From assembly GCA_900088475.1 (NCBI GenBank), contig FLMG01001771.1, positions 1 through 64,000 of the forward strand: DNA of 64,000 nucleotides. Direction: 5' to 3'. The translations under genes and the position numbers were made by a program. The notes under the pieces are model-generated. The model saw only the letters and a list, made by a program, of their open reading frames with translations. It made no database searches and was not told the origin of the DNA. Below are positions 1-64,000 of this stretch, one piece after another (within the stretch, counting starts at the first letter, position 1; every line of letters starts with the position of its first letter). The stretch is from Hyphochytrium catenoides. Lineage: Eukaryota > Protista > Hyphochytriomycota.

Positions 1-1
1 A

Positions 2-397
2 GCGCCAACGCCATGGGTCACCACCAAGCCACCACCAGCGCCAACTCCATGGGTCACCACCAAGCCACCAGCAGCGCCAACGCCATGGGTCACCACCAAG
101 CCACCACCAGCGCCAACGCCATGGGTTACTACTAAGCCACCACCAGCGCCAACGCCATGGGTTATTACTAAGCCACCACCAGCGCCAACGCCATGGGTTA
201 CTACTAAGCCACCACCAGCGCCAACACCATGGGTCACCACTCAGCCACCTCCGGCACCAACCCCATGGGTAACAACTAAGCCACCACCAGCGCCAACGTC
301 ATGGGTCACCACTCAGCCACCTCCGGCACCAACCCCATGGGTAACAACTAAGCCACCTCCAGCGCCAACTCCTTGGACGACCACTAAACCGCCTCCA
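2..397 (+). repeat. 36-bp coding tandem repeat, about 11 copies, with a higher-order 72-bp unit (copies 7-8 resemble copies 9-10)
   Basis: Unit gcgccaacgccatgggtcaccaccaagccaccacca read directly; period 36. Confidence 0.95.
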
Positions 398-436
398 AGC
401 CCTACCCCTGAACCCTGGAAGTCGTTCAGAAGTTAG
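2..436 (+). CDS. C-terminal end (5'-partial) of a Pro/Thr-rich tandem-repeat protein, (APTPWVTTKPPP)n; mucin/extensin-like, possibly surface or wall
   Basis: Frame starting at nt 2 is open through 11 repeat units and ends ...SPTPEPWKSFRS-TAG (434-436). Differences between units fall mostly at third codon positions (gtc/gtt/gta, acc/act/aca, gcg/gca), which fixes this reading frame. Confidence 0.8.
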   Translation, partial: APTPWVTTKPPPAPTPWVTTKPPAAPTPWVTTKPPPAPTPWVTTKPPPAPTPWVITKPPPAPTPWVTTKPPPAPTPWVTTQPPPAPTPWVTTKPPPAPTSWVTTQPPPAPTPWVTTKPPPAPTPWTTTKPPPSPTPEPWKSFRS

Positions 437-3003
437 ACATGCATTATTAGTTGTAGAGACATAGCAGTTAAGCAAGAATAGAGTTACCTTCATGTTTCGT
501 TGGACCTGCTTATGACCTAATGGCGCTCCTTTGCTTTAGCGCCCCGGACAGCGTCAGCATAAATCTGACAGCCATTAGTAACTCTAACTGACGTGATTGA
601 TGTTGTTGCTTGGAAAAGAGGACCTTGTTGAGAGCTTTCTCTTTGTAAGTTCACTACTACCAACAGGGGTAAAGCTGCTAGAATGCCAGCAAGCCTTTGC
701 CTGGTTGTCTAGCTCATTTGCACGTTGTTACATAACAAACCCCTAACTTGCCAGAAGCAAGAAACACAGCAGCTCAACAACAAGGGAGTGGAGAGTGACG
801 GCAGGAGGAAGAGAGAGTCGAATATTGATAGTGATGCTGGTGCGCTGCTGAAGAGCAACCAGTACTGCTCTGCACCTCCGTCCACTCAACTTGTTGATAC
901 CCAAACACATTATTTGATCTCTGCTCTCCCTCCCTCCCTCTGTGCGTAGCAGCGTTGCGTTCTGAAAATAATAGTGAAAGGAAGGACAAGCGGTGGGGCT
1001 GGTGGTTAAAATAATTGAGAGCTCTCCGGTGGGCGGGATGAGAAGTTGGTGCAAAGATCAACAACCTCCCTCAGAGCAGTGTCATCAAGAAACCCATCAA
1101 TTCTTCTCTGAGTAAGAATAGGTATAAGAAGAAGAAATCAGCTTGCCGCAGGTTCCAGACACAATGTTAACAAGAAGAAAACGGCATCCCTGCCTCCGAG
1201 CATTACTGTCGTCTTTGCTATTCCTTCTGACGATAAGAGTTTTTGCGGCGAAAGGCCCATATAAACTTTCTTTTCATGTCAGGTACCTGTGGTCTCCGGT
1301 GGTCCTCTCACATCATGGCCGGCTAAGTGTGGTGCCCGTAGTGCTCTATCCACGTGACTAGGGCTCATAAACACGGTCCTGATGGCCAAGAAGAATGATG
1401 GAAGCGCCTCGCTGCTGTCGGTCTTTCACCCACAATATACTGACAAGACTTAGTACTGCAAAACGGTATTGCTCTAAACCTAGGCATAAGGCCGTCTTAG
1501 ATCGCACTCTGTCATTGGTAGACAACTAGTAGTGCCAGAAAAGGGCCACCCTATGACCAGGATAATCTTTGGCGGTGTCATTGGGCTTACCACTCACGGC
1601 AGACAGAGACTGTAGGTTGAGATCGGTCGATTATAGGGTGAGGCGAGAAAGGTAGCGACCTCTGGTAGCGCGCGCGAGAAGACAGTGACGAGCTGTAAAG
1701 AAGCGGATCCGATGGGACCTATCCTCTCACTATCAAGTAGTAGACAGCCAATGCTAGACCTATGATATAATCATAGTGGCCGATGGGTGAGGGGAGGGAA
1801 AACACGACGAACTTGCTGTCTCCTAGTTAAATCACCACCCACGCTCATCGCTTGTAAGCTTTGTGATCCTTCTTCGGCCTCTTTACTAGTTTTCGCCAAA
1901 TCCTCCGCCACCCGGGATTCTACGACTTGTTCTCTGTTGTCTTCTTGGGCTCCTTCTCCCTTTCTTGCTCCATCCTGACCCCTCAATTTTTACCATGGAC
2001 CGGCCCTGCACCTCCTCGGCTCGCCCAATCTTTGGTATCGCTGTATGTAAGAAGGGCGTCACTTTGAACGACTCTCTTCCTTCTTTTGGGGATCTCCTAT
2101 TCTTTTTTTAACTCTGTCTCCTCATTACAGTCAGATACCCCTGTGGTCCATCAGGAACAGGCTTGTTGCCCGCGGTCATTAGTAGAAGACTGAAGCAGGT
2201 CAGTGTCTCAATCTACTTACTTCATTTGTTTCCTCGTAAGCAGTAAGGTTACGGCAGGTCTCGCTAAGGTCGTGACGACAGCTTTTTCTCCAAATGGATA
2301 CGGAAGGGGACTTTTTCTAGAAATCTTCTCTGTCCCTGCTGCCATTCCTCCTCCTTTTCTTTTTCATTGTCACTCCGGCGAAGCTGCTTTTTGTACGATA
2401 TTGTCTGAGGCTCCCCACGGGGTTTTCTCTACTCATCGTTCCGGTGATCTCTCCACGCCAGGGTCCATAGATCCCTAGGAATATCTAGCAAATGACAGGA
2501 ATGGCACCAGAGACCCATTAGCTATCGTCTTCCTTTCCCTTTATATAAGAAAGAGCGAGCTCCTCATCGATAGGACCTGGGGACAACAGATTCCATGACA
2601 GGATTATCATTGTGTTTGGACTGACAGACGGAGGAGGCTGCTCCAGAAGAAGACTGGAGTAACTTGCCAATAATTCTACTGCGGAGGGCGGAGGTCCATA
2701 TATATCAACAATAAGACGAACTCTCCGCTAGTTGCCCTCAACTCTTGGGGTGGCAAAAGGAGCTTTGTTTGCTTCGAACAGTGGTCTGGGTCACGACAGA
2801 AGACCCACCACCCACTGTCAAGTACCCTGGCAGTGTAGACTAGTTCTCTTTTCAGCTCTCCAAGAAAGATGATGAGCTTACTCTTGTTAGAATACCTATC
2901 GGTCAAACCTTTCTTTTTCCGGCCAAAGCAGAGTTTCGCTCTGCCAGATGACGCAGTTAGCGTAACAAGGGGTGCTGGTAACTCCAGCAGCAAGTGGACG
3001 GTG

Positions 3004-5658
3004 ATGGAGACAGCTCGGGTACTAGCTCTGCACCCTCTTCCTACATCCTTCCATGAGGCAATGGACTTCCTTCATGATGGAGATGAGAAGCTTTTGTCTG
3101 GGAACTTTGCTTTAGCGAAGGTACGTTTGACGAACCACCTGCCACTCCCTCTCTACGACTACCTTATGGCACACTACCTACCACTCCATTTCCCCTCCTT
3201 GAATGATGGCTTGCTAAGACTAACCGCTTTTCCTTGACCCTTTTGTTGCTTGTCCTTCGCCTTACGCTCCAGCGTCTCTACTCCAACGGTATTCAGACTC
3301 TTTTGGATGGCGAAAGCTTGCCTTGTCAACTGTTGCGGCTCGACCTTCTAAAGCGACGGGCGGTGACACACAGAGAACTCCAGGACCCAAGACTATGTTC
3401 CCGAAACCTAATGTAAAATACTCTTCCTCTGCCGCCCTACTTCCCACCTCTTCCCTCATTCCTCTATGGCAAGAGGCACCGGTCGTAATCACCTCCCGGG
3501 TCCATTCTTCAGTTGATTGCGAATGTTGATCTGTTTATCTCTTTGTCCCGTCGCCGACTCCGTTTTGCTTTTATCAAGTAGTTCTCCCTAGCGCTAGCCG
3601 AGCTGTCAGGGATCAGCCTTTCCCCTTAGCTCTGCTTTACTCCTAAATATGCGTCCCGCACTTATTACCTCAGGGCAGCAATAGATCTAGCCTGTATTAT
3701 GCGGGAGCTAAGGACCGTTAAGATTACGGCAGAGTTCGTAGATGAGCTCCGAGTGGAGCATCTAGAGGTCTATATCTTCTCCTCTTTTTGTTTTCTTCCT
3801 TTATTCCTACGTCGTCGTGTTGTTACTCGTTGAGGTGCTCTCCTTTCTTTCCATGACTTGCATCGTGACTCTCTATCACTGCTGTAGGATTAACCTTTGC
3901 TTGCCCTTCACTCCCCTAACGATACCCAGACTTTTTTACAGATGTCTGAGCACCGGGAAGCCGTCAAGCAAGCAGTGTTCATCGAGACCGTTACGTTTGG
4001 TAACAAAGCGAGGTAGGTCACCAATGAAACTCTCCTACACTGTCGTAAGCGTCAAACCAGCAGAGGAGAGAGCTTCTTTGCAATGATGTTAATCTCGTAT
4101 GTATTCCTTTAGCCATCTTCTCGTCGATCTCACCTCAAACTCTCCAGAGATGCGTTTGACCACAAGTATAGACAGTTGAAAGTTGAAGGGAAAAGACTCT
4201 ATGATAAAGGTACCGCCTGCTGGCTGTGCGCCTATGTGCTGTCTCTCGCGCTAGCGAAGTCTCTCGCTCTCTCAATTCGTCTCCTTCTAAGGTACACTTT
4301 TCTCCGTTTGTGAAGGAAACTACCCGGCAGCCCTTTTCATTCATATGGAGATCGTGCAACTGGTGGAGTCAGTACACAGTCTAAGTGCCTCACTTTGGCC
4401 AGATGGTGCAAATGCCTACGTAATCCCGTATATTCCCTGCCATCTTACACTCTTATTGGTATTATGTCGAATTACATTGCGCTGCATTATGCCACGCAAT
4501 CCGCCTACTGCAGATCTTGTGGCCCTCGCCTACGCGGAAAGGGGGGCATGCCATGAGAAGGTAGGGATGACCACCTAACCACCCTAACACAACCCTCCAA
4601 ATCGATTAAGCGTCTTGATCAGCTTAGGGATTACGGAGCAGCGATTATGGATTGCAAGACAGCGGTGGACATTCAGCCTTCCTGCGAGGAGGCTTGGGAG
4701 ACTTTATCCAACTGTCTCGTAGCGCGTAAGGTGAGTACGAGCAAAGCATGCCTATGCCGTAAGGTAGATCCCCGCAGAATCTGCATGGGCTGACGTTGAC
4801 GTGAGAGCTAGTAAATAGTTTAGGCAGAGGAAGGCGAGTATATCAAGCCAAACAGAGAGGCGTCTGAAGTAGGAGAGGAAGCACAGACAGCTCTCAAAGA
4901 CTGGGACACTAATTCATCCTTCTTCATTATTGTCCTCAGGAATACCTGGAGGCGGTAGAAGCGCTGATGCAGGCGACGGAACTGTTCCCATCTAACCGAG
5001 GCCTCAAGGGTGAGCTCCAGCGAGTCATTGGCCTGTACTGCCACTACGTGGAGTGTACCTTTAAGGACCATAAAGCGAATCCTACATTGAGGCGGGCTAG
5101 CTCCTACCCTGGCGCCGCTGTACCTCCAACTCCTGCACCAATTGGTAGCTCTTTCTCCAAGTGCTGTCGGTCTTCTTCAAAAATTGAAGACCTCAGAGCG
5201 TCTAGCAGCCAGAGTCCTTCTGCAGGAGCTACAGAAGACAAATTTCCTGTCATAGATGTGGACCGAGGTAAGATGGCCGAATCTCTGTCAGCCGGAGAAG
5301 AAGGGGCATCGCTGAACGCAAACCTCTAGCCCAGACAGAGCTGCATGACAGCAAAAGGAAGCAGAAGGAATCTTTAAACTATTTCCGGCCCCAAAGAGTC
5401 CATGGAGAGCTCAATAGGGCGCCGCTTGATGCTAGCCTTGCACCTAGACCCGAGGCTATCCGTAAACCCGTGGATGCTAGCCTTGCACCTAGACCCAAGG
5501 CTATCCGTAAATCCGTGGAGGGACATCCATTGAAGAGCATGAGTGCAGGAAAGAGAAGAAGTGAGCTGGATGACCATACGACAGCGGACTTGCCAAAGAA
5601 GCGAGCTACAGCTTCTGCACTGAAGTTTACCACAGCAGCTCCACGCAAGGCCGCTTGA
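3004..5658 (+). CDS. TPR-repeat protein, about 461 aa, 10 exons, disordered C-terminal tail; 5' end uncertain
   Basis: Phase-consistent GT-AG exons 3004-3120, 3273-3412, 3674-3767, 3942-4012, 4148-4209, 4316-4405, 4514-4560, 4623-4730, 4940-5267, 5330-5658 give TPR motifs LKVEGKRLYDKGNYPAALF, LAYAERGACHEKLRDYGAAIMDCKTAVDIQPS and EAWETLSNCLVARKEYLEAVEALMQATELFPSN. Confidence 0.7.
5428..5517 (+). repeat. 45-bp in-frame tandem duplication (DASLAPRP[E/K]AIRK[P/S]V x2) in the TPR gene tail
   Basis: Two adjacent copies differing by two transitions. Confidence 0.9.
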
Positions 5659-6256
5659 TGATGAGGCTGCTCCAAGGGCGACGTTGCGGCGGACCACTTC
5701 CGCGCCAACGTGTGTGGAGATCTGACAAGGACAGGGACAAGCGACAATTGTGATGTTCGACGGGCATCGTTATTTAGCCCAAGCTAGACTGCGGGCTGGG
5801 CAGCGTTTGATGACCGATCAGCAGATGAAGACTCTAGTCTGATAGATTCTAGATCCTATTATGTGTAATTCTTTACATGTCGCATAAATGAAGCTTAGAT
5901 TCCGAATATCATGTCAGAAGCCCACCATACAATCAACCTTCGTTGGCTTTCAGAAGCTCAGAAGCTCGCTTTCTAGAGAAAGTGGAGGAGTCCCGCCCCT
6001 TTCTCTGCTAAGTAATTCATAGAGTTGTGTCTCCCACATTACTTTCTATGGCCACGTGGACGCAATAAGCTTCATCTGCAAAGCTCTATCTGCGCTGGGG
6101 ACACGCCGACAGTCTCTATGGGACCACTAAGAATGACTAGTGGACTCTATTGACAATTGGATCGGGTAGGGTGAGACTTTAGTTGCTGCACCTCTCCCTT
6201 GCAGGAGGTGATGAATGTCGACAGACTTTTATAGACCGCGCTAGATCGACTGCATT

Positions 6257-8935
6257 ATGCAGGTAGCCACCAGGAGAGTGTTCCTGCTCACACAATGCCG
6301 CAGACTTCCTTTAAAGCGGATGCGGCCAGCTTGGGGGCGTGTTCCTAGTCTGTCGCAGCTTCGCTTTGCATCGAGCTCTCAAGACGAAGAACAGCCTGCT
6401 CCTCTCGCAGATCCTCGAAATTCTTCTACATCCCCCTCTCGCGCTGTTTCCGGCTCGTCTAAGCCAGCCAGTGCCCAGCAGAGTTTTCAGCAGCCAAATT
6501 CCCGGACCGTTGCGAGGGACAGTCCTAACAAGCAGGCAGTCTTCTCGTCACATACCGCACTTTCTGCTCAACTACGTCGCGGTAACGCAGACAAAGTCCT
6601 GGCTGCACTTCAGCCCTTGGAAGCCGATGGGCAAAGCCTATCGCCAGAGCTCTCAGCGCTACTTTCAGGTGCGTACGCTGCCACTGGTGAGCTGGAAAAG
6701 AGCAGACAATGGTTAGAACGATCGTTAGCATGCCCACCATCCGAGCTGGAGGATGCATTCCGACGATTGTGTGACATGCACATTGGCAAGAAGGATTTCC
6801 GCGGCTTGTACGCATTGCTGGATCGTAAGAGTGTGGCAAGCTTCATTACTGAGGAACTGCTACTCAAAGTTCTATACAATGCCGCCAAAGGAGCTCGGAC
6901 TGTAAAGGACTTCTGCTTCAATGTGGACGTGGACGCTCTTTGGCGCAAATACTCGTTTGAGCCTCATGAAAAGATGTATTTTCCTCTCTTCTACCTCTAC
7001 GTTCGTCTAGGACTGTTGGACAAAATCGTCGGGATCAAGAATAGACTGGCTCTGAAAGGCCTTTCTATGGGGACAAACTGCTGCTCCGCTATCATTATCG
7101 CCCTTTGTCAGCAAATGAAAGTTAAGGAAGCTGAGAAGTGGCTGGAATTCATGAAAAGGTCAGACATTGAGAGAGATGTGCGACTTTATGGTGCTCTTAT
7201 CAGCGCCACATCGAGAGAGAAAAATTGGAAAAGGGCTGAGTATTGGTTCGAGAAGATGAAGGAAGATGGCTTTGAAGAGAGCGCCGCCTCCCTCGGCGTT
7301 ATGGTCATCGCAGCGCGGAGGGCCAAACAGCTCACGAAGGCCGAAGAATATTTTGCCCGCATTCATGAGCTGGGTTTGAAGCCTGACAAAGAGGCGATCT
7401 CTGCTATGATTCACGCGCTTGTGGAGGCTAGACAGCTCGAGAGAGCGGTTAAACTTCTGGAGGAATCCGAGAGGGATGGGCTAGTCACCGACACTTGGCA
7501 CTATAACACGATTGTTGCGGGTTGCGCCCGATGGGGTCTGATGGGACTTGCTCAACAACTGCTGGATAGAATGAGGCAGCAGGGGTAAGGCCACTCTCCT
7601 TTTGCTATACATGCGGCAGTCTGAACCTATAGGCCAATTTGAAATAGGCCCTCCATATAGCTCGTGCTCGATCTCCCTAAGACTCTCCATTCTTCTGTTT
7701 GTCTCCTTCGTTGTTTCTTCATGGACTCGCCCATCTATCTTCATTTCTCTGCCTGCTTCTTCCTCTTTCAAAATCGCTGCCGGATTTGCCATTTGGTCCT
7801 GCCCTCTACTCCGAGAATGTGGAGGTTTCCCAGCATTCCATTCCTGTCTCTTCGTTCTTCGTGAGAGCTGACCCTTTTTCCTGCCTGCAGAGTACGCACC
7901 GATGTTTCGACCTACACTCCTGTCATCAACTACTTTGCCAAGAGAGGAAAAATGGACGGCGCTCGTCAGGTTTACGACCAAATGCTGCTCAGCGACATTA
8001 GGCCAACCATTGCAACGATGCAGATACTGCTAGATGGCTTCTCTAAGGTCCTCGACCTGGATGGCATGAACTGGGCATTCAAGGAGATGTACAGGCAAGG
8101 GCTGGAGCCGGACAAGCTCCTTTACCTCTCGCTGGTCAGCTCCTTTATCCGGGTTGGCGCTTCTGAGTCCGCTGCCGAGATCCTGCGACATATGGAAAGC
8201 AGTTCTATAGACTGGGACGCCGAAAGCATCAGCCTAGTGATGAAGACCTGCGCAAGTCATACTCCTTCAGGATCTGACGTTATAGATTACCTAGTGAGGT
8301 ACACGGAGAAGAACGGGATACCCCTTACCGAGCCTATGTATGTGGAGATTATCAGGAGCTATGTTGCCCAAAGAAGGTTGACACTGGCAAGGGAATACTT
8401 CGACCGGATGAGAGACGTCTTCCCAAAGATCCGGCTAGATGTAGTCAACGAGTTGGTAAAAGGCTATCGCCTGAAAGGGCAACTACGGGAGGCGGTGGAA
8501 CTGATTGAGCTCCTGCTAAGTCAGGACAGGAGTCCCAACGCCGCCACCTTTTCATTGTTAGCAGGACATCCTTTTTTCGAGACAGCAACCAAAAAGGCCA
8601 AGCGCAACTATCTGGTGCAAAGTGTTCTTAGCAGGATGAAAGAGCATGAAATAGAAGTGTCTCCCATCATGGCAGAGGGCATAGTGGGGTGGTTATGCGC
8701 CGGTAACCAATGCAGTTTCGCCGCCAGTGTTTTGAAGTCGCTGTGTCAGGAACAGGGGCTCAAGCCAACGGCCCGAAGCTATGAAATGGTGGCCAAATGC
8801 TATGAGGAACTAGGACGGGTTTCTATGGGGAGAAAATTCCGTGACCAGATTACGAGTATGGACGATAAGGGCTGTGTAAACGGCGAGGCGAAGGGAGAGA
8901 CGAAAGCGACTTCAGTCTCTAGTATTGACACTTAA
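6257..8935 (+). CDS. P-type pentatricopeptide repeat protein, probably mitochondrial; 2 exons (intron 7585-7890)
   Basis: Tandem 35-aa PPR motifs (YNTIVAGCARWGLMGLAQQLLDRMRQQGVRTD; YTPVINYFAKRGKMDGARQVYDQMLLSDIRPT) join in frame across the GT-AG intron. Arg-rich, acid-free N-terminus resembles a mitochondrial presequence. Confidence 0.9.
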
Positions 8936-9049
8936 TCAATTAATGCTAACGTTGTATAAATAGTGGCGGGATGTAAGTGACCTGGACTTGCCACAAGAGC
9001 TAAGGAGGTATTGATCTGATTGGCACTGCAAAAGGCGGTACTGTTGAGC

Positions 9050-9670
9050 TCAGGTCATCTGTGAAGGTTTGATGGCCTTCTGTATCGTCTGGCGACACAA
9101 CGGGCACTTCTTGCTGGTAGTTCCGATTCTGGTAAGACAAAGCTCACAGAGACAAAAGTGGCCACAAGGCACCAGAATCAGAGCTTTGGCTCTTTCCAAG
9201 CAGACCACGCAGTCTGGCTCCTCCGCATTGTTGTAGATCTTCACGGAGGCCGTGCTCTCCAGCTCAGATGCTTTACGCTTACGAGATCTGGTCACTGGGC
9301 CCCTACAAACCGCTTCATCCTCAGTTCTGTTCAACATGGCTCTGGTAGTTGCTTCCTCAACGATAGGTATTCCAAAGGCATGTCCTACTGGCATTCCCCT
9401 GTTCAGCTCCTCGTCAGCCGGCGCTTCATCCTCTATGGTGATTGGGTCACGCACCCTATAGAAATATGTTCCGCCACGGCTGGAGGATAATCTGACCGAC
9501 TCGGGAGGTACGCTGAAGATACGGTCTTCACGTCTGATGGAGCGAGGAAATTGGCAATTGGCGTCGTGATAGTACCCTGCTGATATGATGCGAACACGAA
9601 GGCGGCCCTCTTCAGCGACACAACGCAGGTAAACGCGACCGCGCTCTTCAGTCTGTTCGTCTTCTTCCAT
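9050..9670 (-). CDS. Intronless C3HC4 RING (zf-C3HC4_3-type) E3 ligase with an uncharacterised N-terminal domain
   Basis: C-terminal CVVC..PCGHFCLCELC..CPLCR; N-terminal VYLRCVAEEGRLRVRIISAGYYHDANCQFPRSIRRE...GGTYFYRV; first ATG at 9670. Confidence 0.85.
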   Translation of the reverse strand: MEEDEQTEERGRVYLRCVAEEGRLRVRIISAGYYHDANCQFPRSIRREDRIFSVPPESVRLSSSRGGTYFYRVRDPITIEDEAPADEELNRGMPVGHAFGIPIVEEATTRAMLNRTEDEAVCRGPVTRSRKRKASELESTASVKIYNNAEEPDCVVCLERAKALILVPCGHFCLCELCLTRIGTTSKKCPLCRQTIQKAIKPSQMT

Positions 9671-11255
9671 GATAAAAGCAACTGATGAAAGCTGATGCAC
9701 CGAGAGAAGTACTACTAGCCCGCAGGTAGAGACTATGAAGGGTACTCAGGCATAGCGGTCTGCTGATGTCCCATAGCTCTTGCTTTCCACCTATCTTACG
9801 GTCCCTACAAAACTTGGCTCACATCGGTGAGGTTTCTGGTATATCCTTTGGCCTTAATGCTCGGACGAAGGGGCGAAATCATGAACTGCGTCAGTCTACA
9901 CTTCCTTTCAATAGTAAGAAACCTACATGCGTACTTTTGTCTTCTTGCACGACAAGGGCAGGCCAATACGACCTCTACCCTCGAGCCTTATTGCATGCTT
10001 TTCATTAATTCAAGCTCCACAGAAAGAGCGGACAACGCCAAGAACAGTCTTCCCATCATCTCATCACTTGCCCAATGCGCTAGGAAGCAATAGATCTGTG
10101 AGAAAGCCCAGATCTGCACTCGAAATCTTCCAGACCTTCAGATAATAGAACCTACAGTTTCAGAGCTCCCCCGCGAGTGGGATACATCTAGCACATGCTA
10201 AACAGACAGTCTACGGTACGCGTACCATGAGATCTCCGTATCATCTGTCATCTGGGAATACGGGACCATCAGAAAATCGCTAAAAATCTTAGGCTGATTT
10301 TGGCCCGTCGCAGACAAGCAGAACACTAGATTAACGCGACGATTAGAGGTAGCGACTCTTCCATGGTCATATTTGCTAACTCTCCTAAATTGGGCCATAA
10401 CTATGGCCTTATGTAGAGCCTTTCTTTCGTTTACCTTCCAAAGAAAATGCGATAATCTTATGACCCAATCATAGGACGATGAAGTCGCGGCGCAGTTCAC
10501 TGTATTCTAGATATGAATCACTATTGGTCCATTTTACCCATGCCATTGAAGTTTCTATTACGAATAGCTCTGCCAACCCTGTTCAGAAAGCTCTTAGGGT
10601 CGCCACAATTGATCAGAGAGCAACTTCAACAGTGGAGTGTTGAGCAACCAGAGAAGAGAAAGAGCTAGAAAGAGATAGGTTCGACAGCTTACATGATGGA
10701 AGTAAAGCCGGAGACAGAGTAAGAAGAGGTAGTGGAGCGGATGAGTTCCCCAAAGGGCAAGAACAGGAAACAGTTGAGGAAACATGAAGAGAGCAAGTTA
10801 GCGCCGCTCGACTCAACGCGAGCTGTGTCTCTGGTCCCTGGTTGAGTCGAGCAACGCTGACTTCACTTTTTGAAGGAAGAACTTCATGACTCTTTCGAAC
10901 GCCTATCGCCAAGGCTGATGATTTGATTAGTGAGAGCAAGAAGTCTACCGGAGACCATAAGTCGTGAGTCTGGCGAATGAATCCGTTGAGCTAGAGATTG
11001 GTCATTTCTTCGTTACACATTTATGTTGTCCATGCTCCCGGAAGTGGCATCATAAGTTCTCTATGACATCAGCGCATGCCAACATGAAGCATAAGCAATA
11101 GGAGCTCGATATAGGGTACTGTTCCCGGATACTGCCTTCCAAAGAGTCTAATCTCTTGCGTGCCAAGAGCTGGTTGTTGTCGGCGTCAATCACTAGATCC
11201 AAGCTTCTGAAGAGTGTTCCTTTCTTTAGCCGTGGGGCATAGAGACGGAAAGAGT

Positions 11256-13055
11256 ATGAAAGCAATGTGGTCAAGATTCACGCACACGCAGGTTCCCAAG
11301 GCTGGGAAGATGGACGTGGTCGCTGTCCAAACTACCCCACCACAAAGTTCTGTCGTAACTACCCCACCACAAAGTTCTGTCGTTATATACAGGAATAGCT
11401 TCGGATCCCTATTAGAGATGCCAGAGAAGGAGAAGAATGAGATAGAGGCCATAGAGACTGCCAAAAAGCTAGCCAGGCGCCGGGCAATTTTTACCATTGG
11501 AGTTTGTCTGATACTTGTCATTGTCATCGTGGTCATCGTTCTGCCCTTCATCGCGCTCAACAGAGTAAAAGGAGGAAAAGTTGCGTTTAGCTCTTTTGAG
11601 GTACTAAGCCAGACAGACAGAAGCCACTTCGTTATCCGAGCTACGGGAGCCTTTCGGACATCTGGACCAATCATGTTTGCAACTGGGCTTGTGTTATACG
11701 ATAACCTGGAAGTAGTGCATGAGGATGCACTTCTGGCCACTGTATCCAACATAAGCCCGCTCAAATTGCACGGGAAAGACAGTGATGGTAACTATCTCTT
11801 CAGAGACGTACAGGCTTCGGTGCTGGTAAGAAGGGAAGAGTTACGGCGCCTCCAACTATACTATCTCCCAGGTTTTAGGGGTTCAGTCAACAGGATTAAA
11901 GCTCCTTGTAAACCTTGCCTTTGGAATGCCTCTGGTCTCCATTGAATATCAATTCCTGGCCTTCTTTGCTTCTGCAATTCGCTTTGCACTTAGCCCCCGT
12001 CTTCTTGACACAGGTGGAAAGTGAGAAAGAACTTCTGAAGCTCGCCGAATCGGCCATAAACGGCACCAATGATAAGCCTCTAATAGTTCACTTTAGCGGA
12101 CAAGCAGATGTGAAAGCAATCATTAGCTTTAACGGCATTGCGGTGGACAACGAACTCCCAGTCGACAGCTCGTCTCCGGCTGTAATGGGTAAGTGCCGCT
12201 TTTCTCGTAGGTGCCGCTCCTTCTCGAGCTTTATTATGGACTGATACGCCTGCCCCTTTTCACTCCCTTTCTTCAGACCTGATGAGTAAGGTGATAACCA
12301 TGGGAAAGAGCAACCTGCCTCCTGAGTCAGGACCAACTCTACCTATAGCGGATAGCGACCATGGAGAGAGCAAAAACTCATCAGAAGTTATGGACCCTGC
12401 TGAGCTTCCTGAAGGTCGTAACTACAGTGTCTCTCTCTCTATGGCTTCATTCCCAAGTAGAGACCTAAGGATCGTCTCCGGCTGTCGTGGAGATGTGCAA
12501 AACGGTAATGGGCTGATGTATCTAGTCCTTCAAGAGAGGTGTAATGGCGCCAAAGCATCTTCTCGTGCGCGATTGAAGACGTTCTCCGCGAGTGCAAGTA
12601 TCAAGCTACCCGGAGAAGGCATGGATGCCACTGGCGTGGTAACAGCCTTCTATTCTACATCTGTCTACCCTGGGGTGAAGCCGACGGAGCCCCAAGATGA
12701 GATAGACTTCGAGTTTAGAGGATTCAACAGCTCCTCAGTCCAGACTAACTACTTTGTTAGGGGCCTCGGCAATCATGAAAGGCAGCATGATCTTGGTTTC
12801 GATGGGAGAGCAGACTTTCACACATATTCTATAGAGAATAACGGTCAGCGGATCCAGTGGTTCGTGGATGGCAAGCTTATACGCTCGGAAGAAGAGAGAC
12901 TGACTCATTCCCAGTACATTTCCTACTCGATCTGGGATGGTGGCAGTGTAAGTGCCTCCACTACGAAGTGGGCAGGAGGAAATGTAAACTATAAACAGCG
13001 GGGCGAGTTCAGCATGATACTCAGCGCTGCATCAATCGCCGGAACTACCGGCTAG
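11256..13055 (+). CDS. Type II membrane protein: TM helix + LEA_2/DUF3712-like domain + GH16 (EG16/XTH/lichenase-like) catalytic domain; 3 exons
   Basis: Basic stretch plus TM (RRRAIFTIGVCLILVIVIVVIVLPFIAL). Exons join at introns of about 11827-12013 and 12189-12277. GH16 motif QDEIDFEFRG (ExDxE at 12699-12713), VQTNYF, FHTYSIE, IQWFVDG, SIWDGG. Confidence 0.85.
11330..11383 (+). repeat. Perfect 27-bp in-frame duplication (TTPPQSSVV x2) in the GH16 protein N-terminal tail
   Basis: aactaccccaccacaaagttctgtcgt x2. Confidence 0.9.
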
Positions 13056-13203
13056 ACATTACTAGCAACCCTTCAAGAGGAGCGTGGATTATGACCAACT
13101 GGTTGTGAAAAGAAGACTTACACGGTGTCACCTTTAGGAGATGCCTTTCATCCGAACCAACGTCGGCATCAACACTCACCTATGTCTTGCAAAAATTGCT
13201 TCA

Positions 13204-15664
13204 TTACACTTTTGTCTCTACATGTAGAAGCTCTTTGAAGACATCATAGGCAGTCAGACTGATCCCTATGGCTATCGGGCCCTTGATCCAGTTCATGCTA
13301 AGGCCTTTGAAGAGGCCACGGCGGAAACCTTCTTCTTCTATCACTACCTTGGCAGTCTTTATCATCCCCATGTATTCTGCAGCGACAGCCGGTTCGCCCA
13401 TGCCAGGCTTTCTAACGCTGTGGGTCACATAACCAGCAGTCTGCTGCCGCCGCCGAATAACGTCCAATGGATAGGTGACAGATTGAGACACCAAACCAGA
13501 AATACCTCCACAGATAAGCTTCGCTATGGTTGGCAGCTTGAGGTAATGTAAAGAATCCTTATCGCCCTCCTTCGCAGAGTTGGCGGGAGGGAAGATAGCT
13601 TGACTGACAATTACATACTGCGAAAGTCCAGATCAAAGGAAGGTAGAGTTTTGTAAGGAGCGATCTATAAGTACACCCCCGGAGAGAAGATGGAATGGTA
13701 TCTATGACGACCACAGAGATGCGATGAAGAGATAGAAGTAGCGGTGACGGAGATGAACCTGAGGGAGACCAACCACAACGCCAAGAAAGCTGTGTATCTG
13801 AAGCGACAGAGCAAAAGGGTCTCAAGTGCCTACCTCCTTTTTAAGAAACTCATTAAGCGCAAAAGCAATACCTCCATAGAGGAAGACCCCGAGTACCGAG
13901 GGACCCATTCCTCGGAAAAGCGAGTTAAAGCCCTAGGTGACGGGTGGGCGTAAGCCTAAATTCTGTGTAGTGGAAGACTGTCGAAATAAACATACATCTT
14001 TCTCGATCATGTCCAGCGCAGAGCGGTAAAGAGATGTCTTTCTACCCGCCATTACAGCCAGCCTAGCCCTCATGACGTCCAAAGGATATGTGCAAGAGAC
14101 AGAGAGCACGCCCGCAAGGCCGCCAGCCAGAACCCTTGGTGAGCATATTCCAGATAAGGTGACAGAGGAAAACGGTAAGATAACTTTAGAGGTGGGGCTG
14201 GAGCCACATGATGCACTACCTCTGCACGTTCGTAAGTTCGTCCGGTCGTGAAGAGTGCCGATTGTATTCGAATAGTAGCCTTTTGAACTGATCATAACTG
14301 GCGTGCTGAATGCCGGCATAAGGGAGAATTCTATAGATGGCAAGACGGCAGAGGATTGTGCGGAAGAAGTTGAGAGGCAAGAGAAGCATTAGTCGCTAGG
14401 TGACCTTATACCTGTTGACGACCAGAGGGAAGGAAAGTGCCGCATTACCTAAGGACTGTTGGCAAATTCCCCCTCCATAAGGCTGTGACCCCATCACGTT
14501 GTACAATCGAACGCCCAATGATGAAAGCCTTCTTCAGAGAAAAGCGCTCTTTGGAAACCTTGGGAAAAACAAAAGAAGTTCAGTTGCAGTCTATCTTGCA
14601 TGGTATCCGCACTTTCTATTGCTATCTTCATGTGCAACCATCTACCGCCCTATGTCTCACGTACAGTCCATTTACCACCTACGGGCACATTTACCTGGAA
14701 TAGAATTTTCACGCGATCAAACGGGGCCACAGACGTCTTCGCGACCGCACCCGCCAAGCCGCCAGCGATAAGAGATTTGGAAATGATAAGGAGATCTGGA
14801 GACTTGTTCACACTCTAAACACATCAAATTAGCGTCTTCCCACAGTGAAACCAGGGTCGAGCAGGACGAAGGCAAAGATGAGAGAATACAAGGTGAATCC
14901 GATAGTCAGAACACTTATGCAGAGCCACCTAAGGAACATAATAAATCAGAAGAGCAAACACGCCACATATACGCAGCACAGCCTCAGGCGGAAACAAGAG
15001 CGATAGGACGGAACGAACGCTCGTGGCGCTGACATAGTAGCTTCTATGACCTGCCGCGTGTGAAGTACCCGACTCTCCTCTACGTCAATGTGCTGCTCAT
15101 TCAGCCAAGCCAGATAAACACTCTCTAGGGCCCTTGGTGCCACATCTCTAATAGCGAGAAGGAGGCTACAAAATTGTTCAAAGCTCAAGGGAGGATTTGG
15201 CTCGTGCATTAGGTGCTTGGCCTTCATATTATCCCATTGCTGATCTGTCAGTTGAGATGTACCCTCAGCTTGGTTGTTGAAAAAGCTCTGTACATCTGAG
15301 AACTTGACAGTGCCGTCATACTCAGCCAATAAATCGTCATAGAACTCTCTCATAATATTCTCAACCTAGAGGAGATTTGGGGAGGGCAAGCGCGTTATTA
15401 GTCTACCGACGTACATCAATTGCGTGCGAAAACAACAAAAGCTGGGAGAGCAAGGGCAATCAGTCATCATAGTCTCACCTCTTTGGTCATTTGGAACTGA
15501 GGGTTATAACGGTATCGTTCGTCGTATGTGCCATCGGGTGAGGGGACTCTGATGGCGCTAGCACCTTCAGCCGCTGCCGTCCTGGCACGCTTTGACGCTG
15601 AGGCAAGGGCTGTTTTAGCGCCAACCTCTGATCGGGAACTGCTTTCTGTATTCGGGATGGCCAT
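13204..15664 (-). CDS. Mitochondrial carrier, CoA-transporter (SLC25A42/Leu5)-like, with a degenerate EF-hand N-terminal domain; multi-exon
   Basis: Three carrier signatures PFDRVK, PLDVMR, PLDVIR; [23 protein letters not shown]; C-terminal [18 protein letters not shown] typical of SLC25A42. Two upstream exons splice on in frame (phase 0). Confidence 0.8.
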
Positions 15665-17127
15665 AGATCCTATAGAATGGCCGATGCAGAAGGGTTTGTG
15701 CTCAGAGTCGCCTTTTGGACTGATCACTTCCTGCGAGATCGATAAGGCATTCTAGTACCAGAAACTCAAGTCTCTGTAATGCTTATAAGAACGTCCAGAA
15801 TGCTGGAGTGGCCTCACAGCTAAACTCTATCTCAGGCTATCCTTAAAACCGGCACAATTTCAGCCACCTTCTCAGACATGGCAGGTTTAGGCAACCATAG
15901 GATCAGCAGGAGCAACGTTTCAAAGAGCCTGTTCTACTGGACTGTCCTCACTCCTGAGCTCTGACTCCTTTAATTACCACGAGTGGACTCAAAGAGAAGG
16001 AGAGTCTCTTTGGGGTCCCAGGTCTCGGTCCTATCGGCAACTGCTGAAGGTCTGGGGATGTGAATGATGTGGTCGAGACATCGAGCCTGGAGAGCAGATG
16101 ACGAGAGTTTGTTGAGACGCGAAGAAGGAAACTTGGACGTCAAAAAAACTCCCATCCCAGTACAACCTTCCCCTATCTCTGAAAGATATTGAAATCTTTC
16201 ATTCTGAAGACTCTGATTGAAACTATGAAAGGATTGTACCGTCTTTTAATTCCGCCGAGCGTTGAACGTTGTCAATGCTCGTTAATTTCATTTCAGCTTT
16301 TTTTGCCCACGATAACTTTGTGCATAGACTGTAAGAGGTAGATCTAAGTAAGGCCTTCTTTAGTTGAACAGCAGCAGCAGAGAAGCTAGGCAAAGCCAGC
16401 GATGTTGGCCTTTGCATCATCGCAGCTGGACGGCTTTTCAAAGAGAGCTTTACCATAACATCATCTCTGTCCAGTCGGATTAGCAGGTACTCCTTCATCT
16501 CTCTAGAGTATATCAGAGTACTCGTCTTTGAAAGCTATTGGCATTTGCATACTGACTCGATGATTAGAGAAGAAAACATGCTTCGTATTAATAAAGCTTG
16601 AGGCGCATCATTTGGGGTGTTGAGGTCTCCATGCATTGGACCTCGTGGTGTTCTTCTTCTTATTTGTTTGAACATCTTCCCCAGCCTGCTTCCTGGACCG
16701 AGATAGTGGTTTGCCTGCCTCTCCTGAGACTACCGCAAGCCTTTAGAGAAGGAGGATGAGAAAGCACATGCCCGGTAATCGCCTCGAGATCAACATAAAA
16801 TCGTACAGCAGAAAGAGGGGAGCAAATGCGTTGTTGTCGGGATCTGAAGGACACCTCTAAGAAGAAGGACTTCTTAGCTCAACGGTCACGGCAAGGTGAT
16901 GTCGCTCTAGTAGGTCATAGCCATTCCATTGGTCTAGTGTTAGAAGAAGACAACGTAACACTCGTTTCTATAACATGCTTGACGTCATAAAAGTGTGTAT
17001 GATAGGAAATAGATTATGTTAAGCCTCGAACCTGTTGCCTGGTAGCGCATAACGAAGTGCCTAGGCGTACCAAGTCTGGATCAATGAAGCCACGCCTGAC
17101 AAACCTCATCCCCACTTCACCGCTCGC

Positions 17128-18026
17128 TTAGCTCTGTCGAGACCCAGACTTTTGACAAACGTAAATGTAGTGTACGCTATTGGCGTCTTTCGCATCAGGA
17201 ACTGCTGCTGGGTTAACTGCAGGCTTCGGAACCGTTAGTGTGGTTACTGTCCAACCGTACTCATCATTCTCCAGGTGGTTCAAGCGTGTGTCTGGAACTC
17301 CGTAGGATACGACAAAGAAGACACCACCTGGCTTCAGTACCCGGGATACTTCCTGACACATCTTTGACACATTCGCAGTAGAATTTTCGCCGCATAGGAT
17401 GGAGTCCATTGTGCCCTGTCCGAGGTCTAGGATTCAGCATGCGTTGAAGTGTCGCAGATTCAACAAAACTGAGCTTACCTTGTCTACAACCGCATCAAAT
17501 GACTCGTCCGGAAACTCTAACTGACATACATTCATGACCTGCCAGATAAGACCTTGCTTATCTTTCAGCTTCTCTACCATGGCATCGATAACAGTTTTCG
17601 AGATGTCAATGTTGGTAATCCTCTTGTAGCCTGTCGCCCAAAGCAGGTCATAGCGCATTAGTGCACGTTCCGGTGAAGTTAGCCCGAAACCTTTTAACCG
17701 TACCATCATCCCACATATCTTCACTGAGACCTGTTGGGCAAGAGCTCCCCGTCAGTCAAGAGTCTCAGTCATTGCGGCGGGGAGAACAGGGTTGCTTACG
17801 TGAGTTTCCGCATCCAGACATAAGGATGGCGTCTTCCTTTTTGATATGCTGGCCGACGATGTCCTTTAGCCCAGAGTACCGCTGGTACCAGTCGAAAGGT
17901 TCAGGGTCGCTACGATACGAATGGGTTAGGGTGTTGTCAATAGAACAGTATGGGGTTAGAGGTGGGGTTAGAGGCTTACTTGGTATATCTCTCATCCCAA
18001 TAGGTAGCTTTCCCGTACTGTGCCAT
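17128..18026 (-). CDS. Class I SAM-dependent protein methyltransferase, EEF1AKMT4/METTL13-N-like; 5 exons
   Basis: MAQYGKATYWDERY..DPEPFDWYQRY, ILMSGCGNSRLSEDM, NIDIS, FDAVVDKGTMDSILCG, VSRVLKPGG, HYIYVC. Confidence 0.9.
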
Positions 18027-18934
18027 GGCAGCTAATCTAAACGTAACTCAGGATGGCGGTACTAGATCGGGTGCGGGTGGCCAGGTGGCTAACAGTGGCA
18101 CAGATGATGGTCTAAAGGTGCCACAGATGATGGTCTCCGTGGAGTCTGTCGCTATGGAATGATAGACTTCCAAGGTACGAGGTAGCGGCGAGTGTCGGCG
18201 CACTTGATGAACAAACCCAGTCTCAATTATTGCGAAAGAGGCGCGCAAAACAATGCCACATACCCCAACCTCCACAACCAGGTAGGGGTGACTCGTGCCG
18301 AGGTTGAGTACCAACATGAGGACACTGTAAGAAGCGCCTCACCCCAGGGAAAGAGTTGACCCCCAATTGCTGTTTTGAGATGTTTTCCTATTATTGACAG
18401 TGCGGTAGACTGTTTACTGTTTACACAGTGATTTGATGGGGCAAAGAGGAGTGTGGAAGAGTCACCGAAACATTGCCGAAACAGCAAGAAAGCTCGATAA
18501 AGATTACTGCAGTAATAATAACAGAGCCTCTCCAAACCCTAACCATAAACTCTACAGATCTGTTATAGTACTAGTATCGGCTGCTCTCTGTCTGGCGGAT
18601 GCAAAATGAGAGAGACTCTCTACCCTCTGTTCGGAGAGACAAGAAGCTTCATGGCAGCCTTTCTGGTCCTTGGTTTCCTCCTACTACGGTAGTTCCGTAA
18701 GTTCCAAGAGCTGTTCCAAGGTGGCTAGGCGCATGTGGCAGGCATCGCGCAGTGCTCTGCAGCAAGCGCTGCAAGTGAATAGGATGTACTAGTAAACCCC
18801 ACCAAGTGAAGTCTGAACGGGATACTTTCGGTCATCATCTACTTAGAGATGCAGCTCAGCTCAACAAAGGCGCAGTCTGTACTTGAGTGGCTTAAGTTTG
18901 CATTCCCTTTTTGGCGCGGTCTATTTATTGGTGC

Positions 18935-20113
18935 TTAGACCTTGTGAATGTTGAGGGTCATAAGTTGAATGCTTCTAGTGAGCTTAGATTTTGGGCCCCC
19001 GCTTGGCTTGAATGGCTTTCTGGATTCGTCCCCCTCGCTCTCTTCATCCTCAGCCGTCGGCGGCTGTTTCTCAGGTCCTTCCGGTGGCATCTCAGCCGGA
19101 AATGTGCTAAAGAAGCTACCAATGGAGTGGTCAGTTCCCAGAATTCCTGCAGTCAAAACATGACGTTCTGGCTTACCCTCTGCTAGCTCCACCTGGTTTA
19201 AATGGCTTTGCGTCTGTCTTACTGCTATTGTCCTCCTTATCATTATTGGGCTGTTTCGCTTCTTCGATCAATGAAGACTTGGGTGACCCTACTGGTGCTG
19301 TCTCGGGTCTTTTCTCGAGAGACGCGACTCTGCCACCACCCGGTCTGAAAGGTTTTCTCTCACCGACAAGCTCATGATGCCGTCGTCGCTCCTCCTGTGA
19401 TGAGGTCTGGTCGTTAGATGCATATAAAAGAGATCAGAGATTTGAAGATGTGAATGACCTTTTGACGTTCAAGGTTAGCCTCAAATGGCCCCGCGTTATA
19501 CTCGTACGGTTTCCCAAGGGTTGTACCGGTATATCCAAAGCCGCCCTTTTTCAGTGGAGCTGTAACAATGTTCTTCTTCTCCAAAGGATCAGTAATTTTC
19601 TGTAAGCGACCACGAGGTTTGTACATTCCGTCTTCCACGTGCTCATATGGCGTCTTTTGAAAGCTTCCGGCATAGTCGCCAGGAGTCGCACTAACGTGAT
19701 GACGGATACGTCGTCAGAAAAATTAGAAATGCTAGTCCTTTTACGCGGCCAGCATCTTACCTTGTTCTAGCCGGACTGGAGTATCTAAAGCCATTCGACG
19801 TGAGAAACTTATTGCGTCCCTCTAACCTATATTGAGCCTCGGCCTTGTTCATATCTAAGTAGGAACCCTAAGATGCCGACATCAGATAAGCGATTGACCA
19901 CATAACTAGAGACATTGATAAATCCACCTTAAGCGCTATAAACTGGCGTGAGCTCGATCCCCAGTTATCACCAGTTTGCCCTGTCTTGGGAACCGTCGTA
20001 ACCACATTCTTGAGTCCTGGCTTATGAATCTCAGATCCTTGATTGGGATCCTTGTACTCATCGCCAACGCCAAGGTAGGCCGGTTGGCTGAATGAACCGT
20101 CTAAGGTTGACAT
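18935..20113 (-). CDS. CFAP96: Cilia- and flagella-associated protein 96 (C4orf47/DUF4586-like); 5 exons
   Basis: FSQPAYLGVGDEY, GFRYSSP, KNIVTAPLKKGGFGYTGTTLG, repeated KPF[RK]PGG, terminal KSKLTRSI; all exons splice in frame. Confidence 0.8.
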
Positions 20114-22815
20114 GTTGGCACTTCAAGGCAATAGATGCGACCCCAAGTGTTGCAGTTTAGCGCTCAACTACCCCTGCTGCTCTATATCCACATTTTGACA
20201 GAAAGTGAGCCAAGTCACACCTCGTAATATGCACGTAACGTAGAAGCCAAGGACGATAGAGCCTGCCTGCTAACTTAGAAATACCTTACTTCAGACTGTT
20301 AGGCGCGACCATTCTTCCACGTCAATCAGTCCCAGAAACCCGAAAAATCTCTCTTGTTGGTCCCTTGTACAGAGCCAGCCATGTCAGACGAGAGCTTGTA
20401 AGGCTGATGCTAGCGCAGACCCATGTTACATCTGTGTGCAATAGTCCAGGCTCTAGCAACCTCTTCAGCCCCATCATCGAACCCCACTATGCTACACATC
20501 CGCAGCCCCCATCCCCCTCAGACGTCCCAGTGTGTCTCACAAGTTGTCTCACAGCTGTTTTTTGCAGCGGCGGGGGCTCTGTTAAGTTGGCTAGCTATAC
20601 TCACCAGCCACCAATTAGTGCTTGGACATGCAAGCTGTCAAAGCAGCGCTGTTCCATAGAACTACTACCTCATTACTAGGTCACCCAGCTGTCAGCCTTA
20701 GACTCAAGAAGATGCTGTAGAACTGTACAGGTGCATTAGGAGAGGCCTACAAGTACAGTATTGCTGCTTCCCAAACCAAAGAGGAGGACAGGACACAGCA
20801 ATCTCCGCATGGTGAGATGTAACCTCCGGAGGCTCGATAACTGAATCAGGACTTTAATGAAACCATTGTAAAGGTTATCACACACTCACAAACACACCAG
20901 AGAGCTCCCCCGGGAACGTTCCAGCCGCTACGTACAAGTACAACTCTTTGTCGCTACACAGGTTCTACAGCTGTACCAATAATTGTAGAACTACAGCACG
21001 AAAGAGCACATTGGAGTTCTGAAAGAGGGCATCATCTCACCCTCCACCCTCGGCCCCTGCACCCTGGGCTGCCAAGAGACCAGCACCTGGCCATGCTCTC
21101 TCCGGTCTCCGGTCACACAGGCAGGATCGAAAGCAAGCGTAGTACGGAGAAGGAATTTGACACTCATCAGTGAACTATTTACCTCCACTTATCAGTCATC
21201 GTCCGCCATACAGGTGCCGACCTCTCCATCCTTCCATCGAACTCCGCGTTCGATCGAACTCCACGGTCTCGTAAGGCACGGCGTGAGGACGAATAAGATA
21301 TGAGCTCTTTTACTGTTCGAAAGTCAAAGATCTCCTTGATGACACTACACTTAGCGAGTAGGAGACGGCCATGCTACCGCCACGCAGCTCAATCACATCT
21401 GATAGCTAGGCAAGCTAACAGCTCGTCTTCACTTCTAGTCCCACAACACAGCTACTAAATAGAGTCGTAGAGCACTAGATTCATCAAGAGAAGGTGACAT
21501 CGTCACGACCCTGTGTGTCTACGTAATTAGGCCACCGCGAAGGTCATCACCAACGCCGGTCTAGGTTGGCATCTACGGGATCAATTTTTCTTACAACGAA
21601 GGAAAAAGCTGTCATCATGCGAGCATTTGCACGAGATCGATTTGAAACATTGTTAACATGGTCTCCAGCTCTCATTATGGAGGCTGCATGCTATACAATC
21701 GTGGTTCACTTCATAGCATTTGGTCTCTTTTTCCGGAAGGTCGACCAAGCATCCCTGGCTTACGCGAAAGAACAAAATTCGTCTGCAGCAGTGAAGGATT
21801 ATTCCGCAGTGCCATTTGATAGTCGGTTTGGTGGATACACCGCTTAAATAAATAAAGGCAAGCACATAGGTGGAGGGTAAAACGTGTGCTGCGTGTGCCG
21901 CATCGTGCGTCACAGGCCCTTCAATGAATGCCTCTTGTTGGACTGAAAGAGCTTTCAAATCCAGAGACCTCCAGTCCCGGCTGAGAGGAGAACGTAGTAG
22001 CACTCAACCCAGTAGTACGGCACGGCAGATATTTGATACATGAGGTTGAGGCGCGGCGGTCCGCTTTCTTACATGATACTGGAGAGGAACAGAAGGTGGA
22101 TGACACAAGACTGTGAGACGCAACCTTAGGCCAAGATGGTGGTAGGTGCGTCGGTTAGAAAGTTGCTGCGGGCAAACATCCTAGCCGTCTCTCCTTCCCT
22201 TTGGTCTCTGGTCGTTGTCAGTTTGCGTGAAGGCACTAATTTTGCAGAGAGAAGCCCTGGGGAGGCCAATGAAAAAATCAAAAAAAAGAAAAGCAAGACA
22301 AACATCACACGTGATCCACCGTGTAAGTAATGAGTGCACCCACCAACTAGGTCACCTAGCTAAGCACGACCTTTATAGCTGACTAAAGATCACGTACTTG
22401 CTGAGGTGTTGGACTTAGAACGGCTGCAGCTTATGGTAGCGCGCCCACTGATGGGTGTTACCTTAACTGTACTCATTAGAATCCGTAGTATTGCTTCAAT
22501 TCATATGAAGCTTACTGTGCCATCAATTCTCAAATCATCCGTTAGGCCTAAGTTGGTTCTTGGCACTCAAGCTTATTTGTACCGTTGAGACTTAAGCAGC
22601 TTCAGTGAGGTCGCAATGCTTACACAGTCCCCTGGTAGCTGCTGAGGCCTCATCAGATGGAACAAAGTGGTGCTCTTCTACTTATGTGGTTATAAAATGC
22701 TGAAGATTATTTTTGCAGCTTCCAAACAAACCGTAGGATTCTATACCGCCGTAGCTCTCCCTTCGAGGCGTATGAGCCAAGACTAGCAATCGACTGCAGG
22801 AGGCAGGAGCACTAG

Positions 22816-25800
22816 CTACTCAGCGAACTTGCCTGTATCTACTTTGGACTTTCCCATAGGTGGCACGTAGCGAGGATGCCGACCTACCAGTTCATATACC
22901 CACTGCATGTCCTCAGTCTGGTTGTGAATCAACGTCAGCTTTCACGACAAACATAGGAATATTACTTCGATTGACACCCTACCGTGATCAGGAGCTTCGC
23001 CACGCTGGGTTTGCCATACTCTGACGGGGTGAATGTTGCTATAAACGTTGTTCCTTCTGTCCCATGAGGCTTCAAGGATCCCTTCGTGGGATAGATTGTA
23101 AAATCCAACGATGACGACGTAGTGAACTCAGCTGTGAAGCTCGCTTCCTCGGCAGAATAGTTGCAGAGCTTAAAGGAGACACTGGACATAGATCCCATGG
23201 CGGCCTCGAACGTAATGGTGTCATCGGGTTGAGCCTCAAGAGCCTCTAACCGCAGTCCATATCTCCAGCGGCCGCCAGATTTTTTCTGTAGTATCAGCTG
23301 TATGGTGCTCTGAAAAGGTTTAAGTGGCTGGAAGAGAAGCTAAATGGGAGGTCGGACGTCAGTGCCTTGAAACTGATACCATAACAGCTAATAGTGGCTC
23401 ACCTCGTACTGCAGTGGAGTCTCTATCTTAATAAGACCCTCCTGAAGCGGACGCACTGACAGTGATCTGCTCACGAGGCTCTCCACTTCCTCAGGAATCA
23501 CAAGAAGAGCCTCGAACTCTTCTTCACCCGTCGCGGAAATAGCCTTTATTCCAGCTGGCACTATAGTGACAACCTGCCATGGGAAACAAAAGCAAGTTTT
23601 AGGGTACGGAGAAAGCGGATTTTCGGAAGCTCTTGTTTTCAACCTCTCGAACAACCCCACGAGCAAGACACTTCAGCTTCCATGCCTCATCAACAATGGG
23701 TGCTTCGGCAATGCCCTATATAAAGGCAAAGAGAGAGACCCCACGCAAAAGAGACGCGTTTAGGTTTTAGTCACAAAGTTGAGGAGCAGTGCCAAAGGTT
23801 CTCACTTTGATAGGGTAGGTCCACCGAAGGTTCTTCGGTCCGCAAATCTCAAGAACGGCGTCGATCTGCCCTATTTCAAGAGGGGAGAACAGCAAAGGTA
23901 CTTGGAGAACTCCGAATGGGCCGAGATCCGCCTCGGTATCTCTTGCGAGCAAAGAAATCTGTGGTGACCTGTCTATCGAGATCAGCTGGGAGAAGAGAAG
24001 AATAAGAATAAGCAAAGGGGCACGTCAGTGGCCTGCCCGCAGAAGGACATAACCGTCACAGCGGAACGCATACCTCAAGTTTCAAGGAAACTCTCAATCG
24101 CGTGGCAAAGGGATTAATAAAAGTGATATTCTCCGTCACCGAGGACCCGGCCCTTGTGCTAATGGTCACTACATCCATCTCTCCAGGGATGCCTCCGGTT
24201 CCGGTGCACTTGAACACCCATTCTCCTATCGAAGGGTGAGAGAAAGTGACGTCTGTTTCTTCCACCTCCGTTAATGATGATGGCGTGTAGCGAAGGTGAA
24301 CGGTGGTGGAGCTGTAAGGCTTAAGTCGGATCTGAGGGTTGATGACACTGTAGTTTCTCTTGTTGCTAGGAAAACGAGTACAGCCAGTACCATGAGCATA
24401 TGAGTATCGGCAATCACGCCCCATCCCATTTCGAGGCAATTACCTGATACTTGGAGTTAGCAGCACGTCCTCTCCTGAGGGGTTTTCAATGATAATCTGT
24501 TGTGTGCAATTACGTCCAACTGGGCAACTCATCGGGGCCAATAGGACTGGTTCTGGCTTTTCTGCCTGTAATATCATCTTGTACCAGAATTCTCCCACTT
24601 TGTCATTTCGAAAGAAGATGCTACCAGTGAACGACCCCGGAAGCAATGGCGAATAGATCAACTGTCGTACAGGGGAAGACCTAAAGTTAGCGCACGCACA
24701 AGAGTAAGAAAAGCAAAAATAGGTGAAGACCTCATAGATTCCTGTCGAAGATCCTCCTGCGTGTGTTTGGGCTGGTTCTAATGTAAAAGAGGTTTCTCCC
24801 ATTAGACCGGCTCCGTTAAGCTCCACTGTGAAGTTTAGGGGCAGATCTGTCGGATTCTCCAGGGTGATTGCTGCAACGACTGCCTTACGGCAGATGGCAC
24901 TAATGCTAATGGTGCTCTCAGGTTCTGGCGCGGAAGCATCGATTTCTAAAGTGTACCAGATGTACTCCCCTGCACAAATAGAAAAGATACGGGTCTTAAA
25001 ACCGTCCACACAGAGGGAGGAGCAGTCACAGCCTGTCTAGATACGTACCTGTCTGGGTGTCTCTGAAGGTGATACTACCACTATAGGTACCGGTGAATGG
25101 GGGTGAAATTGTAAGTACGTAGAAGGTAGATGCCTCACTAGATCTGAGCGACACCGAACTCTGGCCAGCCACATGTGGTAGATCCGATTCCACTGTGAAC
25201 TGGCAGTCAGTGCGACGGTAGTTTCTCAATAAGAACTTCTCAGTCAGACTTTGACGGGCCTTGCAGGAGACCTCAATATGATCTTCAGCCTACAGCGTAC
25301 AGCAGGAGAACCTTAATGCTTGAGCGATAAGATGAATATGAGAACTGTTCGTCGGGTAGTGCTACAAAGCTCCGATGACGCCGACTAACCAGCACTCAGC
25401 CGCCAAACCAAACTTTCACATTGTCTGGAATCTAGCCTTACCAGGGGCTCCTCTCCAACCGCTTGAAGGTCATATTGGAAGACATCTGCCGTCTGCGGAT
25501 TGGTAAGGAGCAGTTTTCCATTGAGAGAGCACACCCACATGGGCCGGAAGGTAAGTGGATACAGAGCAGTGCCTCCGGCAGGAACGACGAATTCCCGTGG
25601 ACCCGAGAAAGCACTATGTTGGACAGGTTTACGAGAGCTGACATTAGCTTAACTGTGGCTCTGGATTTGATCATAAGACGGGGAAGTCTCTCTTCATCAT
25701 TTTCAGTATCACCGTGCATTCCCCTTAAGTTCTATCATGGTTGCAATCCGTCCCTATCAATCTTAGGAGTTTGCTCGGACCGGCTTACCTTGCGGCGGGC

Positions 25801-28800
25801 CCCGTGATTTCTGCCGAGAGTGTCCAGTCCGTACTGCCACCATTAGTGATTGGAATCTCTTGGAGGATGGACTGTCTTGCAGGAGTGCATAAAGCAACAG
25901 TTGTGGATAGTGCTGGAGCCGTCGCTACGCCTTCTACGTCATAGACTCGGCAGTCCGACGGGTCATCCAGACAGTGCAGCGAGATGCGGCAAGGGTAGGA
26001 CCCGGCGGCCTTGGGATAAAAAAGAAGGGATGCCGTGTTGCCAGCGGGAAGAAGCCTGCGCCGTCGAAGGAGCGGAGGTGGCACATAAGGTGCAGTGAGG
26101 AGAAGGTTCGGAATACGAGTGAATTTGTTGAGAAGCTAGGGATATCCACTTATTAGAAGCACTCTCTACTTACTCTTCCGTCTTTCCTCCTGCTCCGTTA
26201 GGCTTGACGATCTGCAGTTTGGTGGTCGTCTGAGATTTCCCCTTTCCTTTTCCATGGCTGTTCGTGTTGGTTAGGACCACGCGATCTGATGCCATGGCGA
26301 AATAAGGTGAAGAGACTTCAGCCTTAAATGTTTTGGTCCCAACAGAGGATTGCTTCTCGGGCAGGTCCGACTCCGGTGGGCCCTCATCCATCAGCTGTCA
26401 CCACCAAGCGTCAAACGGGCAGAGAGAAAAACGACAGGACATGGCGGTATGTGGATGTAAGGTGGGTAAGTAGGTATAAAATGTTCCCACAAAAGAAGGT
26501 GGTCTCAACCTTTAACAAGTCTCTAGCTTTGGCCTTTGCTGCTCCCTGCAGTCTTTCAAGAGCTTGCTGCTGTGCCTTGAAGAGCTGCGCATTCTTCCAA
26601 GGGAGATACACTAGCATCGAGACCTACGGCGAGAACACCTTAAGTTAGTGGGAGTTGATGCGGATATATGATGGGCCGAACAATAGCTAGCAAACCTGAA
26701 CAATAAAGGGCAAAGGGAGAGGAAGCAGAGGGTCGTTGGAAACAACAGAGAGCAAGCACAGGAAGCGACAGGAAAAGAGAGGTCACATGGAGTGATAAAG
26801 TATATGGCCACCTGAGGGTTTAGCTCGGTTTCGAACGATACTTTATCCAACGGCTTCGGAGGCAGGGCTGTTGCCGCGAGTTCGTAAAGAAACTCTCCAA
26901 TATTCTGGTCCAAGAAAACGATTTGACAGCGGTACTCTCCTGGATAAAGCGGTAGAAACTCTACAACCAGTTTGGAGAGGTTCTGAGTAGTAGTCTGCAC
27001 CTCACCTCCCGGCTAGAGAAAAATGAGTTCGCAAGTTAGACCAGAAGTCACGACATCTTCAATTACGTAAGAAGCAAAGTATGATAAAGCACTTAAGAGT
27101 CAAGATATAGGGCGTGCCCGCATGATTTTCGACGTACTCATCGGCGAGAAAGTCATGAGGAAAGCTGTGAAGGCAAAATCGGACTGAAAGAGATTGCAGT
27201 TTACTGACCCCGTGGTTTCCCTTATATCGGAGCTTTAGGGTAGTTGTCTTTGTATAGAAAGGCTTCAAATTTGCTTCTTCGCTGTCCTTATAGATTTTCT
27301 TTCCTTGTCCTGCCAGGACTTGGCCTTTGATCTTTCCATAGCTGGCCCTTCTAGCGCCGGCGGACGATCCTCTTCCTACTTCTTTCTCTCCTTTCCCGCT
27401 TGACGAAGGACCTGCCAAAAACTCCTGATTGAGACTGACAGAGACCACGGCGTCACATGGAAATGGATTAGCGACTTCTATCTCCTGCGATAGCACCTCA
27501 TAGCAGGGAGTAGAAATGGTTATGGTGCGAAGAGCCGAACGAGAGTGAATGGACGAGCGCAGGTTGAAGACTAGCACTGGGGCGTTGCTCCACCCGCTGC
27601 CTCTACCACTAGATATCGTTGAAGAAGCATCGACAGCACGGGAAGATGATGCACCATCTTTCTCGTCTCCCCGTGGTTTTAGAGGATTAAACGTCAGCCG
27701 CGCCTCGACTGGGGAGGAGAAGCGTGCATTAAGCTCTACGTCGTATTGCGCAGTCTTTCCGGCGGGGATGGTGAGCTGCTGTTGTGTGATGTGGAAGTCA
27801 CTCGAGCCTTCAAGGTAAACGTCATAATGAACTGTGGAAAGGTAGATTGAATGGAGGGTGAGCGACTAACGCAGAGGGAAAGGCCAGGGGATCTCCTAAA
27901 CAAAGTGGTCCTAAGGTAGAATTAAGGAAGCACAAGACTAGAGGCGCAAATAGACAAGATGACAGACAGCAGCTGGAGACGCCACTGGCTGTAAGGAGAG
28001 CCCAGAGTTCGAATTCAAGATCGTCCTTCGCCCTCAACCCCCAATGCCCTAGGACCATTAGTCAGCCCATGAAGACAATGAAGATGCGACAAAGAATAGG
28101 TATGCGTCAGCAAGGAAGATGCTAACCTTCGTGCGTACTGGAGGGATTCCTCAATTCGATAGTCTTACGAATTGGGATGCCCAGCACTCCAACGAAGTCG
28201 ACTTGAGCTTTTGGCACGTACTACGGGTTAGATATCAGTACAGTGTTCATAGTTCCTTACATAACATATGACCAATTATGAAAAGAATTGCAAGACTAAC
28301 TGTGAGGGAAGGACGGAGCAAAGACAAGGAAATGAGACCTGTCCAAGCAGAAGTGTTATTGGCAACACCAGAAAAACAAGTGCGAGAATGTTACCTGTGG
28401 GAGGGTGAGGAAGAGAAAGGTCAGCAGGAGCACTCCTTCCCTCGCCGTCAAGCCTATTATCTGCTCTGCAGTCGGCACAAAGTTCATCCGAAGATGATTC
28501 ATTGAGTCCACTACTTGTTGAGCGTTCTTCCTCCTCCCCTCGACATCCTTTGGCGTAGGATCGAAACCAGCTAATGGCATGTTCAACTTTGAAAGCCTGG
28601 GGAAAGGGAAGGTTAGGGCTCTTTGAAAACACATAGTACGACGCCCATCTCTGCGCTCTCCTACTCACCAGGGGAGGTGTGAGCGAAGGAGATGACACAG
28701 CGCCACTCCGTCGTGGAGCGCGTGGTCAAAGTTTACTATTCTGACCGGCTCAGGGCTGCCAGATGACGCGTTGACATGAAATGAGAGCCAACGCAGGAGA

Positions 28801-31800
28801 ACTCCTTCGGACACAGAGTAGACATTCGACCCTTCAAGGTCGCCATTTACTCTAGGGACGCAAAAGAACGTTGGGTATAGAGTAATGAGGATTATTGCAG
28901 ATATTCATAGGGACACGGCCGAGAACTTTTCAATAAAGGTTTCCCAGGCTATGACCGACAACGAGGCAGAATGGCTGAGCGGGCAAAGGTGAAGAAAGGG
29001 GGAAGGAAATGAGGAACAAGAAGACAGCAGTTAATAGCGGTACCAGCAATTGAGTCAAGAAATAAACGAGCGAAAAGTAAGGGAATAGCCGAAATCGATA
29101 GACATGACAGCTTTAAAACATACTCAGGCGCGGCACCGGAGACTGATGCCTTGCTAGCATGGCTTGAAGGCCTAGAAACAGATGTCCGGGCCCTTTGTTT
29201 GGAGTCCTCACCCTTCTCTCCTCTATCCTTCCGTGGGCTGGCTGCCTCCGAAACAGGGTAGCCTGGAAGGTTCACTAAACTCTTAGGCGTGATTCGCTGG
29301 AGAATAAATATCTTCGCTAGCTGATAGAGCACGCTGGTCCACCCTCTGCGGCTGAGCTCCAGCCATCTATGCTCCCAGTACCTCTGCTTCAGATTTCCCT
29401 TCACCAAACAAACAGGGGAAGAACCCAAAGTTTGGGAAGACCCAACTTCCCTGTCTCCGGCACATGCTGCTTCTTTCCCAGAGAGAGAGCGGGAGATCTC
29501 ATCTACGGTTGTAGTCGGAAGCTCAATGGCCAACTCTCGTCCCATGACAGATAGAAAGCCATCTCTATGCAAAAGATGCTCGGGTCTGAGGTCCGCCAGC
29601 AGTGCTCCACAGCTCTTGAGATAGGCGAGGAGCTCCTTGTACTGCCCAAGCAGCATAGAGGTATATTCTTGCTTCAACGCAGTGTTGCCGTTGTGAGCTA
29701 CAGAGTGGACGACAGTCACCTTAGAATTGAACTTCTTTCCCGTCATTGCCTCAATGGCCTCCATTACCGGCTTGCCGGAGGCGAGAATGAGGCTTTCGGG
29801 AATAGAAGAGAGGCGGTTCTTGCCAAACATATTACAGCTGAACCATTCTAAGGAGAACGCACACTCCTCACGGCATTCTGGGACAGAGTCGGCAGAGTCA
29901 GAGGGGGTAGACATGTCCGTCGACCGGGCCCTCCCACTTCCTCCTTCCCCTTTGGCCTTTATGGACTTCTTCTCTGAAAGGATAACAGGAAATCCTTCCC
30001 CTGCGGAAGTGAGATCGTAGTTTCCCCTCTGTGCTAAGAGAAAGGGAAATATTGAGAGGATCGAGTTGTCACTCATCCCGTGGACCGGGAGACTGAAAAT
30101 GTTCCCGTCATTGTCGAAGAACTCAATCTTGGCGCTAAAACTACGGTAACGGCAGAAGGAAAGGGAGATGGAGAGATGGTTAAGACCTAGGCTTGCTGTA
30201 AGGGAAGTCCGTATATATTATAGAGGACAGAGGAGAGCAAGAACACTGCTAGCAAAGAAGCTAGAGGCGGAGGGAACGGGTTCTCAACCCCCAACTTGGT
30301 GGGTTGCTTTGTCAAAGTCAGGCACATTGACACTTTACTTTTTAAGCAATTGAAGTCTTCCGTTTTACCTTAGCGGCTTCTTGGTCACAAAAGAAACCTC
30401 CACAGTCACAGCAGGGTTACCTAATCCCATAGTCTTCCCATGCGGAAACGAAAGACTGAGAGGCGCGTGTGCCGAGTCCAGCGGTAACTTGTATTGCAGT
30501 TCTAGAGAGTCGTAGCCCATGTTAAATATCTGAAATTGATAGCTGCTACGCAGAGAGAGAGGGACGATGGGAAGAACAATTTCTGGGCAGGAAAAGGCCA
30601 TGCGAGGCCACGTTCCTCTGCCCTGCAGCTCTATCTCCTGATACTTTTTCCTGGTCGGGGGGGCTGATGGGTTCTCTGTGAACGTAGAGGAACTTATTGT
30701 GTTAGAGTCGCTGATGCTAGCAGTCGATAAACACTAAACAGAAAGGGAGAGCTTTCACGGGACGGCATAGTTGGCACATCTCTAGGAAGGTACTTTAACT
30801 TCTAAATATAAAGAAACTTCCAGAGAGCTGAAGGGTTAACAGTCACAGAGCTCTAAGAGTAGTCAAGGAACAATCACATAGACCTGGCTTATCGAAGAAA
30901 GGGGCTTGATTGTCAGTAAGTCCAAAGAGAAGGATACAATATTGATCAATCAGCCAAGAAGCGACGCAGGAAGTGGCTTACCTCTTTCCGTTATGAAGAC
31001 TACAAGACGAGTATTATGCACCTTAGGAGCGGTCGGTTGATAGGTGACACGCACTGCTGCTCTCCCACCCACCTCCAACAGCCCGGAAAGAGGTGAGAGG
31101 AGGAAGGGAGAAGGAGAGGCGCTCTTTCTACCAGTAAAGAAGAAAACGTCAGTGACTAGGATACATAGATAAGCGACTCCATATCCCAGACCAAAGAGCG
31201 GCTAGAGACGCTACAACCTTCAATGGAAAAATTTGCGGAGTACTACATCTCTTTTCTCAACTGTGTGTCTCGCCCACTTACCCTCCTTTCCATTCTACCC
31301 CCGCTAGCTCCATCTCCCAAGAGAGCGGTCCTTGATCCTCATTGGTTAGTATCAGCTCTTGAGTCTTCGTCGCCTTTCTTCCGGCTTCCTTTGAAAGTAC
31401 GACTTCCCCAAAGTCCACAGAGGGCTTGGAAATAACGAGACGAGGACGCACTACATGGCCCCTAACGGGGGTCCGCAAGTGCGGGAGAGAGGTAGAGACT
31501 AGAGAGAGAGTGAGAGGAAGCGAGTAGGTGAAACTGCCAATCCCCGTTGGCCGTATGGAGAGGTAAAAGGAAAGCTCTGAGTGTGGCTGAATCTCAATGC
31601 TCCAGACTCTTCCTTCTTCCAGAAGGGAGTTTGGCTCCAGCTCCGCCTTTCCTTGCCCATAATCCTCCCTGTCCTCCACTGCAATTCTTGTGAGAGAGGG
31701 CATCATCCTCAGAGGCTCCATCGAATTGGACGCAGTGGCGAACTCTCCCATTGCACCTTCAACAATGGACGCAGATTCATCCATGGGTAGTAGAGGCAGT

Positions 31801-34800
31801 ACTGAAAATTCCGACAGACTTCTTAAATCAAGCAGTAGAGAAGCCATAACGTCACCTTTGTTCCCTATCGTGACCTGATGGAGTATCAGATAATGAGATG
31901 CCTGGGCTGAAGAAAGTAGTGATAGGTGGGCGGGAGAGCAGCAGTGCGGGAAGGTAGTGATAGAAACTGAACAAGGGGAAAATAAGACAACTATGGGTGA
32001 CAGCGTTACAGGGAAACCGAAGTAGGAGAGCGCGTTTTTCTTACCAATTGCCTATCCTCGTTCCCCACCGCGATTTCCCCAAAGTCTACGGCGGACTGCT
32101 TCACCTCAACTTCCGGGACCATAGACGCCCCCAGCACAGGCACTTTAAGAGGTCTACCTCCCCGCGGGATCACCAAGATTGCTGCACCGTCCAAAAGCAG
32201 GGGAAGAGATAGAGTGGCAGAGACCACTAAATCCGCTGTCTCTCCCGCACCGATTGATATGATTGAGGAAGAGAGTTTGATTCCTGTCCGCGAGGCTGGG
32301 GGACTCTCCAGGAATAGAACAGTTCGGGAGTTGCCCATATTCTTCAAGGTGAGAGTCTTGCACTGTGAGCTTCCCACCGCAAAGAGTCCAAAATCTACTT
32401 TGGGTGAACCGCTTGCACTGCAAGAGAGGTCGATCGAATGAGTGAGATAGAAGGCGCTTAGTCTCAAACAGTCACACAACATTGCAGGTAGAGCTCGGAT
32501 GGAGTTCGAGAGATGGCAAGAGAGGCAAAGAAGAAGCACCGATTTCAGAGCTTCGCAAGGTGCAAAAAGGAAGAGAGGTAAGCTTGAAGAGAAATAGGGT
32601 TGATAGAGGGCACCTTCCGCTTGTGGCTCCTTTCTCCTTCACAATGACCTTTGGTTCCTCGCATACGCCGACGCAGAGAAGCTTCTCGTCTTTTCCACCA
32701 GCCACCTTCAAGGTGCACTCTACCTCTTTCTTGGCCCCTGGGGCAGGGACAAACTTGACCTCAACTAGCTTGATCCCTCCCCCGGCGGGGACGGAGCCGG
32801 ATGGAGGAGAAAACTTGAACACTTCCTCCTTCCCAACTTCCCAACGGAAGTCACAAGGTGCATTCCCGGAGTTTGTTAGGGTCACAGTATTCGATATCTG
32901 TGCGCGACAACCAAAAAATAACGTGAGAAGGGGATAGACTCAATTTACCTTCCGACTTCGTGTCCCAGCACCTCTTCCTATCGTTCCATGATGCTCTCGA
33001 TCCACCTCCTATTCTTGGGTGTGGTTCTCGTTCACCTCGTACTCTAATCTCTCCGCTCCTACCAGTCCATCTATTCCGTTTGACTGTAAAATTATACTGG
33101 CATCTCATGCTCCTCTGTCCCCTCCATTGAGTTGCCTAAAGTTGCCTTACCCATGGCTCCACACAATCATCAGAAAATTGGAAAGTGAGCTGTGTGGTCG
33201 ACAGTTGGAGAGAGACTGGAACCACCTCCGCCCTGACTTGAACTTTCGTGTTGTGCACTCCGTTAACCACACATGTGAAGGACCGACTGAGGTCCTATGA
33301 TTGAAATAGTTAGCTAAACAGTGAGCAAGATATTGGAAAAGCAAGCAAGACTAGGGGCAACACACATATCCTAAGAGATAAGGAGACCTATAGACTCCCT
33401 ATGGTAACCACGCATCGCCAAAGAGGGGAAACTAAGAGTCAAGGTGCTTGCTTGTTCAACGTTAGCATGTAAGGAAGTGAATGGAGTTCTAGCTTAGCGA
33501 GACAAGGGCCATAACATTTCAAAACACTATCAAGGCGAGAGACAGAGAAGACCGATCATAGAGTGAAAGAAGGTAGGAGCAGTGGTTTACCTGTTCCACC
33601 CTTGCCATCAGAGTGATATCAAAGCCAGCAGTGGCACCTGGGGGAACGACCTGGCTCTGAGGAGATGACTGGACAAGCTCGTCCGCGGTGATTAGAAGCT
33701 CAACGAGCACACTCTCGGACCTTCCGTTGATGACAAAGAACGAACGCTTATTGAGGCTGTTCACCGAAACTCGACCAAAAGAGAGCGCTTTCGGACCTAT
33801 TGGTTCAACAGCAGACGTAGACAGAGGCTAAGAAAAGGCTGTTGGGAAGGAGTTTGCATCTCCTCAAAGCTAAAGCGTAGTCCAATCGAACCATCCACTT
33901 TATCAGATTTTTTGTACGTTATTCTCTCTTGTACTTTGGTCTTTCCCTCACCTAATTGCACGAGGGTTAACTCCTCAGGAGGTATCGTGACCGCACATTC
34001 CTTTATTTCAGCGGGGCTGACAGGCTTTGGCTTGAACTTCTTCTTTATAAGCTTCGTATCGTCCAGTTGCGAAATACTTGCGTGAAATTGGGAGGATCCC
34101 TGTTCAGAGCTGCAGAGAGTATCAGCAACAAGCAAGAAGAGATACTGATCAATGACGATATTCGGCCTAGGAAAGAGGAGAGATTAGGCGTCTCGACCGC
34201 TGCCTATTATGCTAGTATCCTTCGCCTATTCTTTTAGACGCTCGGTTCCCTCACTCTTCCTCTTCTTCTCACCTGTAGCCTGCCACGGGTTTCTCAAGCC
34301 AGAGTCCTTCGGTCGCCTTAGGCAGTCGGAGTTGGGCCGGTGCCATGGCACTCTGAGGCATAAGCCCCAGGCTTAAAGAATCCTGACAAGGCGAAAGAAG
34401 AAAGGGCCTGAAGTAAGAAACAGAATTGGTTGAAGTGCATGACGTATATGGAGCAGGGTAAGACCTGGAGAAGGCCTGTCATCGTGAATTAGAGAGCAGG
34501 AGAAGAGGGCAAAATGGTAGAGAGAACTAAAATAGAACAGGTGCCTGGCGGCCGATGTCCCTTACCAGAGGGTCAGTGGACCTTTTGGCTATGCGCGCAG
34601 CCCTGCTCTCTTCTTCCTTCTTTAGGCCTTCTTCCCGCCTTTCTCTTTCTTCTTTTAGATACTCTGTATACTTCTCCTTGTTCTCCTGTCTCTCCAGCTG
34701 GTGCGGAACACTGTAGGTGAGCTGTGAGTCCGCCTGCGGAGGAAATTCGACCTTTTCCCAGGCAGGTATCCGACGAAAGGTGCTTCCAGGTTCGGAGATG

Positions 34801-37800
34801 CTGACTGTCGACGTGGATAAGACAACACGCCCATAGTTAGTGAAGATGTACTCGAAAGAAAGAGATACGGCAAGTAGTTATCGATACAGCGATAGAGCAG
34901 CACCAACGTACTCTCTTTCGTCACAAACTTCAGCTTCGGCTCAAAATCCTCCGGCAGCGCCTCCGTACCCCCCGGGTATTGTCTCGTAGGGCCCACAGAC
35001 GTACAAGAACCCTGTAGACGTAGTGCCAAAGTCTGGACACCCTTGTTGATTGCCACTTGAAGAGTGCTCTATTGCGTGGAACGGGTAATCGGTGGGAAAT
35101 GTGGGTCAATGCTGAGAAAGAGAGAGGCCATAGAAGGAAGCGAAGAGGAGGGATGGAAGGGGGTGGGAGGGCAAGGAGTAATGGCACCTTAAAGTTACCC
35201 AATTGATTAGGGAGGAAGCTTACGACTGCCTTTTGCGTCTGCAGGGGCTGCAGAACACCCTTGGTAGGATTGACCGAGAAGTGAGGAAGCTGCAAAAAAG
35301 AGAGAAAGCAGGACTAATCAGCAGTTTCCTATTTCATACTCTGACCACAGCGGCTACCCCTCCCAATTGAGTATTCCTTACCCTCCACATTGGGCTGCCA
35401 CCTAGCTCTAAGTTTGTGCTATGCTAGCTGGTGCTAGTGGCGCATTGTCTGATCACCCCTCGAAGACCTGCCACTCTCAGCTATAAGAACCTCTCTCGCT
35501 GGCTCTATTTCTAATAGTGTCAAACCTTGTTAATTGAAAAGTCCACCGGGAGCTCTCCGCTGTTTTTGATGGCCACAAGAACATCTCTGCGATCCCCTGA
35601 CGGACATTCTCCAAAATTGATGTCTGGCTGGTCTAGAGAGACTTGTAGCGGCGTGGCCTATGAAGAGTAGGTGGCATAAAGGAAAGGAAGAGGATATTAG
35701 GAGAGATGTGACGCATAGTTATAATGAGCGTCGAAAGAAAGGAAGTGGATATTAGAAGTGGCCATAGGACTGAGCTGTCGCGCAGTGGAGAACGGGCCAA
35801 AACGAAAAAGATACTAGCTGTGAGATGACATTAGCCATGGCTATAGGCGACAGTGAGAGGCCCATCATTCCCATGAGACTTGACGAAAACGAACAACCAA
35901 GATGAGACAGGAATGATGTGCAAAGAGACCCCATACATAGGTCTAATCATCTCGTCCCTCGCACCTTTCCCGACATTTTGACAGAAATTTCTGTCTTCAG
36001 CTCCGGACTCGTGATGACGGCGAGCTCCTCTAAAGCCTTTGACTCTAAAGTACTCGAAAGCTGCGATTTGAAGCCCTTTCCTGGTTGTGGAACTTGCGGA
36101 GAGAAGCTGAAGGAAAGCGGGACGCGAGAGTAGGGAGCCATGACTCCCTCCCAGGGTATGACTGACATTGCCTTCAATCCATTGCTGACAAAGACAATGG
36201 AAGAAGTACGAAAGTCAGGAGATCGACAAAGATCACGTGAGCTGGGACAGCAGGCAAGCGGCGTGGATGGCCCGTAGAGACAACCTCACGGACGGCTATG
36301 GCACTGTAGATCGTGATAAAATACAGTGACGAGCTTACCTGCCCCCTGAGACGCTCTTGGACGAAGTGTCCTCTTCTGATGCTGATTCTCCTACAGCTAC
36401 TTGAAATGTGATTTTCTTGGGTCCATTATTAATCAGATAGGCGGTTACATTGCGTTTCTCTCCGTAATGAAGGATACCAAAGGGAATTTTGTTCAAGGGT
36501 GTCCCGGAATCTAAACAGCGCACATCTATGTTAGGCTGCATGCATCGTATGATCGTGAGAGTGAAGAGAGCGAAATGGAGCAGAGAGGCCTGCGAAATGT
36601 GAAGGACAGGGGAGTTTGGAACGAAGGACAGTCAAGAACCAGCAGTCACCTGGCAGTTGAAGATCAAGCTTTTGCTCAACAACTGTGGCACTGATGTCTA
36701 ACACTCTCTCCACACTGCCAGCAATGCGCACTGTAGCCAGTGTCCTGAAGTCTCCCGAGCTTTCTGGGCTTAGTTCTACCTTCACAGTAAGCTTGTTGTG
36801 GGGAGCGGCCGTAGTTGGAGGAATGACGCCTAAAGATTGAGGTAAGCTTCTTTGTATCGCATCCAACCTCCTGACCCTCATCCTTCCCTCAGCAGTTCCA
36901 TCCAGTTTCTCTCTCTTTCTCTCCCTTCCGCTCTCTGTCTTTCCCTCCATTCCATCTCCACCACTTCTCTTCCTTTTCTCTCTGTCCCTCTCCCTTTGCA
37001 CCTTCTTGTACGAGTTCCATTTCATGGTCCATCTAGGTTCTACACACATGGAACCTCATCTGATGATGGACATTCATCTAACAGCCGTCAATTCCATATC
37101 TCTCACAACTCTCGGTTAGGCCGTTCTTTCTACTCCCATCACATTGTCATCCACCCCTTACGCAACCTGTGCACTCCCACTGGCCGTGTTGCTCACCTTC
37201 TCGAGGTGTGATCTTCAGTGGCAACTTGTCATCGTACGCGATTGAGAACTCCGCATCTCTGTGACCCGTGTTGACGAGCTCAATGCACTGCGCTGCCGGA
37301 TTGTGCATTGTCACTACTCCCAAGTTCACGAAGCCATTGAAGGTAATGTTGCCGCGAGGAGGTTTGGCTGTGAGTGGAATCTCTACCATGCCAGCCTCAC
37401 AATGTACCTTCACGCTGTCGTAGATGTCGGATGGAGTCTCAGGATTTTGACTGTTAGAGGTCTTGGGTGCAGGGAGAGTGAAGTGCACCTCTGCCTTGGC
37501 CGACATTCCTGGCGCGATTCCACCTGAAGGCTTGTACTCCAGCCGAAAGTACTTGGTGGTGGGTGCCGAGAAGCGGACCCTAAGCAACTTGCTTGAGTGA
37601 TTCTGGATCTCCAGAATCGTTACATAGAGAATGCCGGGCTCACAGCCTTCGAGATCAATCCGTGGAGGGTACACTCTCAGCTTGCCTCGCACTTCTCCGA
37701 CGGCTGTAGATGTGGACAGTTCGCTTTCGTTATTGGTTGAGGCGCCACGTCCTTGGGAGAGCTTTTTAGGGCTTTCATGAAGCTTTCCATCGCTTGAGCG

Positions 37801-37848
37801 CTTCGGAGCAACAGCTCCATCTCTCACCTCTCCAGGCATGGTGGGCAT
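22816..37848 (-). CDS. CFAP47: Cilia- and flagella-associated protein 47 (many ASH/PapD-like Ig domains plus a calponin-homology domain); more than 30 exons, not all boundaries verified
   Basis: Many ASH-like exons (LRVYPP..GIAPGMSAKAEVHF; LTNSGNAPCDFRW; VDFGEI); CH-like segment YSVSEGVLLRWLSFHVN..IVNFDHALHDGVAL (about 28670-28830); GEFLYEL and GEFWY motifs; C-terminus TEDMQWVYELVGRHPRYVPP, stop at 22816. Confidence 0.9.
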
Positions 37849-39045
37849 AAAGGTTAGCTTCGTCTCCTACAATCCTTGTCACCTCGTGCTACACCGTCCT
37901 CCCAACCTAGTAGCTCCACTATTTCACCTTAGGGGGAGATCGAGCGACTGACCGGCCATCGTTGACTCTACTGAAGCTTCAAACTGCGCCTCATACGCCG
38001 CAGCTCTGACAGTTCAAGATGACTTTGCCCTTCTGCCTTCTGCCTTACACCTCGGTGCTGCTGCCCTTCCTTGCTGTCCCGCCAATAGGTACGAGTCCTG
38101 AAGAACGTTACAAACACAGCAAGCCCTTCCACTGCCCCTGGGGGTGCTCTGTGGCAAGTGCATCTCCTCCCTCTCGCCTTCTCTCCTCGTTTATAGTATC
38201 CCTGTCTCTTTCGTCTCTCTCCCTAACTCTTTCTCTCACCTTCCGTGTCTGTTTCAGCCGTGTAACATTTTGGTTTATCGTGGAAACTAAAGGCCTTACC
38301 ATCTGCTGCGCTGCTTCATCATAATCGAAGTTGGGCCGCACTCTTCCTTGATTGAACTGTGAGAACGTGCTGCTAACTCGCGCTCGCACCGCTTCATTAC
38401 GTTCTGTCTCGGAAAAGGGTTGGTCGACTCTAGGTAGCTCTACAGTCGACGGGCAACGATGTGGAACAAACTGCAGGACTCCCTATCTTCTGTCTCTCGG
38501 AGTAGTCTCACGGAGAGGTATGGACGCGGATCTCAGCAGCTGCCCCAGCGCCCTAGATCCTCATCTCAGGGGCAAAGCACCTCAAACAAGCTCTTCAGAG
38601 TTGGTAGGTTGCTCTCTTTATAGTTCAAATCTGGGGAGACCTGATGGATTCTGTCCCAGCTCTAGCTGAGAAGGGTCTTGCAGATAATATAGATGCGGAT
38701 GTAGCGAAACTATCGCAGCCTTTGACGGACAAGCTCCGGACAAAGAATCAGATAGCAACAACCACCAGATCTCTGCAGGTACCGCTACATTGCTCGTTAC
38801 AGATTTAGTCCTGAACGTTAATTTGTGGCCTTTGTGTGCTATTTAGAAAGACGCAGTAGCGGCTCTGCAGGAGATCAACACGAAGTCTGCCCGTCTGTGC
38901 AGCGTGCAGGCACGGACAGTGACTGCCACGCTTTTTAAGGCTGGCCTCGACCCCTATTCCAGGGATGTGTCCAGGGGGAGGAACGAATAGTAGAGTAGCT
39001 CTGGGAAAGCGTATCTATTTATCTGTGTAGCAGACCTTCTGAACT

Positions 39046-40095
39046 TTAGTGGTAAACACTCTCAGAGTGGGTCTGCTGGTTGGATAGGCTGAGTACCAAC
39101 CTACAAAGAATGGTCTCCAGCTCTTCAACATCTATACTGACTACGGTGTGCTGTTTGAGGTTATTCTGTCTAAGATCGTCAATTTTCTCGGCACAGTCTT
39201 CAGTTGAAGCAGGCGATGTAACAGCAGCGTCACTTCGAAAGCCCTTGTAATAATCGAGAGCCCTTATCTCACCATGACTCGGTTCGCTATCTATAAGAAT
39301 AGGTTGTTTAGTGTCCACACCAGGCTTTAGAGCTGCGAGCGCAGTGACCACTGGCGGTGTGAGCACTTCATAAGAGAGAAGGTCGACGCATGCTCTGAGG
39401 ATCCAGAAGGCGTCTGACCGTTTGTCAAAGATATTCGAGACCGACCGTGCGACTGTTTTAAGCAGCCCAGGATCACTGGCTGCCCCTTTCCTCTTTGCAT
39501 TGACATTGATCTCCTGATACACGGTATAGAGTCTGTCCAACGGAAGAGAGCGCTGGTCCCATGGCAGGCCGTCAATTTCTGGGACGACGGGCCCTAGCTC
39601 TTCCACGGAGGTCGTACTCCATCTTAAATCTCCGCCAATACCGAACAGCAACGTGTCTTGGACGTCTGTGTCGTTTAAAATGTCTGTCGCTGGCACTAGG
39701 TCGTTGACCAGAGGGTAGCTGCTTCGTCCATGTGTAAAGGCCACCCTAATGTCTTCGCTGTTGGACACTTCCTGAGTTCTATCTGTAAGGTCGAGAAGCA
39801 GACAGACTCTCTCCACGAGCTCAAAACTCTCGTCCAATCGTCTCTGCGTAGCTTCCCATTTATCCCGCTGGGAAGGCAAGAGATTCAGGATGAGCTTCCA
39901 GACTATAGGCCGATAGCTTGAGGGGACACCGAACTGCAGCGCAAGCTTTATAAGATACGAAATATTCACTACATCCTCCTCAAGCAACTGAGAAAAGGAA
40001 GCTTGAATGTCGTGGGCCGATCCAACCTTAACACCGAGAGTCTCATAGTAGGCCTTTCGGAAGTTCCGAGGAGGTTGAGGAAGCTGCGGCCTCAT
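39046..40095 (-). CDS. TBC1D7: TBC1D7-like protein (TSC-complex subunit family); 3' end uncertain
   Basis: N-terminus RNFRKAYYETLGV..LLEEDVVNISYLIKLALQFGVPSSYRPIVWKLILNLLP matches the TBC1D7 N-terminal signature; later DAFWIL. A possible donor near 39100 suggests further exons I could not resolve. Confidence 0.7.
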   Translation of the reverse strand: MRPQLPQPPRNFRKAYYETLGVKVGSAHDIQASFSQLLEEDVVNISYLIKLALQFGVPSSYRPIVWKLILNLLPSQRDKWEATQRRLDESFELVERVCLLLDLTDRTQEVSNSEDIRVAFTHGRSSYPLVNDLVPATDILNDTDVQDTLLFGIGGDLRWSTTSVEELGPVVPEIDGLPWDQRSLPLDRLYTVYQEINVNAKRKGAASDPGLLKTVARSVSNIFDKRSDAFWILRACVDLLSYEVLTPPVVTALAALKPGVDTKQPILIDSEPSHGEIRALDYYKGFRSDAAVTSPASTEDCAEKIDDLRQNNLKQHTVVSIDVEELETILCRLVLSLSNQQTHSESVYH

Positions 40096-40883
40096 CTCCA
40101 ACAGAGTGGCCCTACTTGGGGCCCAGTGAGCCTGACCGAGTCCCAGACAACAGATGGCACGAACACGACATCGATCCGTAGCTGCGGACGTCTACTCCTC
40201 ACCTCTCATCTTCTCCAACCCGGGCATTCCTTCTTTCGAAATCACAATTCCTTTTCTGCAACTAGCTGTGTAGGGTTAGGATACAGATGTACGCAGCGCG
40301 TCGACATAAAAGTAGCTACACATCTCCAAGAAGCCCCTACATGAGCAACATGCGATCTGTCGCCTGAGAGCCAGCGACAATCATGTTGGGCCGTAGCCTT
40401 CTTGCTGCACTTGCGTGCGAAGCTCCGCTGCGGATGGAGTTCTCAATGACATTTCTGCAGCTTTTTGACAGATCATCAAGTGGGTGAGCGACCCCTTATC
40501 GATTAATCTATGAAAACTGCCATCGATAATCTATATCAGAGATAACGTAGATCACTTGATGTGATTTTTATAGAACATCAGTGATTCTTCGCGTTACAAC
40601 TTCCATCATCAGAGTGAAAGGAAACTTCGTCGCCTCGATCAACGCAGCCACCGCTCCTTTCAACACCTTTGAGAGAAAATTACCAAGAACAGCCCGTCAG
40701 CCGTCACCCCCGATAGATTCCTCCCGCTCGCTCCGAGCAGCATAAGCTCCTTGAGAAGATTCAAGCCCGGGAGCAACAACATCCAGGCGCAAAGTCTGGT
40801 GCAGCCTTATTACATCCGCTCTTTCGCGTTCTTCTGCCGTTGATCGGCCAGGTTAGACTGGAGGGGCAATTCAAAAGACCAGC

Positions 40884-43800
40884 ATGAACCCTTTGCAGCC
40901 TGGGCACCCTCATGCCCCCACAGTGCCCAACATACCTGCCGTTGCAGTGGGACCCCTCCCTCGCGGTATCATGTCCACCATGCCTGGCGCCTTTCCGCGA
41001 CCACCGGCCATGCGTGGCAGAGAATATGAGAGTATTTTGCAGCAACTCGCCCATGCCAACACAAACCTCAGCAAGAGTATGACACTATGCAACAACTTAC
41101 GCACGGAGAATGATCATATGAAGAGAAGTTGTGAGAAGGCAAGGTTGCACTGATTTACGTCGTCGCAGGGCTGGTCCTAATGCGCTAGAACAGGCAAAAG
41201 CTGAGTTAGCAAGATGTAAAGAGAAGAACTCGAGACTGAAGCAGCAGTTGCACGAAGAAGTTGAAATGAGGGTAACACTGAGCTGCCGCGCAGCACTGTT
41301 CTGTCTGATTTTTTCTTCTACAGGAAGCTACTTCTATGATATTTTGCGTACTTCCTGGTAGGCTGTTCTGCTCTTCGTTTTGCACTGCCATTTTCTCAAT
41401 TCGCTTTCCCAGATCCAGCAGGAAGAGCAGCATGAAGTGATCATCAAGCGCTGGAATGAGAGACTGATGGAAAAGGCAAAGGACTTTGAGGTAACCTCTG
41501 TGGCGGAGCCTCCACATAAACTCTTTCCGACTTCGGCATAAGACTCCGCGTCTCTTCGCAACTTTCGTTTTCTCGCTTTCCCAGAAGAAACCCTAGAGCT
41601 CTTCTTTTCTACAATGCATGGCTGAGTGTACCGTACTCTCCTCCTTTTTACTTAGCTATTAAGGGATCAGTTAGAAAGCAGTAAAGAGCGAGAACGAGAC
41701 GCTGGACGGGAAAAGAGTCCGAAAGAGAAGGAGTATGAGGATAAAATCAAAGAACTCCTTGGAGAGGTAAGCAGAACATCNNNNNNNNNNNNNNNNNNNN
41801 NNAACCTTCACACTAAAGCGAGAAGCGGAAGTGGCCAAGACAGAACTCAGGCAGTCGGTTGTCCATCTGGTAAAAGCAGAGATAAAAGAAAGAGAGGAGA
41901 ATACGTCAAGGGATAGAAAGCAGTGGGAGCTACGAGAGGAGAAGTATTGGTGCCAGCCCGCAAGTGCTGCATTTTCCCACCAGCTTTCTCATTATCCTGC
42001 TCTGCCTCACAATCTTTGTCCCTCTCTTCGCTTCTCCCTTTCTTTTTACTTCTCGTATTCATTATCAGTCTAATCACATTCTTGCTCCTGTTTATCACCT
42101 AAAGGAGTCACAGATTGAGGCCCTGAGAGCACGCCACAAATCAGAAGTTACTGGATTGAAAAAGACAATCCTCTCTACTGAGAGAGGCGCCATAACCACA
42201 TTGCATGACTCCTCCTTGCGTGCCTTGAGAAGAGAAAAGGAGACTTTGGAGCAAGAGGGACATATTCTCCGACAAGAAGTTGAGGTGCAGTAGGCTTTCG
42301 TGCTGAAGATGCTTCTCCTTGGGTCAAACACTAGGATTGCTGACTTTATCGTTTATATCACCAAAGCCCTGTAGACTAAACCTTGTGGATTGGTCCATCT
42401 GGTGTGGGCCGACCTGCTCCTATTGCTCCGCTGCTTCTGCTTGTACTAGTTTTCGCTCGTAGTTTGGCTGTTCCGTGTTTCCATCCTCTTGGCGGCTGTT
42501 CAGTGTTCCCACCCTCTTGGCCCCTATAGGCATTACATAAGGAGCTGCAGTCAGTACGTGCAAAAGAGGAAGAAAGACAAAGCTCGGTTGTACAAAAGCC
42601 ACTGCTTGAATTGGAGGCTCTCAATGCCAAGCTTCTAGCAGACATTAAAGGACTGGAAAGGCACCACCGGACCTGTGAGTTACCGAATGCGATCGTAGTG
42701 CTAAGGACTCCTCCTCGTCATCCCAGTCCTAGTAGACTCATCTAAACAGCTCCACTAGCATTTTCGTGTCGCCTACCCTTACCGCCCACGTCGTCATATA
42801 GGCCCTTCTTTTTAGGGCGTTCAACTTCCTCCTTTAGCCTCTCATGTTTGAACCTTTGCCCCGTACCGCTTCTGCAGTGACCTCTGAAGCCGCCGCCCTT
42901 CGTGCGGATCGAGCCAATAGTGCACGACAAGCATCCGAGCTCTCAGAGGAATGTGAGCGTTTGAGAAAGCTGCTTCAGTTAAAAGACCAGGCCCTTATGG
43001 ATACCAAAGGGACTTCACACAGCAGGTACCACTGTCGGATTGAACTGTTACCACTTACCTTTGACTTCTCTGGTTCTTTTCCTGCTTGTGCTCTCCCCAT
43101 TTGTTGATTAACAGCACCCAGCTAAATCATTGTATACCACTTTTAGGCTNNNNNNNNNNNNNNNNNNNNNNNNNNNNNNNNNNNNNNNNNNNNNNNNNNN
43201 NNNNNNNNNNNNNNNNNNNNNNNNNNNNNNNNNNNNNNNNNNNNNNGTTTAGGCTATTTGACGGCCTACAAGATAGCCCTTTCCGTTAAATGCTCGATCC
43301 CGTCTTCATCTACCTATCATGAGGGTTTCTGTTGGTACTCTATTGTCCTCTATTAATCTAACTCTGCTTCCTAGAGTAAAATCGCGTACTTCACGTCGCG
43401 TGTTGGAGAGCTCGAAAGGGCTCTGCAGACGCAGCATGAAGCTGCTTCAGAGAGGCTCAGGGAGGAGCAAGAAGGGATACGGTCAGGGGATGAGAAGCAT
43501 GAAGCAGCGCGCAGAGCACTCGAAGGAGAGAACGCGGAGCTACAACGGGAGGTAAGCCAGAAAGAGGGCTTGATAGAGAGATAGGCCAAGGAATAGCAGT
43601 GGTCACTGCCTTCAAAAGCCTGCCGCAGAACTTTGTGCGTTAAGAAAGAGGCTAGGAAGCTAAGTGGTCAACAAGACAAGTAAACCCTCTCTAGTGAGAC
43701 GCCGGTTTCAGGACATACAGGCCAAGTGGAAAGACTTTGCCTTGTGACACCCGGTTTTTCGTCAATATCCTTCCTGCGTAGATCTCCTCACTGCGGAAGA

Positions 43801-45449
43801 CCATTCAGCAGAAAATGACCTCTCACGAGGCAGCTGCTCAGAGGATGCGGAAGGAGATAGACCTCAGCACAAGCGACAAACGCAGGCTAGAGAGAGAGAA
43901 GGAAGTGCTGCACCAAAGGTTGAGCCACACGCAAGAACAGGTAAGCGGTAAGAGCTAGAGCTCGGTCATTCAAGGATGTTAAATAGATCGGACCATGGCG
44001 ATGACCCAAGCTTTAGAGGTATGGTTAATCCTCGACGAGACGTCTAATATGGTCACGCGTATAGTTGACGCAGCTCAAGAGCGACCACTCCTCCTTGAAG
44101 ACAAAAGCCACTGATCTTGATCAGCAACTGTCTAATGCGAAAAAGAGTCAAGGGTAAGTGGCGCTCTACATCTGCAACCTCTTCTCCTGCTCTCTCCATT
44201 ACCTCCTCTGCATCTTCCGGTTTGTAGAGTACGTACCTCGTAACCCTCATATACTCTCGTGACTGTGTAATCCTTGACTCTTGTCTGAAAGATATCCTCT
44301 GCCACAGGGAGACAGAAGCCAAACTCAGGGCAGCAGAGCAGCAACTGGAGCAGTTGAGACTACGCTGTCAGTCCTCAAAAGACCAGCTTCAGCATGTTAA
44401 GCAAGGGTCAGAGAGCAACAGAGTTATGCATGAATCCATTATCCAAGAATTACAGGTTAGGGGCTGCTCTAGCCTTCTTTTACCCGCTACCAATTGTTTT
44501 CTTCATAACGCTTCTACCTCCCTCTGGTCATCTCATCGCATCGCGGTTCACTTTGTTCTTTCCCTGCCCATCTTCACCTCACGATAGCTAGTCCTCAACC
44601 GCTTGCTTGGCGTTTGTGTCCGTCAGGCTCACCTTACCCAACACCAGCAGCAGTCAGAGTTGCGTCAGGCTGCTGTGGACCAGCAGATGGAACAACAGAG
44701 ACAAGAGGCGCAGGTCGTTTGCCTATCACCGGAGGGGTGGGCAACATTATGGCAGCTGAAAGATAGATAGACAGATAGATAGATAGACAGAAACAGCCAG
44801 ACTCTAGGGAGAGAGGGAACAGACACCACATCTGTAGGGAGCAAAGTGCAGTGGAAGGAATCCTTGGGACAGCACTTCCTCTCTTACTTTCGTATTCAAC
44901 ACGCAGGCACAACTAAACGCTGCGATCGAGAAAGTCTCGAGGTATAAGTCAAAGCTGCTGGCTCTGTACCAAAAGAACCAGAGAGTCAAGGAGCAGCTCG
45001 CCCAGTCTACAATTGTGAATCATTCGCTCAAGCAAAGCAGGCCCAGCTTGGATTTGGACGGAATAGCGCGGAAACTAGACCAGGTTGCTTTGTCCTTCCC
45101 ACTGCCTTTCTTACCCCTGCGACACCTTTGATTACTAGCTGATTTCCCCTTTTCCTCTTCCCGATTTCATCCTTCTTCATCCTCCTGTCCGAGTTCATAA
45201 CATATCAAGGGTATCTTGGCAGAAGTGTGTCCTTAGCTGGTGCCCCTCCTACATTCTCTATCACTAAGAATTGCTTTATTTTAGCTCAATGCAGACGGAA
45301 GCATATCCAATTTTTCTGTCCTCGATTCTCCCTCTCGACTGGGTAGTCCAAGTCGCTTTGGACTTGCGCCAGATAGCCTGCTTAGAAGCCCCAGAAGAGC
45401 CTCGGATCTTTATAGTTTGAGGACCCCAGAAGAACGGGAAGAAAAATAA
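40884..45449 (+). CDS. Long coiled-coil centriolar-type protein, CEP83/CCDC41-like; multi-exon, spans two assembly gaps
   Basis: Spliced exons give continuous heptad-rich sequence (RWNERLMEKAKDFELLRDQL; KVSRYKSKLLALYQKNQRVKEQL); final exon ends EEREEK-TAA at 45447-45449. CEP83 identity is tentative. Confidence 0.6.
41781..41802. other. Assembly gap (N run)
   Basis: 22 N. Confidence 1.
43150..43246. other. Assembly gap (N run)
   Basis: Run of N. Confidence 1.
44761..44790. repeat. Intronic (AGAT/AGAC)n microsatellite
   Basis: agatagatagacagatagatagatagacag. Confidence 0.85.
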
Positions 45450-46045
45450 ATGGATGCGAGGAAATGCAGAACCTCCCAGAAGATAGAACCTAGGCTCGCC
45501 GAAGCTAAGCCTAAAGGATGCAGAGAGACGGCAGAAGCATTCCAATGGGGAGAAGGCTAGTAGGCTGAGCCAAGAAGACGAACTGCGCTGCTAAGCTAAA
45601 AGACAGGTCCTGGGAACTGAGAAGAAGAATGTAGAGTACCTTTCATAAAGGGGACAGCGAAAGGACATAAGAAGCGGTGCACGATAAAAGAGCAGTACAC
45701 CAAGGAGACTGCCTAGAAAGGGCGAGAGTTGGGAGGCAGAATAAGGCTTGTAGCTTGTTATCACCGGTCGAGAGCTTAATATTTATACTCGTGAAGGAAG
45801 CTGCATCGTTGGTGATGCCTAAACTCCTTCCCGCTTTCGCAGAGCAGAGCAAGAACAAGCACGACGGAAGTGGCATGATGCTCGACTGATGAGACTCTTA
45901 CTCCGCTCACTGCCATATTCCGCTTTTTCATACATATGCCTCTCCTTGTCACATTCTTAACAAAAGGACTCAGTGCGAATTTCTGGTCCGCTTCAGCGGC
46001 ATCCTGTTCAAACCCTTGTTCGACCAGACCCTCTTCCGTCAGCTC

Positions 46046-46306
46046 TTAACCTTGGTTCTCCTGCTGGTACTCTGCAAAGCGCACACCCACTCGCTGGGAA
46101 TGCTTTAGAAACTTGTCAGCGCAGTGGCTGACGCAAGAATCCTCCTTGTCCTCCAGCTTCTTGGAGCGGAAGCTTTTGACGCATTCATCGAAGCACTTCT
46201 CGACAACACGATTGTACATGAGCAGAGAGTCCTTTATCTGCGCGGTCTCCAGATGCCGCATAAACTCGGCCTTCTGTTTATCGGGAAGCGATGCAACCAT
46301 ATTCAT
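46046..46306 (-). CDS. TIM9: Mitochondrial intermembrane-space small Tim chaperone Tim9
   Basis: Twin CX3C (CFDEC, CVSHC), QIKDSLLMYN..FLKHSQRVGVRFAE; single exon. Confidence 0.95.
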   Translation of the reverse strand: MNMVASLPDKQKAEFMRHLETAQIKDSLLMYNRVVEKCFDECVKSFRSKKLEDKEDSCVSHCADKFLKHSQRVGVRFAEYQQENQG

Positions 46307-47419
46307 CTTGCCTTAAGACGAAGAGGATTGACGAGAACGATCGTGCTTCCTGTCATGAAAAGAGAACAAGTAATAAGCCTTCGCTCATTGCTGTCCATCA
46401 ATGAACAGCAGGGACTCAACTAGGCCCATAGAAGCTTACCTGGACTACCGTCTGCCAACGAGAAGATGCTTCTAGCAAGGAAATGTGCCTTTCTGGACGC
46501 TCTGCTGTAGGTCTTAAGACACACTGATGGTCGAGTGAGAAGCTGTCGAGTCGAGAACTCAATAACCATCATCCGCAGACTCCGCAGACAGAACATAAAA
46601 CCCGATTTCAGGAAAACCAATCATTAGAACCATCTGTTTCTAATAAGTGACAAGAAAGTACAATAGATTCTAAACCAAGCTCATCTAGACGTGTTTTATC
46701 AGGAACGACGAAGGCTTTAACTGTGATCAGAGAGACAGAGCGATCTGACGGATAGAGCTCCTCTTTTCGCCAAGTAGCTGTGTCTCTTCTTGGTCATTGA
46801 GTTTCTCTCCTGGTCCACAGAAATCTCGTGTCTCAATCTTCGCCGTTTGGGCCCCAAAAGGCGATAGATGTTGCCCATGCTATGCATTCTGGGAAACTTC
46901 GCTTGAGGCAAGCTGCAGAAGCTGCCTAAAGATAGGGAACTTCTGCATTAGCAGGCCTTCTATCACCTGACTTCAGAGTGAGCTTCTACCTGCAGAAATA
47001 CTTTTATAGAGTAGAACGTCTGCGAGAAGGCGGCTCCTTCTCGGAGCTCTGAAGAGCACCTTATTAGACTGCCCTTGAATTTTGCCTAAGCGCGAGTGAG
47101 ATTGTCAATTGATGGCGTTCCTCCTCGCACTGAAATCCATAGAAAGATCGACGGTTTGACGACAAAGCGGAGGGAAAAGAGCCGACTCAGGTGCTTACAC
47201 ATCATAAATAAAATACTAAATGTTAGTGTCGCTACCCTGGTCAGACGCTCACTCTCTTCTTACATTCTCTCTCTTCCGAAGGGTCCGTGGTTAGCACTCC
47301 AGAAATTCTGAAGTAATATTGTCGCCTTCACCACCTATCTTCCTCATAATCTGTCGTTCCGCTAATCTAATTTGCGCTGGCAGTTCATACCACTCCTGCG
47401 CCTCTCCACTGTCTTGGGC

Positions 47420-50400
47420 TTAATTTACCTTCCTTACGCTCACAGGGCATGAGGAATAGATCAGCATCTCCAGTTCGCCCTCCTCCGGGTTAAATGTAGA
47501 GGGCAGCAAGCAATAGAGTCCGGGCTCTAGACTTACAGTCGGCGTCACGACCCCCGACACAGTATTGACGTACACACCTTGATTTGATGTGCAGCCAGCG
47601 TATGCAGCGTTCGGGTTAGTGCTTGGGCTCAAGGAGCACCCCGCAGAGGTCTGATATAGGGAGATATTCATGGCTGGGTAAGGTTTCCCCGATAGCCAGC
47701 GCAGGCGGACGAAAAGAGCGCACCTAGAACAACGGGAGACAACAGACAAAAACAAGAAAGGGATTCAAGGGTGAGTCAGGGCCACCAGGTCGAAAGGATC
47801 AATAGATGAAAGGGAGAACTGCTAAGCCAGAGGAAGACAAGTACTTCAGGAAGTCCATGGATTAGGCGAGCAGCCATAAGGAGAGTCAGCAGGGTGAACG
47901 CCAGCGTGCCAGCAGGCCGTGGAGAAAGCAGGGTTGTGGCACTCACTTGCTGATCACTTCTAACAAATACTTAGGGTTCCTTCTATATTTGCCGTGGTTG
48001 TTGCAGCCCGCAGCTGTCCCTTCCGCGTGGCTCCAAGCTCCCTTCACAGTCTGCTCTATCATCCCCTCGCCTTCAGGAGGGACAGGGCGTAGCTGATGGG
48101 GCTTAGAAGTGCAAACAGTGAGCTTGAAGTCGCCACAGCTACCTGCTCACGAACCGAATGGTGCAAAATGAAGGACGGAAACGCCAGAAAGCAGTATAAG
48201 GCCAAGGGTTAGAATAGGATCAGGGGTGCAAGGCTTAAGGATAGAAGAAATAAACCGGGTAGAGCCGCTGAAAAAGCTATAACAGCACCACAGAAGGCGC
48301 GGAGAATGGACATATAGCCATGAAATGGGTGAGGAAAACCTCTTTGAGTTTGCCTTTACTTGCAGAACAGTACCTTTCTCAAAAGTAGAAGGGATGATGC
48401 AATACACTCCCGGGGCCAGGGTATCCTTCTCTAAGTAGCAGAAGCCACTGCGATAGTCCCCCGAAGATGTCTCCTCACCGCTCAGGGCAACTGAGGCGAC
48501 CCTTCCACTGCTGCGCACCACCCGGACGTTGATCGGAAATTGAAGAGGGCCGTCTAAGAACACGAGGAGGGCCGTTTCTTGCTCCAGTGTAAGGAGCCAC
48601 TGGGGATTGTGGAGGAAGCTAGGAAAACGGGGGTTGCCACCTACGCCAGAGGTCGGAATAACGAAGTAAAGAAAGCAAGGAAAAGAGCCCAAGAAAGAGG
48701 TATCAGCCATACGTTAGAGAATTGTCCCCGCATAACGGTCACCTAGATGTAGCATAACTAAAGAGGGACTCTGTTACAAATATGGGCAGACCTAGCCAAC
48801 TCTCCACAACAGTAACATAGAAGCGAGTAACATGTTCCTCAATGTGTTCGCCACGCACCAGCTGTCTTTTGGTCCCATGCCCCGCCGAGTGATGTCTTAA
48901 AGGGCAATCCTTCCTCTGTCTCTTTCATGGTAAACGGGCATGTGGAGAATATGTCAAGAGTGTAGTCTATTGGCCTGAGTTTCTCATACTGGGAAACCAC
49001 CAACGAGTAACACGACACGCCAGGTGGGGGATCTATGCGCATCAAGACGTGTGGGTTGTTGCTATAGACGCCACGAAGTAGAGCATCCTGAGGATAGATG
49101 ACTCGCTTTCCTTCCCTCCCTACACAGCGATATAATGAGTTAAGGAAGAGAGCCTGGGAGTCAGAAAAACCGACACCAAGAGGAGGCGTAGGAATGAGCA
49201 TATCCACGAAGAGGAAAAACAAACTCCTCCTACGGCTGAGCTAGAGGTTAGCATAAAACAGAATCCTAGGTGCGGGCTAGGAAGAAGGCACCACAGTGAG
49301 ATTGGCAGCAGCAGGAAAGCAAGCCACATCCGTAAGAAAGTAAGGTGCAGAACGCATCAACTCCTTGGGGCGAATAGGGCTAGTCGTGATGTTACCTTTG
49401 TAGACGTGAAGCGTTAAAAAGTCTTGTTCTACCACTTGCTCCTTACTGCACGTATGTCGGGTCAGTAGTGCCCACACTGAACCCCCGACTTCTGCTGCAT
49501 CTCCCTTCTCCTCTGGTTTTACAGCGCTGTTCTTCTTTATCTCCTCAGCGTTAACAGTTAGAGTGTATTGAGGATTGTACGCGACAGTGTAGGCGTCGTT
49601 TTCCGGTCCAATAGTCACTGGCCAATGCCTGTGTATTACTGTGCGAAAGGGAAAGAGCTCTGGATTCCAGTTCATGAAAAGCCCACGGAAGTACCGCTTA
49701 ACCGACTCAAAGTCAATCCAGAAGATGCCATTGTCATCTGTGAGGGCTAATTGCTGCGGAAGAAGCGTGAAGAGAGATTAGTGAGCGGTGCATGTCTGCC
49801 ATCGTAGACAATTCAGCAGGTGCATCGAGGGATTCTTCAGTATCAGCGAATGAACCTAACAGTGTCCACTACAGTACACAGCATTGACCGCTACATTGAG
49901 AACTGTTGACAATTTGCTTACCGGATCATACTGAAGTTCCTGCAAGAGCTTTGGCGTCCAATTAGAGTAATCCGAAGCTGAGTATGGGCCTCGCCACCGG
50001 ACCCGGCTCCAAGGATTCTTTACCTGTCCAAGCATCGAGCACTTTAGTCGGACCTACCAGACGGGACAAGCGAGTACTAGCACAGACGCACTCCAATTGG
50101 CTCTAATCACGACCAGCCCACAGTCATGCAAGGACGAGAGGCATGCGGTGCCCACCTGTAGTAGGCGCACGCCACAAGCTTCTCTAACATCCAGCACCGC
50201 GTAAGCGTGCGACTCCACAAGACCTAGCCTATGTGCCTAGAACAAAGCGGAATATAGCGGTGTAGAGAGAAAAGACTAGTTTAGTCAACTGCATGACGGA
50301 GGTAAGGCAACGCCCGGACAATTGACAGGCTCCACTGCGGAAATCGAAGCGACTTGATAGGAAGATGGAAAGTGAGATATCTACGACAGTCCAGTGAGAT

Positions 50401-53111
50401 TACCCGTACAATTATACTCGCCCCAAGACACCAGTGACAAAGTAGTGACTGAGCTTACCTCTTCTCTCTCCATTTCACCCGTGGATATTGTGATCAAACA
50501 ATCCCCGTACTTTGAAGCGGAGACCAGCCGTGCCCAAGTTCTCTCGTATTCCTTCTCCTCCGTACTCCCCGGCTCAAACTGCAGAGACTCTGGAATCCAG
50601 CCAGTCAAAGAGAACAGATCGATACCAGAATTGCTGCCTGGAAAGTCATAGCCGCCATGAACCTTCATGTATGCCTTTTCAATTATGGACACCTGACGAG
50701 GTCGCGTTAGTTCAAGAACCAAGTAAGACACAGAAGCAACGTGCCACACTGGCCAACCTGGCAGGAAAGCTGTATCTGACAGTGGGATCACAAGCATTGG
50801 TGCAAAAATAAATTGACGAAAAGTTACTGCAGACATGAGGCATGTCTTGGTTCAGACTAGACGAATCGAGATGGGGAGCTTACCCAGAGTTCTCCTGAGA
50901 CTGCTGAGTAGGAGCAAAGCAGCTTCAGGTCCTTGTCTACAGGTAAGAGGTCATCTACAATGACCTTCCTTGCTATCCCATTGATCCAAAGCTTCACCAT
51001 GTACTTGCCACTCCTGACCATAAGGAGAAAAGCAGTCGTATTGTATGAACAAATGCAGTTTTGAAGAACAAGGTAACCAAAAGAGTCGAGGATTGACGGT
51101 TGGTAGCTGAAGAGAGAATTGACTCCATCCCAGGAACAAGACGACGCGACAACGCTGCAAGAAGACAGGAAGGATGGATACAATTTGTGAGACTGCTTTT
51201 TGAGCTTCTTACGGATTGTAGAGTGGCTCCCCTTGGGCATTCTGGGGATAAATTATGTTCGTGATCAGTCGCTTCTTCCATTTCTGCTCATATGCGGCCG
51301 TAATGCAGAGGGATGCTACGAACGAGCAGTCCGTCACCAAATCCTATATCCGAAGGAGGTTGGAAGGGTCAACTTAGAGCTAAGAGGATAGAAGGGAATG
51401 CAGTAAGATCACGCTTGGGAAAGGTAGCCACCTAGGAAGGACCGTATGATGGAAACCGGAGGTGAGCTCTTTGTACCTGCGTGATTGAAAGGGCGGACAC
51501 TTGCTTGATCATGCTAGGTGTCCCGTGATAAAACTGCGACGGGCGCATCCAACTGAAGAACCTTTTCTGCTGCTTAGAGGACAGAGGTAGTACAGTGTCG
51601 TCCGTGTACGGCCGTGAGAAATTGAACACCTGCTCAATTTTGAAGAGGGCACACATTCAGGGATCCCAGCTAACAAGGGTCGTCAAAGGGTACGACGAGA
51701 TGCAATACAATGAGTCACGCGGCCATGGCGTTAAGGCAAACTTTGAATGAGAAAGTACTCTCACGTGCATAAGAAAACACCAGATAACAAATGGACAAGG
51801 AGTGACGGAAAGGAGAGATATAATGAGGAGCGGTAATTAAAGGGCAATGACCTCGCTAGTCTCATCCGAGTCAAGCCAGGGCAAAAATATGCGACCGTTG
51901 ATGGTAGAAGATCGCCGCAGGACGTCCAGCTCAGAATCCGAATACCTTTCCACCTTCTTTTCTGTGGATAAAGTTCTAGCTGATAGTCCTGCTGCTGGTA
52001 TCACTGCACGGCTTGAATTAGGCGATGGGGCTGGTGCGGTCCTCAGGCTATTGATATGCTCAATACGGTCCAAGATGGTAACCACCTTCTCGGAAAGGGC
52101 CTTCTTTTCACTTTCATGCATGTCCCTCATGCAGGATATGAACCTAGCCGGAACGGGCCATAGGTAGATCACCACGGGTGAGAAGCCGGGATAGATTACT
52201 TAGATAGAATCAAAAGTAAGAAAGACCAGAGAGAAAGGTCGAGCTCGGAGAGTTCTGGGAAAGACGGGTTCAGACGCGATTCTGAACAAGCGAGAAGATG
52301 CCAGCAGGAAGCCAAGACATGCCAACCTGAAGTCTCATTCTCCTTTACCTTTCAGCTGCGGCTGCATACGAAGCTTTTGAGTCTGCCCATCGGCCGTGGC
52401 TCTCGTCATCCTGTGCTTGCCTCAGCAGCTGTTCTGCCTCCTCCAGAGGCGTGAGGGGATACCTGGGCTGAGAAAGACTAGGAGCTTGGTCATCCAATCT
52501 CCCACCTTTGGTAGAAGGCGCTCGAGGAGGAAGACCAGGAGATGAGGAAGATATATCCAAGCCACAGAGCTCCAGGTCAGAACTGTCAGAGCCATCGCCG
52601 TCGAAGATATCGGTTAAGGAGAAATTCTTCCTGAGAACTATTGGCATGCATGAGCCTCGATGTAAACGAGTATCAAGAGAGGAAGAACCGTTTTTGTTTA
52701 TTATTGGAACCGCGGGCACTTTGTAAAGACGGGAGAGGGAATAAGCGTGTTCAAGTGGCCGAGAAGCCGACTGGAGACAATATGCAGACCTGAAGGGCAG
52801 CAGACAAAAGAATCTGAAGTGCACGCTTATGACGTACCATTTGCCATCTGAACATTTCCGGGCCGATCAACCATCGCCTGCAATGCACCCATCCTCTGCC
52901 GGTATTCTTGTGCTCTGGCAAGTATTAGGGCTCGATCCCCTTCGTTCTTCACCAGTTGCGACGCAATGGCCTGCTCAAGCTTGGAGGCCGCGGCCCCATA
53001 CAGGCTTATTGCTTCTCCAAAGTGCTGCTGGCAATCAGCTTCAACAGCCTTTTGGGCTAGCTGAAGCCCCTCGTGGGCAAGCGTGGGTCTAGGGGATGCT
53101 GGGGCATCCAT
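47420..53111 (-). CDS. CAPN7: Calpain-7/PalB cysteine protease (2 MIT + CysPc + calpain-III domains); multi-exon
   Basis: [23 protein letters not shown]; catalytic triad intact in [25 protein letters not shown] and VKNPW; [32 protein letters not shown]. Confidence 0.95.
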
Positions 53112-54284
53112 TGGCTACCCGCTGCTCCGCTAGACCAGCCCAACGTTGGCCGAGAGTTTGGCTAGTTGCTTACAAACTTGAGGATTGGTCGAGTAGAAGC
53201 AAACAGGCATGCAAAAGACCCTAAGTGTCGCAGGGTCCGTCTCCTGCTGCACCATTTCCGCCCAAGTCAAATATTCCTCAGAAGGCAGCATTTGTAACTC
53301 TTCTTTCTGTCATCAAGCTTCACCGGCACGTGCAGGATCACTCTTCTTCTGCTCCTACTCCTCCGACCCTTTATCACCCGACACATCAAGATTACTCTGC
53401 TTGCTGCTGTCTGTAGCGACCCAGCTCTTCGCTGGTCGCAGCCTACTGACATCTGGAGAGCCCTAAATGAGCGATAACCACGGTCCTTGGATCTCTGTCT
53501 GCAGTATCAGAATCCATTCCACTGTCCAACATTTTTCTGCATTTGTAGAGACAGCTCCCAATAAGCCTGCAAGAACCCACCATCAAACACACTCCTTACC
53601 CAGATGACACCCCACACTCAAAGTCTCATTATATTATGTAGCTAAACAGTCTAACACAGCGTTATTCGTAAACTCTTGTACTCAAATGACGCTGTAAGTA
53701 AGAAGGGGAGAGGAGGCGGTTAGCGGCTCATTGAAGACTGAGGTTGGGCTGTTACAGATCTCGCGGATCGCCCATCACTGGCTGTCTCCTCACCCAGAGG
53801 AAACAAGAAAGAACAAGATTAGAGAGATGACGAAGAGTGAAGAAGGACAGACAGCACATTGGTGGATGGAGAGAGGGGAAAGAAAGCGTAAGGAAGGGGA
53901 TCGAGACAGAGGTGAGAGGTAGTTGAAAAGAGAGAGAGAGAGAGGGGTAACTATGGGAAGGACCAAGAGGAAGGAGAATGATGAGGAGTTGCTTCTTCCT
54001 CGCAAGTGAGTTGCACAGTAGCTGCGTTGCTGAGCGAAAGGCAACAGAAGAGTTGGGTCGTCGCTGCTGGTCTCCCAGAGATCGTATTGGCATTGCGAGA
54101 CATCATATCTCCTGACTCTACCGCCGCGCCCGCGTCCGTAACCTACCCTCGGCCACTCATCGGCTTGAAACGTAGCAAAGAACCAGGAGGTAATATAAAG
54201 TGAAGTCTAGCGAGGAGCTCACTGATTGTGAGGGGAAGGCTTGGCTTGCATTCTCTTTTGAGCGTTCTCTACCTTAGTGCAACC

Positions 54285-55366
54285 ATGGGTCTCTTTGAAA
54301 TGCTCTCAGACGCTTTGGGCTTCAACAAGCGGAAAGCCAGGATCCTGATCGTTGGTCTAGATAATAGCGGAAAGACCACGATCATCAACCATCTGAAGCC
54401 TAACAAGGGACTCACTCATGAGGTGGTCCCAACTATCGGCTTTCAGGTGGACGAGTTCTCCAAAAAGAATGTAAACTTCACCGTCATTGACATGTCAGGA
54501 CAGGTACGAGGCAGGGACCAAGGCTAGCATGGTTGATTGCCATCAGATATGTGAAGGGGAGAGTGTTGACATGTGCGTCCTTCTAATGATGCTTTTCTTT
54601 CCTTACTATCAGAGCAATTACCGCGCTCTTTGGGAGAAGTATTATAAAGAAGTTGAGGTAAGGACACTCCCACGTAGGACAAAGAACACTTGATAGGGTC
54701 AAATCACGAAGTAGCGGGACAGAAGGGAAGATATATGTGAGTAGTGGATGAAAGGGAGATTCCATAGCACGGATGGTCGAACAATAAAGAGAGAGACAGT
54801 ATGGAGAGACGAAGGTCAAGAGACACCAGGGAAGGCAATCGCCAACAGTTGGCGATTAATACTTTCTCACTTTCCTATGATGTAGGCTATTATTTACGTA
54901 GTGGATAGTACAGACAAAGTCCGCATCTGTGTAGTCAAAGACGAACTGGAGGAGCTTCTCCACCATAAAGACTTGGGGCGCTCTCTTCCCGTCCTTTTCT
55001 ATGCGAACAAGGTCAGACTTTTGGCCATCAGGATGCTTCTTTCGGTAAACATTCTCGTTCTCATGGCTAAGCCTTAACGTTTACATTGCAGATGGACCTT
55101 CCTCATGGACTCTCTCCCGTCGAAATCGTGCAACTCCTGGGCCTAGACAAGTTAAAGGAGAAGCCCTGGCATATCACGTAAGTCCGATTGATAGCTGGTT
55201 GTGACTCGCTTCTTTAAGTGTAACGCTGTGCGCTATCAACTTCACCTGGTTTCGGGATTGTCTCTCACTGTTTCTCTTCAGTGCGAGCAACGCCCTCACT
55301 GGAAGCGGTATCGATGATGGCATTGACTGGCTGGCAGATAACCTCAAGAAGAATAACAAGAAGTAA
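54285..55366 (+). CDS. ARL6: ADP-ribosylation factor-like GTPase 6 (BBS3); 5 exons
   Basis: MGLFE.. myristoylation start, GLDNSGKTTIINHLKP, DMSGQ (ARL6-type), FYANKMDL, KPWHITASNALTGSGI. Confidence 0.95.
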
Positions 55367-55515
55367 TTGCTTCGAGCCCAAATAGCAAAGCGAACAATAG
55401 AATTATTGAATCAGGGGCGTTGGCCTGATGTATAGTGTCATACCAGTTGCGGAGGGGAAAGATATAGGACATTTCAGGTTATCCTGCCTTATTCAAAAGG
55501 GAAGCTAACGAAAAC

Positions 55516-56868
55516 TTAGTCATCGTCATCATCATCATCTTTTCCTTCTTGTCCCATCAACTGCTTGAAGAGCTTTCCTGGATCTCCAGACGACTGCATC
55601 TGCTCCTCCATTTGCTTTCTCTCTTCAGGATCTGCGTGTGCAGTTTTTGATTCTTTAAGCCAGCAGCGAGGCATCAGTGAGGATGAAGCGATACATCACT
55701 TACCCATGTTCTCCATCATCTTGGGCATGACGAACACCATCAGCAACGTGAAGCCCATCATAAGGACCATCGGATTCTTTAGAATATGACCAATGCCAAA
55801 CGATTCTTTAACCTGGGACAAACTCCGTTATCAATGTCGCTCAGATCTTTGTTTTACCCATATCCACCCAGTGTGACTCCCTCAACACTCGGCTCGATTC
55901 TCAAGTTGCTAAGTGTATGCCCTGTACCTCAAAGAAATTCCAAGCCGTATGAGCGTTAAGGACGAAGGGGTGGGTAGCTTGCAGTGCTGGCGCGCCTGGA
56001 TACTTGTACTCCACGGCATCCTTCAGGGTGCTGTCGTCCCGAATATCAAATTTGATCTGATTCCAGCATGGTTAAGGATAGTTAGGCACACAAATATCAA
56101 CCCATGGAGGCGAGCAAACCGTTTATAGATTGAACTAGCAGGCGAGATAAAGTGAAGGCAGCTGATAGAGACACCGGACAAGAACATATAAAGATACCGA
56201 ACAAGGGGAGTGGTAGTGGTGGCTGCGAAGCACTATACTGGAGCGAGCCTAGATCGGCCAAAGTGACCACAATGAAGCAGGCCCAGGGCAAGGCCTAGCA
56301 CTCCAATGTGACACATAGACAGCTTCATTTTGAAGAAATGCCCTTGGAGCGAAGCGAAGGAGGGAACAAGCTCGCGAACTATCTTCCAACTAGACAGCCA
56401 TAATAGGGGGCTCTCGCCTGAAACTGACCTGACTGAAGGCGTGTGTAGGAGAGAGAATCTCCAAGGTGTATGTCCCTGGCGGAATATCATAGAAGGAGAA
56501 ACTGCCATCTGCTCGGGTGAAGGCAGTGAGCTGACCGCCATTTAGTTGCACCTGGATCAAAGAATCGGTTAGATTGTGATCTCAGTCTACTAGCGGCTAT
56601 CTCGCTAATACCTTGGTCGTGGGATTAAACTGGTTGGGATACACGACCATTCCCCTGATCTGACTCCGCCTTGAGAAGATCGCAGTCATTAGGTCAGGCG
56701 GCATGGCCAAAGACCAGACACATATATTTGAGAGCTTTAACGAGGCCAAGTACAGGGATCATTTGGGCGTATACACTATGGAGAGAATACTCACCTCGCC
56801 TCTTCAGATCTGACTGTGGCGCACACTGCAAGGAAGACAATGAAGATGAGAAAGTTCCTCGGCTTCAT
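55516..56868 (-). CDS. EMC7: ER membrane protein complex subunit 7 (DUF2012); 6 exons
   Basis: Signal peptide MKPRNFLIFIVFLAVCATV; DGSFSFYDIPPGTYTLEI; EYKYPGAP; ILKNPMVLMMGFTLLMVFVMPKMMENMDPEE. Confidence 0.9.
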
Positions 56869-59800
56869 GGCTCTCTTCTTCTATGCTCAAAGGTTCTTCC
56901 TCCTCGGACTCAGCGGCTGGCTGCTGTAACTCCTTGTATCCGCTGGAGAGAGCCGCTTTAGTGCACGTTGGCCTTAGGCTTTCTTGAGCGAAAATGCCAC
57001 TAAATCTCCGTTAAAATGTGCTGTGAATGTGATGATGTAGAGAAGACCTGTGACCTATGACCCATGAACTTTAATATTTGTAGAGACTGATTATCGGCAA
57101 AAAGCGAGCTCAATGAGTTTTGGCTTGAGGCTTGAGATCGGCTGACATCCTGAGAAGCCGGTACCGGCTAGTCATGTTTCCTTGTCGCTCTGTTTCTTTT
57201 GAAGTCACTCTTTTCTCCATACAAAGATACAGAAGAAGTTCTACTCCTTGGGCGGTACTGATGATGTGTGAGAGGAGGGAAGAGAGTGGGAACAGTTAAT
57301 CCAGACTCCTCCTTTTGTCTCTATGTTTCCGCTTTTCTGGGTCAGTTATTAGTTTGCTTCTCTATTCTACTATAGTAGTGATGTATGCAAAAAAAAAAAG
57401 AAGAAAGGAGTACTACTGCTCCTCATCATCATCAAAAAGAAGAGAAACAAGGAGATGTGAAAGGAAAAGAAGGAATAGAGGAGAGGAAGAAGAAGGATGA
57501 GGCAAGGGCTACAAGGCCTTGACCTCTTCATCTCTCTTCTCTTATCTTCATTTTCATCATCAGAAGGGAAGAAGAAGAAGTATCATACTCGTTAATTTCT
57601 TCTTCACCAGCAATAATAATAGGAGAAATGGGACAAGGAGGAAAGTCCAAGACCATCATCATTCGCCACCACCAGCGAAGCAAGAGAAGGATCCAACTGC
57701 TGAGACAGAATACGTTCGAACGCTGAAGGGCATTTCGTCATGGAAGGCCCAGGAGAATCGGGTATGTAACAGCCGTAATAAGCCCATCGTGAGTCCTGGA
57801 GACCAGTAGTAGTAGCGTCCATAAAGAAAGCGTCAAGCAAGGAGCGATCACATTGAAGCTTCATAAGCCGCTGCACACAGGCTAGGACACGAGGCATAGC
57901 TGCCCCCAAGGATTCTCCAACTAGGGAACAAACTGCAGCCGTACAGCCTTACAGCGAGCCTCATCGTACCCTTCTTCTTCAACTTGATAACCTCAGAAAA
58001 ACAACCCTGATGATAGCCTCTAATTGATGAAGAGTAAGAACAGGTTTGAATTTTAATGCGGCCTTTTATCTATCATTATTCAGAGGTTGGGAAGGGAAAC
58101 ATGCAACATGCAACAGACTTAGCTAGGACGACAGAGGACACAGACTCTAAAGCTCTAGTAATAGCACGAAGCTCACCCTTTTTTATACCACCACGGTACT
58201 ACGAGTGTCGGCAGATGTAGACAGAAGGAGTACTAAACAAGGGAAGAGAAAGAGACTATTATTGTTCCTAGGCGCAGGAACGAGGAGGGGTAATGGCTGA
58301 GACAAGCACTTCATAATAAACGGTGGCCAGAAGAAGAAGAGAAGAAGACAGCGCAGCCAAGAATCGGGAAGACGACGAAGTCGCCACCAGACGAGGAGCC
58401 TTAGGAGAAGGGAGAACAGTAATAAGCAGATGATACGAAGAAGAGCAACTGGCCTATGATGAAGTAACGTACCGTTCAAAAGATAGCCAAACTACTACTC
58501 GCAAAGTGCCAGGGAAGAAAACAAGGCCGGATATAACAGTAGTAGAAGATGCAGAGCTCTCGATCACACTCCACTTCGCTGACACTTTTTTGGCAATGGC
58601 AACCACCTCTCCTAATAATCTAGTTATGAGAGACTGATAGGAGGCTTTGACTTGTTTACATCTGTAGCAGCAGAGTAACTTCTTACTTCAGGAGGTAGTA
58701 GTTCTAGTACTGAAAAGAAGCTGGCCTACTCTGGTGGTAGAACTACTCCACCACTTCTCCGCAGTACAGTTTTACACTTTTACTATTTTATTCACATTCC
58801 CTAAAATAAGTAATAACGGATTCTGCTATTTACGGCAATGGATGTGCTTGCTGTACGTCCTCTTGTCGGTTCATGGTGAACTGGATGAGAGAGCATCATC
58901 TGCTTCAATGCTTCTTCTGTCCTGTCTCTTTGGGACTTCTGAGCCCCCTCCTTGCCCGCTGCGTTGTTTCCCAGCCATCACGGATACACAGCGAAGAGTG
59001 AAGAAGACGAAAGCCACCACGACAACCATCATAATATCTGGGATGGTACGAGAAGCCTTAGACGGTCAGACAACATCCGAACCAGGTCATAGGCACTCTT
59101 CGAGGACGATGAGGGTGACATATTATTAATGGTAACTACGTAGATTCCTCTTCGGGGCGTCGTCGTAAGGCATTATTATGTTGATCTGGATGTCTCTTCT
59201 TGTCGTCATCGAGACCACCTAGACTGTCGCCTTCTTCGGTCGGTCCGGACATTGCTTGTGCTTCAGGGTGCGAGAGCAGCTCGTCTTCATGCCCAAAAGC
59301 TTCCTCCTGATCCATCATCATCAAAAAAGAAGCCTCGCCTTCAACGAGCAGTCAATAGGCCGGCAGCCATCATCATCGATCGTCGGTCTGCTACATTTGC
59401 TGGAAGAGAAGGAGAGCCAGAATAACTGCCTACTGCTGGGTTGGTAGTTCTCTTTGTGCTTACTTGCTTAGTTCCATCCCAGGGATCTCCATCATCGGGG
59501 ACAGGGCTCGGCATTGCTTGCTGGGCTTACATAACAAGGGCCAGTTTTCCTCAGCACTGCGGTTCTTCTGCAGCAGCAGCAGCAGTAGTAGTACACACAA
59601 CGCTTGGTTGGCATGGCCCAGAAGAAGAACAGCAAGAAACGCTCGAGGATCCACCACCTCTTCCCTTTCATCACCATCCAGCGACATGATGTCTGCCAAC
59701 TGTCGGGTCCATCCTCTTGCAAGCGAAACGATGGCGCTGATGGCTACAACGGAAGGAGGTGAACCAACAGGAGAAGCCTAAGCAAAGACTATTTGCTAAG

Positions 59801-59924
59801 GTCATGCGAGAGAAAATTCTGCTTCTTCTCGTTCCCCTTTGTTATGGCATAAGCACTACTGCAGCTAGGGAGTCCAATAACGTCAGTAGCCAGCGAGCCA
59901 AACAAGAGTGAGTAGGAGACCAGT

Positions 59925-60013
59925 TCCTGCTCGGTTTGTCTGAACTCTTCGTGAGTTTCCGCAGTTTATCCTGCTCGGTTTGTCCGAACTCTTCGTGAGT
60001 TTCCGCAGGTTAT
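59925..60013. repeat. 44-bp tandem duplication with nested inverted repeats
   Basis: cctgctcggtttgtc[t/c]gaactcttcgtgagtttccgcag[t/g]ttat x2, followed by a T run. Confidence 0.9.
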
Positions 60014-61240
60014 TTTTTTGCACTTGTCCAAAGAAGCGGCTTCTACTGAAAGCGAGTTGGAGCGAGCTCTCTCAGCTGAAAGATCTTATCACCGGCCGGT
60101 AAACTTTTCTTACTTTCCTCCTCGCTAGGAACACTATAGGCTACGGGCGGGGGAGCACGAGGCGGTGTCCTCTTCACCTTTGACTGTTGTTGGGGATACC
60201 TAATGCCCGCCTGCTGGGGCCCCAGGGGTGTCCAGATGATCCTGCGTCAATGAGAGATTTTCAAGGTATCAAGGGTGCTCCTTAGGTCATTTGTGCGCTG
60301 AATCAAGCTCGAAAACGGAACCTGTGAACGAAGCATGAGAAGCTCTTCATTAGTTTCCTCCTAATTGTATCTTTGTTGAGATGCCTGTGATCCTCCTCCT
60401 CTTCTCAGCTCTTCCTGTGTCTCTTTCTATATGAAGATCCTTCCCTGCTTTTGTTTCCAACCAATGGACGTACGTCTCTTTCTCCGTCTTTTTATTGCTC
60501 TCTCTGCTACACAGAGAGGATGACTTCACTACTGCCACTACCGTTGTTCAAAATACCGGAGGAATAGACACCACCGCCTCTCTCTTGTAGCAGGGCTTTG
60601 CGGTTAGAAGTGGTGAAGGAAAACGATAGAGTAAAGGGGCAGATCTAAGAGAAGAGGCGAACGCTGAGGAGAAAAGAATGAAATCAAGAGAGGGAGACTA
60701 CTAGGACAGGAGATAACAGCGAGGGAAAGCACAGGAAGAGACAAGAAGAGACACAGAAGAGAGAGAGAGAGAGAAATGGTGGCGAGGGGATAATGCGTGA
60801 AAAAACCAGGTAGACTTTTGAGGGACAGCCTTTCTTGGAGGGACGCTAGGAGGAGAAGACTCACCCGAAGGTGATCCACTACGCGGGGTTTAGTTCCCTC
60901 ATTCCTTCTCTTCTTCTGTAAGGGACTGAGCGCTGATGCCACTGAACATCGTAAAGAACAAGGGGTGACTCTAAACATTTGTGAATTTCCTATGAAGAAC
61001 CTCGTCCGTCCTTTGAGAGGACGGCAGTGTTCAATAGACTGAAGAGATCGGCAGCGACTCCGTCACTTGTTGTTAGTGGCAGCTTGCTACTACATCGTGG
61101 TCTGGTGATTTGATAGGGAGAAGAGAGCCCTTCTGTGCTCAACGGCGCCACTACTGTTTTGTCACACTTGCCTTTCTGCCCACTTTGAGAAAAGACAGCT
61201 TTACTTATTTGGCAAAGTGGGAAGCTCCTCCTACTAGAGG

Positions 61241-64000
61241 ATGAATTCATTCTTCTCGTCTCCACCTGCTACCGCATCATCACCGGCGGCCACGACGGCA
61301 GCAGGGCTCTCTCCCCTGTCAGTAGAAGGCCGTATAACAAAGGAACCTCCTCCACCATCCTCTTGTTCTGGTGGGAGGAGGGGAGAGCCAGAAATGGAGC
61401 GGATTGCTGCAGATCTTGCCCCCAAGCTTCTCGACAGCACAGCTGGAGAGACCGAGCAAAGAATAATGGAGGTAATTAGGGTGGTCCCTCGGCCGCCAAG
61501 CGTCATGTCCGTCGTTTCTCCGGTTTGCAAAGAAGAACAACATCCAACTGAAGAACAACCACAGCAGCAGCAGACGGGGAAGAATGAACACTTTCTCCCT
61601 TTGTCAGTTCTTCCTACACCCCGTCGTTTCCCTCCTCCTGATCCTTTCAATCCTCTTCTTGCTGGTCTTCTTCCTGTACAGCACCAGACGCCGACAGGGC
61701 ATCAGCAGCCATCAACGAGGGGCCAGTCATCACCAAAGCATACCTCTGGAAGCTTGAGGAGTAGTGGGTCACTAGGGAAGAGAAAAGAAGCTACATCTTC
61801 GTCCTTCCCACAGGACAACAACCGAACGGAAGCAAAACGTCCGATGACCCGGCAACAACAGAATGGATCATCGCAGAAGGAGGACCTGTGCTTCACAACT
61901 CGGCTTCAACTGCGCACGATAGCAAATAGGGCTCGCAAACTGGTTGAAGAGGCACCTAGTCACTGCCTGACCGAAGAACAACTTAGGCAACGCCTGCAAC
62001 GCAGCTTCGGTGCCAAACTTTATAATCTCTACAGAGAGTTAGACTATCCGGGGCTGCTGCAAGCCTACTACTTAAAGATTGCAAATGGAAAGGAGGGGTT
62101 TGAAGAAAAAATGGTTTGGCTGTTGGACTCCGACTGGACCAGCAGTTCCGCACTCTATCCCTCCGCTTCCTCCCCCATGATCCTCTCTTCCATTCCTAAA
62201 GAAAGACCCTCTCCTCCTTTCCCTACTACGGAGGCACCATCTCCTTTGCCTCTCATACAGTCGCTGCCCCTTCGCCCAGCAGCAGCTCCTGGAAATGCGC
62301 ATTCCTCCTCCTTTTACCCTGGATGGGGTCAGCAACCGGCGTGGGACGCCATCCCGTGGATGAAAAGAGAGTCAGACACGCAAGGGGACGGCTTCCATCC
62401 AAGGCTGGAGGAAGAAAGCGGTGGCAGGATGGAGAGTGCCTTGGGGAGAAGGAAAAGACAGAACCAAAGGAGCCTGTGTGCCTTGAAGGTGGGATCGGTG
62501 ACTGACGATAGGTTGGACGCCGAAGTGCCAGTATTCTATGTCTCAGCGTCCACATCCCAAAAACTTCTTATGTTGATAGAGGAAGAGCTCTCGCGATGCT
62601 CTGAGCTCTCACTATGCTTCCAAAAACCAAAGCTCGGGGAACTCAGGACGAGAGACAAAGAGCCCGCTACTGTCTGTTGTTATCTCCTCACCATTCTCTC
62701 TGTGTCGGCTGCTATATCTACTGCCCCATCACCGCCGGTACATAATTATGCCTCATCTTCTTCCTTTGCTTCTTCCAGCACGGCGCTAGGTGGAGGGCGA
62801 GAAGAAGAGAAGGGTGGCCAAGAAAAGAAGGTCTTCCTTTTCGAATTGGCACCTAAAAATGGCTCTTCCTACTACCCTTCGTCGCCCATAAGTGACCTGG
62901 TTCGCCGTGTTATTGCGCGCCCTGGGGTCACAAAAGCCGTCTGGACAGACGAGGACGCTCACCTTCCTTCGGGCCCCTGGCAATTCTTCTTAGGGGCCAA
63001 CCCGATGGGAGTCTTTGACATTTATGAGGTGTCCAAGCAGCTCTCTGCTTTCTTGTCCTGGAGCTGTTTACCCGGAGGAGCAGGCAAGAGAACTGAGGAG
63101 GAAGATCGTTGTCCATCAAATACGGTCGGTGATCTTAGTCTGAACAAGCTGTTGAAGCTCTTCAATCTGCCTGTAAACAACCTTAAGGAGATTATGGCCA
63201 AGGAGATGACGGCCATCCTACAGAACGAAAGCGGAGAGAAGAATAGACGCAGAAAATGGACATTCATGCTGAGAAGTCAGCCCATGATCCACTGCGCGAC
63301 ATACGATGTACTGCATCTTTTGGAGCTGAAGAAGAAGCTGGAGGAGAAATGGAAAGAAGCCTGCCGATCGCGCTTTTCCTGCTCCTCTTCTCATCAGCCA
63401 TCGGTTCCCCCTTTTGCTCTTCCTCGTCCTCTTCAAAGTGGGAGTCCTCCGGATCCATCCAAAACAGGAGAGTGTTTCACCAGTCAAGAGATGAGGGACC
63501 GCTTCCTTCCCTTTGGCGTTCCACTCTCTCTTTGTTTTCATTGCGACGTAGATCCTCCGTCCGGGTCGGTACTGTTCCTTCCACTCTATAGCCTGCTGAA
63601 GTCTTCTACTGCTTCTGGCACCTCCTCCAGCAGTAGTGTGAAGGCAGACAAGAATGAGCTTAGGAAAGAGAAGATGGAAGAAGACAAGGATCAACGACAG
63701 GCTAGCGAGAAGACACTGCTTAGAAAGATAATGAGCAAGAGTGCTTTTGGGACAAGAAGAGAAGCACAACTAGAAGCCAAGAAGAAGGTAAGAGACCTCC
63801 CACCACCACTCCTTGCCGGACAGCCGCAGCCACGGCAGTCCATTAGTGCCTCAGACACAGTAGAGGAAGAGAAGAGACGCCACGGCATTAGGAGGCCAAA
63901 CGCAGGCACTGAGGAAGGAAGACCAGCACACCGCAGAGGTGCTGAAGAGGGAAATGGAAGAGGAAGAGAATCCGAGAAGAAAGAGCAGGAAGGAGGCGAG
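61241..64000 (+). CDS. Large ORF (at least 920 aa, 3'-partial): low-complexity N-terminus, LOTUS/winged-helix-like segment, inactive EXD1/Egalitarian-like DEDDy 3'-5' exonuclease domain
   Basis: ATG at 61241 after an in-frame TAG (61235-61237); no stop to the window end, hence omitted by the ORF track. Exonuclease-fold motifs at about 62525-63350: VFYV..LSLCFQK, KVFLFEL, VIARPGVTKAVW, GVFDIY, SLNKLLKLFNLPVNNLK, W..RSQPMIHCATYDVLHLLELKKKL. Confidence 0.75.
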   Translation, partial: MNSFFSSPPATASSPAATTAAGLSPLSVEGRITKEPPPPSSCSGGRRGEPEMERIAADLAPKLLDSTAGETEQRIMEVIRVVPRPPSVMSVVSPVCKEEQHPTEEQPQQQQTGKNEHFLPLSVLPTPRRFPPPDPFNPLLAGLLPVQHQTPTGHQQPSTRGQSSPKHTSGSLRSSGSLGKRKEATSSSFPQDNNRTEAKRPMTRQQQNGSSQKEDLCFTTRLQLRTIANRARKLVEEAPSHCLTEEQLRQRLQRSFGAKLYNLYRELDYPGLLQAYYLKIANGKEGFEEKMVWLLDSDWTSSSALYPSASSPMILSSIPKERPSPPFPTTEAPSPLPLIQSLPLRPAAAPGNAHSSSFYPGWGQQPAWDAIPWMKRESDTQGDGFHPRLEEESGGRMESALGRRKRQNQRSLCALKVGSVTDDRLDAEVPVFYVSASTSQKLLMLIEEELSRCSELSLCFQKPKLGELRTRDKEPATVCCYLLTILSVSAAISTAPSPPVHNYASSSSFASSSTALGGGREEEKGGQEKKVFLFELAPKNGSSYYPSSPISDLVRRVIARPGVTKAVWTDEDAHLPSGPWQFFLGANPMGVFDIYEVSKQLSAFLSWSCLPGGAGKRTEEEDRCPSNTVGDLSLNKLLKLFNLPVNNLKEIMAKEMTAILQNESGEKNRRRKWTFMLRSQPMIHCATYDVLHLLELKKKLEEKWKEACRSRFSCSSSHQPSVPPFALPRPLQSGSPPDPSKTGECFTSQEMRDRFLPFGVPLSLCFHCDVDPPSGSVLFLPLYSLLKSSTASGTSSSSSVKADKNELRKEKMEEDKDQRQASEKTLLRKIMSKSAFGTRREAQLEAKKKVRDLPPPLLAGQPQPRQSISASDTVEEEKRRHGIRRPNAGTEEGRPAHRRGAEEGNGRGRESEKKEQEGGE

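Follow-up and report, generated by a model that had tools for sequence, protein, structure and literature searches.

An intron-free open reading frame of Hyphochytrium catenoides encodes an orphan protein with a probable degenerate DEDDy-type exonuclease-like domain

Organization of the locus

The window analysed is a 64-kb stretch of Hyphochytrium catenoides contig FLMG01001771.1, and translation of its forward strand reveals a stop-free frame of 920 codons (61241–64000) that runs off the right end. A stop codon at 61235–61237 lies one codon ahead of the first in-frame ATG at 61241, and the stop-free run of 2763 nt is the longest among the six frames of the window, compared with 1341 nt for the second. 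From base composition, 920 stop-free codons are expected by chance with a probability of ~1.5e-20. The first-pass annotation of this DNA had described a 2760-nt stop-free frame leaving the window, and the translation bears this out; its remark that the frame is missing from the ORF track is also true, because the program that lists ORFs omits those running off the window and here lists short ORFs alone. The neighbouring genes do look intron-rich, as had been noted: genes similar to calpain and to CFAP47, both on the minus strand, each comprise several short stop-free pieces and look split into exons. The frame at 61241–64000 is a real coding frame and is intron-free. ORFs upstream and on the opposite strand match no families, an Rfam search of the whole 64-kb window returns nothing, and tblastn finds no paralogue of the ORF elsewhere in the window.

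The encoded protein contains the following segments, all on the + strand.

61241–64000, +, single stop-free frame, 920 codons or more, opening with the ATG at 61241 and with its 3′ end beyond the window
61241–61873, +, N-terminal region (aa 1–211) rich in S, P, T, Q and A and probably disordered, from composition (S+P+G+T+A 48%); no family match
61904–62137, +, small helical domain (aa 222–299), a candidate LOTUS/OST-HTH-like winged helix held as a lead from ESM Atlas neighbours and AlphaFold2
62138–62512, +, low-complexity linker (aa 300–424), from composition
62513–63361, +, probable degenerate DEDDy-type 3′-5′ exonuclease-like domain (aa 425–707), from Atlas neighbours and hhalign
62603–62632, +, putative Exo I-equivalent strand ELSLCFQKPK with Cys and Gln in place of Asp and Glu, from hhalign, which is weak here (P 0.21)
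62708–62824, +, insert rich in S, A, G and E (aa 490–528) between predicted strands 2 and 3, from composition
62888–62965, +, putative helix, strand and Exo II-equivalent (ISDLVRRVIARPGVTKAVWTDEDAHL) with acidic residues kept and an ambiguous register, from hhalign
63245–63361, +, Exo III-equivalent helix (W...IHCATYDVLHLLELKKKLEEK) with Cys for Tyr and the Asp kept, from the RNase D profile and PDB matches
63467–63601, +, hydrophobic segment (aa 743–787) behind the exonuclease-like domain, from composition
63602–64000, +, K/E/R-rich tail leaving the window, from translation and composition

Approximately half of the ORF is of low complexity in a composition profile, and the insert at 62708–62824 is in frame, with no joint apparent there in independent DNA contigs. 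Every motif quoted in the first-pass annotation was found at the position given for it. The motifs are ELSLCFQ (aa 455–461; 62603–62623), KKVFLFEL (aa 529–536), KAVWTDEDAHL (aa 565–575), GVFD (aa 590–593), SLNKLL (aa 632–637), and W...HCATYDVLHLL (aa 673–694). Residues 743–762, within the hydrophobic segment, faintly echo the core of the helical domain (aa 240–260; domain E 0.52, not significant).

The encoded protein is an orphan

Database searches fail to identify relatives. Pfam reports no family even at E 10 for the whole ORF or for pieces including aa 425–745, and NCBIfam and PHROGs are blank or give noise. Word-index homology searches with aa 200–760, and with the exonuclease piece at E 10, return nothing, and an exhaustive HMMER search of aa 205–760 against 1.84 billion protein representatives yields zero matches, the protein itself being absent too. 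No relative is encoded on viral contigs, two metagenome scans (one using protein patterns, the other an exact match to a 39-mer at the end of the window) find nothing, and phmmer of the PDB with the whole ORF gives antibody noise alone. The protein is a fast-evolving orphan, and its source is a poorly sampled protist. The window would hold the opening 920 codons of a gene whose multidomain product is restricted to its lineage and evolves fast.

A probable exonuclease-like domain of DEDDy type

Four weak and concordant supports (Atlas neighbours, an RNase D profile, PDB matches and hhalign) point to exonuclease descent for aa 425–707. Among the 30 nearest ESM Atlas clusters for this domain, 28 carry PF01612 with a score of 0.93 (by the Atlas tool's own figures, which are for whole proteins, 4–10% of shuffled proteins reach 0.9); the 173 shared features are within the range typical for true family members. 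The unfiltered RNase D family profile has a single match in the whole ORF, at aa 683–707 (E 0.004), which is the predicted Exo III site, and its score is reached by 1/2000 shuffles and 4/2000 window shuffles; with hmmalign, Exo III is the one part that aligns to this profile. When queries bearing Exo III are compared with the 177,635 sequences of the PDB, the sole matches are 9qrf_A and 7mpr_A, both at the homologous position, and these are the DEDDy enzymes diDNase ancestor and NanoRNase C, respectively (PMC13464484, PMC8492067). Two N-terminal sub-pieces searched against the PDB with phmmer give noise or no match. Alignment to the RNase D family with hhalign is colinear, with four blocks in family order over 159–191 columns; P is 0.025, or 0.0056 without the two low-complexity inserts, and 2/300 decoys attain the real score.

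The N-terminal half containing Exo I and Exo II is not significant against the family when aligned alone (P 0.21), and the domain scores below the curated gathering score of PF01612. An AlphaFold2 model of the exonuclease piece made without relatives is too poor for a fold test (pLDDT 37, pTM 0.22). It is conceivable that the protein is a largely disordered orphan with no exonuclease fold, in which the match amounts to one amphipathic helix (A-x-x-D-V-L-x-L-L...) of fortuitous or convergent origin and the language-model neighbours mislead. Significant sequence signal in about 25–70 residues alone, the result for the N-terminal half, the blank Pfam search, the poor AlphaFold2 model, the frequency with which shuffled proteins reach an Atlas score of 0.9, and the low complexity of about half of the ORF all speak for this. 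Nonetheless, four different methods lead to the same family and three of them to the same site, the four hhalign blocks run in family order across 159–191 columns, the number of shared Atlas features is typical of true members, and the Exo III-bearing queries retrieve DEDDy enzymes alone from the entire PDB sequence set. We regard a protein lacking the fold as improbable.

On sequence grounds, the segment at 62513–63361 most likely descends from a DEDDy 3′-5′ exonuclease domain (PF01612; RNase D/WRN/NrnC class). Its Exo III helix is related, as judged from these matches, to DEDDy 3′-5′ exonucleases of the RNase D/NrnC/WRN class, and the nearest relatives detectable by similarity are bacterial NrnC/RNase D-like proteins and giant-virus PF01612 proteins. 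As a whole, aa 425–707 would keep the exonuclease fold, broken by the two low-complexity inserts. The domain had been annotated as an exonuclease of EXD1/Egalitarian (Egl) type; DEDDy descent is upheld as likely by the four concordant methods, but the EXD1/Egl label is not, as neither an Lsm domain nor an XAD was found.

Putative catalytic residues

At Exo III (HCATYD), each of three independent alignments has Cys in place of the Tyr, with the helix and the Asp retained; the loss of this Tyr had been proposed from inspection of the sequence and is confirmed. The reading of the Exo I Asp-x-Glu as C-F-Q fares less well: hhalign does match the Cys to the Asp in ALDTEF and so gives C-F-Q, but the alignment of this half is not significant alone (P 0.21), and an alternative hhalign register gives S..A. 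Exo II had been described as altered (KAVWTDED), and the sequence is present, but the change is not clear-cut. Of the hhalign alignments, all of which pair the segment with ITDWSPLKAILRDPSITKFLHAGSEDLE in RNase D, one retains the Asp and two do not; a D-E-D cluster persists at aa 570–572. The Exo I Asp and Glu would both be gone (C..Q).

If these catalytic residues are indeed lost, the domain would therefore no longer cut, and the disabled pocket would hold single-stranded nucleic acid, as in animal EXD1. Persistence of acidic residues at Exo II and Exo III, together with the uncertain alignment of Exo I, could alternatively reflect a nuclease that is still active through a non-canonical site formed by D-E-D (aa 570–572), D-K-E (aa 471–473) and the Exo III Asp. 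This is extremely improbable, given that the Tyr defining the DEDDy class is Cys in every alignment, that the translation has no Asp-x-Glu at the expected position behind a hydrophobic strand, and that EXD1, the known precedent with such losses, is inactive (PMC4712191).

A candidate LOTUS-like helical domain

The small domain at aa 222–299 is less well defined. Unnamed Atlas clusters score 0.87, and the named Atlas neighbours are all winged-helix families (OST-HTH 0.84, WHD_Egal 0.81), all of them below the 0.9 level. Pfam is blank for this segment, with no OST-HTH at E 10, and there are no LOTUS structures among the PDB sequence matches. A low-confidence, single-sequence AlphaFold2 model (pLDDT 63) has four helices with no strands and no wing; searches with this poor model by Foldseek against the PDB, by ESM Atlas shape search and by VIA-align return helical-bundle noise alone, and such matches are treated as uninformative and not as refutation. 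A LOTUS/OST-HTH domain had been called at about 61890–62130. With the Atlas similarity sub-threshold and Pfam blank, that call stays a lead: on Atlas neighbours and a low-confidence model, aa 222–299 may be a LOTUS-like winged helix. Such a winged helix may add a second contact to RNA or to a helicase, a part played in Egalitarian by the Egl domains.

The nearest Atlas clusters of both domains are mostly from Nucleocytoviricota, and the ORF is a single long exon amid split genes. Acquisition from a giant virus or other mobile element would explain why the ORF lacks introns, why it is an orphan, and why both domains have giant-virus neighbours. However, no viral contig has a relative, the Atlas taxa rest on few members and give no sign of transfer, and no repeats or element ends are seen near the ORF. 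Composition and codon usage are like those of the neighbouring genes, with the codon test lacking power as wrong frames correlate equally. We consider a viral or mobile-element origin very improbable.

Haplotype variation and selection

Independent DNA contigs from three public sequencing runs cover the ORF and stop within about 150 nt of position 64000. They differ from it by ~0.8%, and the well-covered contigs contain no frame-breaking change. The two indels inside the ORF in deep contigs are +3 nt each, whereas those upstream are of 4, 2, 4 and 1 nt (Fisher P 0.07–0.1 for the contrast). The haplotype differences comprise 8 synonymous and 23 non-synonymous changes, and 0/31 create a stop; the counts reject an omega of 0.3 or below (P 0.004) and fit one near 1, and the differences look nearly neutral. 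The predicted domains are no better conserved than the linkers, and the helical domain has the densest amino-acid changes.

This pattern raises the prospect of a relaxed or decaying duplicate, young and dispensable, with no function of its own, drifting near-neutrally and having lost its active site thereby. The excess of non-synonymous differences with rejection of a low omega, the equal conservation of domains and linkers, the replaced catalytic positions and the want of a detectable relative in 1.84 billion representatives are all in keeping with decay. The length of the frame is not: 920 stop-free codons are far beyond chance, and a neutral frame would not have survived divergence sufficient to erase detectable similarity. 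Moreover, none of the 31 differences gives a stop, both deep-contig indels are in frame where the upstream ones are not (at the Fisher P given above), and a high omega is compatible with diversifying selection too. We consider a decaying duplicate rather improbable. The best explanation for the locus as a whole, which we hold at about an even chance, is an intron-free gene for a multidomain protein whose DEDDy-derived domain would have been turned into a non-catalytic binder of nucleic acid.

Comparison with known systems

The ORF resembles PF01612 proteins (DNA_pol_A_exo1; RNase D, NrnC/diDNase, WRN-exo and Rrp6) in that its motif blocks are in family order and its Exo III helix (A-x-x-D-V-x-x-L-L...L) is similar to those of RNase D, NrnC and the diDNase ancestor. 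It departs from them in being below every curated threshold, in the replacement of Tyr by Cys, in an Exo I that is probably C..Q, and in the two low-complexity inserts.

The Lsm domain of EXD1 binds TDRD12, and its partners TDRD12 and PIWI belong to an animal germline system. EXD1 is itself a DEDD nuclease without activity; it binds ssRNA and acts as an animal piRNA factor (PMC4712191). The DEDD-type domain of the ORF appears likewise to have lost catalytic residues, and by analogy non-catalytic ssRNA binding is likely. EXD1, by contrast, carries an Lsm domain at its N terminus and a dimerisation hook at its C terminus, whereas the N-terminal module of the ORF is predicted to be helical, with no Lsm/Sm family in Pfam at E 10. 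There is no sequence link to EXD1 in the exhaustive search, nor in the PDB searches although an EXD1 structure is in the PDB.

Egalitarian is a Drosophila mRNA adaptor for BicD–dynein. Its LOTUS-like winged helices and exonuclease-homology domain clamp RNA jointly and without catalysis (PMC13186709). Should the LOTUS lead hold, the ORF would have the same order of winged helix, flexible linker and exonuclease-homology domain. No sequence match to Egalitarian was found, and there are several differences: Egl has three winged-helix domains, putative catalytic residues that are kept, a four-helix XAD and a dynein light chain site, whereas the ORF has one candidate winged helix (Atlas 0.81 to WHD_Egal, PF23713) and catalytic residues that appear to be replaced. 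Behind Exo III (past aa 711) the ORF is S/P-rich and coil in a very-low-confidence model, with no XAD found.

LOTUS/OST-HTH domains are found in Oskar, TDRD5/7 and MARF1. The candidate in the ORF resembles this family (PF12872) in its length of ~80 residues and in a pattern of helix, short strand, helix with F-G, helix and hairpin, and is unlike it in having no Pfam match, no structural match, and a low-confidence model with four helices and no wing.

Implications

To our knowledge, dead exonuclease folds serving as RNA-binding modules have so far come from animals, in EXD1 of the piRNA pathway and in Egalitarian in mRNA transport. In the 2026 structures of Egl–BicD, LOTUS-like winged helices are seen paired with the exonuclease-homology domain of Egl, and a protist protein built in this order would be relevant to the origin of the Egl-type design. 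The case for such a design in a protist is thin, coming from a single orphan sequence, and assigning the protein to nuage, RNA silencing or mRNA transport would be pure analogy. An improbable further proposal is that the ORF represents a protist family whose members combine a LOTUS-like winged helix with a disabled DEDDy exonuclease; the two would form an Egalitarian-like RNA clamp in one chain with a Ycf45/SpoIIIAA-type ATPase, as an ATP-driven RNA or RNP machine. If this is true, the winged-helix and exonuclease-homology arrangement of Egl would be older than animals, and the rapid evolution of its copies would hint at an arms race, for example with transposons or viruses.

The open reading frame and its surroundings

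The rightwards frame at 61241–64000, whose 3′ end lies beyond the window, translates as 920 codons with zero stops; it is preceded by a stop at 61235–61237, and its first in-frame ATG is at 61241, from which residues are numbered. Its run of 2763 nt is the longest stop-free stretch in all six frames of the window (the runner-up has 1341 nt), and at the window base composition a run of 920 codons without a stop would arise with a probability of ~1.5e-20. Translation and the six-frame comparison thus bear out the first-pass annotation, which had described a stop-free frame of at least 920 codons leaving the window, and all of the motifs it quoted are found where it placed them. The ORF is absent from the ORF track because that listing leaves out frames leaving the window. 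The neighbours look intron-rich, as was also proposed, with the calpain-like and CFAP47-like genes appearing as strings of short open pieces; since they are apparently split into exons, a single 2.76-kb exon is unusual in the window. The ORF is a real coding exon.

Other genes in the window:
6257–8935, plus strand, pentatricopeptide-repeat protein (two open pieces)
12282–13055, plus strand, glycoside hydrolase family 16 protein
28949–30076, minus strand, CFAP47-domain flagellar protein (CFAP47-like gene at ~27–32 kb)
37147–37848, minus strand, PapD-like/Cep192-like piece
47420–51240, minus strand, multi-exon calpain-like gene with pieces matching Peptidase_C2 and Calpain_III

The CFAP47-domain protein indicates that the organism builds flagella. 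Between the calpain-like gene and the ORF lie ~7 kb in which open frames are few. A 44-bp unit is present in two tandem copies at 59925–60013, ~1.2 kb upstream of the ATG, and further repeats are flagged by read comparison at 59500–59598 and 60744–60782. Over window positions 1–64000, Rfam gives no family at or above its gathering score.

Searches for relatives of the ORF return no family match in Pfam, NCBIfam or PHROGs, zero matches in two word-index searches with pieces of the ORF, and no relative in a viral contig scan or in metagenome scans. The window itself contains no paralogue of the ORF. An exhaustive HMMER search with aa 205–760 against 1.84 billion representatives also gives zero matches, the protein itself included, and the gene is therefore missing from the public protein sets searched.

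The exonuclease-like domain

An exonuclease fold had been proposed for the region now delimited as aa 425–707 (62513–63361), which is interrupted by two low-complexity inserts. Four weak but concordant lines point to descent from a DEDDy 3′–5′ exonuclease. Of the 30 ESM Atlas clusters nearest to aa 425–745, 28 carry PF01612, with a score of 0.93 (0.9 being the level that counts) and 173 shared features, a count rated typical of true family members. A profile of E. coli RNase D and 120 collected family members, run unfiltered on the single ORF, has its sole match in 920 residues at aa 683–707 (IHCATYDVLHLLELKKKLEEKWKEA), against the Exo III helix of the family (E 0.004); its score is reached by 1/2000 shuffles and 4/2000 window shuffles. 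Among 177,635 PDB sequences the sole match to aa 425–745 is 9qrf_A, an ancestral diDNase, and aa 631–720 match only this and 7mpr_A (NanoRNase C), with E 0.5–0.8; both are RNase D-type DEDDy enzymes (PMC13464484, PMC8492067, PMC6330322) and align at the homologous place in the ORF. Finally, hhalign against the RNase D family gives a colinear alignment of 191 columns (P 0.025), or of 159 columns (P 0.0056; score reached by 2/300 decoys) without the two inserts, in four blocks:
Block 1, N-terminal helix and ELSLC-F against AIALDTEF
Block 2, ISDL..VRRVIARPGVTKAVW against ITDWSPLKAILRDPSITKFLH
Block 3, PMGVFD against PQPLID
Block 4, Exo III

The profile, PDB and colinear-alignment evidence rests largely on the one Exo III helix, and the N-terminal half alone has no significant similarity (P 0.21) and gives noise in the PDB search. 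AlphaFold2 of the exonuclease piece, with no relatives as input, has a pLDDT of 37. Judged by these similarities, the domain quite likely descends from a DEDDy domain.

The Exo III Tyr is replaced by Cys in all three alignments, with the Asp retained. At Exo I the better register gives C..Q and the alternative one S..A, neither being acidic, although the alignment is weak in both. The proposal of a pseudonuclease agrees with these two motifs; its altered Exo II is less clear-cut, a D-E-D cluster remaining there in an ambiguous register. From its residues the domain is probably degenerate and catalytically inactive.

The label 'EXD1/Egalitarian-type' is not sustained. The defining parts of EXD1 are an Lsm domain at the N-terminus, a DEDD core that is inactive, and a dimerisation hook (PMC4712191); the ORF has no Lsm match. 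Egl combines three winged helices of LOTUS-like type with a four-helix XAD and an exonuclease-homology domain whose putative catalytic residues are kept (PMC13186709); the ORF differs in the replacement of these residues and in the S/P-rich stretch that follows Exo III. What similarity can be detected points to NrnC/RNase D-type enzymes of bacteria and PF01612 proteins of giant viruses, and it is too weak to assign the domain to any subfamily.

The helical domain

For aa 222–299 (61904–62137) a LOTUS/OST-HTH domain had been suggested. Unnamed Atlas clusters score 0.87 with aa 205–300, and the named neighbours are winged-helix only (OST-HTH 0.84, WHD_Egal 0.81, then TTC3, MCM3 and eIF2D); all scores are below the 0.9 level and constitute a lead. 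AlphaFold2 of aa 212–305 gives four helices and no wing at a low pLDDT of 63, and the domain is blank in Pfam and in the PDB sequence search. Foldseek, Atlas shape search and VIA-align with this model return helical-bundle noise. A LOTUS-like winged helix is a tentative assignment, somewhat short of an even chance. On the 3′ side of the exonuclease-like domain, GECFTSQEMRDRFLPFGVPL (63467–63526) bears a faint resemblance to SHCLTEEQLRQRLQRSFGAKL in the helical domain (domain E 0.52), and could be a remnant of a second copy of the module, or chance.

Variation and constraint

The ORF is covered, with ~0.8% differences, by contigs of three public DNA runs belonging to one study, in which Hyphochytrium catenoides is represented by three or more haplotypes or strains. 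Two insertions, +AGT after 61320 and +GGA after 63073, account for all indels within the ORF in well-covered contigs; a single contig of depth 3 has two 1-nt deletions there. The non-coding region 5′ of the ATG (59686–61148) has indels of 4, 2, 4 and 1 nt relative to the window. This fits a maintained frame, with small numbers (Fisher P 0.07–0.1).

Among the 31 base differences listed (15 more lie beyond these), 8 are synonymous and 23 non-synonymous; without selection a synonymous share of 0.24 would be expected, and omega ≤0.3 is rejected (P 0.004) from the differences listed. Constraint on the protein sequence is therefore weak, or the sequence is diversifying, with the frame nonetheless kept. 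The main rival explanation is a relaxed duplicate drifting towards loss, which the weak constraint would fit and the kept frame would speak against. Amino-acid changes among the listed differences are densest in the helical domain (5 in 85 codons). Over the start of this domain, one public contig (run X1) differs from the window at eight bases in 215 nt (61744–61958); these differences are mostly amino-acid changing, have ~four times the ORF average density, and might reflect gene conversion or diversifying selection.

The exon possibly encodes a LOTUS-like winged helix ahead of a probably degenerate, DEDDy-derived domain. Such a pairing of a LOTUS-like winged helix with exonuclease homology has been a known architecture since the 2026 Egl paper (PMC13186709), and hence is not new. 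The exonuclease-like domain, probably inactive, would act as a non-catalytic nucleic-acid-binding module if EXD1 and Egl are taken as analogues.
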